A DNA stretch of 64,000 nt from the NCBI GenBank assembly GCA_965248925.1, contig CBDFLE010000006.1, positions 2,016,001 through 2,080,000 of the forward strand. Reading direction: 5' to 3'. How positions within the stretch are numbered: the stretch's first letter is position 1; each line of letters starts with the position of its first letter. Source of the stretch: Candidatus Multivoradales bacterium. Its GTDB lineage: Bacteria > Acidobacteriota > Thermoanaerobaculia > Multivoradales > J023. Below, one piece after another: positions 1 through 64,000 of the stretch. A program made the position numbers and the translations under genes. Below the pieces are notes generated by a model, which saw only the letters and a list, made by a program, of their open reading frames with translations, made no database searches and was not told the origin of the DNA.

Positions 1-416
1 ATCACGTGGCCGATGGTGAAGCCAAAGCTGGCCAGGGTATTGCGTTCCCAATGCGAGCCCGGGGCCCAGTAGAAAATCACCCCACCCTGCGGTCCGTCCC
101 AGCCAGTGCCGCCGTACTGCTCAACCTGGTGCTCGGCGATCTTGTTGTTGAGCGCCCAGAAGACGAAGTCGAGCCAGCGGACGTCGCCGGGCACCAGGGT
201 GAGGTCCTGATCACTGAGCTCGGCGGTCGGATTGTAGGAGGTGCGAATGCCGGTGCAGGCATCGGCCCACTGGCTTGCGGTCCAGGCCTGAGGGCTCAGA
301 TGGTCTTTGTTTGAACGCCCCTCTCCAGCGCCCGACCCGTAGGCCCAGTAGGCAGCCAACAATCCTCCAGCAGTAGCCAAGAGGCCTAGAAACCAGAATG
401 AGCTTCGATCCTTCAT
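1..416 (-). CDS. Partial hypothetical exported/membrane-anchored protein (runs off window start)
   Basis: Hand translation from ATG at 416, with GGAGA RBS upstream: MKDRSSFWFLGLLATAGGLLAAYWAYG...WERNTLASFGFTIGHV. The frame is open to position 1 and has an N-terminal hydrophobic segment. It is absent from the ORF track because no stop lies inside the window. Confidence 0.7.
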   Translation of the reverse strand, partial: MKDRSSFWFLGLLATAGGLLAAYWAYGSGAGEGRSNKDHLSPQAWTASQWADACTGIRTSYNPTAELSDQDLTLVPGDVRWLDFVFWALNNKIAEHQVEQYGGTGWDGPQGGVIFYWAPGSHWERNTLASFGFTIGHV

Positions 417-428
417 GGTCCAATCTCC

Positions 429-477
429 GATAAAAGGGTCTTTTATCCATAATAGATCCCCCCATTGTGGACGTCAA
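429..477 (-). promoter_or_regulatory. Sigma70 promoter (TTGACG-17-TATTAT) with overlapping 8-3-8 inverted repeat, putative Rrf2 operator
   Basis: Minus strand: -35 TTGACG (477-472), 17-nt spacer, -10 TATTAT (454-449). The palindrome GATAAAAG-GGT-CTTTTATC at 429-447 covers the expected transcription start. Confidence 0.7.
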
Positions 478-551
478 GGTCTAGATTTGTTAGATTGTGA
501 TTCTGCGAACTCGCAGAACTTTTCACAGAGCGTCGAACGAGGAACCCTGCA

Positions 552-1007
552 ATGTTCTCGCAAACTGCGGAATACGCCATCAGAGCGATCGTTTGGCTGG
601 CCGACCGCACCGACCTCAAGCCGCTAGGAGTCCAGCCCATCGCCAACGGCACTCAGGTGCCGCCGAGCTATTTGCCAAAAGTGCTGCAAGGGCTCTCGCG
701 GGCCGGTTTGGTGGCCTCTCGGCGGGGTGTTGGGGGTGGCTATCATCTGACTCGCGCTCCGGAGCAGGTCACTGTTCTGGAAGTGATCAACGCGGTCGAC
801 CCGATCCGCCGGATCGAAGGCTGTCCGTTGGGGCTGGCCGATCACCGCGAGCGCCTGTGTGCGATGCACGCACGTCTCGACCACACAGTCGCCTTGGTCG
901 AAGAAGCGCTGCGCGGCTCGACCATTGCGGATCTCTTGGCGACCACGGACCGACCCCAGCCGATGAAAGAGGATCAGCACCGCCGCGTCCTACCGGTCGT
1001 GAGCTAG
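552..1007 (+). CDS. Rrf2 family transcriptional regulator
   Basis: MFSQTAEYAIRA start, YLPKVLQGLSRAGLVASRRGVGGGY wHTH signature, and C-terminal CPLG..H...LCAMH candidate metal/Fe-S ligands. Confidence 0.93.
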   Translation: MFSQTAEYAIRAIVWLADRTDLKPLGVQPIANGTQVPPSYLPKVLQGLSRAGLVASRRGVGGGYHLTRAPEQVTVLEVINAVDPIRRIEGCPLGLADHRERLCAMHARLDHTVALVEEALRGSTIADLLATTDRPQPMKEDQHRRVLPVVS

Positions 1008-1159
1008 GAACTTGTTGCGCAAAGCCGCAGGATGGCTGGCGGAGCGCCGCGGGGGCCTCGGAGCGCATCAAGCTCCTAGTCGCCGTCCAGAAACGTGTTT
1101 GGGGTTGCCAGGCTTGGGGGGACTTGCGGGCGGTATTAGTGGCTGCGGGAAAGCGTAGG

Positions 1160-1387
1160 TAGTGCCTCCTCGCCCAGCGCTGCGACGCCTCGTATGCGAT
1201 TCGTATTCCTCGGGCCGGGAGTTTGCTTACAGCTTCCTTCAGATTCCACCTCGCAGTGGGCACCCTTGCTGTTCGGCTAGAGGGTCCCGTCATCAAGGCC
1301 CTCGGGGGACTCTCACCCCCCTAGTCACTTCCCGGATCGGTTTCCCTCTTCTCGGTTACCAACACCAGGGCACCAGCCCTGGCGCAC
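1160..1387 (-). mobile_element. Group II intron (class IIC) 5' fragment, domain I only, no RT ORF
   Basis: The minus strand begins GTGCGCC at 1387, 7 nt after a terminator stem. It carries IIC-like domain I motifs: GGGTGAGAGTCCC, TAGCCGAACAGCAAGGGTG, GAGGTGGAATCTGAAGGAAGC, GAATCGCATACGAGGC. No domain V or RT was seen. The left boundary is approximate. Confidence 0.8.
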
Positions 1388-1392
1388 AAGCA

Positions 1393-1430
1393 AGAAGGGG
1401 TACGTCTCAAGCGACGTACCCCTTTCTGTT
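1393..1430. terminator. Intrinsic terminator downstream of the protease gene (possibly bidirectional)
   Basis: AAGGGGTACGTC-tcaagc-GACGTACCCCTT 12-bp stem (1395-1424) with pyrimidine tails on both strands. Confidence 0.8.
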
Positions 1431-1450
1431 TCAGCTGGAAAGTGCGCTAC

Positions 1451-4126
1451 CTAGCGGCGGCGTACCAACCAGATCCCGGCACCCATCATCGCCAGCAACA
1501 TCAACAGCATGCCGAGGTGATCGAGGGTCGGGATCTCCAGCGGGTTGCCACCCCGAACCGAAGCGGACGAGGTGTCATTGTTGCCCACCGGATCGATGCC
1601 GGCACCGCTGACCGTGACCACGTTGACGATATCGGCCGGGCCCATCGGGTCGATCATGAAGTCGACCGTACACAGCGCATTGCCACCGAGCAGCAGGGTG
1701 CCGATGTTCCAGGTCAAAATGCCGCCCGCCGGCGGTCCCGCGCCACAGTCATCTGACACGTAGATCAGACCGGCTGGGATCGGATCAGCCACGGTGACGC
1801 CGCTGGCGGTGTCGGGACCGTTGTTGATCACCGACAGATCACAGCTCGCCGTGGTGTCGGTGGCGCTACAGGTCTTGAGGATCGCCAGATCGGCGTCGCC
1901 AGCTGGCGCACAAACCTCGCAGGAACCGCTGATCGGCGGATCAGTGATCAGCTCCCAATCGGTGATCTGACCGGTGTCGGCACCAGCGTTGTCGCTCACC
2001 GTCAAGGTCCAGGTACCGGCGGTCATCTCGCCATCGAAGGCGGTCAGCGGACTGACCGGCGGTCCGGGGCCGTCGAGCCAAGGATCGCTACCAGCACAGA
2101 GGTTCTCCAGATCACCCGCTGATTCGTCGTCGAAAGTGACGTTCATGTTGTTGTCGCCACAGCCGAACATAGAAGCTGGCACACCCGGACGATCCAGCAG
2201 GGTGACGGTGGTGCCCATCGGGCTAGTCAGGGTGATAAAGATGTCGCCGACGAAGGTGTGAGTGATGTTCACCCGCACATCGAGATCGGCCAGGGTGACG
2301 TTGTCACCAACCATCAGCACGCTGGTAGCGCCAGCTGGATCGTCGTCGGGAATCGCCACCGGCGTGTCGGGCACCAACGGCGCACCGATTACCTCAGAGA
2401 AGGCGCCGGCAAACGGGCCGCCTTCGTTGGCGTTGATGGTGAGGTCGAAGTCAATATCGCTCAGGCAGAGACCGACGTCCGGATCAATCATCACCGTGAA
2501 GGGGGTGTTCGACGCCGTATCGACTCCCGAGGTCAGGTCGGCCCAAGTGGAGGAGTTCACCACCACGGTCACGCCCGCGGTCGCGGTCGACAAGGTGCCG
2601 GTGATCCCGGTGAAGGTGCCGGTGGAGCGCACTGTGACGGTGATCGCGATCTCTTCGCCTGGCTCCCAAAAGCCGTCGCCGCCAGCCAAGAAAACAACGC
2701 CGCCATCGCTGGCGCAGCTGTCGACACCGCTGTTGGAGACATAGAAGATAGCCGGCGACGGGTCTCCACCCAGGGTGGTCATCGCACCGGTGTTCCCCGG
2801 ATCGAGGTGATCACGCAAGCGACTGGTGGCGCTGCCGCCGTCCCAGGCGACCTCGAAGCGACCATAGCAATCGAATTGGTCGTTGCCGCAGGCCGCCAAA
2901 CCACCGGAGAGAAAGCCGATCAGCAAGCCGTTGTCAGGGTTCCAAAGACCCGAGCCCGACGAGCCCGGCTCGGTGGTGCCGTCGTCCCAGTCATTCACCC
3001 GCCAGTGGGTGTCGGTGCTGGTGGCGATACAGCTGTCCTGGGTGGTCAGCGGATCGTTCTCGAAGCTGATCGCTTTCTCGTCGAGGTTGGGATGGTGGAT
3101 GCCCACCGCGCCGCCGGCCGGAATATTGCCACTGCGGTCCCAGCCGGTGTAGAACACCGCCGAGGAAGGACTGGGCGCGTTGTCGAGTTCGGCCAGGGAC
3201 ATGTCGACATCCTGGCGCGAGGCCAGGAAGGTGGCGCCGGTCTGATTGTCGCTCGGATCACCACCGGAGAGGTCGCCGCAATTGGCCGACTCGTAATTCC
3301 AAAAAACCACCATCGAAGCCGCGTTGCCGGCCGACACGCCACAGTGGAAGGCGGTGAGGAAGAAGTTGCGGAAGGTGCCCGGCACGTCGGCGATCATCTG
3401 CCCGGAGCAGGTGCCGATGCCGTTCAAGCTGTACCAGCCGGCGCTGCGGATCTGGTCACGCCAGCCATCGCCCACGGGGCAAACCACGTCGTTATTGCAG
3501 GTGCCCTGTTTGGGGTTGATGTCAGGCTGCCGCTTGAAGATGTCGCGGTAGCCGCTGGCCACCTGGGTGAGTTCCAACTCAAGGGCATGCTTGGTGACGG
3601 CCGGCAGATGGACCTCGATGAAAGCGCTCCCACCGGGCACGATCGGCGTCCACAGCTCGCCGTGTGCTTTGTTGTCTTCGGCGGTGTAGGGCCCTTCGTA
3701 GTAGTCCTCGCTCTCGGCCACGATCCACAGCTTGCCACCGACGGGCATGCCAAAGGTGGTGAAGGCGAAGTTGAGATCGGTGGCTCCCGGCGAGTCGAAA
3801 CGCAGGCGCCACAGGCGGCTGCCATCGGCCAGAGTCTCCCAGACACCAGCATTCTTGGTGCTGATCGCCACCGGCGCCGCGATAGCGAAGCGCAACGGCC
3901 CGACGATGCTGGCCTTGCGGGCGGCGGCGTCTTCGGCCAAGAGCGCCTTCGAATCAACCGCCGGCAGGCTCACCACCGGAATTTCCTCAAGGGCTTTGGC
4001 AGCCAGGTTGCGGCTCACCGGCGCTTCGCCCTGGCGGGCCAGGACGCTGCCGGAGAAGCACAGCAGAACAAGCACCGCCACAGCAAGAACGGCTAAGGGC
4101 TTCGGACGTGAGACAGCTGGGATCAT
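1451..4126 (-). CDS. Secreted S1 serine protease (lysyl endopeptidase-like) with proprotein-convertase P-domain, DUF11-like domain and IPTL-CTERM anchor
   Basis: Signal peptide and long propeptide; GTCNNDVVC mature start; triad motifs LTAFHC, DMSL, TEPGSSGS; VNITHTFVGDIFITLTSP (P-domain); ADLAILKT (DUF11-like); C-terminus IPTL + TM + RRR. Confidence 0.88.
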   Translation of the reverse strand: MIPAVSRPKPLAVLAVAVLVLLCFSGSVLARQGEAPVSRNLAAKALEEIPVVSLPAVDSKALLAEDAAARKASIVGPLRFAIAAPVAISTKNAGVWETLADGSRLWRLRFDSPGATDLNFAFTTFGMPVGGKLWIVAESEDYYEGPYTAEDNKAHGELWTPIVPGGSAFIEVHLPAVTKHALELELTQVASGYRDIFKRQPDINPKQGTCNNDVVCPVGDGWRDQIRSAGWYSLNGIGTCSGQMIADVPGTFRNFFLTAFHCGVSAGNAASMVVFWNYESANCGDLSGGDPSDNQTGATFLASRQDVDMSLAELDNAPSPSSAVFYTGWDRSGNIPAGGAVGIHHPNLDEKAISFENDPLTTQDSCIATSTDTHWRVNDWDDGTTEPGSSGSGLWNPDNGLLIGFLSGGLAACGNDQFDCYGRFEVAWDGGSATSRLRDHLDPGNTGAMTTLGGDPSPAIFYVSNSGVDSCASDGGVVFLAGGDGFWEPGEEIAITVTVRSTGTFTGITGTLSTATAGVTVVVNSSTWADLTSGVDTASNTPFTVMIDPDVGLCLSDIDFDLTINANEGGPFAGAFSEVIGAPLVPDTPVAIPDDDPAGATSVLMVGDNVTLADLDVRVNITHTFVGDIFITLTSPMGTTVTLLDRPGVPASMFGCGDNNMNVTFDDESAGDLENLCAGSDPWLDGPGPPVSPLTAFDGEMTAGTWTLTVSDNAGADTGQITDWELITDPPISGSCEVCAPAGDADLAILKTCSATDTTASCDLSVINNGPDTASGVTVADPIPAGLIYVSDDCGAGPPAGGILTWNIGTLLLGGNALCTVDFMIDPMGPADIVNVVTVSGAGIDPVGNNDTSSASVRGGNPLEIPTLDHLGMLLMLLAMMGAGIWLVRRR

Positions 4127-4238
4127 GTCGACTCCTCGATCATAGATTGGGGACAGGGAGATAGGGGAAAACCTCGCAGCGTCGAAGCTGCAAAACCAGC
4201 CGGGCAGAACTCGGCGAAAAACTCGAATTTCGAAGCGA

Positions 4239-4264
4239 GGTTAACACAGTGGTTAACACAGTGG
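4239..4264. repeat. 12-bp tandem duplication GGTTAACACAGT x2
   Basis: Exact direct repeat at 4239-4250 and 4251-4262, in the spacer between the two protease genes. Confidence 0.85.
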
Positions 4265-4286
4265 AAAAGGTCCCGAAAGACCGGGC

Positions 4287-6995
4287 TCACCAGCGCCGCA
4301 ACAGCCGGGCACCATAGCCCAAGAGCGCCAGCGCTAGCAGCAGCAAGCCGAGACGGTTAAGCACCGGAATCGCCAGCGGCCCGCCACTGCGGATCACCGC
4401 CCCAGCGTCATTGTTGCCGGCCACCGGGTCGATCTCCGCAGCGCTCGCCGTGGCACGGTTGACAACAAACTCCGGCGCCCCCGGAGCCAGTACGAAGTCC
4501 AACGCGCAGGCGGCGAAACCACCGGCCGGCAAACTACCGACACTCCACACCCAATTCGAACCTGTCGGCGCTCCCACCCCGCAACTGTCGGCGACGAAAG
4601 TCAGGCCAGTCGGAATCTGGTCCGTCACTAGAACGGCGGTGGCCGGATCCGGGCCGGCATTAGAGACCTGTAATAGGCAACTGACCGCCGGATCGACGAC
4701 CGTGCATTCCTTGCTGAGGGCCAGGTCTGCTCCTCCCACCGGAGGGGGCGGATCATCGGGCAGACATATCTCGCAGCTGCCCAAGAGAGGCGGATCGGTG
4801 ATCAGCTGCCAATCCACCAACACCCCGGTATCGAGTTCAGCATTGTCGTTGACCCGCAGGCGCCACGTGCCGGCGGTATTTTCGCCAGCGAGTGCCGCCA
4901 AGGAGCCCAACGGCGCCGCGCTGCCGGCAAACCACGGGGTGGCACCACTACAGAAGTTTTCCAGCTCCATGCCTGAAGCGTCGTCGAAAGTGATGTTGAG
5001 ATTGTTGTCACCGCAGCCGAAACCGCCCGCATCGCCGACCCCTGGCCGATCGAGCAGGGCGACCACCGTTCCCGCGGGACTCACCAGCTCGATGATTAGG
5101 TCACCGACGTAGGTGTGGTCCACTTGCACCCGCAAATCAACATCGCCCAGCAATTGCGCGGTCGTCACTTGCAGCTCACTGACCGCCGGCATCGCTGGGC
5201 CGCCGGCATCCGGGATCGCCAGTGGCAAGTCGTTGGCCTCGAACAGCTGCCCGACGGCGTTCGAGAAGGAGAGATCGAAAGGACCGCCCTCAGCAGCAGT
5301 AACGGTCAAGGTGAAATCGATGGAAGTGAAACAGGAAACCGTCTCGGCGAGGCGAAGGGTGAAATGGGGGGCAGCGCTGATCCCGGTGCCACCGCTTACA
5401 AGATCGGACCAGGTGGCGCTGCCATCGACAATCTCGACCCCCGGCGTGGCCGTCGACAGGGTGCCCTGGACGCCGCTGAAAGTCCCGCTAGCAGCGAGAG
5501 TCACCGCCACCACCACCTCTTCCCCCGGCTCCCAGACGCCATCGGCGGCACTGGCATCGGAGGCACAACTGTCGCTGCCACTATGCGCGAGGTAGGTCAA
5601 GGTCGGCAGAGGATCACTACCATCAACCATGGTGGCGCCGGTGCCAGCGGGATCCAAGTGATCGCGCAAGCGGCTAGCGGCTGAAGGGCCGTCCCAGGCG
5701 ACTTCGAAGCGGCCATAGCAATCGAATTGGTCGTTGCCACAAGCCGCCAAGCCTCCCGAGAGGGTGCCGATCAATTTGCCGTTGTCCGGATTCCACAGTC
5801 CGGAACCCGAGGAACCGGGCTCGGTGGTGCCCACATCCCAGTCGTTGACCCGCCAGTGAGTATCGGCGGTCGAGCCGCCAACGATGCAGTTGGTCTGCCG
5901 GGTCAGTGGATCGAACTCAAAGCTAATCGCCTTTTCGTCGAGGCTCGGATGGTGGATCCCCACCGCGCCCGCTGAGGGGATGTCGCCGCTGCGGTCCCAG
6001 CCGGTCCAGAAAACGCCAAAAGCCGCATCGGGCGCGCTCGACAACTCAACCAATGAAAAATCAGCGTCCTGGCGCGAAGCTAGAAAAGTAGCGCCGCTCT
6101 GATTGTCGGCCGCGCTGCCACCACCGAGAGCACCACAGGTCGGCGATTCGTCATTCCACATCACCACCATGCTGGCGGCGTTAGTGGCGTTGACCCCACA
6201 GTGAAAAGCGGTCAGGAAGAGATTGCGAAACGAGCCTGGTACGTCGGCGATCATCTGCCCACTGCAAGCGCCGACACCGTTCAACGTGTACCAACCAACA
6301 CTGCGAATCTGATTGCGCCAGGGATCGCCCTCGGCGCAGACGACATCGACATTGCAAGATCCTTGGCGCACCACCGAACCACCAACCTGGCTGCGGCCGC
6401 GGTCGAGAAGATCGCGGTAGCCAGTCGCCACCTGACTCAGCTCGAGGATCGGCTCGCTTTTGACAGTCGGCGGCAGATAAAGTTCTAGATGCGCTGATCC
6501 ACCCGGCACCAGCGGGGTCCAAAGCTGACCGTGCGAGTGGTTGTCGGAAGCATCGAAAGGGCCTTCATAGTAACCGCCGTCGGCACTCACCACATGCAAA
6601 GTAGCGCCGCTGGGCAACCAGAAACGACTGAATCCGAAGTTCAGATCCGTCGCACCAGCAGAGCTGAAGCGCAGACGCCAGAGCTGGCCACCATCGGCCA
6701 ACCGCTCCCAAGTGCCCTGTTTCTCGAGAGAGATACTCAGGGGCACCGGCAGGGCGAAACGCAGTGGCCCGACTTTCAGGTCACCAGCAAGTCGCGCATC
6801 CTCGGCCAACATCTTGGCCGGCTCCACCGCCGGCAGCAGCCACTGCCGCACTTCTTCGAGAGGCCGCACCTGGGCGGCACTGCTTTTGGGCGGCGCACCG
6901 CGGCGCGCCTGGAGCGGATCAGCGAAGTGGAAGCCGAGTGTCGCGGTCACGAGGACCGCTAACCCGGCGCGGGCGCGCAAGCTCTGGGCATTCAT
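4287..6995 (-). CDS. Paralogous secreted S1 serine protease with P-domain, DUF11-like domain and IPTL-like C-terminal anchor
   Basis: Same motifs as 1451..4126 (GSCNVDVVC, LTAFHC, DFSL, TEPGSSGS, VDHTYVGDL, ADLALSK), ending IPVL-TM-RRW. Start placed at MNAQSLR (6995); the ORF extends to 7064. Confidence 0.86.
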   Translation of the reverse strand: MNAQSLRARAGLAVLVTATLGFHFADPLQARRGAPPKSSAAQVRPLEEVRQWLLPAVEPAKMLAEDARLAGDLKVGPLRFALPVPLSISLEKQGTWERLADGGQLWRLRFSSAGATDLNFGFSRFWLPSGATLHVVSADGGYYEGPFDASDNHSHGQLWTPLVPGGSAHLELYLPPTVKSEPILELSQVATGYRDLLDRGRSQVGGSVVRQGSCNVDVVCAEGDPWRNQIRSVGWYTLNGVGACSGQMIADVPGSFRNLFLTAFHCGVNATNAASMVVMWNDESPTCGALGGGSAADNQSGATFLASRQDADFSLVELSSAPDAAFGVFWTGWDRSGDIPSAGAVGIHHPSLDEKAISFEFDPLTRQTNCIVGGSTADTHWRVNDWDVGTTEPGSSGSGLWNPDNGKLIGTLSGGLAACGNDQFDCYGRFEVAWDGPSAASRLRDHLDPAGTGATMVDGSDPLPTLTYLAHSGSDSCASDASAADGVWEPGEEVVVAVTLAASGTFSGVQGTLSTATPGVEIVDGSATWSDLVSGGTGISAAPHFTLRLAETVSCFTSIDFTLTVTAAEGGPFDLSFSNAVGQLFEANDLPLAIPDAGGPAMPAVSELQVTTAQLLGDVDLRVQVDHTYVGDLIIELVSPAGTVVALLDRPGVGDAGGFGCGDNNLNITFDDASGMELENFCSGATPWFAGSAAPLGSLAALAGENTAGTWRLRVNDNAELDTGVLVDWQLITDPPLLGSCEICLPDDPPPPVGGADLALSKECTVVDPAVSCLLQVSNAGPDPATAVLVTDQIPTGLTFVADSCGVGAPTGSNWVWSVGSLPAGGFAACALDFVLAPGAPEFVVNRATASAAEIDPVAGNNDAGAVIRSGGPLAIPVLNRLGLLLLALALLGYGARLLRRW

Positions 6996-7375
6996 GGAAG
7001 GAAGTCTATGCGCACCTAACATGGAGAGCAAGACGAAAGACCTTGCTAATTCGCTAATTTGCAAAGCTCGACAAAGACAGGCATCTATATGCTATAATAA
7101 CATTCAAGCGGTGACCCCGAAGCCTTTCCACCGCCAAGATGCAGCGCAACGTCCTCAACCAGAAACTGCTGCTCACGATCACGAACGAGCTTCACAACAC
7201 CCCCTCATATCCCACCCCACAGCCGCTAAATCCAACAGCTGCCCGTGGCCCCGGTCGCGGGCAGCTGTTGCCCCCCGTGCTACGATTCGGCGATCGTTCC
7301 AGCGCGGTTCGCCAGGTCGTCAACAACCTCGACTCAAGGCGACCACGGCATCCCAAACCGGGCACCCAAGGATCC

Positions 7376-9628
7376 ATGTCAAGCCGACCACAGAGTTCTG
7401 CACCAGACCCTACAACACTGCGCCAGACAGCACTACGCCGCTGCGAAGGCTTAGCCAAGCTCACCGGTCAAGAGGTTTACGTCGACGATCTGCCCCTCGA
7501 CAATCCACTCTGGGCATTCACCGTCCGCAGTCCGGTGGCCCGCGGCCAGATCCGTGAGCTGCGCTTCGGCGCCGGAGTGGACTGGGACGAGGTGGTGGTG
7601 GTCGACCACCGGACGATCCCCGGCGACAACGTCATCGCCTTGATCGACGACGACCAACCGATCCTGGCGGTCGACCAGGTGCGCCATATTCACCAACCGA
7701 TCTTGCTGGTGGCACATCCTTCACGGGCGGTGGCTCGTCGCGCCGCCGCCGCGGTCGAAGTGGTCATCGATAGCGAACCGGCGGTCCTGGACTTTCGCCA
7801 ACCGCCAGGCCCCGAACAGCTGCAACACGGCGACGACAACATCTTCAAGCACATCGTGATCGACAAGGGCGACACCGCCACGGCCTTCGCCGCCGCCCCG
7901 ATCGTGGTCGAAGGCACCTACGAAACCGGCGCCCAGGAGCACGTCTACCTCGAAACCCAAGGCATGGCGGCGTGGCTCGATGGCGACGTGGTGGTGGTCC
8001 AGGGATCGATTCAATGTCCTTTCTACGTCGAGAAGGCACTGCGGCGAGGCCTCGGCCGGGGCCCTGAAGGAGTGCGGGTGATCCAGGCCGGCACTGGCGG
8101 CGGCTTCGGCGGCAAGGAAGAGTTCCCCTCGGGTCTTGCCCTGCACGCCGCTCTTTTGGCGCTAAAATCCCGCCGGCCGGTGAAGCTGATCTACGAACGC
8201 AGCGAAGATCTCGCGGCCAGTACCAAACGACATCCCTCGCGAGTGCGCTACCGCACTGCCGTCGACGCCGACGGGCGGTTGCTGGCGCAAGAGGTCGATA
8301 TCCTGCTCGACGCGGGCGCTTACGCCACTTTGTCGGCGGTGGTTCTAGGCCGCGCGGTGATCCACGCCGGCGGCCCCTACCACTGTGAAAACGTCCATGT
8401 CGAAGGCCGCGCGGTGCTGAGCAACGCGGTTCCCTACGGCGCTTTCCGTGGTTTCGGCGCCCCCCAGGCCCATTTCGCCACCGAACGCCACATGGACCGC
8501 ATCGCCGCCCGCCTGGGGCTCGATCCGGCCGAACTGCGGCGACGCAATCTGCTGCGCGAAGGCCAGTCCACCGCCACTAGCCAGCGGATCGCGGATGGCG
8601 CCGATCGTCAAGCGGTGCTCGATCGCGCCCTCGAGATGATCGGCTGGAGCGAACGCCGCGCCGCGCACCAGAAGTTCAACCACGACCAGCCATGGCGACG
8701 GCGCGGAGTCGGCTTGGCGATGTTCCATCATGGGGCCGGCTTCACCGGCGCTGGCGAAGTCTTTTTGGACTCGCGGGTCGAAGTCGCCAGCCGACCTGGC
8801 GGTATCGAGATCCGCACCGCCGCCACTGAAATGGGCCAAGGTACGACGACTATCTTCACCCAGTTAGCCACCGACCGCCTGGGGCTCGAGGCGCCAGAGA
8901 TCGAAGTCGCCCGACCCGATACCCACCAAGTACCCAACTCCGGCCCCACCGTCGCTTCGCGCACGGCGATGATCGTCGGCCGGCTAGTCGAGGAGGCTTG
9001 CGACGACTTGCGACGCTGCCTCGGGCTCGAGGCTGAGGATCGTGGCGCGGCGGTACGCCAAGCCCTTGCCGATCACTACCGCCGCCATCCGAATGACCAA
9101 CTGGTCGGCCACGCCCGCTATCGCCAACCGCCGCATATCGACTGGGACGACGATCTTTACCGCGGCGATGCATACGGCGTCTTTGCTTGGGCGGCCTACG
9201 CCGCCGAGGTCGAGATCGACCTGCGAACCTACACTGCCCGGGTGCTCGATTTCGTCGCCGTGCAAGACGTCGGCAAGGTGCTGCACGGGGTCTTGGCTCG
9301 GGGCCAGATCCAAGGCGGGGTAGTGCAGGGCATTGGCTGGGCGCTGCTGGAAGACTGCCGCTTTGAGAACGGTGCGATGACCAATGCGCAGATGACCAAC
9401 TACATCATCCCCACTGCTGAGGATGTTCCACCGATCCGGGTCGACTTCCTGGAATTCCCTTACGCCCACGGCGCCCAAGGCTGCAAGGGTATCGGCGAGT
9501 TACCGATGGATGGTCCCGCTCCGGCCATCGCCAACGCCATCGCCAACGCCATCGGCCGCCAACCGATGGCGATCCCGCTGACCCCGGAACGCCTGATGGA
9601 GCTGATCGAGCATGAGCCGACAAGCTGA
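7376..9628 (+). CDS. pucD: Xanthine dehydrogenase family molybdopterin-binding subunit
   Basis: QEHVYLE, GGGFGGKE, AFRGFGAPQ, EMGQG, GQIQGG and KGIGE motifs. Lies next to FeS and FAD subunit genes and allantoin-pathway genes. Start chosen at MSSRPQ; the ORF is open from 7139. Confidence 0.88.
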   Translation: MSSRPQSSAPDPTTLRQTALRRCEGLAKLTGQEVYVDDLPLDNPLWAFTVRSPVARGQIRELRFGAGVDWDEVVVVDHRTIPGDNVIALIDDDQPILAVDQVRHIHQPILLVAHPSRAVARRAAAAVEVVIDSEPAVLDFRQPPGPEQLQHGDDNIFKHIVIDKGDTATAFAAAPIVVEGTYETGAQEHVYLETQGMAAWLDGDVVVVQGSIQCPFYVEKALRRGLGRGPEGVRVIQAGTGGGFGGKEEFPSGLALHAALLALKSRRPVKLIYERSEDLAASTKRHPSRVRYRTAVDADGRLLAQEVDILLDAGAYATLSAVVLGRAVIHAGGPYHCENVHVEGRAVLSNAVPYGAFRGFGAPQAHFATERHMDRIAARLGLDPAELRRRNLLREGQSTATSQRIADGADRQAVLDRALEMIGWSERRAAHQKFNHDQPWRRRGVGLAMFHHGAGFTGAGEVFLDSRVEVASRPGGIEIRTAATEMGQGTTTIFTQLATDRLGLEAPEIEVARPDTHQVPNSGPTVASRTAMIVGRLVEEACDDLRRCLGLEAEDRGAAVRQALADHYRRHPNDQLVGHARYRQPPHIDWDDDLYRGDAYGVFAWAAYAAEVEIDLRTYTARVLDFVAVQDVGKVLHGVLARGQIQGGVVQGIGWALLEDCRFENGAMTNAQMTNYIIPTAEDVPPIRVDFLEFPYAHGAQGCKGIGELPMDGPAPAIANAIANAIGRQPMAIPLTPERLMELIEHEPTS

Positions 9629-10094
9629 AACCGAGCCCCCCCTAGAGATCGCTTTCATCTTGAACGGCGAGCCCTGCAAAGTACAGGTTCCGGCCACCGA
9701 GCGCCTGCTCGACACCCTGCGCTACCGCCTGGCATTGACCGGTACCAAAGAAGGTTGCGGCGAGGGGGAGTGCGGCGCCTGCACGGTCTTGCTGGACGGC
9801 CTGCCGGTGAACTCCTGCTTGGTGCCGACCTATCAGGTGCGGGGCTCACGGCTGCGCACCGTCGAAGCGGTGAGCGCCGCCGAAGTCGACCAGTTGTGGG
9901 CATCGGGCGCCACCCAATGTGGCGCTTGCACTCCGGGGGTAGTCATCACCGCCCGCTGGCTGATCGACCATCCGGCTCCTCTGGAGCACCATAGCGTGCG
10001 CCAGCTGATGGCCGGCAACCTGTGCCGCTGTACCGGCTACGACGGCATTATCGAAGGCGTGGAAGCGGCCCTCGAGCAGCCGAGGCGCGACTGA
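9612..10094 (+). CDS. pucE: Xanthine dehydrogenase [2Fe-2S] subunit
   Basis: GTKEGCGEGECGAC and QCGACTPG...NLCRCTGY cluster motifs. Confidence 0.9.
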   Translation: MSRQAETEPPLEIAFILNGEPCKVQVPATERLLDTLRYRLALTGTKEGCGEGECGACTVLLDGLPVNSCLVPTYQVRGSRLRTVEAVSAAEVDQLWASGATQCGACTPGVVITARWLIDHPAPLEHHSVRQLMAGNLCRCTGYDGIIEGVEAALEQPRRD

Positions 10095-10909
10095 TGCCGG
10101 TGCTGATGCCTAGCGACCTGGCCACCGCCCTCGCCCTGTTGGCCGGCGACGGAGTGCTACCGATAGCAGGCGGCACCGACCTGATGGTGGATTGGCCCCA
10201 ACATTCTGCCGCCCACCAGCGCACCTACCTCGACCTCTCGGGGCTGCGTGAGCTACGCCCCTTGGAGTGGACCGAGGAGGCTCTGCTGCTGGGCGGCTTG
10301 ACCACCTACTGGGATGTCCTGCAAGAGCCCCGCGCCAGGCGCGAGCTGCCGCTACTGGTGGCCGCGGCGCAGCAAGTCGGTGCGGTGCAGATCCAGACCC
10401 GCGGCACCTGGGCCGGCAACATCATCAACGCTTCACCAGCCGCCGACGGCGTGCCGGTGTTGATGGTCTACGACGCCAGCGTAGAGCTGATCTCCAGCGA
10501 TGGCAGTGAGGAGATCCCCCTCGACCAGCTCTACTTGGGTTACAAGAAGCTGCGCCGCCGACCCGATCAGTTGATTCGGCGAATCCGCGTACCGCGCCGC
10601 CGGCACGATTTCGAACGCTTCGAAAAAGTCGGCTCTCGCCGCGCTCAGGCGATCACCAAAGTTGGCGTCGCCCTGGCCCACAGCGCGAGCCACGGCTGGC
10701 GAGTGGTCGTCAATAGCGTCGCCGCCACCGTCCGACGTTGTCGCGCCCTCGAAGCCCAGCTCGACCAGGGCGCCAACTTCGCCACACCGGCGGAGCTGCT
10801 GCCCCTGCTGGCCGAAGACATCGCCCCGATCGACGACATCCGCTCCACCGCCGAATACCGCCGCCAGGTACTCGCGCGGGTGATTTTCCAAGCCCTGCAA
10901 GACCGCTGA
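10094..10909 (+). CDS. pucC: Xanthine dehydrogenase FAD-binding subunit
   Basis: IAGGTDL, QIQTRGTWAGNIINASPAAD and PIDDIRSTAEYR motifs; ATG overlaps the upstream stop (TGATG). Confidence 0.9.
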   Translation: MPVLMPSDLATALALLAGDGVLPIAGGTDLMVDWPQHSAAHQRTYLDLSGLRELRPLEWTEEALLLGGLTTYWDVLQEPRARRELPLLVAAAQQVGAVQIQTRGTWAGNIINASPAADGVPVLMVYDASVELISSDGSEEIPLDQLYLGYKKLRRRPDQLIRRIRVPRRRHDFERFEKVGSRRAQAITKVGVALAHSASHGWRVVVNSVAATVRRCRALEAQLDQGANFATPAELLPLLAEDIAPIDDIRSTAEYRRQVLARVIFQALQDR

Positions 10910-10939
10910 TCTTGATCTGTTCCGGCCGCGGAGTTCACC

Positions 10940-12364
10940 ATGCAAACAACTCTCTCTGAAGACTTTCTCCTCGACATGCTCTGCCGCATGACTGCCGTGG
11001 ACAAGGATTTCGCGCAGCGCTTCCCCGGCGATGGCGGGGCCCGGCAGCCGGTGCATACGGTCTACGGCGGGGCCCATCTCTTTCGCCACGATACGGCGGC
11101 CAAGCTGGGCCATCTGGCACTGCGATCGCTGGATCAATTCGCCCCGGATCCGGTGACTTTCGCCTCGGCAATCGGTTGGAACGATGCCGATTCGCTGGCC
11201 GGATCGGCGACCGGGACAGCGGCTCTCGAAGCAGCGATGCAGAAGGATCCGGAGAGCCTGCGTAGAACCCGGCCGGGCGCTTGGCGGGCCTGGACTCTCT
11301 ACCGGCGGGTGCGCGGCAAACTGGAGCGAGAGGCGGTGGAAGACTTCCGCATCGACTTCGAGGATGGCTATGGCCATCGCGACGACGAGGACGAGGACGC
11401 CACCGCCGTCGAGGCTGCCCAGCAGACCGCCAAGGGACTGGCCGCCGGCACCCTGCCACCGTTTATCGGCATTCGCATCAAAGCGATGAGCCTGCTGCGG
11501 CGAGCGCTGCGCACCACCGACCTCTACCTCACGGCTCTGATCGGCGCGACCGGCGGTCAGCTACCGCAAAACTTCGTCTTCACCTTGCCGAAGATTGTCG
11601 ACCCGCGGCAGGTCGCGGCCTACGCCGAAACCCTTAGCAACCTCGAACAAGGCCTCGGCCTCGCCCCCGGAGCCCTGCGTATCGAGCTGATGGTGGAGAC
11701 CCCGCAGTCTCTGGTCGACGCCACCGGTCGCGCCGCCCTGCCGGCCCTGGTGGCGGCGGCAGGCGGGCGCTGCGTGGGAGCGCATTTCGGGGTCTATGAC
11801 TACACCGCCAATCTGGAGGTGACTGCCGAGCAGCAGCACATGGGGCACCCGTCGTGTGATCTGGCCCGGCAGCTGATGCGCTTGCAGCTGTCGGGCAGCG
11901 GCGTCGCCCTGTCGGATGGTGCCACCAACGTCATGCCAGTGGTGGCCCATCGCGGCAGCGACCTGAACTCGGCGCAGCAGCGCGAGAACCACCGTTCGGT
12001 GCATGCCGGCTGGCGGCGCCACTACGACGATGTGCGGCACTCGCTAGAAGGCTCGTTTTACCAAGGTTGGGACCTGCATCCGGCACAACTACCGACCCGC
12101 TACGCGGCACTCTACGCCTTTTTCCTCGACAGCCTCGACGCCGCCACCGCCCGGTTGAGCGGTTTCTTGGAGCAGGCCGCGCAAGCCACCTTGCTCGGTG
12201 ATGTCTTCGATGACGCCGCCACCGGCCAGGGACTGCTTAATTTTTTCCTCCGCGGCCTGGCCTGCGGCGCGCTGGAAGAGAAAGAGGTGCTCGCCGCCGG
12301 CCTCAGCCTGGATGAGCTGCGCGGACGGTCCTTCCTGAAGATCCTCGAAGGTCGGCGCCAGTAG
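10940..12364 (+). CDS. HpcH/HpaI aldolase / CitE-malate synthase superfamily protein (DUF6986-like)
   Basis: RQPVHTVYGGAH, DFRIDFEDGYG, TLPK, IELMVETPQ, HFGVYDY, QGWDLHP; TIM-barrel CitE/PK-like motifs. Confidence 0.75.
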   Translation: MQTTLSEDFLLDMLCRMTAVDKDFAQRFPGDGGARQPVHTVYGGAHLFRHDTAAKLGHLALRSLDQFAPDPVTFASAIGWNDADSLAGSATGTAALEAAMQKDPESLRRTRPGAWRAWTLYRRVRGKLEREAVEDFRIDFEDGYGHRDDEDEDATAVEAAQQTAKGLAAGTLPPFIGIRIKAMSLLRRALRTTDLYLTALIGATGGQLPQNFVFTLPKIVDPRQVAAYAETLSNLEQGLGLAPGALRIELMVETPQSLVDATGRAALPALVAAAGGRCVGAHFGVYDYTANLEVTAEQQHMGHPSCDLARQLMRLQLSGSGVALSDGATNVMPVVAHRGSDLNSAQQRENHRSVHAGWRRHYDDVRHSLEGSFYQGWDLHPAQLPTRYAALYAFFLDSLDAATARLSGFLEQAAQATLLGDVFDDAATGQGLLNFFLRGLACGALEEKEVLAAGLSLDELRGRSFLKILEGRRQ

Positions 12365-12495
12365 TCCACCGCGACCGCGCTAATATAGGCGCATCGCGGA
12401 GAGATCTTTTCTCAGCGTTTTCATCCATAGGAAGCTGGGTTGCCGTCGCCTGTGAGGACTGACTCCCGGCGATCAAAACCTCAGAGGACTCACCT

Positions 12496-13158
12496 ATGTC
12501 GAATCGACTGCTTGCCGGAAGCTCTGCCGCCGCCTCGCTAATCTCAGCCTTGCTGCCAGTTCTGCTACTACCCGCCACGGCCCTCGCTGAGCGTGGCCGC
12601 CCGCTGGGCCAACAGCCTTGGCAGCTGACAACGGATCCCAGCACCGTGGTGCTCGAGCTGCGGCGTACCCCAACCCTCCTCGGCGAGACCGATCGCACGC
12701 AAACGGTGCAGGTCTTCGCTGATGGCCGGATTGAGATTCACCAGCCCGCCTACCTGCGGGCCGCGGGTGACTATCAAGGCACTTTGAACGCGGCTGAACT
12801 CGGCGACTTACTCGCCCAACTCGACCGCCAGGGGCTCTTCTCTCTCACCGAGCAGGCCCTGCGGCAAGAGCGTCGAGCAGCCGAAGTTGAGCGTCGCAGC
12901 GGCCAACAGACAATGTTCGAGATTCATGACGGCATGCAAACTTCGATCTCGGTAAAACTAGCCAGCTACAGCGCCGCCGACGGCAGCCTCGCTAGCAACC
13001 TGGAAACCCCCCTCGCCGTCACTAATCTTCAATTGGAAACCGACCTCTATCCCGGCGCCGTGCGACTGGCCGCCCTGGCCGCCGCCGAGCGCACTTTGCT
13101 GGCCTTGGCTGAGCGTGCCGACCTCACACCGCAAACCACCGCCGACGGGAGAAAGTGA
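12496..13158 (+). CDS. Secreted hypothetical protein (DUF6438/emfourin-like pattern)
   Basis: Signal peptide ending ALA; LELRRTP...VQVFADGRI...GTLNAAELGDLLAQLDRQGLFSL...D..TSISV pattern. The stop overlaps the start of the next gene (GTGA). Confidence 0.6.
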   Translation: MSNRLLAGSSAAASLISALLPVLLLPATALAERGRPLGQQPWQLTTDPSTVVLELRRTPTLLGETDRTQTVQVFADGRIEIHQPAYLRAAGDYQGTLNAAELGDLLAQLDRQGLFSLTEQALRQERRAAEVERRSGQQTMFEIHDGMQTSISVKLASYSAADGSLASNLETPLAVTNLQLETDLYPGAVRLAALAAAERTLLALAERADLTPQTTADGRK

Positions 13159-14225
13159 TCATGGCGCGACGCGACCTACTACTGCCGTTTGGATTCGCCT
13201 GCTGTCTGGCCCTCGCCCCATTGGCCGCTCCACCCGCCGCCGAGGCTGGCGCTTACATCTTCGCCGGCGCCACCAACGGCGTCAGCATCGTCACCCACCC
13301 GATTACCTACTTCGGCACCGGCGGGGTGATTCAAGTCGGCGTTTGCATCGACCCGGCGAGCCCAATAGCCGCCGACGCTGAGATCTCGGTGCGCAACATC
13401 ATCACCACTTTCAACGGCTTTCAGCCGCAGAACGGCAATGTCCTGCTAGGCGCCAACAACGACATTCCCGCCGGCAGAGTCGACTTCGAGTCGACCGCCC
13501 TGCACGAGCTGGGTCATTGCATCGGCCTGGCACACCCCAACACTGCCAGCGAATCCGGCCTCGGCGGCGCCGACTCTAACTACACCAAGACCACTCGCGG
13601 CGCCGACAACATCTACGATCTCGACGCTGGCGCCGATGCAGTGCGGGGATCGAGCGACGATCTGCGCGGCGACGACCTCAATCTGCATTGGTTCGAGATC
13701 GGCGTCAATAACCCGTTCACCCAACCGGCAACGGTCGCCGGGTCGACTTACAGCCGCGACCTGGCCAATCTACCGGCCGGCCACACCTTCGCCGCCAACG
13801 CTGACCGTGCCCTATCGACCCTGTTGGGCTTGCCGCTGACTGAGGCGGTGATGCAGCAGGGGGCTTTCAGTGACGAGGATCAACGGGCGCTGGCTTTCGA
13901 CGACGTCACCACTCTGCGCTTTGGCATGGCGGGAATCGACGAGATCGCCGGCAATGCCGACGACTACACTATCGAGCTTTTCTATGCCGGCATGACCACC
14001 GCTTGCGACGTGCTGATTCGCACCACTCAAACCGCCTTCGCCTCGTGCGCGACCGGCGCCACCACCCTCGATGGAAACCACATACGCATCACCAGCGCCA
14101 CCATCACCTTGGGCGGCACCAACGTCAATTGGCACTTCAACGACATGTTGGCGGTCCTCGATGCGATCTTCGCCGATGGCTTCGAAGCTGGCGATTTTGA
14201 CAGTTGGACGAGCGTCAATCCTTAG
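13155..14225 (+). CDS. Secreted metzincin (matrixin/M10-like) zinc metalloprotease with C-terminal IFADGFE motif
   Basis: Signal peptide; HELGHCIGLAH (HExxHxxGxxH); AVM Met-turn followed by LAFDD; ends DAIFADGFEAGDFDSW. Confidence 0.82.
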   Translation: MIMARRDLLLPFGFACCLALAPLAAPPAAEAGAYIFAGATNGVSIVTHPITYFGTGGVIQVGVCIDPASPIAADAEISVRNIITTFNGFQPQNGNVLLGANNDIPAGRVDFESTALHELGHCIGLAHPNTASESGLGGADSNYTKTTRGADNIYDLDAGADAVRGSSDDLRGDDLNLHWFEIGVNNPFTQPATVAGSTYSRDLANLPAGHTFAANADRALSTLLGLPLTEAVMQQGAFSDEDQRALAFDDVTTLRFGMAGIDEIAGNADDYTIELFYAGMTTACDVLIRTTQTAFASCATGATTLDGNHIRITSATITLGGTNVNWHFNDMLAVLDAIFADGFEAGDFDSWTSVNP

Positions 14226-14247
14226 ACTAACGAGGGGCCAAGCGCGA

Positions 14248-15246
14248 TCAAACAAAGGTGCCGAGTAGGCGCAGGCGACTGACTCCACCGTCGGGATAGA
14301 TGCTCAGCCGAAGGTGAGTGAGGGGAGTGGGCGAGTCGATCTCGAAACAGTGTTCATGGTCTGCCGCCAGCGCCTGCCGGGGCACCAACTGGCGCCAATC
14401 CAACTCTGAGTCATCAGGATCGAGCATCGCTCCAGGATCGCCCAGGTCGACCCCTTCCAGCTGGCAGCTGTCAGGATAGTTGCCCTTGAAGTGGCGGGTG
14501 TCGATCAGCGCACGGCGAGGTATCCCCCGCCTGCCCAGGGCGATGATCGCCCAATCGAACCCCGGCCCGCGGCGGCGGCGGGTTTCCCAGCCGTCTCCCA
14601 TGTCGGCACCACGGCCGGGTTGCAACAGGTTGGCCGGTCGGCTGAAGAAATCGTCAGAAGCCGCCACCGCCTGGCCACCAAACTGCACCGCGATCAAATC
14701 GATCTCATCTCCAGATTCGACAAGCTGCCGCCAATCTGGACTGGGTTGGCCAAATGCGCGCAAACGAGCCACCCCGCCATCGGGATATATGTGCAGCCGC
14801 AAGTGGCTGAAGGAACGCGCCTCGTCGATCGCCAGCAGATGGTCGGAACCGCCTGCCAAAGGGGTGCGCGGAATCAGTTCCAGCCAAGCCGAATTCTCGA
14901 TCAGCCGGTCGACCGCCATCTCGGCTGGGACATCAATGGCATCCAGAGAATAGGCTTGAGGAAAATTTCCCAGGAAATGGCTGGTGTCGACATTGATCCC
15001 CACCAAGCGACCGCGCAGGCCGAGCTGCAAAATACAGCGATCGTGGCCAGGACGGCGGCGGCGGCGGCTTTCCCAGCCATCCATCCACTTGCCCCGCGCG
15101 GTGTACTTGAGGGGCACGAATACAGCCGGGGCCAGTTTGATCAGATTTTCTTTCGGCGCGAAGAAATCGTCATTGGCCCACAACACGCGGCCACCCAAGC
15201 GCGGCGACAAGAGGTCCGGCAAGCGGCTGAAATCAGGTTCGGTCAT
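14248..15246 (-). CDS. alc: Allantoicase
   Basis: Two repeats of D(D)FF...DGWE(S/T)RRRR.PG.D...DT.HF.GN...IYPDGGV.RLR. Confidence 0.95.
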   Translation of the reverse strand: MTEPDFSRLPDLLSPRLGGRVLWANDDFFAPKENLIKLAPAVFVPLKYTARGKWMDGWESRRRRRPGHDRCILQLGLRGRLVGINVDTSHFLGNFPQAYSLDAIDVPAEMAVDRLIENSAWLELIPRTPLAGGSDHLLAIDEARSFSHLRLHIYPDGGVARLRAFGQPSPDWRQLVESGDEIDLIAVQFGGQAVAASDDFFSRPANLLQPGRGADMGDGWETRRRRGPGFDWAIIALGRRGIPRRALIDTRHFKGNYPDSCQLEGVDLGDPGAMLDPDDSELDWRQLVPRQALAADHEHCFEIDSPTPLTHLRLSIYPDGGVSRLRLLGTFV

Positions 15247-15309
15247 GGCGGTCGGATCATACCCGCATCAGCGACCGGTGTCCGCTCATCCGCTGGGCCG
15301 CAGCCGCGC

Positions 15310-16338
15310 TCAGAACCCAACCTGCTCGGTGACGATCTTCCACATACCATCCTCCTCGGCCCAAGTGAGGATCTTATGCACCCGGTCGCTGAAAGTATCA
15401 CTACGATAAGCTTGCCAAAAAGCGCAACGGGCGTGACCCCGACCTAGCATGTGAATCTCGATTTGCCCCAGTTGCACATCGATAAACTGAGGTCGCCCCA
15501 GCCGCTGCTGGCGCTGTACCGCCCACCCTTGTCGATCACCACCTCCAGCGGGCTTGAAAGAAGCCGAGTAAAAAGCCAGATAGTCCTCGACCTCCTGCTC
15601 CCTCCAAGCGGCCGCCCACCCCTGGAGCTGATCGACCAAATCCGCCGTCAGACGGTTACCGACACGCTGGGCAAGGGGCGCGTCGACCGCCACTCCTTCT
15701 ACTGAGTAGGCCGCAGTGTCGACCGTCGTAAGGGGCTCGGCCACCTCCACTTTTTCCGCCCACCGAGCCATCGGCGCGACGACCTGAGTGCTCGCGGACG
15801 GCTGGCTGATCAGCGCGTCGCGGTCGGCAAACGCGGCGCCTTCGCCTTGGGCCTGGCGCTGCTCTTCCGCCTGCGCAGCGCGAAAGCCAACAACCACTGA
15901 ACCAGCGCTAGTGAATAGAGTGTGCTCCAGAGGCCGACGTAGCTTCAGCTCGACAACTAAACTTCGCTTCTTGTGCTCTAGCAAAACCGCGCTCAGCGGT
16001 CCGCTAGCAAGTCCCTGCCCGTCGACCTCGGCCACGGCTCGGCATCCTCTGAGTTCAAGACTCACCACTCCCGCCACCGACTCTTCGATTCGCACCCTTC
16101 TGGGATCACCCTCGAAGGCCAGACGCAGTTGCCAGCCGTCTTTGACCGCTACCAGCTGGTAGCTCTGCAAGACGGCGACAGCGCCCCACAGCGGTGTCGC
16201 AACCACCACCAAAGCGAACCCCAGGGCCACTACCGAAGCCACCGCCGAAGGCGATAGCGGCCGCCCAAGAACCGACCTCCGAGCTACGGACGACTGCCGC
16301 TCCCCAGCACCTTCCCAGGCCTTCCACACTCGGAACAT
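15310..16338 (-). CDS. Exported protein with AMIN-like N-terminal domain and NTF2-like (Cds6/L,D-transpeptidase C-terminal-like) domain
   Basis: Hydrophobic N-terminal segment; AMIN-like beta pattern (LRLAFEG...LVVELKL); C-terminal WAAAW...YLAFYS..F...F.QAYRSD.FSD..K.L.W....G.WKI..EQ. Start uncertain. Confidence 0.7.
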   Translation of the reverse strand: MFRVWKAWEGAGERQSSVARRSVLGRPLSPSAVASVVALGFALVVVATPLWGAVAVLQSYQLVAVKDGWQLRLAFEGDPRRVRIEESVAGVVSLELRGCRAVAEVDGQGLASGPLSAVLLEHKKRSLVVELKLRRPLEHTLFTSAGSVVVGFRAAQAEEQRQAQGEGAAFADRDALISQPSASTQVVAPMARWAEKVEVAEPLTTVDTAAYSVEGVAVDAPLAQRVGNRLTADLVDQLQGWAAAWREQEVEDYLAFYSASFKPAGGGDRQGWAVQRQQRLGRPQFIDVQLGQIEIHMLGRGHARCAFWQAYRSDTFSDRVHKILTWAEEDGMWKIVTEQVGF

Positions 16339-16516
16339 AGTCTGATCTCACCCCGGTAAGCCCAGCGCCACCAAAGTCTAAGTGGGTAGCACCGGGGTCG
16401 ACCCGCGCCCCTGGACATGGGTCAGAATCAACTGACTACTGCTCTTCTCGCTTCCTAGAGTAGCAGCTCGCGAGCGATTGGCGGTGCTGCAGCACCGCCA
16501 GCCCGTCAACCAGGGA

Positions 16517-17572
16517 TCAGTCGAGAGCGCCGCGATAGCTCTCCGGTAGTTGGCTGATCAGCTCTTGATGATGTTCGGCAAAGGCTCGGGTCTTGATCAA
16601 AGCCCGGCCGAGGCGACGACACGCACCCTGACGATCTTCTTGCTTGGCCCCGGCACGCAGACACTCATACATCTCGGCGATGTTCTGCCGGTGATCGTCA
16701 AGCTGTATCGCGCCGGCATCGCCGTAGAGCTGGCCATAGAGACGCTGCAACGAAGTTTCGATCGCCTGCTGACCGCTGACCCGGCCGCCGGTGTTGCCGA
16801 AGCGCTCAATGCGGCGGTCGCCTGGACGTTTCTCGGCCGTGCTCTGGTAGACATGGCCGACAAAGGCGGGAGAAGACACCAGCTCCATGGCGACGAAAAC
16901 CGCCCCGCGGTGCCCTTGCTCGGTGACCTGGACGACGTGGGCATGATCCAAAGAGCCATCTCCTTGCCCCAAGAGGCTGCTGTAGAGCACCCGGACCACA
17001 TCTTCGGCGGCCCGGTTGGCGTCGCGCCCGTCGGCGGACAACGGTCGCGACGCGGAGCGCCGCTTGGCGCCCTCGACGCGGATGTTCAAGCGGCCCTGAC
17101 GGCAGTCAGCCGGCAAGCGCTCGAACACCCCCGCTTTGGCGACCCCGGTAAGGCGGTAGCCGAGGATCACTTCACCAGGCTGCTGCGGCGACAGCTCGAG
17201 CCTGGCGACGGCTAGGTCGTCCGAGTCCTGTGCTTTCCAGGTCAGGTGCTGCGGCATATCGATATGCCGCCCCAGACCCAGGGTCGAAAGATGGCCGATC
17301 TCACCCGAGGTCGAATAGGGATTCGGGCCCTGGGCGTCGTGATGGATGAAGAGATGGCTCTCGACACCGCTCTTCACCACGATCGGTTGGCCATAGTCAT
17401 AGAAAACATTGCCGGCATCTCGAGTCCAGATTCTGAACTGGAGGTCGCAGCTTGCCGCCGCCCAAGCCTGGGCCGGAATAAGAGCGAGGGCGAGGGTCAA
17501 GGCGAGGAAGGTCAGGGCTGTTTTTCTGTTCAATTCTTGCTTCTCCCGTATGCTTGAGGTCGAGGTGGGCAC
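16517..17572 (-). CDS. Secreted hypothetical protein
   Basis: Long ORF with a clear signal peptide (RKTALTFLALTLALALIPAQAWA). The true start is probably TTG at 17533. No family recognised. Confidence 0.7.
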   Translation of the reverse strand: MPTSTSSIREKQELNRKTALTFLALTLALALIPAQAWAAASCDLQFRIWTRDAGNVFYDYGQPIVVKSGVESHLFIHHDAQGPNPYSTSGEIGHLSTLGLGRHIDMPQHLTWKAQDSDDLAVARLELSPQQPGEVILGYRLTGVAKAGVFERLPADCRQGRLNIRVEGAKRRSASRPLSADGRDANRAAEDVVRVLYSSLLGQGDGSLDHAHVVQVTEQGHRGAVFVAMELVSSPAFVGHVYQSTAEKRPGDRRIERFGNTGGRVSGQQAIETSLQRLYGQLYGDAGAIQLDDHRQNIAEMYECLRAGAKQEDRQGACRRLGRALIKTRAFAEHHQELISQLPESYRGALD

Positions 17573-17716
17573 CCCGAGATTTTCTTCATCGTACCCGGCC
17601 GGCGTCAGCCGGCGGCGACGCTACTCACTCTGAGTCTGATCACGGCGGCAAAGTCACATCCAATCCCCATGGTGGCGGTCTGCTACCCTGGACCTTGCCC
17701 TACTTGGAGATCTCAA

Positions 17717-18511
17717 TTGCGCATCCACAGGACTTCCCGGCCCATTCTCTGCTGCCTGCTAGCCGTGCTCGGCAGCTGGCCGGCAACAGCGGACGGGGTG
17801 CTCGGCGCCACGGCGGAAATCGTCGAAGGGGCTAGCCAAGGTAGTCGCGGCGGTGTGTCCGACACCGATATTGGCATCGGTTTCTGCGACGATGGAGTGG
17901 TCAAGGACGACGGCGACCCGGACACCGGCTGGGGCTTTGTTCCCAGCGTTGAAAGAGGTGTCTATGTGCAGCGTTTTGAGCCTTCGGACCTGATTTCCCG
18001 CGACCTCGACAAAGTCTGCTTGTGTTGGATCCGCACCCGTCCCGATCCTGACCTCGACTTCGACATCGTCCTTTTCGGCCACAACGCCGAAGAAGAGCAG
18101 CCCGAGAGCCAACCCCTGGCGGCAATGCCAGTGATAGCCGAGGGAGTGCCAGAAGGCATCGTCGGACAGTTCTACTGCTACGACGTGCAGGGGGCGGGTT
18201 TCAGAGCGCCGGTGGGACCCTTCTATCTCGGCGCGCGCTGGAATGCCTCGACCAACGAGTTCTTTTTCCTCTGCGCCGACACCGACCCGACAACGCCAAT
18301 CGTCGACACCTTCTTCTCTTTCAAAGACGGTGAAGAGTGGGAAAGCGTGTTGGTCAGCAACGACCCGATCTTCGCAGAACACCGCGCCACCATGGTCCGT
18401 TTCATCGCCGCCGATGGCCCACGCGGGATACCGACCCTCAGAGTCACTGGCCTTCTCGCTATGGTGCTGCTGCTGCTCGGCGGTGCCCTCGTCGCTCTAC
18501 GCCGGAGATAG
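17717..18511 (+). CDS. Acidic secreted protein with IPTL-CTERM anchor
   Basis: TTG start after a GGAGA RBS, signal peptide, DDG..D.GWG motif, and C-terminal GIPTLRVTG-TM-RRR. The ORF is open from 17669. Confidence 0.75.
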   Translation: MRIHRTSRPILCCLLAVLGSWPATADGVLGATAEIVEGASQGSRGGVSDTDIGIGFCDDGVVKDDGDPDTGWGFVPSVERGVYVQRFEPSDLISRDLDKVCLCWIRTRPDPDLDFDIVLFGHNAEEEQPESQPLAAMPVIAEGVPEGIVGQFYCYDVQGAGFRAPVGPFYLGARWNASTNEFFFLCADTDPTTPIVDTFFSFKDGEEWESVLVSNDPIFAEHRATMVRFIAADGPRGIPTLRVTGLLAMVLLLLGGALVALRRR

Positions 18512-18513
18512 CC

Positions 18514-19887
18514 ACGCCTAAAGTCGAACTCATCGTTCGCGGCCAGCGGGTACTGACTCGGCAGGGCCCGCGGCCGGCGGTATTGGTGATCAGTGACGGG
18601 GTGATTCAAAGCGTCGAAGCACCGACCTTCAGCCACCCGACAGCCCCCGTTCTCGAGGCGGGCGAGTCCTGGGTGAGTCCGGGGGTGATCGACACCCACG
18701 TACACATCAACGAACCCGGCCGCAGCCACTGGGAGGGCTTTGCCAGCGCCACTCGCGCGGCGGCGGCCGGCGGTGTCACCACCGTAGTAGACATGCCGCT
18801 CAACAGCACCCCGGCCACCACTTGCGCCGATGCCCTGAGGGAGAAAGCGGCCGCCGCCAGCGCTCAGTCGATCGTCGACTACGGCTTCTGGGGCGGAGTG
18901 ATTCCGGGCAACCAAGCGCAGCTCGGGGCGCTGCTTGAAGCCGGAGCCCTGGGCTGCAAGTGCTTCTTGGTCCCCTCCGGGGTCGACGACTTTCCCGCCA
19001 GCGGCGAGGCCGACTTGCTGCGCGCCATGCCGCTGCTGGCGCGCTTCGGCGCCACGCTGCTGGTGCATGCCGAGCTGCCGCGGGCGATCGACGCGGCTAG
19101 CGCCGCATTGCACGCTGAGGATTGGCGCAGCTACAAGACCTTCCTGGCGAGCCGGCCAGCCGCCGCCGAAGTGCAAGCGATCGAGCTGATCGTCGAGCTG
19201 GTACGCCGCACCGGCTGTGCCGCCCACATCGTTCATGTCGCCTGTGCCGAAGCGTTGCCGGTGCTGGCCGCAGCCCGCGCTGCCGGCTTGCCGATCACCG
19301 CCGAGAGCTGCCCACACTATTTGAGTTTCACCGCCGAAGAGATCAGCGATGGCACCACCGCCTTCAAATGTGCGCCACCGATCCGCCCTGCCCGCCATCG
19401 CGAAGCCCTGTGGCAAGCGTTGCAAGACTGTGTGCTCGACCTGGTGGCGTCGGACCACTCACCCTGCCCACCAGCACTCAAGCACTTGCAGGATGGTGAT
19501 TTCAAGGCTGCCTGGGGCGGCATCGCCTCCCTGCAGCTACTCTTGCCAGCGCTGTGGACGGAGGCGGCGGCTCGCGGCCACGGCCAAGCCGAGATGGCCA
19601 ACTGGTTGTCGCGAGCACCCGCCCGCCTAGCCGGTTTGGAGGACCGCAAAGGACGCTTGGAGCCGGGCTTTGATGCCGACTTGGTGATCTGGGATCCCGA
19701 CCAGAGTTTCATCGTCGAGCCAACCGTTCTCGAACACCGTCACCCCCTCACCCCCTGGGCTGGACGGCAGCTGCGAGGCCGCATCCTGCATACTCTGGTG
19801 CGTGGCGTACCGGTGTTCGAGAACGGCCAACTCAGCGGCCGACGGCCCGGGGTTTGGCAGCGAAGCGATTTTGCTGGAGACCGATGA
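18514..19887 (+). CDS. allB: Allantoinase
   Basis: PGVIDTHVHINEPGR, GGVTTVVDMPLNS, KCF, HAE, ESCPHYL, FKCAPPIR, SDHSP, AWGGI. The homologous region begins about 18514, where the codon after GGAG is ACG; start uncertain. Confidence 0.93.
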   Translation, partial: TPKVELIVRGQRVLTRQGPRPAVLVISDGVIQSVEAPTFSHPTAPVLEAGESWVSPGVIDTHVHINEPGRSHWEGFASATRAAAAGGVTTVVDMPLNSTPATTCADALREKAAAASAQSIVDYGFWGGVIPGNQAQLGALLEAGALGCKCFLVPSGVDDFPASGEADLLRAMPLLARFGATLLVHAELPRAIDAASAALHAEDWRSYKTFLASRPAAAEVQAIELIVELVRRTGCAAHIVHVACAEALPVLAAARAAGLPITAESCPHYLSFTAEEISDGTTAFKCAPPIRPARHREALWQALQDCVLDLVASDHSPCPPALKHLQDGDFKAAWGGIASLQLLLPALWTEAAARGHGQAEMANWLSRAPARLAGLEDRKGRLEPGFDADLVIWDPDQSFIVEPTVLEHRHPLTPWAGRQLRGRILHTLVRGVPVFENGQLSGRRPGVWQRSDFAGDR

Positions 19888-20411
19888 TCGATCTCGGCCA
19901 ATGGCTCGACGCCCTCGATGAGCACAGCACTCAGCAAGCGCTGAGCCGTTGCTGTGGCGCCCGAAGATGGATTGCGGCGATGGTCGCTAGAGGCATTTTC
20001 TCAACCGCAGCTGCGGTTCACCAAGCAGCTGAGCAGATTTGGTGGCAGCTGACGCCGGAAGATTGGCTCGAAGCCTTCTCGCACCATCCGCGCATCGGTG
20101 ATCGCCAACTGAGCGGTGCCGCGCGGGAGAATCGCCAGTGGTCGAGCAGCGAGCAAGCCGGCGCTAGCCAGGCCGACGCCACGGTGCAACGGGCGCTCGA
20201 ACAAGGCAACCAGCGCTACGAAGAGCGTTTCGGCCACGTATTTCTAATCTGCGCCAGCGGCCGCAGCGGCAGCGAAATGCTCGCCGAACTCGAACGCCGA
20301 CTGCACAATGACGCCGCCGCCGAGTTGCGCGAAGCCGCCGCCGAACAAGTCAAGATCACCCATCTGCGCCTCGACAAACTGACCGTGGAATCCACCGAGG
20401 GAGAGAGCTGA
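19884..20411 (+). CDS. uraD: OHCU decarboxylase
   Basis: CCG..RW, DWLEAFSHHPRIG, SSSEQAG, GNQRYEERFGHVFLICASG, EQVKITHLRL. Confidence 0.93.
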   Translation: MIDLGQWLDALDEHSTQQALSRCCGARRWIAAMVARGIFSTAAAVHQAAEQIWWQLTPEDWLEAFSHHPRIGDRQLSGAARENRQWSSSEQAGASQADATVQRALEQGNQRYEERFGHVFLICASGRSGSEMLAELERRLHNDAAAELREAAAEQVKITHLRLDKLTVESTEGES

Positions 20412-20749
20412 TGAGCGCTATTACCACCCACATTCTCGACACTTCCCGAGGCCAGCCGGCCGTTGATGTGCAGGTCGTTCTAGCGCTGCGGGTCGACGCT
20501 GGCTGGCGCCAACTGGCCAGCGGCGTGACCGACCGCGACGGCCGCATCGGCGACTTGCTCGACCCCGGCCCGGTCGCCACCGGCACCTACCGGCTGCATT
20601 TCGACATCGGCTCCTACTTCCGCCGCCTCGATCAGGTGGCGTTCTATCCTTGGGCCGAGATTGTCTTCGAGATCGCCGACGCCGACCAGCACTACCATGT
20701 GCCCCTGCTGCTTAACCCCTTCGGCTACTCGACCTATCGTGGTAGCTGA
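20411..20749 (+). CDS. uraH: 5-hydroxyisourate hydrolase (transthyretin-like)
   Basis: ITTHILD, TDRDGR, FYP, HYHVPLLLNPFGYSTYRGS. Confidence 0.96.
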   Translation: MSAITTHILDTSRGQPAVDVQVVLALRVDAGWRQLASGVTDRDGRIGDLLDPGPVATGTYRLHFDIGSYFRRLDQVAFYPWAEIVFEIADADQHYHVPLLLNPFGYSTYRGS

Positions 20750-20761
20750 GGGCCAGGTCTC

Positions 20762-23700
20762 TCAATCGACATCGAATTCTCGATACTCCCCCCGTACTGA
20801 GATCGAGCGCCAGCCTCGCTGTTCACCACCCACTTGCCAGCTCCCCTCGCTGAGCGCTGGAAGCTGGATCTTGCCCTCCGCGTCCGGCCAGAGTTCAACT
20901 CCAGCCAGGCTCAGGATCGCCGCCGTTCGAAGACCCGTGGCGGTTCTCAACTGAATGGGCACTACTGAGTCCGTGGAATCGAGCCGCAGGACGACCTCTG
21001 TCCAAGCCGGCTCTTCGACAACCAACTCGGCCAACTGACCGACGGCAAGTGCCACCGGCGGCCCCAGCGCCAGCTTGCGCCCGCCGAACAGCAACAGGCT
21101 GTCGTAGCTTCCAGGGGGCAGGCCAGCCAGCGTCGCCCGACCCGTGGCGTCAGTGGTCACCACGCGGCGAGCGCCGTTTTCACCCTGAACCGTCAGCATC
21201 ACATTGGCCGCGGGTTGATCTTCCCGGTCGAAAACCTCAAAGCGAAGCTCGGCCGCTTGCTGCCGCCGCAAGACAATATCTACTGGCTCGGCAGACCTGG
21301 TGGGCCATCTCAGATCCGTTTCGCCAGCCGAGGTACCCGCACGAGCCACCAAGCGGTAGGACCCCGGCGGTACATGTCGGATCGTGAATCTCCCTGCCCG
21401 ATCGCAGGAAACCTGGCGCAAGACCTCTTCCCCACCCTGTAGTGCCACCTTTGCGGCTCTGGTCGGCAAACCTCCTGGGTCGACAACTCGGCCCCGTACC
21501 GCCTCGCCGCGGAAACGCAACTCCAACTTCACTGTTTCGGCAGGGGAAACCCAAAAACTCTGGTGATAGGTAGCCCCCGACGCCGTTCGGTAGACAACCT
21601 CGGCATCTCCGGGAAGCAATACGCCAGCACCCGAAAACTTGCCGTCCACTCCGACTTTCATGGTCAGAAAACTCGGCAGATCAGAAAGAAGCTCTTGCCT
21701 CTGCGGCGCACCGGCACCATGGAAGGCCATAAAGACGGGCACCGGCATATCGCTGCCCCTTGGCACAATCTGTACCTGCCCACCAGTTGCCGGTAGCCCA
21801 TCGAGGGTTACCAGCCCGGCGACAGGAATTCGTGCTACTTCCAGCTTCAGCCCATCTACTCGCTCCGCCACGGTGAGGACCACACGCCGGCTGGCTAGCA
21901 ATTGCCCGCTTTCAATCGCCACCAGGTGGTAAGTACCGGAACCGACGTTCGAAAAGCTGAAGCGGCCTGCGGAATCAGCGCGAGCAATGTGCCGAAGACA
22001 GGGATTGTGGATAGGTCCCAAGCGCATTTCGACTCTGACTCCGGGCAGCGGCGTATCTCCTCGGTCTACAACCTCCCCAGCCAGAAACGCTCCAGGACCC
22101 AGGACCCGCGGCGGTAGAACCCGTCGCTCGCCGTCCTGCAATTCTACGATCTCGATCGATGTCAAAACGAACTGCGGCGGCTGCACTTTCAAGCACACGC
22201 TACCGGCACTAAATCCGCTCATTCGGAACTTGCCGAGTACATCGGTCACAACCTCGTAGTCCCCTAACAGACGACTGGCAGCGTTTCGCCCCAGCGGATG
22301 CGCCGCGGCGTAGGATAGCCGCGCCCCGATTGCCGGAAACCCTCCCGGCAACAACAGGGTTCCCTCTACCGAGGCTCCTGAGTCGAACAGCACCAAGCCC
22401 AGGTCTTCGACTCCACCACCCAGGAAAAAGTCCAACCGCTGGGGAAGCGCGCCAGCTGCCCGCAAGGTCAACGCCACTGCCCCTGTCGACAAGCCCGTGA
22501 TCGAATAGCTGCCAGTCGGATCGCTGTAGTCCAGGAAACGAGTTTCGCCGGAACTCTGAACTTCTACCTTCAGCTCGGTTATCGGTGAGAGATCCTCGAG
22601 TCGGAGGGCCTCGAACAGCACTCCATCGGCGCGCCGCAAGACCACCCGCATTGACTGCGAAGGGGTGCTCTCGGCCTCAATTTCCTGCGGCAGAAACCCC
22701 TCGGCCCTGACCTCGAACATGACGAGCGAACCAGCCAATGGCCCTGGCACACCTACCGTGCCGTCTTCAGCCACCAACCACTGTTCCTCAGATTCGAGAT
22801 CGGTCACCAGGGCATTCGCCACCGGCTCGTCTGCCCGATCAACAATCCGCAGTCGAGTCTCCCCACTCGCTGCCAAAACGATGGTCGGCAACGGGTGTGT
22901 AGTGCCCGCCTGCAACACCAACCAGTCTTGCTTTGTCTTGTGCCCCTGCTTTCTCCAGTGACTGAGAAACCTGCCATCGGGCAGTCCGGTCAGCCGGTAT
23001 CTACCCTGTGAGTCGGTCTCGGTATGCCGCCGAAACAGCCGCCCTGGTTCGTCGGCAGTGGGCAGCAAGATCTCGACCTGTACTTTCTCCAGAGGCTGAC
23101 CATCACCCTGCACCACCGAGCCTCTGACACTGCTTGCAGGCTTGACCACAACATCGTGCAGACCGTCCCCCCATTGTCTCAACGAGAATTGAAAGCGAGG
23201 GTCGACAATCTCCACCATCAAAGGCTGATCCCGGCCAACCCCTGGGACTACAAACAAGCCTTGAGAGTCTGACCGACCCGCAATCAAGACCGGTTCCCCG
23301 GTCGATCGAGAATCGATCAATCGATAGCGCAGCTCGACTCCTCCGACCGGGCCGTCCGCGACGACAAAGCGCAAGCGGCAGGATCCGCCAGGCTGGAGGA
23401 TCAGATCCTTGTGTCGTGCCACGTCGCGCACCGCCGCTTCGAGGAGCTGGTGACCCGCTGCCCAAACCCGCACCGTCGCCGACAGCGACAATTCACCGCG
23501 GAAGCGCCCTGACTCATCAGTTCGTATCGTCGATTCCGTAAGGTAAGGCTGCCCAGCAAGATCCCTTCCCCACCACACGAGCGCACCCGGTAACGGCTTG
23601 GACGACGACGACGAGAATATTCGCCAGACTACTGGCAAGCAATCCGAACAATCTTGCTTCACGGTCTCGGAAAAGAGCCAGCGAGTCAGCTCGCCGCTAG

Positions 23701-23872
23701 ATTGCTGGTGAAGAACGAGCGGCCCTCCCGTGGTCTCGCTCTGATGTTCAGCTACTACTGAGGAAGCCGCAATTTGGCCATCAAGGACTGAGAACCAGCG
23801 CTCTGCCGCTCGCACACTAACCGCTGAGGTCAGCAAGGCACCGACCACCAGGGCAAGGCGCAGGATCAACAT
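20762..23872 (-). CDS. Large secreted protein with multiple carboxypeptidase-regulatory-like (CarboxypepD_reg) beta-sandwich repeats
   Basis: Signal peptide MLILRLALVVGALLTSAVSVRA from ATG 23872. Repeated (V/I).G.V.D..G.P...A.V and TD..G.F....L..G.Y.L motifs. No catalytic motif or TonB barrel was seen. The ORF is open from 24037. Confidence 0.8.
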   Translation of the reverse strand: MLILRLALVVGALLTSAVSVRAAERWFSVLDGQIAASSVVAEHQSETTGGPLVLHQQSSGELTRWLFSETVKQDCSDCLPVVWRIFSSSSSKPLPGALVWWGRDLAGQPYLTESTIRTDESGRFRGELSLSATVRVWAAGHQLLEAAVRDVARHKDLILQPGGSCRLRFVVADGPVGGVELRYRLIDSRSTGEPVLIAGRSDSQGLFVVPGVGRDQPLMVEIVDPRFQFSLRQWGDGLHDVVVKPASSVRGSVVQGDGQPLEKVQVEILLPTADEPGRLFRRHTETDSQGRYRLTGLPDGRFLSHWRKQGHKTKQDWLVLQAGTTHPLPTIVLAASGETRLRIVDRADEPVANALVTDLESEEQWLVAEDGTVGVPGPLAGSLVMFEVRAEGFLPQEIEAESTPSQSMRVVLRRADGVLFEALRLEDLSPITELKVEVQSSGETRFLDYSDPTGSYSITGLSTGAVALTLRAAGALPQRLDFFLGGGVEDLGLVLFDSGASVEGTLLLPGGFPAIGARLSYAAAHPLGRNAASRLLGDYEVVTDVLGKFRMSGFSAGSVCLKVQPPQFVLTSIEIVELQDGERRVLPPRVLGPGAFLAGEVVDRGDTPLPGVRVEMRLGPIHNPCLRHIARADSAGRFSFSNVGSGTYHLVAIESGQLLASRRVVLTVAERVDGLKLEVARIPVAGLVTLDGLPATGGQVQIVPRGSDMPVPVFMAFHGAGAPQRQELLSDLPSFLTMKVGVDGKFSGAGVLLPGDAEVVYRTASGATYHQSFWVSPAETVKLELRFRGEAVRGRVVDPGGLPTRAAKVALQGGEEVLRQVSCDRAGRFTIRHVPPGSYRLVARAGTSAGETDLRWPTRSAEPVDIVLRRQQAAELRFEVFDREDQPAANVMLTVQGENGARRVVTTDATGRATLAGLPPGSYDSLLLFGGRKLALGPPVALAVGQLAELVVEEPAWTEVVLRLDSTDSVVPIQLRTATGLRTAAILSLAGVELWPDAEGKIQLPALSEGSWQVGGEQRGWRSISVRGEYREFDVD

Positions 23873-23873
23873 C

Positions 23874-25058
23874 CTAGTTCGCGGCCATCCGGGGCTCCGT
23901 ACTCCGATCGAGCCACTCGACGCGATACAGATGTTGCGATTCAATCTCGGCGAAGCTCTGTAGGCGCTGTAGCAACAAGTACTGGCGGCCGTCTGCGACG
24001 CGGAAAGATCGCAACACGGCGTTCTCTGCAATGGCACCTAAATTCAACGAAACGTCATTCGAAAGTTTGTGGCCCTCGCTGTCGAAGATGTCTGCCACGA
24101 AGGAAACCGAGCCCGCGAGCGAGCGACGGAAAATCACCCCTACCCCATCAGGCCCGTCAATCAAAGCACTAGGGAAATCAATGCCTTCGAGACTGTTGAG
24201 CACCGCTCGCCAATCTTGTCGAGCGCCGCCCATAGGCAGAACCGACTCCGGCGGGAGCCACTTCTCACCATCAATGAGGTAAGGCGTCTCGGCAATCCTC
24301 TTTCCCTGCCGATCGAATACCAACAGTGCAGGATGGCGATTGAGGACCGCGTAAACGCGGTCTTCGTTGAGACTCGCCATCAGCTGGCCACCGCCCCAGA
24401 ACGGTTCCATTGCTTGCCCCAGAGAAGAGGAGCAGAACAGAGGATCTACGGCAAGGTGGTCGCGGCCCAAGTCGGTCATGAACAGGCGGCAGTCCTGACG
24501 TTCGTGTTGCCTTCTCCAGTTGGGATCGCTCAGGTTCTGACCCGTGATAGGCGCCGCAGCTATTAATGGCACACCGACACCAAAGACCCGCTTGTCGGCC
24601 ACCGCCAGAGCGTGAATGGCAAAGAAAGCCCGACCCGAAAACTTGAAGCTTGAGCCCCCCTCCGAGTCCAGCACTTCGACCGACTTCAACAGATAGTCCA
24701 GCAGGACTACAGAACTCCGATCAGCAGCAAGCTGTAGAACGGACGGACTCAGTTGAGCTGCAAATGGCTCGGAAACCGAAGTCTTGCTCTCCACGTCTCG
24801 CAACCAGATGAGAGCCGCGCTGTCGCCAGACCCACCACTTGGGCTATTGATCAGTATCCCACCGGCGGGATGGCCCGCGACCAGAGCCACCGGCAAGAAT
24901 CCCTCGTGGGTCGAACTTAGTCGACTATCTAAGACCTGACTGACACGGATCTCCCAGCTCGCGGCAGCAGATGGAGGAAGCACCGAGAGCGATATGGTGA
25001 AAGCTAAAATAGAGATCGGAAAACGACGAGAAACCCTGCGTGGCACGGTCAGCCCCAA
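23874..25058 (-). CDS. Secreted hypothetical protein, probable beta-propeller
   Basis: Signal peptide (ISILAFTISLSVLPPSAAA) and blade-like repeats (VVLLDY..KSVEVLDSEG, VYAV....PALLVFDRQGKRI, VADIFDSEGHKL). Start possibly GTG at 25046. Confidence 0.65.
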   Translation of the reverse strand: MGLTVPRRVSRRFPISILAFTISLSVLPPSAAASWEIRVSQVLDSRLSSTHEGFLPVALVAGHPAGGILINSPSGGSGDSAALIWLRDVESKTSVSEPFAAQLSPSVLQLAADRSSVVLLDYLLKSVEVLDSEGGSSFKFSGRAFFAIHALAVADKRVFGVGVPLIAAAPITGQNLSDPNWRRQHERQDCRLFMTDLGRDHLAVDPLFCSSSLGQAMEPFWGGGQLMASLNEDRVYAVLNRHPALLVFDRQGKRIAETPYLIDGEKWLPPESVLPMGGARQDWRAVLNSLEGIDFPSALIDGPDGVGVIFRRSLAGSVSFVADIFDSEGHKLSNDVSLNLGAIAENAVLRSFRVADGRQYLLLQRLQSFAEIESQHLYRVEWLDRSTEPRMAAN

Positions 25059-25240
25059 ACAATAATCTCAGCAGAGCATCTAAGGCAACGAATAGTATGG
25101 GCAAGATCTGTCGCGATGCAGACCCCGCCAATAAAGGGCACCCAGTAAATCCAACCAGGCTCGCAGATCGTGGCGGCCGGAACTACTGCTGGGATGCAGA
25201 ACACAGCAACAAGAAAAAGAACGATGAGTTTCTTCTTCAA
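25049..25240 (-). CDS. Small secreted Cys/Trp-rich peptide (63 aa precursor)
   Basis: TTG start with GGAG RBS; MKKKLIVLFLVAVFCIPAVVPAA signal plus a 40-aa mature part with 4 Cys; promoter directly upstream; first gene of a tight operon. Confidence 0.75.
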   Translation of the reverse strand: MKKKLIVLFLVAVFCIPAVVPAATICEPGWIYWVPFIGGVCIATDLAHTIRCLRCSAEIIVWG

Positions 25241-25279
25241 ACGAACTCCAAAAAGATGAGAATATACCAACTTCGAAGT

Positions 25280-25309
25280 ATGTTATCGCCTGACATGTTC
25301 CCTTGTCAA
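25280..25309 (-). promoter_or_regulatory. Sigma70-like promoter of the peptide operon with TGACA-N8-TGTCA inverted repeat
   Basis: Minus strand: TTGACA (25309-25304), 18 nt, TAACAT. The inverted repeat at 25291-25308 overlaps the -35. Confidence 0.55.
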
Positions 25310-25398
25310 GATCCCTGCTGCGGTCGGTCCTTTCCACGGCAAGGCTGCCAACGAGCGAAACCCCAGGCCTCTAGCTGTTTGACAGTAGCCACCGGGTC

Positions 25399-26583
25399 AT
25401 GGACGATTGGCAGCACCTAGCGATGAGCGACCCAAACCACCCGACTGACACCCTGCGGCGGGCCTGGCTGGATTTTCAACCAGCACTGGGCGAGAGTGCC
25501 GCGCGGCTGGTGGCGAGGGGTTCCTGGGTCATTGCCCAAGCCGCCGAGCTGGACGCTGAACTGATCGAGTTGCCGCAGCCCAGCGGCCCCCTGACCGCCG
25601 ACCTCGGCCAGCTGACTCGCCTCGACACCGCCGGCGCCTGGCTGCTGCACCGCACCCTGCTGCACTGGCGCGAGCGCGCGCTGAAGGTGGAACTCGAGGG
25701 ACTGCGTCCTGAATTCGGCTTGCTCCTCGACGAAGTGGAGCGTAGCTACCGGCTTTGCGCGGTGAAGCCACCTCAGCGCAATTCGCTGCTCGGAGCTATC
25801 GAACGGTTGGGCCGAGGGACCCTCGATACACTGGCCACCAGCCGCGATTTCATCGCTTTCTTCGGCGCCGCCCTGGTTTCCTTCGCCCGCACCTTGCCGC
25901 GCCCGCGCCGTTGGCGGGTGACCTCGACCGTGCACCACATGGAAGAAGCGGGTTTCGATGCCTTGCCCATCGTCGGTCTGATCTCGTTCCTGATCGGCAT
26001 TGTGCTGGCCTACCAAGGAGCCGCCCAGCTGCGCCAGTTCGGCGCCCAAATTTTCGTCGCCGACCTGGTATCGATCGCCGTGCTGCGGGAGTTCGGCATC
26101 GTGCTGACCGCGATCATCGTCGCCGGTCGCTCGGGCAGCGCTTTCACCGCCCAGTTGGGCTCGATGAAGGTTCGCGAGGAGATCGACGCCCTGCAGACCC
26201 TGGGGCTCGACCCGATGGAGGTGTTGGTACTGCCACGGATGCTGGCATTGATCCTCACCTTGCCCTTGCTGACTGTCTTCGCCGACCTCGCCGGCCTGTT
26301 CGGAGGCGGGCTGATGAGCTGGGTGGCACTTGACGTGCCACCGGTACAATTTCTCGATCGCATGCGGGCAGCGGTGGGGGTGGGGAGTTTCTGGGTCGGG
26401 ATCGGCAAGGCACCTGTCTTTGCCATGTTGATTGCGCTGGTGGGCTGCTTCGAGGGCTTCGCGGTGGGTGGCTCGGCGGAATCGGTGGGCCGCCACACTA
26501 CCCGCTCAGTGGTCGAATCGATCTTCTTGGTGATCGTTGCCGATGCGCTGTTTTCGATCTTCTTCGACTTGGTGGGGGTGTGA
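25399..26583 (+). CDS. mlaE: MlaE family ABC permease with N-terminal STAS domain
   Basis: LTRLDTAGAWLL (STAS); REFGIVLTAIIVAGRSGSAFTAQLGSMKVREEIDAL; VGRHTTRSVV. Confidence 0.92.
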   Translation: MDDWQHLAMSDPNHPTDTLRRAWLDFQPALGESAARLVARGSWVIAQAAELDAELIELPQPSGPLTADLGQLTRLDTAGAWLLHRTLLHWRERALKVELEGLRPEFGLLLDEVERSYRLCAVKPPQRNSLLGAIERLGRGTLDTLATSRDFIAFFGAALVSFARTLPRPRRWRVTSTVHHMEEAGFDALPIVGLISFLIGIVLAYQGAAQLRQFGAQIFVADLVSIAVLREFGIVLTAIIVAGRSGSAFTAQLGSMKVREEIDALQTLGLDPMEVLVLPRMLALILTLPLLTVFADLAGLFGGGLMSWVALDVPPVQFLDRMRAAVGVGSFWVGIGKAPVFAMLIALVGCFEGFAVGGSAESVGRHTTRSVVESIFLVIVADALFSIFFDLVGV

Positions 26584-27401
26584 TGGTAAGCCGTGCTGCA
26601 TTTGATTCGCCGATCATCCGGGTGCGTGGGCTGCGCAGCCAATTCGGCCGCCACGTCGTCCACGACGACCTGAATCTCGAGGTCCGACGGGGCGAGGTCT
26701 TGGGGCTGGTCGGTGGCTCGGGAACCGGCAAGTCGGTCTTGCTGCGCACTATCGTCGGCCTCAATCGGCCGGCGGCCGGCACGGTCGAAGTCTTTGGCAC
26801 CGACCTGAGCTCCCTACCCACTACCGAACGCCGCACTTACGAGCGCCGCTGGGGAGTGCTCTTCCAAGACGGCGCGCTGTTCAGCTCGCTGACCGTGGCC
26901 GAGAACATCCAGGTGCCGCTGGCCGAGCATCTGCGCCTGCCACGGCGATTGATGGACGAGATCTCGAGCTTAAAGATCTCGATGGTCGGCCTGGCACCGC
27001 AAGCCGGCGCCAAATTTCCGGCCCAGCTTTCGGGCGGCATGCGCAAACGGGCCGGCTTGGCGCGGGCTCTCGCCCTCGACCCGGAGATCGTCTTCCTCGA
27101 CGAGCCGACCTCCGGCCTCGACCCCATCGGCGCCTCCGCCTTCGACCAACTGATCCGGCGCTTACAGCAGGCCCTCGGCTTGACCGTCTTCATGGTCACC
27201 CACGATCTCGACAGCTTGAACGCGATCTGCGACCGTATCGCCGTGTTGGCGGAAAAGAAAGTACTGCTGGTCGGCACCATAGAAGAGATGCGCCGCAGTG
27301 ATCATCCCTGGGTGCGCGACTACTTCCACGGCCCTCGCGGCCGCGCTGCCCTCGCAGCCCCCAGCCAGCCAAACCCACCCTCAGCGCCGCTGGACAGCTA
27401 A
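26580..27401 (+). CDS. mlaF: MlaF family ABC ATPase
   Basis: GGSGTGKS, FQDGALFSSL, LSGGMRKR, FLDEPTSGLDP, VTHD. Confidence 0.93.
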   Translation: MMVSRAAFDSPIIRVRGLRSQFGRHVVHDDLNLEVRRGEVLGLVGGSGTGKSVLLRTIVGLNRPAAGTVEVFGTDLSSLPTTERRTYERRWGVLFQDGALFSSLTVAENIQVPLAEHLRLPRRLMDEISSLKISMVGLAPQAGAKFPAQLSGGMRKRAGLARALALDPEIVFLDEPTSGLDPIGASAFDQLIRRLQQALGLTVFMVTHDLDSLNAICDRIAVLAEKKVLLVGTIEEMRRSDHPWVRDYFHGPRGRAALAAPSQPNPPSAPLDS

Positions 27402-27469
27402 CATGGCATCTGCGATGGTTAACCCTGACAATGTGCTGAAGACAGCGACAATGATGGCCTGAATCAAGC

Positions 27470-28480
27470 ATGGAAACTCGCGCCAGCCACCTCTATGTCG
27501 GCACCCTGGTTTTGCTCCTGGTGTTCGCTAGCCTGTGCTTTGTGCTGTGGTTGGTGCGCGCCGAGATCCACCGCGAGCGGGCCTACTACGACATCTATTT
27601 CGAAGGCTCGGTCGCCGGCTTGGGGCTCGGTGGTGATGTGCGCTACCGCGGTATTCGAATCGGCGAGGTAGACAACATCGCGGTACCGCCGGACAATCCC
27701 ACCTCGGTGCGGGTGACGGTGGAACTCGACGCCGACTTTCCGATTCGCCAAGGCGATGAGGCGTCGCTCGAACTTCAACTGATCACCGGCCTAGCCTACA
27801 TCGACATCGACGGCGCCGGCCCCGATAGCCCCATGCTGAACACCCAAGGTGACCAGCGACTACCGATTATCCCCTCCAAGCCCTCGGCGGTGGCGCTGCT
27901 GTTCAAGGGCGCCCCGGCGTTGATCAGTCAAGGCATTTTGCTGACCGAACGGCTAGAGAGCTTCCTCTCTGAGGAGAACGCCGTCGCGTTCTCCAGCATG
28001 CTCGCCGACATCAACGTGCTGACCGGCGAGCTGGCCGGCCGCCAGGCGCAAATCGGTCGCATTCTCGACGGCTTCGAAGAGGGCAGCCAGGAACTCTCGG
28101 AACTCTCCGCCGTGGTGCGGCGAACGATGAGCGGCATCGAGTCTTGGATGGTGCAAGCTAACGACACCCTGGCGGTGGTCCACCACGCGATGGTCGCCGC
28201 CGATCAGCTGATCACCGACGACGCCCAGGCGATGATCAGCGAGTTCCGGCAAACCGCCGGCGACCTATCACGCGCCGCGGGCGAGATGGAGGGTCTGCTG
28301 GTGGAGAACCGCGAGCCCATCGCCGCTTTCACCCAACAAGGCTTGCCCGAGGTGGTGCGTCTGACCGGTGAGGCCCGTTTCTTGATCGCTCGTCTGGCCC
28401 GCCTGCTCGAGCGGCTTGACAGTGAAGGCGCCGGTTTCCTCCTCGGCACCAAAGACCAGGAGTTCGAAGCCGAGCGATGA
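27470..28480 (+). CDS. mlaD: MCE/MlaD family protein with long helical domain
   Basis: METRA....VG.LV N-terminal TM; F.GSVAGL..G.DVRYRGI.IGEV; coiled-coil C-terminal region. Confidence 0.9.
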   Translation: METRASHLYVGTLVLLLVFASLCFVLWLVRAEIHRERAYYDIYFEGSVAGLGLGGDVRYRGIRIGEVDNIAVPPDNPTSVRVTVELDADFPIRQGDEASLELQLITGLAYIDIDGAGPDSPMLNTQGDQRLPIIPSKPSAVALLFKGAPALISQGILLTERLESFLSEENAVAFSSMLADINVLTGELAGRQAQIGRILDGFEEGSQELSELSAVVRRTMSGIESWMVQANDTLAVVHHAMVAADQLITDDAQAMISEFRQTAGDLSRAAGEMEGLLVENREPIAAFTQQGLPEVVRLTGEARFLIARLARLLERLDSEGAGFLLGTKDQEFEAER

Positions 28481-29136
28481 GAAAACCGGTCACAGCCACC
28501 TCCATCTTGCCCTGGCTCGCCCTCGGCTGCTTGCTCAGCGGATGTGGCTCATTGCTACCGCTATCGGCCCCCGAAGCGACCCTCTACAACCTCACCCCAC
28601 AAGCCCGGTTTGGCGAGCAGCTGCCTAAGGTCGATTGGCAGTTGGTGGTGGAAGAGCCGCTGACCCACGGTGGCCTCGACAGCAACCGCATCGCGGTACG
28701 TCCATCGCCACGGCAGCTACAGTACTTCGCTGGCGCCCGCTGGACCGAGCGCAGTCCGCGCATGGTCCAGAGCCTGTTGCTAGAAACTTTCGAAGATACC
28801 GGCAAGATTGTTGCCGTTGGCCGACAGACCATCGGCTTGCGCTCTGACTACAACCTGAAGAGTGAGCTGCGGGCATTTCAGGCCGAGTATTTCGAAGATG
28901 GCAAGCCAATCAAGGTGAGGATTCGCTTGCACGTCAAGCTGGTCCGACAGCCGCGCCAGGAGATCGTCGCCGCCCGCACTTTTCACTATGTCCAGGTGGC
29001 GACGGGACGCAAGATGCCAGAGGTGGTAGCTGCTTTCGACAGAGCTCTTGGTGAGGTGCTGCGCGAGGTGGTCAGTTGGGTGCTCAGTACGCCGCCAAAG
29101 AACATTGATGCCGAAAAAGAGCTAGCCGACGGCTAG
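28477..29136 (+). CDS. PqiC/DUF330 ABC-type auxiliary lipoprotein
   Basis: Lipobox LSGC; LDSNRI...YFAGARW...P.MVQ; follows the MCE gene. Confidence 0.88.
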   Translation: MRKPVTATSILPWLALGCLLSGCGSLLPLSAPEATLYNLTPQARFGEQLPKVDWQLVVEEPLTHGGLDSNRIAVRPSPRQLQYFAGARWTERSPRMVQSLLLETFEDTGKIVAVGRQTIGLRSDYNLKSELRAFQAEYFEDGKPIKVRIRLHVKLVRQPRQEIVAARTFHYVQVATGRKMPEVVAAFDRALGEVLREVVSWVLSTPPKNIDAEKELADG

Positions 29137-29166
29137 CCCTAATGAAACCTGTTAGCTGGCAACAAC

Positions 29167-29631
29167 TTAGCCGAACAGCTCAAGAGTGCGCTGCAACAGG
29201 CGGGCCGGCAGCCGCACTCGGACCCGAGTATCGGGGCTATCTATCCGCACTTCGTAGGTGCGCCAATGCTTGAGCACCTGGACGTGCTCCGAGCCTGATT
29301 TGACATCGACCAGCACTCCCTTCGGACAGGACGCCAGGCCTTGGGCCACCTCTTCGAGAGCCGGCCGCCAGGGCTCGATTTGCTCTCCGATGCGGGCCAA
29401 CTCGGCGGGCTCGAGAAGGCGCGGCAGAACCCACAATCCAACATCGAAGAGTAGCGCCGGCACCGGAATGTAGAGGTCAGTGCCATCGGCCGCTTCGACT
29501 GCGACACTGACCGTGCCAGTGGCCGCCACGGTCGCCGCCAGGACGAAAATCGGTGAGATCAAGAGCACCAGAAGTATGGCGGTCCAGCGAAAAATCCGGC
29601 GACGACGGGGGACTGTTGGGTTCTGGCTCAT
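29167..29631 (-). CDS. Hypothetical membrane-anchored protein
   Basis: N-terminal TM; shares the V.V.(L/V)P..L and LV.V..G...V.V patterns with the neighbouring gene. Confidence 0.7.
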   Translation of the reverse strand: MSQNPTVPRRRRIFRWTAILLVLLISPIFVLAATVAATGTVSVAVEAADGTDLYIPVPALLFDVGLWVLPRLLEPAELARIGEQIEPWRPALEEVAQGLASCPKGVLVDVKSGSEHVQVLKHWRTYEVRIDSPDTRVRVRLPARLLQRTLELFG

Positions 29632-29706
29632 AACTTCACCTACGCGGGGCCTTGCGATTTTGTTCCATGCTGGGCAGATCTAAGTTTAGGCACGGCCAGT
29701 TGGGAA

Positions 29707-29772
29707 CAGCGGACTCGCTACAGCAGATTCGGTGCAGCGGATTTACTACAGCGGATTTACTACAGCGGCTTT
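29707..29772. repeat. Degenerate 14-bp tandem repeat (CAGCGGATTTACTA-like, about 4.7 copies)
   Basis: cagcggactcgcta / cagcagattcggtg / cagcggatttacta / cagcggatttacta / cagcggcttt. Confidence 0.8.
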
Positions 29773-30320
29773 CAGTCAGTGGCGTTCCTATTGTCGATCC
29801 ACACCCGTACGGTGGTATCTCCATCCCGCACCGACACCAGGTTGCCAGGGCCAAAATCAGCCAGCGCCTGCAGGGCGGCTTCGAAGTTGAGCTGGTCGCC
29901 AGGACCGGAGAGCAAGGCATCTATTACCGCCAGCGGGAACTTGACATCGACCTGGGTGCCGTCGTGGGACTCATCGCTGGTGACCAACACGAACTGTCCC
30001 TGCTTCTTGACATCGATACGGTCATCGCCACTCTTGATGCTGACGAAGGTGGCTTCAGGAGCGTCTTTGACTTCTTCCCAGAACAGCCGAAAATCATCCC
30101 AGCCCATGTTGAGGTCGTCGAGGGCGATCTCGGCTTCGGCGCTGACATCGTCGGGAATCATACGCACGGCAGCGGACAGCAGGGACATCGGTAGGTTGAC
30201 GGAAACCTCGTCCGAGCCGCCATCATTGATCTTGACGTGAATCCACTGATCGGCAACCGCCGCACTGGCACCGAGGGCTGAGCACAGCAGAAGAATGCTG
30301 AGAATTATCTTGATCTTCAT
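29772..30320 (-). CDS. Secreted acidic hypothetical protein with internal duplication
   Basis: AGGAGG RBS; signal peptide MKIKIILSILLLCSALGASA; two repeats (VSVNLPMSLL / VDVKFPLAVI; FVSIKSGDDRIDV / LVSVRDGDTTVRV). Confidence 0.8.
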   Translation of the reverse strand: MKIKIILSILLLCSALGASAAVADQWIHVKINDGGSDEVSVNLPMSLLSAAVRMIPDDVSAEAEIALDDLNMGWDDFRLFWEEVKDAPEATFVSIKSGDDRIDVKKQGQFVLVTSDESHDGTQVDVKFPLAVIDALLSGPGDQLNFEAALQALADFGPGNLVSVRDGDTTVRVWIDNRNATD

Positions 30321-30375
30321 GGTTTGGGCCTCCTTTAGCGTCGTCTTCTATGTGAAGCATCTCTCTACACTAGAA

Positions 30376-30404
30376 ACAACGCCACCGAACGGCGGATGGT
30401 TACA
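30376..30404 (-). promoter_or_regulatory. Putative ECF sigma factor promoter TGTAAC-N17-CGTTGT
   Basis: Matches the AAC/CGT ECF promoter architecture, about 55 nt upstream of the 30320 start. Confidence 0.5.
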
Positions 30405-30486
30405 GCGACCGACGAAAAGAATTTGCGGTCGCGCAACGACCGGGGGAAGGAAAGGGGTCTCACGGCGACAGGCCGGGCCGTCAAAC

Positions 30487-31644
30487 TCAGACAGCAACCG
30501 GCTGGCGCAAGGCTTTGACCTCAGCGGCTAGCACGGGTAGAAAGGCCTCGACCTCGGCCAACCTGTTGGTAATACCAAAGCTGATCCGCAGCGACGACAA
30601 GGCTTGCTCAGCACTGAAGCCCATTTGCAGCAACACCCGACTCGGCTGGGCTTCCCCTTTGTGGCAGGCGGCGCCGGTGGACACCGCGTAGCCGACTGCG
30701 TCGAGCCGCTCGGCCAGGCGCTGTCCCACGACCCCCTCGAAGCCAACATGGGACGTGTGCGGCAGCCTTGGCGAGCGAGCGCAATGCACCGTCACGCCAT
30801 CGATCTCGGCCAGCCCATCTTCCAGCCGATCGCGCAGTCCACCGAGTAGCAGGCGCCGATCATCAAGTTCCAGGCGAGCCAACTCGGCGGCCCGCCCCAG
30901 GCCAACGATCCCCGGCACATTCTCAGTGCTGGCCCGGCGCTTGCGCTCCTGACCGCCACCGAGCAGCAAAGGACGAAAATCGGCGCCAGCGCGGATTCTC
31001 AGTACCGCTACTCCTGGCGGACCGTGGAATTTGTGACCGCCAAAGATCAAGTAGTCGACATCCAAGGTAGCGCAGCTCACCGGCACTTTACCCACTGCCT
31101 GCGAAACATCGCACATCAGGGGCACGCCGCGCCGCCGGCACGCCTCGGCGACCTCGACCACTGGTTGCAGAGTACCGAGTTCGTTGTGGGCCATCATCAA
31201 GCACACCAGGCGAGTATCGGGACGCAGGGCCGCCGCCATACGCTCGGGGGAGACCCGGCCGTCGAGTTCGGGAGGCACCTCGCTGATCGCCATCCCCAAG
31301 CGCCGCGCTTCCTGCGCCATAGCATGCACCGAGGGGTGCTCCAGGGATGAATGAACAATGTGGCCAACAAAGCCGGAACGCTGGGCAACACCGCGGATGA
31401 CCGAGTTGTTGGCCTCGGTGCCTGAGGCCAGGAACAACACCTCATCCGCCGGCACCGAGATCAGCTCAGCTACTTGCTGCCGCGCGAGGTCGACGGCCTG
31501 CCGCGCCCGGCGGCCGAAACCATGGGTTGATGAAGGGTTGCCGTGCTCACTTCCCAACCAGGGCAGCATGGCCTCACCAACCCGCGAATCAACCGGGGTG
31601 GTGGCATTGTGGTCGAAGTAGATGGGATCAAAATGTGCCGTCAT
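30487..31644 (-). CDS. iscS: Cysteine desulfurase (IscS/NifS group I)
   Basis: IYFDHNATTP, GNPSS.H, SGTEANN, EHPSV, GHKFHGP (PLP Lys), STGAAC (catalytic Cys), SLRISFG. Confidence 0.92.
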   Translation of the reverse strand: MTAHFDPIYFDHNATTPVDSRVGEAMLPWLGSEHGNPSSTHGFGRRARQAVDLARQQVAELISVPADEVLFLASGTEANNSVIRGVAQRSGFVGHIVHSSLEHPSVHAMAQEARRLGMAISEVPPELDGRVSPERMAAALRPDTRLVCLMMAHNELGTLQPVVEVAEACRRRGVPLMCDVSQAVGKVPVSCATLDVDYLIFGGHKFHGPPGVAVLRIRAGADFRPLLLGGGQERKRRASTENVPGIVGLGRAAELARLELDDRRLLLGGLRDRLEDGLAEIDGVTVHCARSPRLPHTSHVGFEGVVGQRLAERLDAVGYAVSTGAACHKGEAQPSRVLLQMGFSAEQALSSLRISFGITNRLAEVEAFLPVLAAEVKALRQPVAV

Positions 31645-31823
31645 GAGCCTGAGTGTGCCAGATCCGGGCTTATAACGCATCTTTAGCCCCCATCCATCCG
31701 CCCGCGAGGCACGAAATTAACTAAAGAAACCCCTGCTGACACCCGATCGTCACCGTCAGACGGTCATTCGTCACCACGAAGCTGGCGCACCGTCCAGCAG
31801 CACACTAGGATGGTTGGCAGACT

Positions 31824-34394
31824 ATGATCGCTCTACCTCACAACGCCCTTCCCCGCCTCTCTCGACACCTGCTCGCTGCCCTTCTGATGGCCCTGCCCAC
31901 CCTGCTGCTGATCACCCCGGACAGCACCTTCGCCGAGGGCCGACGGGCCCAACGCAAAGCCACGAAAGAAGCCATCGCCGCCCTGCCGCAGCAGTATCGC
32001 GAATGGCTGGCGGAAGTGGTGTTGATTATCTCCGACGCTGAACGGAACTTGTTCCTGAAGCTCGAAGAGCAGTACCAGCGCGACGCTTTCATCGAGCGCT
32101 TCTGGAAAGTGCGAGATTCCTACCCCCGCACGGCGCGCAACGAATACCGCGAAGACTGGTACGCCCGCATTCAGGAAGCGCGGGAGAACTTTGGCCAACT
32201 GGAGAATGATGATCGCTCTCGCATCTTGCTGACCAATGGTTTCCCGCTGCAACGCATACCGGTCAATTGCCGCACTGAGCTGTGGCCGGTGGAGGTTTGG
32301 TTCTATGACGGCAGTGACACGGTCGGTTTCGAGTTTCTGCTGCTCTTCTACCAACCTCACGGCCATGGACCTTTCCGCCTTTGGGACCCCTTTCTTGGTC
32401 TTGACGACCTCAGCCAGAATTCAGGCTTGACGCTGTCCAGAATCGAATCGGTGTGCGGTGAGGACGGACGTGCCATCTTGGCGGCGATCAACTTCTTGCG
32501 CGCCCAAGGAGGCATTCTCGGCGCCCAGGCCGTGCTTTCACGGATCCAGAAAAAGCCCAAGCCACCCAATAAGGAGTGGATCGCTTCATTCTCCACCTAC
32601 TCCACCAAGTTGCCAGAGGGCGCCGAGACCTTCGCTGCTCAGCTGCGGCTGGACTATCCTGGGCGTCACATGAGCCGCTCGGTGATGCAGATCGGCTTGG
32701 CGGTGCCGGTCGAAGCGTTGGCCACCGCCGAACTCGCCGGCCAGAAGTCTTTCAATTTGATGCTCAACGGCGAAGTCTTGCGGGGCGAAGAGCTATTCGA
32801 GAATTTTCGCTATAAGTTCGACTTGCCCACCCGCGAAGTGCCAGGGGACGAAGTCTCGTTAGTCGTGCAACGCTACCTACGACCGGGCAGCTACGAGCTG
32901 ATCCTCAAGGTCGAGGATATCAACAGCGGCCGCTTTCACCGTCTACGCCAAACCATCGAGGTGCCGAGGCTCGACAACATCGTGGCGCCACCACCGCCCA
33001 CCGACCCAGAAACAGCTCGCCTGCTGGCCGAGGCCAACGCGGCGATCAAAAGCGGCGAATCTACCCTCGAACTAGTGCCGCCACGAGGCGGCTGGCAGAC
33101 CGGCCTGTTGCGAGTCAACACCCTGACCACCGGCGAGAACATCGCCAAAGTCACCTTCTTCCTCGACAATCGACCAATCTTGACCAAGCGGCGGCAGCCC
33201 TTCAGCGTCGAACTCGACCTCGGTGCCGTGCCACGACCCAGAGAGCTGCGAATCGTCGGTTACGACTCGCAAGACGAGGAGATCGCCGCCGACGAGCTAA
33301 CTTTGAATGCTGGCCAGCACCGCTTCGCCGTCAACCTCACCGAGCCCCGCCAGGGCAAGACCTACCAGCGCAGCTTGCGCGCCCAAGCCGAGGTGATCCT
33401 GCCCGAGGGTGAGATTGCCGAACGGGTGGAGTTCTTTCTCAACGAGACTCTGGTGGCAACGGTCTACCAGCCGCCCTACCTGCAACCCATCGTGTTGCCC
33501 AGCAGCGAGGAAGTGGCCTATGTCAGAGCGGTGGCCTACACCCTCGACGGAACCAACGTCGAGGACACCGTCTTCATCAACTTCCCCGGCTATTTGGAAG
33601 ATGTCGATGTTGATTTCGTCGAACTCTACACCACGGTACTGGACCGTGACCGGCGACCGGTGGAAGACCTTGAGCTAGCCGACTTCAGCATCCTCGAAGA
33701 TGGCCAACCGCAGCAAGTCGTGCGTTTCGAAGCGGTGCGCGATCTGCCGATCTTCGTCGCCACCATGCTCGATGTTTCGGCATCGATGGATGAGCAGCTG
33801 ATCCCCGCCCGAGACGCCGCCCTGGGCTTCTTCCAGCAGACCCTGACGGCCAAAGATCGTGGCGCGGTGATTACCTTCAACTCTCATCCCAATCTGGCCG
33901 CCAAGTTCACCAACCAGGTCGACGATCTGGCGGCGGGCCTGGCCGGGCTCAAAGCTGAACTCGGAACCGCGCTCTACGACAGCCTGATCTTCACCCTCTA
34001 CTATTTCAATGGCATCAGTGGCCAACGGGCCATTCTGTTGCTCTCTGACGGCAAGGACGAATCCAGCCGCTATGAGTTCGACGCCGCTTTGGAATACGCC
34101 CAGCGGGCTGGTGTCTCGATCTACTCGATTGGCTTGTCGCTGAACCGTAAAGACCTCGACGCCCGACGCAAGCTGAGCAAGCTCGCCGAAGCCACCGGCG
34201 GTCGCAGCTTCTTCATCGACGATGCCGGCGAGCTGCCGGCGATCTACGACGCCATCCAGCGCGAACTGCGCTCACGCTACTTGCTGGCTTACCAATCTTC
34301 GAACACCAGTGGTAGCAAGGCTTTCCGCGCTATCGAGGTGAAAATGAGCGGCTCCGGCCAGCGTGCCTCCACCCTGCGAGGCTACTATCCCTGA
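31824..34394 (+). CDS. Secreted GWxTD-like domain + Ig-like + VWA (acidobacterial VWFA) protein
   Basis: Signal peptide; YREWL.EV..II...ER..F...RD.FI..FW..RD.YP.T.RNE (GWxTD N-region); VELYTTVLD; MIDAS DVSAS; TALYDS; LLSDG.D. Confidence 0.85.
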   Translation: MIALPHNALPRLSRHLLAALLMALPTLLLITPDSTFAEGRRAQRKATKEAIAALPQQYREWLAEVVLIISDAERNLFLKLEEQYQRDAFIERFWKVRDSYPRTARNEYREDWYARIQEARENFGQLENDDRSRILLTNGFPLQRIPVNCRTELWPVEVWFYDGSDTVGFEFLLLFYQPHGHGPFRLWDPFLGLDDLSQNSGLTLSRIESVCGEDGRAILAAINFLRAQGGILGAQAVLSRIQKKPKPPNKEWIASFSTYSTKLPEGAETFAAQLRLDYPGRHMSRSVMQIGLAVPVEALATAELAGQKSFNLMLNGEVLRGEELFENFRYKFDLPTREVPGDEVSLVVQRYLRPGSYELILKVEDINSGRFHRLRQTIEVPRLDNIVAPPPPTDPETARLLAEANAAIKSGESTLELVPPRGGWQTGLLRVNTLTTGENIAKVTFFLDNRPILTKRRQPFSVELDLGAVPRPRELRIVGYDSQDEEIAADELTLNAGQHRFAVNLTEPRQGKTYQRSLRAQAEVILPEGEIAERVEFFLNETLVATVYQPPYLQPIVLPSSEEVAYVRAVAYTLDGTNVEDTVFINFPGYLEDVDVDFVELYTTVLDRDRRPVEDLELADFSILEDGQPQQVVRFEAVRDLPIFVATMLDVSASMDEQLIPARDAALGFFQQTLTAKDRGAVITFNSHPNLAAKFTNQVDDLAAGLAGLKAELGTALYDSLIFTLYYFNGISGQRAILLLSDGKDESSRYEFDAALEYAQRAGVSIYSIGLSLNRKDLDARRKLSKLAEATGGRSFFIDDAGELPAIYDAIQRELRSRYLLAYQSSNTSGSKAFRAIEVKMSGSGQRASTLRGYYP

Positions 34395-36987
34395 ACCGAT
34401 TCTCAGCCAGCGCTGGCGCCAACTCTGGCCACTGCTGATCCTCCTCGCCAGCCTGGCCGGCTTGGCGACTCCCCTGTGCGCTCAGGCAGATGGTGAGCCA
34501 GCGGGCAGCAGCGAGCTCGAGGCCCGCCACCAGTACTGGCTCGAAGAAGTCGAGCCGCTGCTCAGCGAGGCGGAACGCAAGGTCTGGGAAGAGCTGGAAG
34601 CCAACTACCAACGCGACCACTTCATCCGCGAGTTCTGGCGAGTCCGCGATCCCTATCCCAAGACCGGCCGCAACGAGCTGCGCGAGCGCTGGCAGGCGCG
34701 GGTCGAAGTGGCCCGCGATGCCTACGCCGACCTCAGCGATCCGCGCGCCCAGATTCTGCTGCAACTCGGCGAGCCCAGTCGGCGCCGGCCGCCATCCTGC
34801 AGCGACCTCCTACGGCCGTTGGAAATCTGGATCTACGACCACGGCAGTGACTTCATCAACGGGTATTTCACGGTGGTTTTCGTCGGCACTCGCGGTGGCC
34901 GCGCCGGCAAGGCTCGACTGTGGCAACCGGCCGATGGCCTGGCGTCTTTAGTTGTACTAGGCACGGTCTCCATGGCCGATCCGCAGCTGGCCCGGCAGAT
35001 TCGCCAAGGCTGTACCCGCGGCGACGAGCTGCTGGCCGATTTCGCCCAAGCTCTCGAAATCGCCCACGTCGAGAGCCGCCTCGGCGCGTTGATTCCCCGT
35101 CCTTCGGCGGAGTGGGTGGCGAGCTTCCGTGCCCGCTCGACCCAGCTGAAAGACGATGCCGAGTCGCTCGCTGGCCGGCTCGAAATCGCTTTCCCTGGCC
35201 GCCATCAAAGCCGCACCATAGTGCAGGGCCTGCTGTCGATACCAGCCGCGGCGGCGACCGTTGGCGAACTTGGTAGCCTGCGGGTCTATAACTTTTTGAT
35301 CGATGGCGAGGTTCTGCGCCAGGGTGAACTCTTTGACCACTTTCGCTACCGCTTTGCGCTGCCGGCCAAGGAAATCACCGGCGACCAGCTGCCGCTGATC
35401 TTGCAGCGCTATCTACGTCCCGGCGACTACACTCTGATCCTCAAGGCTGAAGACATTCACTCCGGCCGCGCCTTCCGGATCGAGCGGCCGCTACGAGTGC
35501 CGAAGATCAACCAGGTTAAGCCACCGCCGGTGGTAGCGGTGGGCAGCACCACGGCTGAGCGAGCGGCCGCGGACGGCCGAGCGGTCGAGGTCAGTACCCG
35601 GCTACTCGGCGGCCGGCTCGCGGAAGCCAACGCCAGCCTCGGTTCCGGGGATCACCTGATCAGGATCCTGCCCTTGCCAGCGATGCTCAGTGTCGGCCGC
35701 CTGCGGATCGAGGCCGAGACCACCGGCGAGGGTATCGCCAAAGTCGCCTTCGAACTCGATGGCCGGCCGGTGATGCGAAAGAGCCGGCCGCCTTACAGCG
35801 TCGAACTCAATCTAGGCGAGCAACCCCGCACTCATGAGCTGAGAGTGTTGGCTTTGGACAGCGATGGCAAAGTACTGGCGATCGATCAGGCGGTGGTCAA
35901 CGCTGGCCCCCACCGCTTCGCCATCCGCTTGCTAGAGCCCCAGCTCGGCAAGACCTACCGGCGCAGCGTTCGGGCTCAGGCCGAAGTCGAAGTGCCCGAA
36001 GGCGAGCGCCTCGAACGAGTCGAGTTCTACATCAACGAAACCTTGCTGGCGAGCCTCTATCAAGCTCCCTGGGAGCAGCCCATGCTGTTGCCGCCGGACG
36101 AGGAGGTGACCTACGTGCGCGCGGTCGCCCACCTGCGCGGTGGGAGTTCGGTCGAAGATGTGGTGTTCATCAACGCTCCCGACTACGTCGACCACCTGGA
36201 CGTACGACTGGTCGAGCTCTACACCTCGGTTGTGGACCGCAAAGGCCGAGCGATCAGGGATCTGCGGCGCGAAGAAATCACCGTGCTCGAAGACGGTGTC
36301 CAGCAGGAGATTCAGCGCTTCGAAGAGATTCGTGATCAACCGATCCACACCGGCATCGTGCTCGACACTTCGATTTCCATGGTTGAAGAACTCGCTGAAG
36401 TCGAAAAGGCGGCCTATCGCTTCCTCGAAACCGTACTGACCCCGCGCGATCGCGCGGCGGTGATCACTTTCGCCGACGAACCCAAGCTGGTGACCCGCTT
36501 CACCGCCGATCGGGAAGTCTTGGCCGGCGGCCTGGTCGGCTTGGTGGCGGACGGAGAAACGGCGCTCTACGACAGCCTGATCTACGCCCTGCACTACTTC
36601 AGCGGCCTGCCCGGCAAGCGCGCCCTGATCGTACTCACCGACGGCGCCGACTCGGTGTCGCACTACGGCTATGAAGACGTCACCGACTTTGCCCACCGTA
36701 CTGGTGTCGCCATCTACATGATCGGTCTCGATCTAAATTCCCGCCAGATGGACATCCGGGTCAAGATGCAGCGCCTGGCCCGCTCCACCGGCGGCAACAG
36801 CTTCTTCATCGAAAGCGCTTCGCAGCTGGGCAGCATCTACGACAAGATCCAGGAAGAGCTGCGAGCGCAATACTTGATCGCCTACCAAGCACCCGGCGAC
36901 GACCAAGACGCTCGTTTTCGTCAAGTCGAAGTGCGGCTGAGTCGCAAAGGACTCAAGGCCAAGACCATTCAGGGCTACTTCCCTTAG
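34363..36987 (+). CDS. Paralogous GWxTD-like + Ig-like + VWA protein
   Basis: Colinear with the previous gene (WLEEV, RDPYPKTGRNE, QRYLRPG.Y, DTSIS MIDAS, TALYDS, LTDGAD, final GYFP). Start uncertain. Confidence 0.85.
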   Translation: MPPPCEATIPEPILSQRWRQLWPLLILLASLAGLATPLCAQADGEPAGSSELEARHQYWLEEVEPLLSEAERKVWEELEANYQRDHFIREFWRVRDPYPKTGRNELRERWQARVEVARDAYADLSDPRAQILLQLGEPSRRRPPSCSDLLRPLEIWIYDHGSDFINGYFTVVFVGTRGGRAGKARLWQPADGLASLVVLGTVSMADPQLARQIRQGCTRGDELLADFAQALEIAHVESRLGALIPRPSAEWVASFRARSTQLKDDAESLAGRLEIAFPGRHQSRTIVQGLLSIPAAAATVGELGSLRVYNFLIDGEVLRQGELFDHFRYRFALPAKEITGDQLPLILQRYLRPGDYTLILKAEDIHSGRAFRIERPLRVPKINQVKPPPVVAVGSTTAERAAADGRAVEVSTRLLGGRLAEANASLGSGDHLIRILPLPAMLSVGRLRIEAETTGEGIAKVAFELDGRPVMRKSRPPYSVELNLGEQPRTHELRVLALDSDGKVLAIDQAVVNAGPHRFAIRLLEPQLGKTYRRSVRAQAEVEVPEGERLERVEFYINETLLASLYQAPWEQPMLLPPDEEVTYVRAVAHLRGGSSVEDVVFINAPDYVDHLDVRLVELYTSVVDRKGRAIRDLRREEITVLEDGVQQEIQRFEEIRDQPIHTGIVLDTSISMVEELAEVEKAAYRFLETVLTPRDRAAVITFADEPKLVTRFTADREVLAGGLVGLVADGETALYDSLIYALHYFSGLPGKRALIVLTDGADSVSHYGYEDVTDFAHRTGVAIYMIGLDLNSRQMDIRVKMQRLARSTGGNSFFIESASQLGSIYDKIQEELRAQYLIAYQAPGDDQDARFRQVEVRLSRKGLKAKTIQGYFP

Positions 36988-36996
36988 GCCTGTCAG

Positions 36997-37716
36997 ATGC
37001 CGGCAGTCAACAACCCCTGCAACCGGAAGCCACAGATGACTTGCGCAAACCCAGGTTCAGAAGTGCCCCGCCGACTAGTGTTGGCCTCCGGCTCGGCCCG
37101 CCGCCGAGAGTTGCTCGATCTCCTCGGTCTGGATTTCGAAGTGCGGCCCGCGGACATCGACGAGACTCCTCAGCCGGACGAAACTCCCCACTGCTACGTA
37201 CTGCGCATGGCCACTGAGAAAGCTCGCGGCGGGGTTGCCGGCGAACTGCTCCTGGCCGCCGACACGGTGGTGGTGATCGATGACGAGATCCTCGGCAAGC
37301 CGCGCGACGCGGTCGATGCCAGGCAGATGTTGGCCAGGCTCTCTGGACGTCAGCATCGGGTACTCACCGGCGTCGGCCTGTCCGACCCCGAGCGCGGCCT
37401 ACGGATGGCGGTTGTCGAGGGCACCCAGGTCCACTTCAATCGTCTCAACGAGGGCGAGATCGAATGGTACGTCGGCACCGGTGAACCGCTCGACAAGGCT
37501 GGCGCCTATGCTATTCAAGGCCTGGCCTCCCTCTTCGTCCGGGCGATCCAAGGCTGCTATTGGAATGTCGTCGGCCTGCCACTGTCGACCACCTATCAGC
37601 TGCTGCGCCGCACCCGCTGCGAGCTGCTCAGCTTCGCCCACCAATCGCCCCCGGCAGAGCTGCTGGCGCGGCTGGCAGGGCAGGAAGAGGAGGAAGACTC
37701 AGTAGAAGGTGAGTAG
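36997..37716 (+). CDS. maf: Maf family nucleoside triphosphate pyrophosphatase (YhdE-like)
   Basis: [24 protein letters not shown]...ILGKP, LSGRQH, DKAGAY, NVVGLP. Confidence 0.93.
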
Positions 37717-37727
37717 CGCCTCCGCCC

Positions 37728-38720
37728 TCAATCTTCCGAACCGTCATAAAGCCCGCTCACCAGCTCACCATAGCCGTTGTAGACCAACGTCTCACGGGTT
37801 TCGCCGCTGCCAATGTCCTTCTCCCAGCGCTGGCTCCAGCGTGGGTGCGGCTTGTGCGGCTCGACGTTCGAATAGAAACCGTACTCCTCAGCCTGGAAGT
37901 CGTTCCAGAAGGTCCCCGGACGATGCTTGGTGAACTCGATCCGCACTACAGACTTGGGACCCTTGTAGCCGTACTTCCATGGAATCGCCAACCGCCACGG
38001 CGCCCCATGCTGCATCGGCAAGGCGTGGCCATAGCTACCCACCGCGACAAAAGCCAGCGGGTGAGTGGCCTCGTCGAGGCGCAGGGCCTCGTAGTAGGGC
38101 CAGGAGTACCAGCTCTGGCTGCTCTGACCTGGAAGACCCTTCTTGTCGAAGACGCTGACGAAGCGCACCCAGCGGGCCGAGGGTAGAGGCTCGAGCCAGT
38201 CGATCAGGCTCTTCAGCGGATAGCCGGTCCAGGGTACCTGCATCGCCCAGCGCTCGACACAGCGAAAGCGGTAGAGTCGCTCCTCCAGCGGAAAACGGCC
38301 GAAGATGTCGTCGAGATCGAATTCCCGCTTCTCCTTTACCAGACCACGGACCTTGATCTTCCACGGCACCACGGGATAGTCCTGAGCCAGCTCCCACACC
38401 CGCTCCTTGGCAGTGGTGAACTCGTAAAAGTTGCTGTAACTACCGGCCACCGCCTCCTCGGTCAGCGACCGGTCGCTGAACTCATAGGCCGGGTTGCGTT
38501 GGGCCGGAAAACGGTCAGCGTAGAGCCCACCAACCGCTGCTTGGAGCATCTTTGCCGGATCAGCGCTGGCTTCCTTGGCACCGGCCCAGCGTGGCAATGC
38601 CAGCGCCGCGCCCGACAAACCCAGAGTCTTGAGTAGCTGACGGCGATTGAGGAAGGTCGCCTCGGGAGTCGCCAAGCACTCGGCAATTTTCCAGTCGGGT
38701 ACTATGTGGATGGCTGTCAT
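37728..38720 (-). CDS. msrP: Protein-methionine-sulfoxide reductase catalytic subunit
   Basis: TPEATFLNRRQLL (Tat), NFYEF, RFRCVE.W, WPY.EALRLDEA.HPL, QHGAP, PWKYGYKG.KS, YGFYSNV.P..PHPRWSQ. ATG 38720 has a GGAG RBS. Confidence 0.93.
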   Translation of the reverse strand: MTAIHIVPDWKIAECLATPEATFLNRRQLLKTLGLSGAALALPRWAGAKEASADPAKMLQAAVGGLYADRFPAQRNPAYEFSDRSLTEEAVAGSYSNFYEFTTAKERVWELAQDYPVVPWKIKVRGLVKEKREFDLDDIFGRFPLEERLYRFRCVERWAMQVPWTGYPLKSLIDWLEPLPSARWVRFVSVFDKKGLPGQSSQSWYSWPYYEALRLDEATHPLAFVAVGSYGHALPMQHGAPWRLAIPWKYGYKGPKSVVRIEFTKHRPGTFWNDFQAEEYGFYSNVEPHKPHPRWSQRWEKDIGSGETRETLVYNGYGELVSGLYDGSED

Positions 38721-38906
38721 TCTGGCTCCAAGGTCGACTGATCGATAGCCAGCAGTAGCGCCGCGCTGATCCGGACCGATGTTCTCGTCCCAAACCAGGC
38801 TAGAGCCTTGGCCCGCCGCCGTCAACACGAGAACACAGCCACGAACTCAGCGTAGTAGAATGGCGATCGTCGCCAATCCCTACTCATTTCCACAGGTCTC
38901 AGCACT

Positions 38907-39947
38907 GTGAAAGTCTTGATCCTCGCAGGCGGCAGCGGTACTCGTTTCTGGCCGCTCAGCCGTCGTCACCATCCCAAGCAACTGCTCGCCCTGGACGATG
39001 AGCGCAGCCTCTTGCAGGCCACCGTCGATCGGCTGGCGCCACTGGTGCTGCCAGCCGATGTTTGGGTGTGCACCACCGCGGCGCTGGCCGAGGCGGTTCG
39101 GGCTCAGCTACCAGAAGTTCCCAGCGAGCAAGTCTTGGAAGAACCTTGCGGCCGCAACACGGCGCCGGCGATCGGCTGGGCCCTCGGCGCTATGCCTGAT
39201 CCTCAGGGCATCGTCGCCGTGTTGCCGGCCGACCATCGTTTCACTGATCCCACGGCCTTCCGCCGCACCCTCGCCGCCGCTGCTGAACATGCCCGACGCG
39301 ACGACCTGGTGCTGACCCTCGGAGTCGAACCGCGCTGGGCCGAGACTGGTTATGGCTACCTGGAAGTGGGAAAACCGCTCGACCGTGGCACCGGCTTGCG
39401 TCAGGTGCGCAGCTTCCGCGAAAAGCCTGACGCCAAAACCGCCCAACGCTATGTCGACCAGAGAGGCTACTGGTGGAATGCCGGCATGTTTGTCTTTCGC
39501 AATGCCACCTTGCTGCGCCACTTGGACCGCCTGCAGCCTGATATCGGCCGTGGTCTACGGCAGATTGCCGCGGCACCCGAGAAGCTGGAGCAGCTCTATC
39601 CCGAGCTATCCTCGATATCGATCGACTACGCAGTGATGGAGCGTCTCGACGAGATTGCCTCCTTGCCGCTCGATTGTGGCTGGAGCGACCTTGGCTCCTG
39701 GGAAGCACTCGACGAAGTGCTAGCTCACGATACGAACGGCAACAGCACCCACGGCGAGGTCCTGGCGATCGATTGCCGAGACAACCTGCTGTGGGCCGAA
39801 CACGGCACCATCGCAGTGGTGGGAGTCGAAGGGTTAGTGGTGGTGCGCAGCGGCGATACTGTGCTGGTGATGCCCAAGAAGCGCTCCCAAGACGTCAAAG
39901 AAGTAGTTGCAGCCCTGCGCGCCAACGGCCGTGACGAGCTGCTCTAA
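38907..39947 (+). CDS. manC: Mannose-1-phosphate guanylyltransferase
   Basis: ILAGGSGTRFWPLSR..PKQ, EP.GRNTAPA, PADH, ETGYGY, FREKP, WNAGMF, SIDYAVME, WSDLGSW; no cupin/PMI domain. Confidence 0.93.
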   Translation: MKVLILAGGSGTRFWPLSRRHHPKQLLALDDERSLLQATVDRLAPLVLPADVWVCTTAALAEAVRAQLPEVPSEQVLEEPCGRNTAPAIGWALGAMPDPQGIVAVLPADHRFTDPTAFRRTLAAAAEHARRDDLVLTLGVEPRWAETGYGYLEVGKPLDRGTGLRQVRSFREKPDAKTAQRYVDQRGYWWNAGMFVFRNATLLRHLDRLQPDIGRGLRQIAAAPEKLEQLYPELSSISIDYAVMERLDEIASLPLDCGWSDLGSWEALDEVLAHDTNGNSTHGEVLAIDCRDNLLWAEHGTIAVVGVEGLVVVRSGDTVLVMPKKRSQDVKEVVAALRANGRDELL

Positions 39948-39951
39948 GGTC

Positions 39952-40641
39952 ATGCGTCTCGCCACAGTTTTTTCTCACGACGGCCGTGACTGGCCCTTGG
40001 CCGAGCTACCGTCGCCCATCCGGCCCGACGAGATCGTTGCTGGCGATGGCCCCTGGGAACTCGAACTTGGTTTTGGCAAAGGACGGTACTTGTTACAACG
40101 AGCGGCGGCTTTGCCCGAACGCCGCTTCCTGGGCATCGAACTGGTGTCGAAGTACTACCGCATGGCCCGCCATCGCGGTCAGCGCCGCGGGCTGAGCAAC
40201 TTAGCGGTGTGTCGGGGCGAGGCGCACTACCTGCTGGCGACGGCGATTCCACGCGGTTTTGCCGATCAAGTACACGTCTACTTTCCCGATCCCTGGCCCA
40301 AGGCAAAGCACCACAAGCGCCGCCTCTTCGACCCCGAAACCGTCGATCTGGTTCTCGGCGCGATTCGCCCCGGCGGCAAGCTGGTCTTCGCCACCGACTT
40401 TCTCGACTATGGGGAGATCGTCGTCGAGATCCTCTCCAGCCATCCCGACCTCACCCTGGAGCTGATCGACGGCCCGTGGCCGGACGGCGCCCGCACCCAC
40501 TACGAGTCGCGCTTCGTCCGCGAAGGCAAACCCATCCTGCGACTCCACGCCCACCTGGCCCAAGACGCCAAGCCGGGTGCCCTGCACCCCGACGGTCGAG
40601 CCGCGGTGCTGGCAGCGGTGGCGGAGCGTCGCAGCGACTAA
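39952..40641 (+). CDS. trmB: tRNA (guanine-N7)-methyltransferase
   Basis: LELGFGKG, FLGIE, FPDPWPKAKHHKRRL, ATD, THYE. Confidence 0.92.
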   Translation: MRLATVFSHDGRDWPLAELPSPIRPDEIVAGDGPWELELGFGKGRYLLQRAAALPERRFLGIELVSKYYRMARHRGQRRGLSNLAVCRGEAHYLLATAIPRGFADQVHVYFPDPWPKAKHHKRRLFDPETVDLVLGAIRPGGKLVFATDFLDYGEIVVEILSSHPDLTLELIDGPWPDGARTHYESRFVREGKPILRLHAHLAQDAKPGALHPDGRAAVLAAVAERRSD

Positions 40642-40736
40642 ACGAGAGCCATGCCGCAGCTTGGCTGGAGGTCAGCTATCCGACGCTAACGGCTAGGCGC
40701 GGCAGAGCGGCGGAATGATAGTCTTGCTAGCCGCTC

Positions 40737-42479
40737 ATGCACCAGCTGCGACGTCTTTTCGACTACTTCCGTCCCCACCGCCGACAACTTCAGCTCGGTA
40801 TCTGTTCCATCCTGGCGACCGCCGGGGTGGGCCTGATGGCTCCGCTGATCATCGGCCTGGGTATCGATGCTCTGCACCAACAAGTCACCCCGCGGAGACT
40901 TCTGACCTACGCCGCTCTGCTGGTGATCGTCGCCACCGTGCAGGGCTTTTTCAGCTTTCTGCAACGCAAGACCCTGGTGACCATGAGTCGCAATATCGAA
41001 CTCGATCTGCGGCGCGACCTCTTCTGCCACTTGCAACGCCTCGACCCAGCCTTCTACCAACATAGCTACACCGGCGATCTGATGGCTCGCGCCACCAATG
41101 ATCTCGAAGCAGTCAGGCGGCTCTGCGGCCCGGCGATCATGTACGGCACCAACACCCTCTTTGTCGCCACCGGCGCGCTGCTCTTCATGTATCGGATCCA
41201 TCCATGGCTCACCCTGCTGTCGCTGTGCACGCTGCCGGTGGTGGCGCTGATCACCCAGCTCTTCGGGCAACGCATTCACAGCTTGTTCAAAGTCGTTCAG
41301 GCAGATTTCTCGCGCCTCTCAGCCAAGGTCCAAGAGAGTCTCGCGGGCAGTCGGGTGGTGCGAGCCTATGCCCAGGAAGAAGCCGAGGAGAGGGCCTTTG
41401 ACCAACTCAGCTACAACTATGTAGAGAGCAACCGTCAGCTGATCCGTTGGAATGCGGCCTTTCGCCCACTGCTGCAACTGATGATCGGCCTGGGTATCGT
41501 CGCGGTGCTGTACTTTGGTAGCCAGTTGTTGATCGATGGCCGAATCACGGTGGGGCAATTCGTCAGTTTCAACCTCTTCCTGACCAAGCTCACCTGGCCG
41601 ATGATCGCCATTGGCTGGGTGATTAACATCACCCAGCGTGGTTTGGCTTCTTTCGGGCGCATTCGCGAGATCCTCGACACCGAACCCGGCGTGCGCGACC
41701 AGGAGCCGCTCGAGCAGCCCAAGAACCTCACCGGCGCGGTGCGCTTCGACCATCTCGACTTCACCTATCCGGGAGCTTCGCCAGCGGTGCTGCGGCAGAT
41801 CGACTTCGCGGTGGACGCTGGGACTCGGGTCGCCCTGGTCGGCCGCACCGGTGCTGGCAAGAGCACTCTCCTATCGCTGATCCCACGACTCTACGAGCCC
41901 GAAGCCGGCAGCCTGTGGATCGATGGCTACGATGTTCGGCGGCTACCCCTGGCCACCCTGCGCGGCATGCTCGCCATGGTGCCGCAGGAGACCTTCCTCT
42001 TCTCGGCGACGATTCGCGACAATGTCGCCTTTGGCTCGCCCGAGGCGAGCAGCGAAGAGATCCAACAAGCAGTGCGATTAGCCGGCCTCGACGAAGATTT
42101 GCAGGACTTCCCCGCCGGCCTCGACACCATCGTCGGCGAACGCGGCATCTCCCTCTCAGGCGGCCAGAAACAACGGGTCGCCCTGGCCCGTGCCGTGTTG
42201 CGCCAACCCCGCTTACTGCTGCTCGACGACTGCTTGTCGGCGGTGGACGCGCAGACTGAAGAGCGTATTCTCAACAATCTGCGAACCTTCTTTCCCGGTC
42301 GCACGGTCTTCCAGGTGTCCCACCGCATCTCGGCGGTCGAAGGAGCCGATCTGATTCTTGTGCTCGACGGCGGTCGCATCGTCGAACGGGGCAACCACCG
42401 AGAGCTGCTCGACCAAGGCGGCCTTTACGCCGACCTCGAGCAGCGGCAGCGGCTCGAAGACCAGCTGGCAACGGTCTAG
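40737..42479 (+). CDS. ABC exporter, fused permease/ATPase (MdlA/MsbA-like)
   Basis: Six-TM region, TGDLMARATND, GRTGAGKST, VPQETFLFS, LSGGQKQR, LLDDCLSAVD. Confidence 0.92.
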   Translation: MHQLRRLFDYFRPHRRQLQLGICSILATAGVGLMAPLIIGLGIDALHQQVTPRRLLTYAALLVIVATVQGFFSFLQRKTLVTMSRNIELDLRRDLFCHLQRLDPAFYQHSYTGDLMARATNDLEAVRRLCGPAIMYGTNTLFVATGALLFMYRIHPWLTLLSLCTLPVVALITQLFGQRIHSLFKVVQADFSRLSAKVQESLAGSRVVRAYAQEEAEERAFDQLSYNYVESNRQLIRWNAAFRPLLQLMIGLGIVAVLYFGSQLLIDGRITVGQFVSFNLFLTKLTWPMIAIGWVINITQRGLASFGRIREILDTEPGVRDQEPLEQPKNLTGAVRFDHLDFTYPGASPAVLRQIDFAVDAGTRVALVGRTGAGKSTLLSLIPRLYEPEAGSLWIDGYDVRRLPLATLRGMLAMVPQETFLFSATIRDNVAFGSPEASSEEIQQAVRLAGLDEDLQDFPAGLDTIVGERGISLSGGQKQRVALARAVLRQPRLLLLDDCLSAVDAQTEERILNNLRTFFPGRTVFQVSHRISAVEGADLILVLDGGRIVERGNHRELLDQGGLYADLEQRQRLEDQLATV

Positions 42480-42510
42480 CGCAACCGTCTGTTAGCCCTC
42501 TCGGCTGGAC

Positions 42511-43701
42511 TCAGTCCAACTTGAGCAAGTCGAGCACCACCGAGCGTACCTCGGCACAGCGCTCGCTAGCGGCGTAGATCCTGAAGCTGTCGATCCGCGA
42601 CAGGTGGCGAATGAAGTTGCTGGCCTCGTACATGCTCTCCATCGAGCCGTCAAAGCGCTGCACCAAGACCCCGCTCTTGGCCAAGCGATGCGGGTCCTTG
42701 GCCGAGTGATCGATCATCAGGCCAGCGCCAAAACGTTGCTTCAGCCGGGGTAGCAGAGCGGCAAAGTTATCGCTGTCTCGACTGCTGAGGTGCTCGCGGG
42801 TTTCGTAGGCCAGGCTGTAGCGCTCGCGAAGCACCAGGGCTCGAGCGTGAAGATTGTCGGAGCCGCGCAAATCGTGCCACACCGAGATGTCATCGAGCCG
42901 CAGAAATGCTTCTGGCTCGGATGGCCAGCGGCAGCCCGCGGCCCGAAGCCACTCGTTCAGGTGCAACTCCATGACCTTGCCGGTGACGTTGAAATAAACC
43001 TGGGTAAACATGTAATACCGTGCCATCACCAAGGCTTCGAGGGCATGGACGCCACCGTGATCAACACCGATGCGCCAGCCGCCGGCGCCATCCTCCACCG
43101 GAATGACCGTCTCGATCAGCCGCTCCAGGTCGTAGCTGCCATAGCGCACGCCGCAGTAGAGGCTGTCGCGCAGTAAGTAGTCCATCTTGTCGACATCGAG
43201 TTCGCTGGAGATGATCTCACCGAGCAGCCGCTCGATGCCCCGCCCAGACTTCTCCAACACCCGTACCACTGCCGCCGCGTCGATGCCCTCGCCATGCTCG
43301 GCGAAGACCTCCTCGACCTCCGCCAGGGCCAGCAGCCGCCGGGTCATGTCTTCGTGATCAATGCCGTCCTCGAACAGATCCTCGGCAGTGTGGCTGAAGG
43401 GAGCGTGACCGATGTCGTGCAACAGGGCGGCGACCCGTACCAGGCGCCGAGCCACACGCGTAGAGCCCTGCTCCAGAGGTCCGTCGCTGCGCCCCGCCAA
43501 GGCGTCGTAGACCCGCCCGGCCAAATGCATGGTGCCGAGAACATGGCTGAAACGGCTGTGCTCGGCGCCAGGGAAGATCAGGAACGTCGGACCGAGCTGG
43601 CGAATAAACCGCAAGCGCTGCACCGGGCGGGTTTGGATCAGCGCCGTCTCGAGGGCGTCTGTGCGGATGAAGCCGTGGATAGGATCGCGGATCGATAGCA
43701 T
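42511..43701 (-). CDS. HD-domain phosphohydrolase (SAMHD1/YdhJ-like)
   Basis: IRDPIHG, QRLR.I.QLG, PGAEHSRFSH, LLHDIGHAPFSH, DVDKMDYLLRD. Confidence 0.9.
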   Translation of the reverse strand: MLSIRDPIHGFIRTDALETALIQTRPVQRLRFIRQLGPTFLIFPGAEHSRFSHVLGTMHLAGRVYDALAGRSDGPLEQGSTRVARRLVRVAALLHDIGHAPFSHTAEDLFEDGIDHEDMTRRLLALAEVEEVFAEHGEGIDAAAVVRVLEKSGRGIERLLGEIISSELDVDKMDYLLRDSLYCGVRYGSYDLERLIETVIPVEDGAGGWRIGVDHGGVHALEALVMARYYMFTQVYFNVTGKVMELHLNEWLRAAGCRWPSEPEAFLRLDDISVWHDLRGSDNLHARALVLRERYSLAYETREHLSSRDSDNFAALLPRLKQRFGAGLMIDHSAKDPHRLAKSGVLVQRFDGSMESMYEASNFIRHLSRIDSFRIYAASERCAEVRSVVLDLLKLD

Positions 43702-43768
43702 CGAGCGGCCCCTTGTAATTTGAGGATGGACAGGTCAGATCCGGGCAATGCTATCAACCAACCTCTGC

Positions 43769-44365
43769 CTATAACCAACACAGTCGCTCAACCGCGGCGG
43801 CCTCCGCCGGCAGAGCAGCGACCAGTTCACTTACTCGGGCACCATCGCCAGGCAATCTCAAGTTGGGTAGCAGCTCGGCCAGCGGCGCGAGTACAAAACG
43901 CCGCTGGCGCAGCCCTGGATGGGGCAGGCAGAGGTGGGAATCTTGGCGCTCGACGGCGCCGAAGAGCAGCAGATCGACATCCAGCGGCCGCGGCCACCAC
44001 CGTGGCGCCGGGCGGCGGCCGGCCCGCCGCTCGAGACTTTGGGCAAAAGCCAGGACCGCTTCCGGCCCGTCGCCACCGGCTAGCGGCAGCCGCCGGGCGG
44101 CGACGGTATTGAGGTAGTCCGGCTGCTCGATCTCGCCACTTGGTGGAGTCAGAGGCGGGCTGCGATAGAGCGACGCTACGCGCCATGGACCGTAGCGTTG
44201 TCGGAGCAGGTCGAGGGCGCTCCGCAGCTGCTTTTCGGGTTGGTCCAGGTTACTTCCCAGCCCCAAGACCACCCAGGCGGAAGCCCGCCCGGTAGCAACC
44301 GGTCGAGCCCTGCCGCAGGTCTCTGGGGACGCTGTTGCCGAATCGCTGTCGAAGTTTTCGTTCAT
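43769..44365 (-). CDS. folK: 2-amino-4-hydroxy-6-hydroxymethyldihydropteridine diphosphokinase
   Basis: LGLGSNL, QPDYLN, RWWPRPLDVDLL, LPHP...RRFVL.PL.E. Confidence 0.93.
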   Translation of the reverse strand: MNENFDSDSATASPETCGRARPVATGRASAWVVLGLGSNLDQPEKQLRSALDLLRQRYGPWRVASLYRSPPLTPPSGEIEQPDYLNTVAARRLPLAGGDGPEAVLAFAQSLERRAGRRPAPRWWPRPLDVDLLLFGAVERQDSHLCLPHPGLRQRRFVLAPLAELLPNLRLPGDGARVSELVAALPAEAAAVERLCWL

Positions 44366-44434
44366 CGTCTCTATGACGCTGACTGCCGCAGCCTGCTTGC
44401 CGCTTGCTGGGGGTCAGGGTAGCATTCCGAGAGA

Positions 44435-45169
44435 ATGAACTTCTCAGCCCAGGATATTCGCCGACAACCCCTCTCACTCAGTCGGGTCGCGCAAGTCTTG
44501 CTGCTGGCCGGCGGACTGGCAAGCGCCTTGTCCACCGCTGGCGAGAGCCCCGGCAAGAGCAGTGACACCCTCCGTCTCGAAACTCTGCTGGCCGAGATCA
44601 CAGAGGCCCAGCGCGGGCGTCGAACCCTGCGCGCGGAACTCTTCCAACGCCAGGAAAGTGAGCTGCTGAGCGACGCAGAGGAAGCGCGCGGCAGGTTCTT
44701 CTACCGGGCCCCAGATCAAGCCCGGTTCGAACTCGAGGGCTCCGAGCCCACCGTACTGCTGCTGCGCGGCGACACCCTGCTGACCTGGTACCCCGAACAG
44801 CAGCGCGCCGAGCGCCAGACCGGCGGTCGGCAGGTAGGGAGGCTGATGCAGATGTTGGCCGGCGGCGGCATCGCCGATCTCAGTCGCCGCTTCTCTACTC
44901 GCGCGGTCTTTCCCGCCGATCCTGAAGCCCCCTGGCGGCTGCTCTTCGAACCTCGATCACGCCGCCTTGCACGGCACCTCGAAGAAGTTGAGATCTGGAT
45001 CGATCGACAGCTCTACGCGCCGATCTACGTGCGCATCCAACAGGCCAGCGGCAGCACTGAAATCCGCTTGTCGAACCTCGAGCCTGATGTCGAGCTAGCG
45101 GCCGACATCTTCGAACTCGACCTGCCGGCCGGCACCGAAGTGGTGGAGCTGGGCTCCGGCGGCGGCTGA
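44435..45169 (+). CDS. LolA-family outer membrane lipoprotein carrier
   Basis: Signal-like N-terminus; TLRA.(L)FQ, GRFFYRAPD..RFE, LLTWYP, C-terminal N(L)E....L...IF.L.LP.G.EV. Confidence 0.8.
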   Translation: MNFSAQDIRRQPLSLSRVAQVLLLAGGLASALSTAGESPGKSSDTLRLETLLAEITEAQRGRRTLRAELFQRQESELLSDAEEARGRFFYRAPDQARFELEGSEPTVLLLRGDTLLTWYPEQQRAERQTGGRQVGRLMQMLAGGGIADLSRRFSTRAVFPADPEAPWRLLFEPRSRRLARHLEEVEIWIDRQLYAPIYVRIQQASGSTEIRLSNLEPDVELAADIFELDLPAGTEVVELGSGGG

Positions 45170-45536
45170 GGCCGCACCGAGCCGGCGCGAGAAGCCTTAC
45201 CAAGAGTGGCAAAGAGACACAATGCCCGCTGCTTGTATCTTGACTTCACGAACGACTTGAGAGAGGGTACCGAGCTAGGCATGTTAACGGGTCTAGTCTG
45301 CGATCTGGCCGCACTTCACGCCGCTTCGAGCGTTGTAGCGCGGCTTGCTGGCAGGGCCCTTACAGCCACTCGAGAAGCGACGGAGACTCCATTCCGGCAC
45401 CCCCTGAGCAGGACACGCTGCACAGAGTCACACGCCCAGTAGATTTAGGCGATCACCGCCGGTCTTTGCACGACCGGCCAGTGGTACGAGTGTCTACCGC
45501 GTCCGGCGTAAGAATCGAAGGAAGAACGACTCACCG

Positions 45537-45848
45537 ATGAATTACCTGCTCCTCGCCTCCGCCAAACCCGGCCTCGGAGGCATGCTCACCGGCATGCTAC
45601 CGATGGTGCTGATCTTCGCCATCTTCTACTTCATCGTCTTTGCGCCGATCCGCAAGCGCCAGCGAGCCTTGGACGAGGTAATTCGCAACCTCGGCAAGGG
45701 CGCCAAAGTGGTGACCAACGGTGGTTTGCACGGCGAAGTAGTCAAGGCCGAAGGCGACATTTTGGTGGTCAGGATCGCCGACAACGTCAAGGTGAGGATC
45801 TCGAAGTCCGCGGTGGCCGGACTCGCAGGAACCCCCCAGGAGAAGTGA
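45537..45848 (+). CDS. yajC: Preprotein translocase subunit YajC
   Basis: IFAIFYFIVFAPIRKRQ, KVVTNGGLHG, IADNVKV; immediately upstream of secD. Confidence 0.94.
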   Translation: MNYLLLASAKPGLGGMLTGMLPMVLIFAIFYFIVFAPIRKRQRALDEVIRNLGKGAKVVTNGGLHGEVVKAEGDILVVRIADNVKVRISKSAVAGLAGTPQEK

Positions 45849-45855
45849 GGGAATC

Positions 45856-47427
45856 ATGGACCGCAACCTTCAGATCCGCTTGATTGTCATCCTCGTGGTG
45901 CTGGTCGGCGCGGCGCTCATGGCCTATCCACCGCAGGACAAGATCAACCTTGGGCTCGACCTGCGCGGTGGCATGCACCTAGTCCTACAGGTGGTCACCG
46001 AGGACGCCTTAAGAGCCGAGACCAACAATCGCATCGACACCGTCTTGCAGGAGTTCGAGGACGATGTCCCAGGCATCGAAGGCAACCGGATCAACGACAC
46101 CACTTTCGAGATCAGCGGTCTGACGGCCAGCCATGACGAAGCGGTTAATGACTTGCTGCGCGACTACCTACCGCAGTGGAACCTCCAGCGAGTCGGCGGC
46201 AAGCTGCGCTTCGAACAGCAGGAACGTGCCAAGCGCGAGATCGCCGACCTCTCGGTGCGGCAAGCGATTGAAACTATCCGCAAGCGCATCGACTCCCTCG
46301 GAGTCACCGAGCCGGTGATTCAGCGAGGTGGCTTGAAGAGCAGTCGGATCGTCGTTCAGCTGCCTGGAGTGGACGACCCGGAGCGGGTCAAGAAGATCAT
46401 CAAGAGCACCGCCTTGCTCGACTTCCGCTTGGTTTCCAGGCAGCTGCAAACCTCAGCACCCACTCGCCAGGCGATTATCGACGCTCTCGGCGGCTCGATC
46501 CCGTCGAATATCGAGGTGATGAAGGAAGAGCGGCGTGATTCGCTGACCAACGAGGTCATCGACGAGATCTGGTGGGCGCTCGACAAGCGCCCGGTGGTCA
46601 CCGGCCGCGACCTCAAGAACGCCTCCGTCGGCTCTGGGGAGTTCAACGAACCGGTGGTGCAATTCAATTTTTCCCGCGAGGGTGGGCGAAAATTCGGCGA
46701 TGTCACCGGCGCCAACATTGGCAACCTGCTGTCGATCATCCTCGACGGCCAAGTGCGGCAAACCGCCACCATCCAGAGTCGCATTACCGACAGTGGCCGG
46801 ATCACCGGCGGTTTCGGGCTCGAAGAGGCACAAGACTTGGTGACCACCCTGCGATCGGGCGCGCTGCCGGCAGGCATCACCTACCTGGAAGAACGCACGG
46901 TCGGCCCGTCCCTCGGGCGCGAGTCGATTCGCAAGGGCCAACGGGCGGCACTGATCGGCCTTGTCTTAGTAGCGCTGACGATGCTCATCGTCTACAAGTT
47001 CACCGGCATCAATGCGGTCACTGCCCTGCTGCTCAACATGGTGCTGGTGTTCGGTGCCTTGGCGGCTTTCGGCGCTACCCTGACCCTGCCCGGCATCGCC
47101 GGTATCGTGCTGACTATCGGCATGGCGGTGGACGCCAACGTGCTGAATTTCGAGCGTATTCGGGAGGAGCTGCGAGCTGGCCGGACGGTCAAATCCGGCA
47201 TCGCCACCGGCTTCAGCAAAGCCTTCTCGTCGATCGTCGACGCCAACATCACAACCTTGATCGCCGCGGTTTTCCTGTTTCTCTTCGGCACCGGGCCGAT
47301 CCGCGGCTTCGCCGTCACCTTGATCGTCGGCATCTTGGCATCCCTGTTCACCGCCGTCTTCGTCAGCCGGTTCCTGTTCGACCTCATCCACTCGCGCAAA
47401 CAGCGGGTTGATGAGCTGTCGATCTGA
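45856..47427 (+). CDS. secD: Protein translocase subunit SecD
   Basis: INLGLDLRGG, RIDSLGVTEP, VQLPG, LRSGALP, VGPSLG, TLTLPGIAG.VLTIGMAVDANV..FERIREE. Confidence 0.97.
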   Translation: MDRNLQIRLIVILVVLVGAALMAYPPQDKINLGLDLRGGMHLVLQVVTEDALRAETNNRIDTVLQEFEDDVPGIEGNRINDTTFEISGLTASHDEAVNDLLRDYLPQWNLQRVGGKLRFEQQERAKREIADLSVRQAIETIRKRIDSLGVTEPVIQRGGLKSSRIVVQLPGVDDPERVKKIIKSTALLDFRLVSRQLQTSAPTRQAIIDALGGSIPSNIEVMKEERRDSLTNEVIDEIWWALDKRPVVTGRDLKNASVGSGEFNEPVVQFNFSREGGRKFGDVTGANIGNLLSIILDGQVRQTATIQSRITDSGRITGGFGLEEAQDLVTTLRSGALPAGITYLEERTVGPSLGRESIRKGQRAALIGLVLVALTMLIVYKFTGINAVTALLLNMVLVFGALAAFGATLTLPGIAGIVLTIGMAVDANVLNFERIREELRAGRTVKSGIATGFSKAFSSIVDANITTLIAAVFLFLFGTGPIRGFAVTLIVGILASLFTAVFVSRFLFDLIHSRKQRVDELSI

Positions 47428-47457
47428 CCGCCTGGTCCGGGAATCTCAGGAGCTGAA

Positions 47458-48654
47458 ATGCAGTTTCTCACCGCTACAAAAATCGACTTCATGAAGTACC
47501 GCAAGTTCTTCGTCGGGGTCTCCTTGACGCTGCTGACAGCGGCCATCGCTGCACTGTTCCTCGGCGGCCTCAACCTCGGCATCGACTTCTCGGGAGGCAC
47601 CCAGCTGCAGCTGCGGTTCAAGGACCAGCCCGACCCCGAGCAAATCGCTCGGGTGCTGGAAGACGCTGGCATCGGCGGTGCCGTGGTGCAGCGCTTTGGC
47701 ACCGTCGAGGAAAAAGAGGTGTTGGTCCGCACCCCGGTGGTCGCCAACAGCGAAGAGGGTAACAGCGGCGAGCTGATTGAGATCATCAACGCGGCGCTCA
47801 ACAACGGCGACAAGAGCAAGGACCTCAACCAACGCGGCAGCGGCTCGGTGGCCAGCTTGCTCAATCAATTCGACCCCGACGGCCGCTTGGCGGCGGGCGA
47901 CGATGATGTCGAGCAGCTCGCCTATTACAACACCGTTGCCAAACGGGTTCTGGGAGTGCGGAAGAACCTCAAGTTGATCGAAGACTTCACTCAGCTCGAC
48001 GGCATCGATGGGGTTAGCGCGGCGGTGTTTTCGACTCTGCGCGACAACGCTACACTGGGCAACATCAGCGTTCAATCGGTCGAAAACGTCGGTCCGCAAA
48101 TTGGTGGTGAGCTGTCGCAGAAGGGCATCCTGGCGGTGGTGATGTCGCTGCTCGGCATGTTGCTCTACATCTGGTTCCGCTTCGAGCTGCGCTTCGGCAT
48201 TGGCGCTCTGGTGGCGGTATTCCACGACTTTGTGATCGTGCTCGGGCTCTACGCGGTGGTTGGATACGAGTTCAATCTGCCGACCATCGCAGCCTTCCTG
48301 ACCCTGGTCGGCTACTCGGTCAATGACACCGTGGTGATCTTCGACCGGGTGCGCGAGAACATGCGCCGGTTCCGTCGTGAGCCGCTGGTCAAGATCATGA
48401 ACATCAGCCTCAACCAAACGCTGTCACGCACCATCTTGACCTCCGGCACCACCTTGCTAGCGGTCGGCTCGCTGTTCTTCCTCGGTGGCGAGGCGCTGCG
48501 CGGCTTCTCCTTCGTACTGCTGATCGGCGTGGTCGTCGGCACCTACTCGTCGGTCTTCGTCGCCAGTCCCTTCGCCCTGCTGTGGGAAAAATACTTTGGC
48601 CGCGACGCCCGCGAACGTCGCCAGGCTAGCCCCAACAGCCGAGCTGCGGCCTGA
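47458..48654 (+). CDS. secF: Protein translocase subunit SecF
   Basis: NLGIDFSGG, VGPQIGGEL, HD, LTLVGYSVNDTVVIFDRVRE, QTLSRTILTS, GTYSS. Confidence 0.97.
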   Translation: MQFLTATKIDFMKYRKFFVGVSLTLLTAAIAALFLGGLNLGIDFSGGTQLQLRFKDQPDPEQIARVLEDAGIGGAVVQRFGTVEEKEVLVRTPVVANSEEGNSGELIEIINAALNNGDKSKDLNQRGSGSVASLLNQFDPDGRLAAGDDDVEQLAYYNTVAKRVLGVRKNLKLIEDFTQLDGIDGVSAAVFSTLRDNATLGNISVQSVENVGPQIGGELSQKGILAVVMSLLGMLLYIWFRFELRFGIGALVAVFHDFVIVLGLYAVVGYEFNLPTIAAFLTLVGYSVNDTVVIFDRVRENMRRFRREPLVKIMNISLNQTLSRTILTSGTTLLAVGSLFFLGGEALRGFSFVLLIGVVVGTYSSVFVASPFALLWEKYFGRDARERRQASPNSRAAA

Positions 48655-48676
48655 GAGTAGCGACAGCGATGAGCAG

Positions 48677-48707
48677 AAGCCCCGCCCAAACCCGGCGGGG
48701 CTTTTTG
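48677..48707 (+). terminator. Intrinsic terminator after secF
   Basis: AAGCCCCGCC-caaaccc-GGCGGGGCTT followed by TTT. Confidence 0.85.
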
Positions 48708-48752
48708 CCGGGCGGTGAAACCTGGCTGTAGCTGCGTAGCCGCCTGGCCGAG

Positions 48753-49763
48753 CTAGGCCAGCAACCGCAGGGCTCCGGGCAGGATGTCGAAGGTAGCCAC
48801 TGCCGACGGGTGGCTTTCCCCGTCGAGATCAAAAGGCGGCAGCGGCGCGGCGGGAGTGATTCGCACTTCTCGACCGCGGCCCACGAGCACGCCGTCGAGC
48901 GACAGGTGAGTGCCGCGATAGAGCTGCACCAGGCGCCATGGCAGCTGCCAGCCGGAGATCGGCGGAATCAGCACCACGTCGAGCAGGCCGTCGTCGACCT
49001 CGGCCTGCGGAGCAATCTTCATACCTTTGCCGAAGTAGCGCCCATTGGCCAGCGCTACGCACCAGAAGAGCCCATCGCAAAACAGCTCGCCGTCGATCTC
49101 CACCCGGCAGCGCTCAGGCCGGTAGCTTGCCAAGGTCCGCAAGGTAGTCAGCAGATAGGTGGCCTGACCGCGATGTTCGAGCCGGTTGACCGCTTGGCCG
49201 ACCGCGCCGGAAACGCCGATCGAAGCGATATTGATGGCGAAACGGGTGGCGCCGTCTCCGCTGCGGAGGCGAATCGCGTCGAAGAGTCTCGGCGTAGCCT
49301 GAAGCGCCTGCCGCAGAGCCGCCCGCGGCTGCCGTGGCAAGTCCAAGCAGCGGGCTAGGTCGGAGCCCGTACCCGCGGGAATCAAGCCCAACGCGACCCG
49401 CTGCCCCAAGCCGCTGCTCAGCAGGCTAGAGGCCGCCAGTTGAGCCGTACCGTCACCACCGATGGCGATCACCCGCCGGGCTCCCGCGGCCAGTCGGTGG
49501 TCGAGCTCGGTCCGAGCTTCAGCGGCACTCTCGGCCAGCACCAGGTGAGCGGTGGCGAGCTGCGGCTGCCGCTTTTCGAGAAGGCGCCAAGCAGCCAGCG
49601 CTCGACCGCTTCCCGAACGCGGATTGACATAGATGATGGTGTTGTCCAAGTCGCCACTGGCCAAATCGTTACTCTCCCAATCCGTACTACCCGAGTCGGT
49701 GCAGTTGCAGTCGGTACCACGACATCCATAGCCAGTGCCGTCAAACCTTGACGCCGGCATCAA
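48753..49763 (-). CDS. Diacylglycerol/lipid kinase family protein (YegS/DAGK)
   Basis: YVNPRSGSG, GGDGT, IPAGTGSD, NGRYFG.GM.IAP.A..DDGLLDV, DGE. The true start is probably near 49650. Confidence 0.9.
   Translation of the reverse strand: MMPASRFDGTGYGCRGTDCNCTDSGSTDWESNDLASGDLDNTIIYVNPRSGSGRALAAWRLLEKRQPQLATAHLVLAESAAEARTELDHRLAAGARRVIAIGGDGTAQLAASSLLSSGLGQRVALGLIPAGTGSDLARCLDLPRQPRAALRQALQATPRLFDAIRLRSGDGATRFAINIASIGVSGAVGQAVNRLEHRGQATYLLTTLRTLASYRPERCRVEIDGELFCDGLFWCVALANGRYFGKGMKIAPQAEVDDGLLDVVLIPPISGWQLPWRLVQLYRGTHLSLDGVLVGRGREVRITPAAPLPPFDLDGESHPSAVATFDILPGALRLLA
49643..49717. repeat. Degenerate 15-bp tandem repeat, 5 copies
   Basis: tgtccaagtcgccac / tggccaaatcgttac / tctcccaatccgtac / tacccgagtcggtgc / agttgcagtcggtac. 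Confidence 0.6.
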
Positions 49764-50050
49764 GACTTTTCGCTATTGACCCCCGAAACAGCACCATTTA
49801 TCCGCAAGTGGCAAAAATAGTTGGTGAATATCGTGTATGTGAGTGTAACGAAACCGCTTCACTTTGCGCCTATAGAGAGTGAAGGCGGATAGTAGTCGGA
49901 TAGAAGCCAGACAACCGTCGCTAGAGCCCAGCCTAGCCGCCGCGGGCGAATTCGTCGCAAGATGTCGAATTTAGCTGCCAGAACGCGAATACAAAGGGAG
50001 AAAAGGCTAAAAAGCCGACTCCTTAGAGAGTACCGAGAGGAAGGTCATCA

Positions 50051-50395
50051 ATGCTTGAACTCAGCTTCTACAACGACCAGAAACTCTTCCTAAGAGTGCA
50101 GCTCGGCTCTGCCACGATCACGCTCGGTAGCGGCGACGACTGCGAAGTCCAGCTGCCTCACCGGTCGGTGGAGGGCCACCACGCGCGAATTACCTCGAAC
50201 CCTAACGGCGAATACTGGATCAAAGATCTGAGCCGCAGTGGCACTCGCCTCAACGACTCTTGGCTCTCTGGTCGCACCCGGCTGCAACCGGGCAGTCGGA
50301 TCTACATCGCCAACTATGTGCTGGTCTTCCAGCCCGCTAGCATTCACCCAGGAGCGCTGCCAGCCGACCCGCAGAGGGAGCACTTGGAGCTCTAG
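50051..50395 (+). CDS. Stand-alone FHA domain protein
   Basis: ITLGSGDDCEVQL...SVEGHHARI...IKDLSRSGTRLN...L.PG..I.I. Confidence 0.85.
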   Translation: MLELSFYNDQKLFLRVQLGSATITLGSGDDCEVQLPHRSVEGHHARITSNPNGEYWIKDLSRSGTRLNDSWLSGRTRLQPGSRIYIANYVLVFQPASIHPGALPADPQREHLEL

Positions 50396-50396
50396 G

Positions 50397-52421
50397 ATGA
50401 CTACCGCTTCCTCCCAGCACGCACTCCGCCGTCGCCAACCGCTGGCTACCTGGAGCACCCTGACGGTCTTGATCGCCAGCGCGGCGCTGTGGCTAGGCCG
50501 CAGCGGTTCACTGGCCAACATCGGCGTTGGCAGGCTGCTGGGCTTGCTAGCGGTGGGATTGCTGCTGGGGGTCTACCTGGCAGAGAAGAGACACTCACCG
50601 CCCCACCGTGGCCGAGGGAACGATGACGTTCCGAGCCCCCTCGACCGCCGCTTGCTCGAAGCCAGCCGGCAAGTCAACCAAAGTCTCGACTTGGAAAGAG
50701 TGCTGGACACCGTCCTCAGCCAGGCCCGCGAGTTGCTCGATGCCCGCGACGGTTCCCTGATGTTGGTTCACGGCACCCGCGAACTACGGGTTTCGGCGGT
50801 GATCGGCGATAGCGCGGCCAACGGCGCCCGCAGAGCCTTCGGCGAGGGCATCGCTGGCAGGGTGGCGAGCTGCGCCAAGCCCCAGTTGATCGCCGGTACC
50901 ATCGAGTTCGCGGGGCGCCGGGTACCCCCTGAAGCGCCAGCGGCACCAGCCAGCGCCCTCTCGGTGCCACTGCTCGACAAGAACCACTTGATCGGTGTGC
51001 TCAACCTCAATGCGGCGCACGGTCAGAGCTACTGCGAAGCCGACTTACGAGTCCTGGAGTTGTTCTCCGGCCAAGCCGGCAATGCGATCGCCAATGCTCA
51101 ACGCTTCGAAGCCGAACGTTTGCTGTCATCACGCAGCCGCTATCTGGCGTTGCACGATCCTCTGACCCACTTGCCCAACCGGGCTCATTTCTTAGCTCGC
51201 CTGGAGCGGGCGCTGGCCGATCAGCAACCGCACTCTCCTGCCGCCGTGCTCTATTTGGACCTGAACGATTTCAAGCCGATCAACGACCGATTCGGACACG
51301 ATGTCGGCGATGCGCTGCTCTGTGGAGTTGCCGATCGTCTGCGCCAAGCATTGCGGTCAACGGATCTGGTGGCGCGGCTGGGCGGTGACGAATTCGCTGT
51401 CCTGCTGCCTCCCGCGAGTTCCGCGCCGACCGTTCTGGCTACTGCTCACCGCCTGCTTCAGGCATTGGCTGAACCCGTGCGGGCTGGCGCACACAGCCTG
51501 GTCGTACAGGCTAGTATCGGCGCCGCGATCGCCGAACACGACGGCAACTTGGGCGACGATCTACTGCGCCGGGCAGACAGCGCCATGCAGCTCGCCAAAG
51601 CGCGCAGCAACAACCAGCCGGTACTCGCCGAACCCAGCCAGCACCCGGCTCAGAGTCCACCGGGAATCCAGCTTCGCCGCGCTCTAGCCAGCGACCAGCT
51701 AGAGCTTCGCTATCGGCCATGGGTTGACCTCGAGAGCGACACACCCCTCGGCTTCGAAGCCCTGGCCTTCCTCCGCACCCACCAGCCAACTTTGAGCCGC
51801 GTCGAGCCGGGGGCACTCAAGGATCCCCAATTGGCCATAGTTTTCGACAACTGGATCCTCGAGCACGCCTTGCATCCGTTGGCCAGCGCCACGGATCAGC
51901 GGCTAGACCTCTATCTCAGCCTGCAGGCCCCGTCCCTATCGGATCCGGCCCTCCCCAGCCGCCTGACGGAGGCTTGTCGTCGAGCCGGTCTAGCACTCGA
52001 TCGCCTCGTCCTGCAAATCCCGGAGCGGATAGTGCAGAACGATCTTGAGCACGCCGCTCACCGATTGACCCGGCTCAAGGCCCTCGGCTTGCGCATCGCG
52101 CTCGATCAGTTCGGCAGCGGTGAAGCACCTGAAGAGCCCCTCCACCGGCTACCGGTCGACATGCTCAGGGTGGACCCAATGTTCGTCTCCGGACTGGCTC
52201 AAGACAGCGGCGCCGAAACCCTGCTGGGCCACCTCCTCGGGCTCCAACAAGCCTTAGATCTGGAGATAGTGGTCAGCGGCGTCGACCGCCTGGACCAGGC
52301 CGATCGACTGCGCCAATTGGGAGCCCACTTGGCCACCGGCAGCTACTTCGGAGAGCCGTTGAGTGTGGCCCAGCTGGCAGCCAGCTTTGCCGCCCGGCCA
52401 TTCAGTAGCCAAGCAAGCTGA
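50397..52421 (+). CDS. Membrane-anchored GAF-GGDEF-EAL(degenerate) diguanylate cyclase
   Basis: Two N-terminal TM segments; GAF (GEGIAGRV, SVPL...IGVLN); HDPLT.LPNR, DLNDFK.IND.FGH..GD, RSTD I-site, GGDEF; EAL domain with substituted catalytic residues. Confidence 0.9.
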   Translation: MTTASSQHALRRRQPLATWSTLTVLIASAALWLGRSGSLANIGVGRLLGLLAVGLLLGVYLAEKRHSPPHRGRGNDDVPSPLDRRLLEASRQVNQSLDLERVLDTVLSQARELLDARDGSLMLVHGTRELRVSAVIGDSAANGARRAFGEGIAGRVASCAKPQLIAGTIEFAGRRVPPEAPAAPASALSVPLLDKNHLIGVLNLNAAHGQSYCEADLRVLELFSGQAGNAIANAQRFEAERLLSSRSRYLALHDPLTHLPNRAHFLARLERALADQQPHSPAAVLYLDLNDFKPINDRFGHDVGDALLCGVADRLRQALRSTDLVARLGGDEFAVLLPPASSAPTVLATAHRLLQALAEPVRAGAHSLVVQASIGAAIAEHDGNLGDDLLRRADSAMQLAKARSNNQPVLAEPSQHPAQSPPGIQLRRALASDQLELRYRPWVDLESDTPLGFEALAFLRTHQPTLSRVEPGALKDPQLAIVFDNWILEHALHPLASATDQRLDLYLSLQAPSLSDPALPSRLTEACRRAGLALDRLVLQIPERIVQNDLEHAAHRLTRLKALGLRIALDQFGSGEAPEEPLHRLPVDMLRVDPMFVSGLAQDSGAETLLGHLLGLQQALDLEIVVSGVDRLDQADRLRQLGAHLATGSYFGEPLSVAQLAASFAARPFSSQAS

Positions 52422-52423
52422 AG
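52258..52423 (+). repeat. Direct repeat copy 1 (3' end of the GGDEF-EAL gene)
   Basis: Shares long tracts (ggcgtcgaccgcc, caggccgatcgactgcgcca, cccacttggccaccggca, gccattcag, gcaagctga) with 53027-53194. Confidence 0.85.
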
Positions 52424-52512
52424 CTCGTGTTGCCTGCGGGTTCAGAAAATGTGGTCCAAGCCTGCCGTAGCCCGCTCAATCGTGAGCTACCCCGATGAGA
52501 TAGACTCAGACC

Positions 52513-52731
52513 ATGGACGGAGCATTGATCAATTTGGACACGCTCTCCGACGAGGAACGAATCGACCTTGCAGTTGCCCTCTGGGACAGCGTTAGTGAGA
52601 AGGGAGCACCCCTCCCGCTAACTCCCAATCAGGCACAGGAGTTGGACCGTCGAGTCGTAACATACAGGGCAGATGGTTACTCGGGCACACCCTGGCGCGA
52701 ATGCATCGAGCGGATCGACGAACGTAGCTGA
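52513..52731 (+). CDS. Putative addiction module antitoxin (TIGR02574-like)
   Basis: LSDEERIDLAVALWDSV...LT..Q..ELDRR...PW; stop overlaps the toxin start (TGATG). Confidence 0.88.
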   Translation: MDGALINLDTLSDEERIDLAVALWDSVSEKGAPLPLTPNQAQELDRRVVTYRADGYSGTPWRECIERIDERS

Positions 52732-53027
52732 TGGCTCGAACTCTTGGCATCCGGCGGGAGGCCAAAGCCGAGATCACAGAAGCTCACGACTGGTACAAAA
52801 AGCGCAGGCGTAGCCTCGGAGCCGAGTTCCTCGCAGAAGTCAAGAAGGCCTTCGCTTTCATCGAGGAAGCTCCGGAGCGATTTCCCACCATTCGCAGCAA
52901 CGTGCGCCGGCTGCCCCTCAACCGCTTCCCCTATTCGATTCTTTACCTCGCCGAACCTGACGAGATCGTGGTCCTTGCCTGCTTCCATGGCAGGCGCGAC
53001 CCGAAACGCTGGCAATCCCGGACCTGA
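52731..53027 (+). CDS. RelE/ParE family toxin
   Basis: EA.AEI.EA.DWY...LG.EF..EV...I...PE.FP...RR..L.RFPYSI.Y...I.VLA.FH..R.P..W. Confidence 0.9.
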   Translation: MARTLGIRREAKAEITEAHDWYKKRRRSLGAEFLAEVKKAFAFIEEAPERFPTIRSNVRRLPLNRFPYSILYLAEPDEIVVLACFHGRRDPKRWQSRT

Positions 53028-53194
53028 CTTGAGGAGGTTGTGGCCACGGGCGTCGACCGCCCGGAACAGGCCGATCGACTGCGCCAGCAGGGAGCCCCAC
53101 TTGGCCACCGGCAAGTTCTTCGGTGAGCCGCAGAGTAGAGCGCAGCCGGTAGCCAGTCTTGCCGCTTAGCCATTCAGCGGTCAGGCAAGCTGAG
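53027..53194 (+). repeat. Direct repeat copy 2 (degenerate, frameshifted copy of the GGDEF-EAL gene 3' end)
   Basis: Colinear with 52258-52423 but with substitutions and small indels. Confidence 0.85.
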
Positions 53195-53523
53195 CCGGTG
53201 TCGACTACGTTCTATTAGCTGATTCTGTGCGGCTGGTCTGGCTGCAGAAGAGCCGACCGCTGGCCTGAGAGTAGGCGACGGGACGCCTGTCGAAGTCGGA
53301 GGATGATCCCAGTTGCATTACGTTGACTCCGGCAGCCGTCCCACCCACCCACCGGCTGCTCCCGCCAAGCCTCCGATGGGTATTGAACAACCGACTAGCC
53401 CGAAGGCCGCTGCCGATTGTTTATCACCTGTGGGACAAGTTACCGCTCCGTGGCAGGCACCACCAAGGTCTTTGGGGTAGGACGCTGGCTGGCTGGGACC
53501 GAATCCCACTGCCGGGGACGGAC

Positions 53524-54711
53524 TCAGGCGGCTCCTCTTAGAGCAAAACGGGCGTGCTCTTCATAGGGGATATCGAGCATCACCTCGAACCCCCCGGTGC
53601 GCCGGTTACGAAACTCAAAACGGTGGTCCTCACCATAGAGCTGCTCTAGTCGGGCCCGAGTATTGGCCAAACCCACTCCCTCTCGCACCTCCACTCCAAC
53701 CAACCCAGGACCGTCGTCAGCCACCTGTAAGTCCAAACGATCGCCCCGCCGCCGAGCACGCACCGCAACTTGGCCGGCGGCCGAACTCACCGCGATGCCG
53801 TGGCGAATCGAATTCTCCACCAAGGGCTGCAGCACAAGCTTCGGCACCTGGGCACCCAAACAGTCGCGGGGAATGTCGAGTTCAACTCGCAAGCGATCGT
53901 GGAAGCGTATTTCTTCGATCGCCAGGTAGCGGGAGAGGAATTTCAGCTCTTGCCGCAAGGGTATCTGATGGCGATCGTCCTTCTCTAGCGACAACCGCAG
54001 CAAGTCCGAGAGTTGGGTGATCATGCGATCAGCGGCCTCGACATCGCGATGCATCAAGGCCGAGATGGAGTTTAAGGCGTTGAATAAGAAGTGCGGATGC
54101 AGCTGCATTTTCAGCACCGTTAGCTGTGCCTTCACCAGCTGGGTTTCCAGACGCGAGGAGCGGCGCTGGTATTGGACATAGAACAGCAAGGCGTGGGTAG
54201 CCGCCAACAAGGCACAGTAGGCCACCAAGTGCAAAGTCTGAGGAGTAGCCAAGAGCTGCTCGGACAAACCCGGCCCAGCCACTGAACTCAACCCATCAAC
54301 AAGCCCCGACCGCCACGAACGCCCTTCGGTCAAAGCGACGGTCACGCCGCTGATTATGCCGCTCTTCAAGTAACCCAAAAGGTTGTAGGCGGCGGTAATC
54401 ACCAACGCCAGGCCGACATGGATGGCGATCCGCGAGCGCCAACGCCGCCGCTCGAGCGGAAAGTGCTCAGCCGCCCACCAGATGATCGGCACGAAGAGAG
54501 CCCACAAATGCCAACCGAGTAGTTGCGAGACAATCATCGGCCAGTCTACCGCGTCGTCCTCGGCTAACATATCGACCAGACCGGGTAAAACCAGCAGCAG
54601 GGTGAGCAGCATCCAGCCGAACACCATCAAGCCCCAACGCCAACGCCGACGCTCGAGCGGCAATCCGCCGTAAGCGGGCGCGCTGTCGAGGACCGCTGGC
54701 TCAGATTTCAT
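53524..54711 (-). CDS. LytS/YehU-family sensor histidine kinase
   Basis: Multiple TM segments; QLHPHFLFNALN H-box; LQPLVENSIRHG; DDGPG; GVGLANTRARL. Confidence 0.93.
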   Translation of the reverse strand: MKSEPAVLDSAPAYGGLPLERRRWRWGLMVFGWMLLTLLLVLPGLVDMLAEDDAVDWPMIVSQLLGWHLWALFVPIIWWAAEHFPLERRRWRSRIAIHVGLALVITAAYNLLGYLKSGIISGVTVALTEGRSWRSGLVDGLSSVAGPGLSEQLLATPQTLHLVAYCALLAATHALLFYVQYQRRSSRLETQLVKAQLTVLKMQLHPHFLFNALNSISALMHRDVEAADRMITQLSDLLRLSLEKDDRHQIPLRQELKFLSRYLAIEEIRFHDRLRVELDIPRDCLGAQVPKLVLQPLVENSIRHGIAVSSAAGQVAVRARRRGDRLDLQVADDGPGLVGVEVREGVGLANTRARLEQLYGEDHRFEFRNRRTGGFEVMLDIPYEEHARFALRGAA

Positions 54712-54736
54712 CGTCAGCTCCCAAGAAATGCTTGGT

Positions 54737-57613
54737 CTAATACAGGCTCAAGCGTAAACCCAGACGTAGAACTCGCGGATGCACGGTCTCCAGAATTGCG
54801 TTGGCTTGTGGACTGTTGAGCCGCGTGTCGCGATTCAACGCCGGGTTGGTATCCAGCAGGTTGAAGGCATCCAGGCTGACCACCGCCCGGCCGAGACGGC
54901 CGATGGCGAATTCCTTGTCGAGACGCAGATCGAAGGTGTAGATATCGTCGAGCCGCAGCTCATCGCTGTTGGCGGTGACCTGCACCAGCCGCACCGACTG
55001 GTCCGGAGAAACCACGGTCAGCGCATAGGCTAGAGGGTGCCCTTGCCGGCCACTTAGGCTCGCGCCAACATCGAAACCCCAGCGACGCTGTGGCGCTATC
55101 CGAAATTGGCCTAGTAGGTTGAACGACCAACGACTGTTGAGAAAAGAGCCGCTGGAGCGACCATCGAGGTTCAAACTCCGCCCGACAACATCGCCCTCGC
55201 TATCAGCCCCGGCAATACCGGAACCGGAAAGCTCAGGGGCCAGGTTGGTGGGGTCGTCATGCAGGCGAAAATCCTGCCCCACCCCCCATCGCCAATCACT
55301 CCAGGTGCCGTGGCCGCGCAACGACCAATTGCCAACCTGCCGACGATTGAAGCCGAGGCTAATTCCCTCATAGCTCTGTGAGCGATCGCCATTAGTCAGC
55401 AACGAACCACCACTGAACGAGCGCCCAGCGCGCAACTGGAAGATCGGCACCGAGAACTTGGCGCCATTAGGTAACTCACCGGTTATCCGCCGCTCTAACT
55501 CGTAGTCACTAGCCAACGTTTGCCGTAGTCGACCGTTCTGATCCACGATTAGACGGCGCTCTTCGAGCAAATTCGAATTCGCACGGCGCTCGTACTCCAA
55601 GGTCCACACCACGTTGGAACCTACCCGGCGCTCAAGGGCGAGGCGAGTCTCGACCCGGCGCTCGCCTCTCAGACCACGGTCGGTTGAATTGGCCTCTCCT
55701 CCCGGCGCTCCCGAGAAAAAACTGACGTTGCTGATTTCGAGCACGAATCGCTCGTCACCCAAGTCGAATCCCGGAGAACCCTGATCGATGAATCCGAGCA
55801 ACACTTCGGCGCCAGCACCCGGACTCTGGCGGCTGATCAGGTCCGCATGCAGGCCGGAGCCGTAGGCCGCCGCCGCCGCCCGCAATACGGTGCGGTTTTG
55901 CTTGCCAATGCCCCAGGTCAAGCCCATTCTTGGGGAGATGTTCTGCCATTCGATATCAGCCGCGGAACCGCCGTAGCTCACTTCCGGGAGCAGCTCGGGA
56001 AAGAACTCATTGGCCTCAATTTGCAGCGCTCGATTGCGACCGCGCTGGGCCTCACGGCGGAATCCGAGGTCGATCTTCAAATCACCTAGACTTACCGAGT
56101 CTTGCAGCCAAATTGCGAACTCTTGACGCTCGACATCGGTGTTCTCAGGCCGCAGCACGCGCAGCGCCTCGAAATCCACTCCGAGATTCTCGCCAGCGAC
56201 CTGCACCAGGTTGTCCGACCCCCAGCGTTCCCGCGCACGATCCCGCAGGCGGCGATCACTGACGCCAAAGCGCAAGGCATGCTCGCTGCGACCAGGCTGC
56301 CGATGCAGCTGGCCCTCAAGCCGCCACTGCTCTGTCTGCTGTTGAGTATCGAAGTTGGCATAGCTGCCCGACCAAATACCGTCCGCGCCGAGTTCGATTC
56401 TCTCTCCAACCTCACCCAGGGGCGACAACATGGCATGTCGATCCCAGTTTGCAGCGCGAAAACTCCACAGGTTGGTAGCACCGATCTGCTGGCTAAGATC
56501 AAAGCGCAGCAACTCGCTTGGCTGTTCTTCCAACAAGGTGGTTTCGAGCTGCCGATCCGGCGCCGCGCCGAGACCCTGGGTCAGGGTGTCACTGCGGTAA
56601 CGAGCCACACTGACTTGCCAAGAGGAGGTTGGTTTGGCTTCCAGCTTAGCTGCTGAATGGCGCAGTTCGGCATCCTCTTCCAAACCCCCAACAGCTTGTT
56701 GAGTCAGGCGTTCATAGCCGTAGAAGGCGTAGCCCCACAAGCGCTCGCCCCACAGGCTGCCGCCAAGATTCACGTCGAAGCCTAGAGAATCAAGCCGCCG
56801 GCTCGGTAGCAGCAAGCGCTCAGCACCGTCGACCTTGGGTCCGGCCTGCCACGAACGGTCGGCAAGTTCGGCGCCCACGCTACCCTGCCAACCTACCCCA
56901 GCGCCGCGGGTCACCAGATCCACGACCAGCCCGCTGCCGGGCAACGAAGCATCACGCGCCGGAGTCGCAACTCGCACTTCCCTAACCGCTTGCCCACCGG
57001 GCCTGGGCTGCGCCGCCGAAGCAACCGCTATGCCGTCAAGGGTCAAGACGTCGTCGGCAAGGGCGGTGCCGGCTCGGTAGGGGGCTCGCGATGAAGTCTG
57101 AGCGCCGGTCGGCTCGACCACCACTCCAGAGGCGCTCTTCGCCGCCGACCAAGGATCGTGGTCTACCGACACGGTCCCCAGTTCGCGAGGGTCGATCGTC
57201 GTCCATGGTTCACCGACAGCTACCTGCGGTGGCTCGGTAGCAACGACGATGACTTCGTCCAGCGACGGGCTCATCTTGACCAGCAGGCGGGTGATATCAC
57301 CGGGCTGAATCCGCACCGGCTGATGCACCACCTTCGCAAATCCTTGGTGCTCAACTTCCAAGACATAGCGGCCTCGGGGCAAGCGGCGAAAGTGAAAGCT
57401 GCCGTCCTCGTCAGTCCTCACGGTCTTTCTCAGACCCTCACCAGTGAGAACAATCTCGGTCTCCATCAAACAGCTGCCCTCGCCGTCGGTGACCTTGCCC
57501 ACCAGTTGGCCGACTTCGATCTGAGCTAGCAACGGCCAGCAGAGCAGACCGAGCGCTGCCCCTAGAAAAACTCTCCTCAGCGGCGGAATCTTTACGCTAA
57601 AAGTCCGTGCCAT
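54737..57613 (-). CDS. TonB-dependent receptor (Oar-like) with N-terminal CarboxypepD_reg domain
   Basis: GGAGG RBS; signal peptide; G.L.G.VTD..G...TD.DG.F.F..L..G.Y; DEVIVV TonB-box-like segment; SPRMGLTW; DLRLDK.F; LDAFNLLD; PRVLRLGLRLSLY barrel terminus. Confidence 0.88.
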   Translation of the reverse strand: MARTFSVKIPPLRRVFLGAALGLLCWPLLAQIEVGQLVGKVTDGEGSCLMETEIVLTGEGLRKTVRTDEDGSFHFRRLPRGRYVLEVEHQGFAKVVHQPVRIQPGDITRLLVKMSPSLDEVIVVATEPPQVAVGEPWTTIDPRELGTVSVDHDPWSAAKSASGVVVEPTGAQTSSRAPYRAGTALADDVLTLDGIAVASAAQPRPGGQAVREVRVATPARDASLPGSGLVVDLVTRGAGVGWQGSVGAELADRSWQAGPKVDGAERLLLPSRRLDSLGFDVNLGGSLWGERLWGYAFYGYERLTQQAVGGLEEDAELRHSAAKLEAKPTSSWQVSVARYRSDTLTQGLGAAPDRQLETTLLEEQPSELLRFDLSQQIGATNLWSFRAANWDRHAMLSPLGEVGERIELGADGIWSGSYANFDTQQQTEQWRLEGQLHRQPGRSEHALRFGVSDRRLRDRARERWGSDNLVQVAGENLGVDFEALRVLRPENTDVERQEFAIWLQDSVSLGDLKIDLGFRREAQRGRNRALQIEANEFFPELLPEVSYGGSAADIEWQNISPRMGLTWGIGKQNRTVLRAAAAAYGSGLHADLISRQSPGAGAEVLLGFIDQGSPGFDLGDERFVLEISNVSFFSGAPGGEANSTDRGLRGERRVETRLALERRVGSNVVWTLEYERRANSNLLEERRLIVDQNGRLRQTLASDYELERRITGELPNGAKFSVPIFQLRAGRSFSGGSLLTNGDRSQSYEGISLGFNRRQVGNWSLRGHGTWSDWRWGVGQDFRLHDDPTNLAPELSGSGIAGADSEGDVVGRSLNLDGRSSGSFLNSRWSFNLLGQFRIAPQRRWGFDVGASLSGRQGHPLAYALTVVSPDQSVRLVQVTANSDELRLDDIYTFDLRLDKEFAIGRLGRAVVSLDAFNLLDTNPALNRDTRLNSPQANAILETVHPRVLRLGLRLSLY

Positions 57614-57868
57614 GTTCGCACCTCCACTTGGGCGGGCTGCAATCCCATGCCTCGCCTCCACACAGAGCGGTGGACACTGCGGACAGTTGCAGCACTTGCG
57701 GGATCAATTGCTGGGTCGTGTGCTTCATGGGAAACCCCACGAGAGAGTGTAGCGCAGCAAATTGACCAAGCTGCTCGCGGCAGGGGGTCTGGTGGACCCT
57801 GGAGGGGCGCTCACCCCCGCAGGCCGCGGCCTGTCCCTCAGAAGCCGCGACTCAGCCCAACGGATTGG

Positions 57869-58114
57869 CTACTCGCCGCCCTCACCCAGTTGCTGGACTA
57901 TTTGACTGACCTCGACCTCTGCCTTGCGGATTTTGCCGCGGCATATTTCGAGCAACTCCGCCGCTCGGCGAAGTTCGCCAGCCAGCCGGTCGATATCGGT
58001 CTCGTCCTGGTCGATTCGCTCGAGGATCGCCTCGAGTTCTTCCATCGCGGCACTGAAGCTTGGCGCCTTGGCCTGGAGTTCGAGCTGGGGGGTCGGATTC
58101 TCGGATGAGGTCAT
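57869..58114 (-). CDS. xseB: Exodeoxyribonuclease VII small subunit
   Basis: SFSAAMEELE.IL..I....DID.L......A.ELL..C..KI..AE; overlaps the xseA stop. Confidence 0.92.
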   Translation of the reverse strand: MTSSENPTPQLELQAKAPSFSAAMEELEAILERIDQDETDIDRLAGELRRAAELLEICRGKIRKAEVEVSQIVQQLGEGGE

Positions 58115-59625
58115 GGAATCTCCGGCTTGGGTTGGTCAGCCACAGGAGCGGCCTGGGCAGCGCTCGGCACCGAGCCTTCTACCCGACTGTCGAGCCGACC
58201 ACTGGCCAGCTCAGTATGAATGATATCGCCAGGCTGAGCCTCGGACGAGCTGCGCAAGATAACGCCAGAAACACTGCGGGTGACACTGAAACCGCGCCCC
58301 AACAGGCGATGGGGCGCCAGCTCACGACACAACCGTCGATGCCCTTCGATCACTGCCTCAGCCTCCCGCAGGCGGCTGGCGGCCAGCTCGGCCAGGCGGC
58401 GTGCGAGGCGGCTCGGCAGGACCCGGCGACGCTCCAAGGAGCGCGGCACTGCACCCAGAAGACGACCTTGGTGGCGCGCCAATCGAGTCTCGGCGTCGCG
58501 CAGTCGGCGGCGGCTCAGGCGACCCAGCGAACGCCCGGCTTCGATCACTCGCCGCGCCACCGCCTGCAAATACAGGGAAGCAGAGTGGGCTACCCGCTCG
58601 CCACGGGTCAAGGCTTGGCGCGCTCGTCCGAGGCGGTCTTCGGCCAGACGGGCCAGCATGTGGCTGAAGTCACGCACCGCCTGTTCCGCGAGAGCCAGGC
58701 GCTCAATCAAGAACTCCGCTGCTTGGGTGGGAGTCTTGAGCGCCGTGTGGCTGACCAGATCGGCGATCGACTGATCGATCTCGTGCCCCAGGCCAGTGAT
58801 TACCGGCAGCGGACAGCGGGCCACCGCTTCGGCGACCCGTCGACTGTCGAAGAGAGCCAGGTCGCTGCGCGAGCCGCCACCACGGATCAAGACCACACAG
58901 TCGACGGCGGCAGTGGCGGCGGCGGACAGCGCCGACACTAGCTCACCCTCAGCAGCTTGACCCTGCACCGCGGCATGTACGAAATGCACTCGAAAACCAT
59001 AGCCGCTGGCTTGCAAACCGCTGAGAAAGTCGTGATAGGCGGCACTGCCGGCCGAAGTCACCAGGCCGATCCGCAACAGCAGCGGCGGCAGCTCAAGGCC
59101 CCGATTGCGCTCCATCAACCCGGCCGCACCGAGCGCCGCCAAAGTCTGCCGACGACGACGCTCCAACAGGCCGAGGGTGAACAGCGGATCGACTTCGCGC
59201 ACCACCAGCTGCAACCGACCGCCGGGAGGGTAGAAATCCAGCCGGCCGCGGCAGCGAATCTCGATCCCCTCGGTCAGTTGCTGATCGGCCGCCTGCAAGA
59301 CCCGCCGCACCCGCTGATGATCGCTGCGCCAGATCACCGCATCGAGTTTGCCAACGATGGCATCGCCCTGCCCATTCTCGACCAGCTCAAAATAGAGATG
59401 CCCGCGCTGGCTAGCGCGGGCTCGCTGGATCTCACCGCTGATCCAAAAATCGCGGAAGGCCTCACCGAGAAAGGACTTGATCTCGGCGGTGAGCTCTGAA
59501 ACTCGGTAGGTCGGCTCGCCGCCAGCCGGCGCCGTCTGAGGCGCGGATCCGTGCTCAGTGATAGGTGACGAGCTCCTCGGACGAGGCCAGCGGCAACGAC
59601 TCGGCCCATTCCATGGCCTCGGCAT
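58111..59625 (-). CDS. xseA: Exodeoxyribonuclease VII large subunit
   Basis: YRVSELT, W(I)SGEI, GHLYFEL, RIGLVTS..SAA..D, VQG, RGGGS, GLGHEID, TPT.AA, L.RGFS. The start codon is unclear; homology begins about 59510. Confidence 0.93.
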   Translation of the reverse strand: MPRPWNGPSRCRWPRPRSSSPITEHGSAPQTAPAGGEPTYRVSELTAEIKSFLGEAFRDFWISGEIQRARASQRGHLYFELVENGQGDAIVGKLDAVIWRSDHQRVRRVLQAADQQLTEGIEIRCRGRLDFYPPGGRLQLVVREVDPLFTLGLLERRRRQTLAALGAAGLMERNRGLELPPLLLRIGLVTSAGSAAYHDFLSGLQASGYGFRVHFVHAAVQGQAAEGELVSALSAAATAAVDCVVLIRGGGSRSDLALFDSRRVAEAVARCPLPVITGLGHEIDQSIADLVSHTALKTPTQAAEFLIERLALAEQAVRDFSHMLARLAEDRLGRARQALTRGERVAHSASLYLQAVARRVIEAGRSLGRLSRRRLRDAETRLARHQGRLLGAVPRSLERRRVLPSRLARRLAELAASRLREAEAVIEGHRRLCRELAPHRLLGRGFSVTRSVSGVILRSSSEAQPGDIIHTELASGRLDSRVEGSVPSAAQAAPVADQPKPEIP

Positions 59626-60094
59626 CACCATCGTAGCGGCTGGCCACGTAGACCATCGCTTCATCGCGCTCGGAAAACAGCCGCCAGAGGAAAGTGTGGC
59701 CGGCCGGCGCGGTGAAGTACGAGTAGCGCTTGGCGCCGTCGGAAAGATCGAGGCCGTTATCACCGTTAACGCCGATACAGCTCAGGCCGATCGCCTTGTG
59801 GGCCAGCGCTAGCGCCTTGAGGGCATCTTCGAAATCCACCAGCTCTTCCCGCGACAACGCCGAGTGATGGAGAGCGATACGATTGCCATCCTCCTCCGCC
59901 AAACAGTTGTAGGGCACGTCGTTGCGATCCATCGCGTCTTTGGTCTCAGCCGTGGTGACGAAGACGTCATCGGTGCCAACCACCTTGTAGGCAATCGCGT
60001 AGACATCGTCTTTGATCCGGGGGAAAGCCTCGGCCAAAAGGCTCTCGTCCTCGACGGTGAAGTAGTAGAGACGGCTCATCAGTCGTCGTTTCAT
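59555..60094 (-). CDS. Hypothetical acidic cytoplasmic protein
   Basis: 179-aa ORF with genome-typical codon pattern, directly upstream of xseA; no family recognised. Confidence 0.75.
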   Translation of the reverse strand: MKRRLMSRLYYFTVEDESLLAEAFPRIKDDVYAIAYKVVGTDDVFVTTAETKDAMDRNDVPYNCLAEEDGNRIALHHSALSREELVDFEDALKALALAHKAIGLSCIGVNGDNGLDLSDGAKRYSYFTAPAGHTFLWRLFSERDEAMVYVASRYDGDAEAMEWAESLPLASSEELVTYH

Positions 60095-60476
60095 GGTTCG
60101 ATCTTCCTCAAGCTATGATCAACGGTCGATTCCGTACCGACTGTAACGTGTTTGGGTGATTGCGCAATTCCGAGCGGCACAATTCTGAGCCGCACCAGCG
60201 GCCCAGGCAGTGGATATTTCCTGGGAATATTTCGCCGGGGAGGCCTTGCGATCAACACCGCTCGATGGATGGAACGTTTCTGGAGGGCGCCTCGGAGTGG
60301 CAGGAATCTCAAATGAATAGACTCTCAGCCTGCTTCCACAAGAAGATAGTAGCATAGGGAGACTTGGCCCGAGTTCTTGAGCATTGGGTCCAAAGCTAGG
60401 GGATGGAGCGGCGGTGTGATGGCTTTGAGGGGAAGCGCATCGCACTGGCCGGCTACATCCGCGGCGCCTCAATACG

Positions 60477-63400
60477 ATGTTAGTTCAAACCGCTAGCCCC
60501 TCCGTCCCTGCACCCGGCCTACAGCTACCGGTAGCATTGCTGCGCTTTTGGGCCGACGGGCCGCATCGGCATCGCGCCCTGGAGGCAGCCTCGGCCCTCG
60601 GCCAAAGAGCCGAATTTGTCCTGCTGCGCGAAGATCTGCTGGCCGTCCTACCCACTCCGGGCCAACCGGCGGTGTTCGACGCCGCCATTCAACTCGCCCA
60701 GGTGCTCGGCGCCAAATTGCGCCGTGAAGGCCGCAGCTCGGCTTTGGCGGGCCTGTTGGTCCTGCCAGGCAGAGTACGCCAGAACGGCGGCAGTACAGAG
60801 CTGGTCGACGAGTGGCTGATCGACGATCTCGGCCAGCAAGCCCCTGAGCTGCCGGCCCACAATGTGGTGGTCACCGGCTACGCGGCGAGCTGGCTGGCGG
60901 GCCGCTACCAGTTCGACAACATCGGCTCCTACCGCGGCCCCTCCGGCCGTACCCTTCCCTTGCTGCGTTTGATCGGCCACACAGGGAAGCCCTATTGGCA
61001 CAATCAAGAAGTCTTGGGCCGCCGACCGTGGGTTGATCGGCCAGGGGTCGACGGCACATTGCGAGCGGCTGCCAAAGGCGGTTCGGTGCTGCTCCACGGG
61101 CCCCTCGGCTGTGGCAAAAACCGGGCGATCTGGCATTTCCTCGCAGACTGGCCCGGCGACAAGTTGCCATTGATCGCCGGCTGCTCCCTACTCGGTGCCC
61201 ACGGCCTGATGCGGCGCCTGACAGACGAGCTACAACGCATCGCGCCAGAACATGCCCCTCTGGGCACGCTAGAGAAGCTCAAACATCAAGAGATCGCACC
61301 GGATCTAGCTGCCCAGCTGCTGCTCTCTTGGCTGGAGAAAGCCGCCGCCAAGGCTGCCCATCGACCCTGGCTGGTGGTCGACGACGCTCAATCGGCCAGC
61401 CCGGTCGACCTGCGGCTGCTGCGACACTTGGTGGAGCGAGCCGGCCCGCACAGCTTCTATCTGGCGATTCTGACCCGCGACGGCGGCAACCACCTCGCCT
61501 CCCTGCCCTTGCCAAGGGTCGAAGTGCCGCCGATGGATGCCACCGCGTTTGATGAGCTGAGCTACCAGCTGCTCGATGGGTTGTCGCTAAAACCAGCAGT
61601 GGAGGAGCGCTTCCTCAGCGCCAGCGCCGGCTATCCCCTGGCCCTCGAAGAGGGCTTGATAGCATTGGTGCATCGCCGGCTGGTACGGAGGGTCTACGGC
61701 AGCTTCTTCTTCGATGGCGACAACCAAACTCCCTATGAGGCTTCGCAGCGCTTAGTGCGCTTTGTCGAGTCCGAGATCGGTCGCCTCGGCGAGCCCCTGC
61801 CCCTGCGCCTGCTTGCCGCCGCCGACCAGCCTATTCCGCCGGCAGCCCTCGCCCTCACCGCCAACTCATTCACTACCCCGCTGGCAGCAGGCTGGGAGCG
61901 CGCCTTCATCGACAGCGGCTGGTTGCGCTCGACGCCCTCGGCCTGGGGCGCAGGACTCGACTTCAGCTGCCCAGCCTTCCGCCAAGCGGTGAGCCAGACT
62001 TTTTCTGCCGCCGACGCCGACTCGAGCCGCCGCCAGCTCGGTCGGGCGCTGACCGAGAGCAGCAGCGACTCGCCCCAAGCCTGGGCCGCCTACCAGCTGT
62101 TGGCGGGTTCCGCCGACTCTCTGCCACCCCTGCTGCAAGCCGCGCGGCAAGCATCGCCAACCGCCCGCAATGAACTCCTGGACGCCCTGCGCAGCGAGTA
62201 CCTCCTCTTACGTGCGGCGCCGGCGAAGGAGTTCACGCCAAGCCAACGCCTCGACCTGCTGTGGTCGATGTTGCCTCTGGCACACCACTTGGGCCAACTC
62301 GCCGAACTCGGCGACGAACTCAGCGAGGCCGTCGAACTGGCCGCCGAGCAGCCGGAACGCTTTGTCGCCCTGGCCACCTTGAAAGCCGAGCTCGACCAAA
62401 AGCAGGGCCGCTTCCGCGAAGCGGAAGGGGGCTTGCGCCAAGCCCTCGCGGCCTCCAGCGGTAGCGGCGAACGCCGGCGGGCAATGCTTTTCATCCGCCT
62501 TGGCCGACTGCTCAGCAGTCAACAACGCTATGTCGAGGCGCGCGAGATCTTCGAGAGCCTTCGCGGCTTGGTCGACCGTGAAGGGGCGACCACGTTGGGT
62601 GCTACCTGCCATTTCTTCCTCGGCAACATCGCTTTGCACCAACGCCGCCTGGCCGAAGCCGAGCGCCACCACGAGCTGGCCTTGTCGGTACGCCGCCAGC
62701 AGGGCCAGCAACGCCCCCTGGGAGCGTCGCTCTCTGCCTTGGGTTCGGTGGCTCAGGCGGCCGGCAACTATCCCCAAGCCCTCCACCGCTACAGCGAAGC
62801 CGAGACGGTGCTGGTGGCCTATGGTGACGATGTCGAACTCAGCTTCGTTCTGCTCGGCGCGGGTCGGGTACTCGGCCTACTCGGCGATCCTCAGGCCGCC
62901 AGCCAGCCCCTGCGCCAGGCCCTCGAGCATCGCAGCGGCAGAGACGACGTTGCCGGCGAGGCCATCGCCCGTCTGGCATGGGCCAATAACCGGTTGCAGC
63001 TGGGCAAGGTCGACGACGCCCTGAGTGAAACTCGACGGGCCCACTTCGATCTCAGCATGCTGCCGCAAACTTCGGTGATCGGAGATGCCGAGCAGCTACT
63101 GGGTCGTTGCTTGATGCGCCAGAAGCCCTACTTGGAGGCCGAGCAGCACCTGCGCGGAGCCATCAGTGTGCACGGCCAACACGGCAACACCGTCAGCACT
63201 GCCGAAGATCACTCCTGGCTCTTGATCCTGGGCCTGCGCCAGGAGAATCTAGAGGCCATCCGTGAGCACTGCACTGCGCTCGAACGGCTGCTTGACGACT
63301 TACCGAGTTCTTCCGGCGATGACGAGCTGCTGTATTTTCGCCTGTTCCAGGGTTTGACTTTCTTGGCCGAGAGCGATTCGCCGATCGACAGCCGACCGGC

Positions 63401-63551
63401 TGCAGGTTACCTGCAAGACGCCCAGCGCGAGCTGATGCGCAAGACCGCTTTTCTCACCGCTGAGCGCCGCCACAGCTTCCTCTACAACATTCGCGACCAC
63501 CAGCGGCTGCTCGACGCGGTCACCGCTCAGGGCTTGTCGTGGGAAACCTGA
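60477..63551 (+). CDS. STAND-like P-loop ATPase with TPR repeats and degenerate cyclase-like N-terminus
   Basis: Walker A-like HGPLGCGKN, Walker B LVVDDAQ, GYPLALEE (GxP), C-terminal TPR helices (LGNIAL..., LGSVA...GNY..AL..Y). Confidence 0.78.
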   Translation: MLVQTASPSVPAPGLQLPVALLRFWADGPHRHRALEAASALGQRAEFVLLREDLLAVLPTPGQPAVFDAAIQLAQVLGAKLRREGRSSALAGLLVLPGRVRQNGGSTELVDEWLIDDLGQQAPELPAHNVVVTGYAASWLAGRYQFDNIGSYRGPSGRTLPLLRLIGHTGKPYWHNQEVLGRRPWVDRPGVDGTLRAAAKGGSVLLHGPLGCGKNRAIWHFLADWPGDKLPLIAGCSLLGAHGLMRRLTDELQRIAPEHAPLGTLEKLKHQEIAPDLAAQLLLSWLEKAAAKAAHRPWLVVDDAQSASPVDLRLLRHLVERAGPHSFYLAILTRDGGNHLASLPLPRVEVPPMDATAFDELSYQLLDGLSLKPAVEERFLSASAGYPLALEEGLIALVHRRLVRRVYGSFFFDGDNQTPYEASQRLVRFVESEIGRLGEPLPLRLLAAADQPIPPAALALTANSFTTPLAAGWERAFIDSGWLRSTPSAWGAGLDFSCPAFRQAVSQTFSAADADSSRRQLGRALTESSSDSPQAWAAYQLLAGSADSLPPLLQAARQASPTARNELLDALRSEYLLLRAAPAKEFTPSQRLDLLWSMLPLAHHLGQLAELGDELSEAVELAAEQPERFVALATLKAELDQKQGRFREAEGGLRQALAASSGSGERRRAMLFIRLGRLLSSQQRYVEAREIFESLRGLVDREGATTLGATCHFFLGNIALHQRRLAEAERHHELALSVRRQQGQQRPLGASLSALGSVAQAAGNYPQALHRYSEAETVLVAYGDDVELSFVLLGAGRVLGLLGDPQAASQPLRQALEHRSGRDDVAGEAIARLAWANNRLQLGKVDDALSETRRAHFDLSMLPQTSVIGDAEQLLGRCLMRQKPYLEAEQHLRGAISVHGQHGNTVSTAEDHSWLLILGLRQENLEAIREHCTALERLLDDLPSSSGDDELLYFRLFQGLTFLAESDSPIDSRPAAGYLQDAQRELMRKTAFLTAERRHSFLYNIRDHQRLLDAVTAQGLSWET

Positions 63552-64000
63552 TCCTCGATCGGCGCCAAGACGGCCTTGAAATAGGCCAGCTCCGCGGGAC
63601 TCAGGCGGCTCTCAGGAAGACGGAACCGCTCACCCACCGCCGGCAGCGGTGCCTTGACTCGCGACAGCGATAACCGCAACGCACCGCAGTCCATCGGCAA
63701 CAACTTGCCGAAGAGTTGACAGACGCCAACCAGTTGGCTGGCCAAGTCGCTGTCGATCTCGAGACTGACCTCGGCCGGTGCTTCGAGCACGGTCAAGATC
63801 AGCTCATCGGAACCCTGCTCGATCTTGATCCGCCCTGCCAATCGCAAGGTCTGTCGAGGCAACACGACTTCGTCGTCGAAATTGCTGCCGATGCCAGCGC
63901 TTTCGAGCCGGGCTTCGAGCAAGCCCTCGCCATCGAGGTCGACCTCGATCGATGCCCGCGCCACGCCACCGCCCTCGGCGCTCAGCCAAAAGCGGTTGCC
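63527..64000 (-). CDS. Partial hypothetical protein (5' end beyond window)
   Basis: The frame of ORF 63527..63964 stays open to 64000; no family recognised. Confidence 0.65.
   Translation of the reverse strand, partial: GNRFWLSAEGGGVARASIEVDLDGEGLLEARLESAGIGSNFDDEVVLPRQTLRLAGRIKIEQGSDELILTVLEAPAEVSLEIDSDLASQLVGVCQLFGKLLPMDCGALRLSLSRVKAPLPAVGERFRLPESRLSPAELAYFKAVLAPIEDQVSHDKP

Follow-up and report, generated by a model that had tools for sequence, protein, structure and literature searches.

What does a cysteine-rich mini-protein do whose gene lies directly in front of the genes for a beta-propeller and a giant chain of beta-sandwich domains, and is it a genuine gene product at all? This question is raised by a block of three genes in Candidatus Multivoradales bacterium (Acidobacteriota), located in a 64,000-nucleotide stretch of contig CBDFLE010000006.1 (the whole stretch of DNA analysed, here termed the window). 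The block and its flanks comprise the following features.

20411..20749, plus strand: HIUase/transthyretin gene (uraH), flank of the block
20762..23872, minus strand: gene for the CarboxypepD_reg chain, 1036 aa (ORF reading, PF13620 match)
23874..25058, minus strand: gene for the six-bladed, NHL-like beta-propeller, 394 aa (ORF reading, AlphaFold2 model)
25049..25240, minus strand: smORF for the mini-protein, 63 aa, TTG start (ORF reading, homologue alignment)
25280..25309, minus strand: sigma70-like promoter candidate, TTGACA-18 nt-TAACAT (10/12 matches, ~40 nt 5' of the smORF start)
25399..26583, plus strand: MlaE gene, flank of the block

Gene organization and composition of the locus

The ORF coordinates confirm three tightly packed minus-strand genes between uraH and mlaE, as originally described. 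The longest ORF of the smORF spans 25049..25270 (73 aa); from the TTG at 25240, with GGAG 5 nt upstream, a 63-aa product (MKKKLIV...) results, the N-terminus of which aligns with those of homologues. The 3' end of the smORF and the 394-aa gene share 10 nt if the latter starts at its TTG; with the in-frame GTG at 25046 as alternative start (390 aa), the smORF stops 2 nt before it. The stop of the 394-aa gene is located 1 nt before the ATG of the large gene at 23872, the sensible start (1036 aa, MLILRLALVV...) within a longest ORF of 20762..24037 (1091 aa). The single sigma70-like promoter assigned to the block (25309..25280) is indeed the sole such site within 20400..25600 (5.2 kb), but shuffled sequences average 1.2 sites; the candidate is not significant alone and is suggestive by virtue of its position only.

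The different codon endings, previously judged by eye, were verified. Third-position GC content (GC3) of the genes for the 1036-aa protein, the 394-aa protein and the mini-protein amounts to 0.651, 0.635 and 0.516, respectively, compared to 0.80–0.81 in the flanking uraH, mlaE and mlaF. Relative to 2,095 long ORFs of the genome (mean 0.747, sd 0.052), these values correspond to the 4.8th, 3.4th and 0th percentile. Low GC3 and patchy distribution hint that the block may have been acquired. For an empty-site synteny comparison, MlaE was sought in 23 other genomes of the family, where the best match is only 36–46 % identical.

In agreement with the originally noted absence of modifying enzymes, transporters and proteases, the 27 flanking ORFs scanned (7 in the window and 20 hand-picked from 40 ORFs with at least 110 aa and a GC3 of at least 0.70) revealed no block-specific gene for a thioredoxin, radical-SAM enzyme, protease or transporter. 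No thioredoxin/Dsb gene is present within ~15 kb of the window locus, and PADLOC models assigned none of the three proteins to a family (E ≤ 0.01). Predicted Sec signal peptides were scored by a hydrophobicity heuristic: all three N-termini harbour a hydrophobic 10-residue stretch (Kyte-Doolittle mean 2.3–3.6), preceded by K/R in two of the three proteins, while none precedes the stretch in the 1036-aa protein.

The mini-protein

The mini-protein is composed of a signal-peptide-like N-terminus, a 30-residue core with four cysteines and an 8-residue tail. The window peptide displays the framework C-x14-C-x10-C-x2-C plus an invariant Trp, the first and fourth Cys being the ends of a segment of exactly 30 residues. 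This core is retained in all eight aligned peptides (the window peptide and seven homologues), each with the invariant Trp; overall, L8, C26, W33, C41, C52 and C55 are invariant. Since signal peptide and four-Cys core are kept across genera and families despite 19–26 % identity, the smORF is, judged from sequence conservation, a real conserved gene. The peptide profile matches the place of the smORF in its own genome at E 1.5e-17 and nothing else there below E 0.1, the next matches being marginal (E 0.11 and 0.19).

The window peptide has no match in Pfam or NCBIfam. None of the eight peptides was matched by the NVEALA profile (PF14055) at E ≤ 10, with only chance-level matches to unrelated families, and the string NVEALA is absent from the aligned sequences. 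Net charges of the cores range from 0 to -4, i.e., neutral to acidic, unlike those of cationic antimicrobial peptides. The tail of the window peptide ends in Gly, those of the others in P, T or D; peptide P0022 and that of metagenome locus L007 are identical apart from the signal peptide and a single residue of the tail. A peptide-profile search of a 5.8-billion collection returned proteins not including the window peptide, the smORF of which may never have been called as a gene. Among sequencing runs, four from one study contain the DNA of the region and no RNA run does, which is neutral with regard to its expression.

The propeller protein

The 394-aa protein, originally a putative beta-propeller, is modelled by AlphaFold2 as a six-bladed, NHL-like beta-propeller (pLDDT 83.2, pTM 0.83). 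The top match by VIA-align is the NHL domain of Brat (1q7f, Z 17.3); further matches include the DUF4221 structure 3s9j (Z 16.6, rmsd 4.2, 307 aligned residues), peptidyl-alpha-hydroxyglycine amidating lyase (PAL; 3fw0, Z 15.9), Diels-Alderase 7x36 (Z 15.2), 4raa (Z 15.1), teneurins 9g42 and 8fia (Z 15.0–15.2), archaeal S-layer protein 1l0q (Z 14.8), YWTD propellers 3v65, 3p5b and 3soq (Z 14.2–14.9) and virginiamycin B lyase 2z2n (Z 14.1). Foldseek agrees on the fold. Being tied at Z 14–17 with ~10 % identity, these model-based matches show the fold only.

No Pfam or NCBIfam family matches the 394-aa protein, and none of 12 propeller family members matches PF17170 (DUF5128) or PF13970 at E ≤ 1. 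NHL (PF01436) likewise yields no Pfam match; the propeller family profile finds the NHL domains of TRIM3 and TRIM2 in the PDB over ~100 residues (E 1.1e-5 to 6e-4), and the nearest ESM-Atlas clusters of the window propeller include DUF5128/NHL clusters (score 0.92). The family conserves a pair of cysteines (C190, C209) and, within a short insert of helical structure, the basic motif W-R-R-x-H-x-R-x-D-C. Besides the Cys pair, almost no polar residues are invariant in the family alignment, a pattern that does not look like that of an active site. The database version of the propeller (P0001, 340 aa) starts at residue 55 and is devoid of the signal peptide kept by its homologues.

The beta-sandwich chain and its fusions

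Six stretches of the 1036-aa protein match PF13620 (CarboxypepD_reg; 195.2 bits, cut-off 32.3), and its homologues in genomes G305 and G276 score 166 bits each; similarity to the teneurin TTR-like domain PF25020 is sub-threshold (19.7 bits, cut-off 27). AlphaFold2 predicts an all-beta structure whose pLDDT mostly lies between 70 and 90 from residue ~420 onward. The C-terminal ~620 residues correspond to the part that is fused to the propeller in other genomes: chain residues 423–1013 are collinear with residues 393–997 of the fusion protein in genome G176 (30 % identity, E 7e-52), which aligns with both window proteins, propeller and chain. In total, 7 of 18 database representatives are fusions of 825–1249 aa in which the propeller precedes the beta-sandwich chain, and such a fusion occurs in four of the loci read. 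These fusions physically link the two large genes and lend concrete form to the earlier idea of the chain as a scaffold.

Recurrence of the module

In all six loci in which a clear propeller homologue could be read together with its surrounding DNA (window, G176, G418, G515, G305 and metagenome locus L007), the propeller gene is directly preceded by a smORF that encodes a signal peptide and the four-Cys framework described above. Depending on the starts chosen, the two genes overlap by 4–25 nt (three loci showing 4 nt) or are separated by 2–4 nt. A seventh locus (G276) has the order propeller-like gene (384 aa), peptide gene, gene for a 1041-aa chain; the nearest ESM-Atlas clusters of the 384-aa protein are those of the window propeller. 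The predicted co-occurrence of the three genes is thus evident from shared loci and natural propeller-chain fusions.

Among 300 genomes of the order, the four with strong peptide matches (E ≤ 1.5e-17) are exactly the four with strong propeller matches (E ≤ 3e-68). Additionally, seven weak propeller-profile matches (E 9.4e-7 to 9.6e-4), each covering only ~70–100 profile positions, and two marginal peptide matches (G576, E 0.0076; G508, E 0.0098) were obtained. A phylum-level match in G284 (E 5.9e-4) was dropped, as it is located beside a regulator-like gene and a 317-aa ORF, with neither propeller nor peptide. Searches with the fusion alignment retrieved only G176 itself from genome contigs (1 relative among 13 pattern matches) and one locus from metagenomes (1 of 16).

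No conserved fourth gene was found around the module in the neighbourhoods scanned. DsbD and thioredoxin-like genes directly upstream are restricted to G176, an amine-oxidase-like flavoprotein gene adjoins the module only in G418, and the MlaEF transporter genes beside the window module are not conserved at the other loci. About two dozen sequences make up the family; they stem exclusively from bacteria that are uncultured or little studied, and the few named entries are annotated as "hypothetical protein" only. The literature search found no mention of Acidobacteriota together with CarboxypepD_reg, and the combination of "carboxypeptidase regulatory-like domain" and Acidobacteria yielded an unrelated match only. 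As far as the sequences tell, the module is rare but conserved in Acidobacteriota, its mini-protein and propeller lying outside described families; the original suggestion of a recurrent uncharacterised module in this phylum holds with six of six loci plus G276.

Proposed function and alternatives

With moderate confidence, the cell envelope would carry a propeller head on a stalk of beta-sandwiches, and the mini-protein is probably the small subunit or ligand of this head, locked by disulfides. The module would consist of two or three exported cell-envelope proteins. The mini-protein, anionic and aromatic or Trp-rich, would be exported via Sec and mature to about 40–50 residues, its four framework cysteines probably forming two disulfides. 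Translational coupling may ensure that mini-protein and propeller are made in fixed proportion. Transthyretin-like (CarboxypepD_reg) beta-sandwich domains would line up as a long stalk topped by the propeller; the joint would be covalent where the genes are fused and presumably non-covalent where they are split, as in the window. The mini-protein may dock on the propeller as small subunit or captive ligand; the conserved basic helix W-R-R-x-H-x-R is a candidate site at which the acidic peptide could bind. Rather than an enzyme, the assembly would then be a device for binding or adhesion, located in the periplasm or at the surface.

This reading is favoured because of the smORF position in six of six loci, the four-Cys framework, the co-occurrence, the fusions and the G276 locus, as well as the lack of a conserved fourth gene in the neighbourhoods scanned, the neutral to acidic cores, the few invariant polar residues of the propeller and the export-type hydrophobic N-termini, which are found in 17 of 17 module proteins. 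Several observations count against it. The window peptide is divergent (19–26 % identical to the others) and lacks the GGGQ[VI]CI[LS]C motif of the other peptides. Locus G276 deviates in gene order, and at the sequence level hhalign detects no relation of its propeller-like protein to the family (probability 0.5 %). The structural neighbours of the propeller include enzymes (PAL, lactonases, strictosidine synthase; Z 14–16), the N-terminal 420 residues of the chain are poorly modelled, and the fusion gene of G418 is interrupted by a frame change with ~200 residues missing, which indicates that the module can decay.

The mini-protein could alternatively be a released effector, i.e., a Sec-dependent, disulfide-stabilised bacteriocin or signal peptide, with the propeller-stalk as carrier, receptor or immunity factor. 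Its product is small, exported, Cys-stabilised and aromatic-rich, its gene is the first of the operon, and low GC3 and patchy distribution are frequent in accessory or competition genes. However, the cores are not cationic, conserved genes for a dedicated exporter, a processing protease, a regulator or a small immunity protein were not found in the neighbourhoods scanned, an 850–1250-aa fusion would be an odd immunity factor, and the tight gene overlap suggests equal product amounts rather than an excess of peptide, which renders a released effector rather unlikely. Less probable again is that the propeller acts as an enzyme on the exported mini-protein and matures it into a modified peptide, e.g., through cyclisation, cross-linking or lyase chemistry of the amidation type. 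The six-bladed enzymes among its neighbours do act on peptides or small molecules (3fw0, 2z2n, 7x36) and the window peptide ends in the Gly residue; yet this Gly is not conserved, the family has no invariant His/Asp/Tyr/Arg constellation, the tied structural matches reflect fold only, and fusion to a long stalk would be unusual for a maturase.

It is very improbable that the mini-protein is a cofactor-bearing small subunit of the tryptophylquinone type with a Cys-Trp cross-link, and propeller and large beta protein the other subunits. Such a reading is prompted by the core, with its acidic residues and its invariant Trp and four Cys, and by a subunit composition resembling that of quinohemoprotein amine dehydrogenase (QHNDH; PMC7876137). 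The qhp accessory genes described for that enzyme are, however, not conserved around the module, no CxxCH heme motif was recognized by eye in the 1036-aa translation, and proximity to an amine-oxidase-like flavoprotein gene is a matter of one locus. That the smORF is non-functional, its place upstream of the propeller gene being incidental, is hardly credible: its product is missing from the returns of the 5.8-billion-collection search, but a signal peptide and four-Cys core kept across genera and families at six of six loci contradict chance.

Comparison with known systems

In Bacteroidales, cassettes combine a small NVEALA protein (PF14055) with a six-bladed propeller (DUF5128/PF17170, DUF4221). 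Both there and here, the gene for a small exported Cys peptide lies beside that for an exported six-bladed propeller, with no obvious enzyme or exporter, and the DUF4221/DUF5128 propellers resemble the present one in fold (3s9j, ESM-Atlas clusters). In contrast, neither PF14055 and PF17170 nor other Pfam families give a significant match to any of the 8 peptides and 12 propellers studied here, and the Acidobacteriota module has as its third partner a CarboxypepD_reg chain, frequently joined to the propeller in one protein. The comparison drawn originally is accordingly reasonable for fold and gene logic but does not extend to family membership. By analogy, these uncharacterised Bacteroidales Cys-peptide/propeller cassettes are the closest analogues of the module. 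NVEALA, DUF5128, DUF4221 and PF17170 were not named in the literature searched, and PF14055 appeared only in unrelated Plasmodium work.

Methylamine dehydrogenase (MADH) unites a propeller heavy subunit with a Cys-rich light subunit, and QhpB and the MADH heavy chain have a seven-bladed fold. In QHNDH, a gamma subunit of ~9 kDa contains cysteines engaged in four cross-links (three Cys-to-Asp/Glu thioethers and a Cys-Trp quinone), next to a beta subunit of ~37 kDa and an alpha subunit of ~60 kDa with two c-type hemes; radical-SAM QhpD, protease QhpE, exporter QhpF and flavoprotein QhpG from the same operon are needed, and the gamma leader is cleaved in the cytoplasm and is not a Sec signal (PMC7876137). 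The likeness consists of a periplasmic small Cys/Trp subunit, a ~37–40 kDa protein and a large beta-rich subunit (PMC7876137). The present module, however, has Sec signals, a six-bladed propeller and no heme motifs, and the QhpD, QhpE, QhpF and QhpG families are absent from the module neighbours scanned.

An extracytoplasmic six- or seven-bladed head on Ig-/transthyretin-like sandwiches is also found in the archaeal S-layer protein (YVTN propeller and PKD, 1l0q) and in teneurins (NHL propeller and TTR). Both differ in having no separately encoded mini-protein, and their identity to the propeller is ~10 %; teneurins moreover carry a YD shell and a toxin-like domain, both absent from the module. 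In the YWTD propeller of the LDL-receptor type, an EGF module of ~40 residues with three disulfides belongs to the same chain and packs against the propeller. The pairing of a six-bladed propeller with a disulfide-locked module of ~40 residues is comparable by analogy only, since the present mini-protein is encoded by a separate gene and has four Cys. Class II bacteriocin operons encode a GG-type leader, a dedicated ABC exporter/peptidase and a small immunity protein, whereas the module has N-termini of Sec type and lacks, in the neighbourhoods scanned, a conserved adjacent gene for an ABC exporter or a small immunity protein.

A farther-reaching and very unlikely reading holds that the invariant Trp and the four Cys form a cross-linked cofactor of quinone or thioether type without a dedicated maturase, the peptide-propeller pair being a stalk-displayed, extracytoplasmic redox or catalytic unit of a new kind and a branch of a wider, undescribed class of Cys-peptide/six-bladed-propeller systems in Bacteroidota and Acidobacteriota.

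Conclusions

Gene callers routinely miss small exported proteins, and the window propeller itself was called without its signal peptide. A mini-protein family and a propeller family, both absent from Pfam and NCBIfam, are genetically tied to a beta-sandwich stalk in a module that is small (40 aa plus 360 aa) and of a rarity (about two dozen sequences) that limits immediate impact. The module appears to be an Acidobacteriota branch of the poorly known theme of a Cys-rich peptide plus a six-bladed propeller, set apart by its third partner and by natural fusions. If the mini-protein is a captive ligand or a cofactor carrier, the role of Cys-peptide/propeller cassettes would be revealed.

Gene organization of the module

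Three minus-strand genes make up the module, coding for a Cys-rich mini-protein (smORF), a propeller protein and a stalk protein, and their arrangement was established from the ORF listing and from reading of the sequence.

20762..25240, minus strand: module, three genes
25049..25270, minus strand: smORF as mechanical ORF of 73 aa in the ORF listing
25240, minus strand: TTG start of the smORF, preceded by GGAG at 5-nt spacing; 63-aa product beginning MKKKLIV
23874..25058, minus strand: propeller gene, 394 aa from TTG, or 390 aa from GTG at 25046
23872 (ATG) to 20762 (end), minus strand: stalk gene, 1036 aa, starting 1 nt past the propeller-gene stop
25309..25280, minus strand: sigma70-like site TTGACA-18-TAACAT, the sole such site in 5.2 kb
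20411..20749: HIUase gene uraH, left neighbour
25399..26583: mlaE, right neighbour, divergent from the module

The MKKKLIV start of the smORF agrees with the N-termini of all homologues in the peptide alignment. Depending on its own start, the propeller gene overlaps the smORF stop by 10 nt (TTG) or is separated from it by 2 nt (GTG). Since shuffled sequence yields 1.2 sigma70-like sites on average, it is position alone that argues for TTGACA-18-TAACAT as a promoter candidate. Hydrophobic export-type N-termini were found on all three products by a simple hydropathy measure.

The flanks named in the original prediction, uraH and mlaE, were recovered by a neighbour ORF scan of the window. To the left lies a purine-catabolism cluster (xanthine dehydrogenase subunits, DUF6986 protein, allantoicase, amidohydrolase, OHCU decarboxylase and uraH), and to the right mlaE is followed by genes for an ABC ATPase, an MlaD-domain protein and an auxiliary lipoprotein. 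The DUF6986 gene (10940..12364, plus strand; E 1.7e-167), located between those for the xanthine dehydrogenase subunits and allantoicase, may represent an uncharacterised step of purine catabolism. Also in the window, a 280-aa ORF (17669..18511, plus strand) without Pfam match has a hydrophobic N-terminus and ends in a hydrophobic stretch followed by RRR, which we take to resemble a PEP-CTERM/exosortase-type sorting tail. Two adjacent, paralogous-looking genes (31824..34394 and 34363..36987, both plus strand) code for proteins of 856 and 874 aa, each with a C-terminal von Willebrand factor A domain and one additionally with a Big_7 domain.

Base composition

The compositional oddity of the block, originally judged by eye, was borne out by the GC3 profile: the stalk, propeller and smORF genes have values of 0.651, 0.635 and 0.516, respectively, versus a genome reference of 0.747 +/- 0.052 (2,095 long ORFs of the 7.98-Mb genome), corresponding to the 4.8th, 3.4th and 0th percentiles of their own genome. 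Values for uraH, mlaE and mlaF are 0.80-0.81. Likewise, the module has a GC3 of 0.66 in genome G176 and 0.75 in genome G515, versus 0.77-0.87 and 0.85-0.91, respectively, for most neighbouring genes; at the other loci the drop is smaller or absent. Together with the patchy distribution described below, the low GC3 is compatible with a module that is accessory and may have been transferred. The family's 23 further genomes contain no relative close enough for an acquisition comparison.

Rarity and fusion of the propeller family

Members of the propeller family are very scarce. When 5.8 billion proteins were searched by word seeding, the window propeller recovered only itself, while exhaustive phmmer against 1.84 billion cluster representatives yielded 18 proteins at E <= 0.001 (10 of them at E <= 1e-10), to which a profile search added four further members; the few homologues bearing a name are annotated just as "hypothetical protein". 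Of 300 genomes of the order, four (G000, G418, G176 and G515) contain clear homologues, as does one additional genome (G305) among 401 sampled from the class, and a pattern scan of metagenome contigs contributed one further locus (L007).

Seven of the 18 representatives (825-1249 aa) carry the propeller followed by CarboxypepD_reg domains in one chain, three of these seven being truncated gene calls that start within the propeller. The G176 fusion protein matches the window propeller (27% identity, E 1e-20), and its residues 393-997 are collinear with residues 423-1013 of the window stalk (30% identity, E 7e-52), an alignment that constitutes a classic gene-fusion link between both large window genes. 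In G418, the fusion gene (locus L019, 5720..8171, minus strand) contains a frame change, homology to the G176 protein running in one frame to ~6597 and resuming in another at 6547, and it lacks ~200 residues present in G176; decay of this copy or misassembly may be the cause.

A seventh, variant locus in genome G276, retrieved by the peptide search, codes for a 384-aa exported protein, an 86-aa six-Cys peptide overlapping its end and a 1041-aa CarboxypepD_reg protein, the latter collinear with the window stalk over ~700 residues (28% identity, E 8e-18). The 384-aa protein has no sequence similarity to the propeller family; its nearest ESM-Atlas clusters are those of the window propeller (closest common cluster: Acidobacteriota, 102 members, 0.96 versus 0.95; next DUF5128/NHL clusters), which is a lead, not proof, that it is the propeller counterpart.

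Predicted structures of the large proteins

No family match was obtained for the 394-aa protein in Pfam, NCBIfam or PADLOC. Its structural model (12-sequence alignment; pLDDT 83.2, pTM 0.83) is a beta-propeller, and a structural search, all against representatives, returned a plateau of six-bladed propellers at ~10% sequence identity, with which Foldseek concurred: the NHL domain of Brat (1q7f, Z 17.3), 2qe8 (Z 17.0), the Bacteroides DUF4221 protein 3s9j (Z 16.6; longest alignment, 307 residues), PAL (3fw0, Z 15.9) and BF0058 (4raa, Z 15.1). The family profile matched the NHL domains of TRIM3 and TRIM2 in the PDB (E 1e-5 to 6e-4, over ~100 residues only). Plateau and profile matches together indicate that the modelled protein is a divergent NHL-like six-bladed propeller. 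Conserved across the family are a Cys pair (C190/C209) and, within a short insert of helical structure, the basic motif W-R-R-x-H-x-R-x-D-C; beyond these, invariant polar residues are few.

In the 1036-aa protein, CarboxypepD_reg domains follow one another along the chain (PF13620, six stretches, 195 bits). Its AlphaFold2 model (six-sequence alignment) is all-beta throughout, with pLDDT poor up to residue ~420 and mostly 70-90 beyond it; the pTM of 0.39 is expected from its beads-on-a-string architecture.

The mini-protein and its pairing with the propeller

The smORF product matches no family. All six loci with readable DNA context, i.e. the window and those listed below, have a smORF directly 5' of the propeller or fusion gene, and each smORF product has four framework Cys and an N-terminus resembling a signal peptide:

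G176: 78 aa
L007: 74 aa, 4-nt overlap
G418: 75-89 aa, 4-nt overlap
G515: 82 aa, 4-nt overlap
G305: 67 aa, 4-nt gap; propeller and stalk genes too overlap, in ATGA fashion

Strong peptide matches were confined to exactly those 4 of the 300 genomes of the order that have strong propeller matches. The original prediction of a three-gene cassette hinged on such a smORF accompanying the homologues and on co-occurrence of the genes; both are found, the latter with fusions included.

In 8 of 8 aligned peptides, the first and fourth framework Cys are exactly 30 residues apart, a core length fixed despite 19-26% identity; all eight share one Trp, and their cores range from neutral to acidic. Peptides beside fusion genes (n=4) have in common C-x-E-A-I-L-x-W-x-W-x4-W-x-C-x4-G-G-G-Q-[VI]-C-I-[LS]-C, and the window peptide retains the framework alone, CEPGWIYWVPFIGGVCIATDLAHTIRCLRC. 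Coding conservation is seen across homologues, and we regard a non-functional smORF as highly improbable. A peptide profile run against the 5.8-billion collection returned six proteins, two of them new and one labelled hypothetical protein of an Acidobacteriota bacterium; the window peptide was absent among them. The collection's version of the window propeller, P0001, comprises 340 aa, begins at residue 55 and has no signal peptide, and the longer N-terminus missing from it is retained by homologues. Both the shortened P0001 and the unreturned smORF look like annotation gaps.

Neighbouring genes

Scans of neighbouring genes revealed that these vary from locus to locus; no gene for an exporter, maturase or regulator, nor any of immunity size, accompanies the module across the scanned loci.

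Locus L005 (G176), 11539..13497 (minus strand), 13559..14590 (minus strand), 14813..16825 (plus strand): neighbours including DsbD-type thiol-disulfide transporter, thioredoxin-like protein, M2 peptidase
Locus L020 (G515), 6449..7456 and 7453..8607 (both minus strand): two adjacent MvdD-type ATP-grasp genes (PF21068, E 1.6e-28 and 1.3e-22)
Locus L022 (G305), 9847..13500 (minus strand): 1217-aa exported protein, M10 metalloprotease with several PKD domains, directly upstream of the module

Of the six scanned loci, this is the only one with DsbD-type and thioredoxin-like genes, which are immediately upstream of the module and share its strand; the M2 peptidase beside them is a full-length angiotensin-converting-enzyme-type protein (PF01401, E 1.4e-187). 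The MvdD-type pair, directly upstream of the smORF on the same strand (contig end at 8643), resembles graspetide (microviridin-type) maturases. The M10/PKD protease is not conserved at other loci, and an amine-oxidase-like flavoprotein neighbours the module in G418.

Proposed function

Tight coupling of peptide and propeller genes at every locus, the fixed core length, the lack of processing and export genes and the fusions argue for a stoichiometric assembly, towards which we lean. The mini-protein, presumably locked by disulfides, would dock onto the propeller head, a contact that we infer, and the head would sit on a transthyretin-like stalk, either in the periplasm or at the cell surface, with a putative binding or adhesive role. 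Peptide subtype also tracks propeller subtype, which is weak evidence because relatives share labels.

Release of the mini-protein as a bacteriocin or a signalling peptide, for which the large protein would serve as carrier or receptor, appears considerably less probable, given that the core is anionic and that neither exporter nor immunity genes accompany the module at the scanned loci. That the propeller acts as a maturase is improbable, since it has no conserved catalytic constellation and the C-terminal Gly of the window peptide is not conserved. It is very unlikely that the mini-protein is a tryptophylquinone-type cofactor subunit like QhpC, as the qhp maturation genes described in PMC7876137 are absent from the scanned neighbourhoods and the heme motifs from the stalk protein.

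Comparison with known systems

The closest analogues of the module are Bacteroidales cassettes, known from database annotation alone and named in no paper of the literature searched, which pair an NVEALA small protein with a six-bladed DUF5128 or DUF4221 propeller. Fold and gene logic are common to both, and the thioredoxin partner of the Bacteroidales cassettes is echoed by the DsbD-type and thioredoxin-like neighbours in G176. In contrast, the third partner of the module differs and is often fused to the propeller, and profile tests did not place the module proteins in PF14055 or PF17170. The resemblance to propeller-on-sandwich surface proteins (1l0q, teneurins) and to the YWTD-EGF pairing does not go beyond structural analogy. 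By sequence comparison, the predicted cassette is confirmed as real, rare and uncharacterised, contributing two new protein families.
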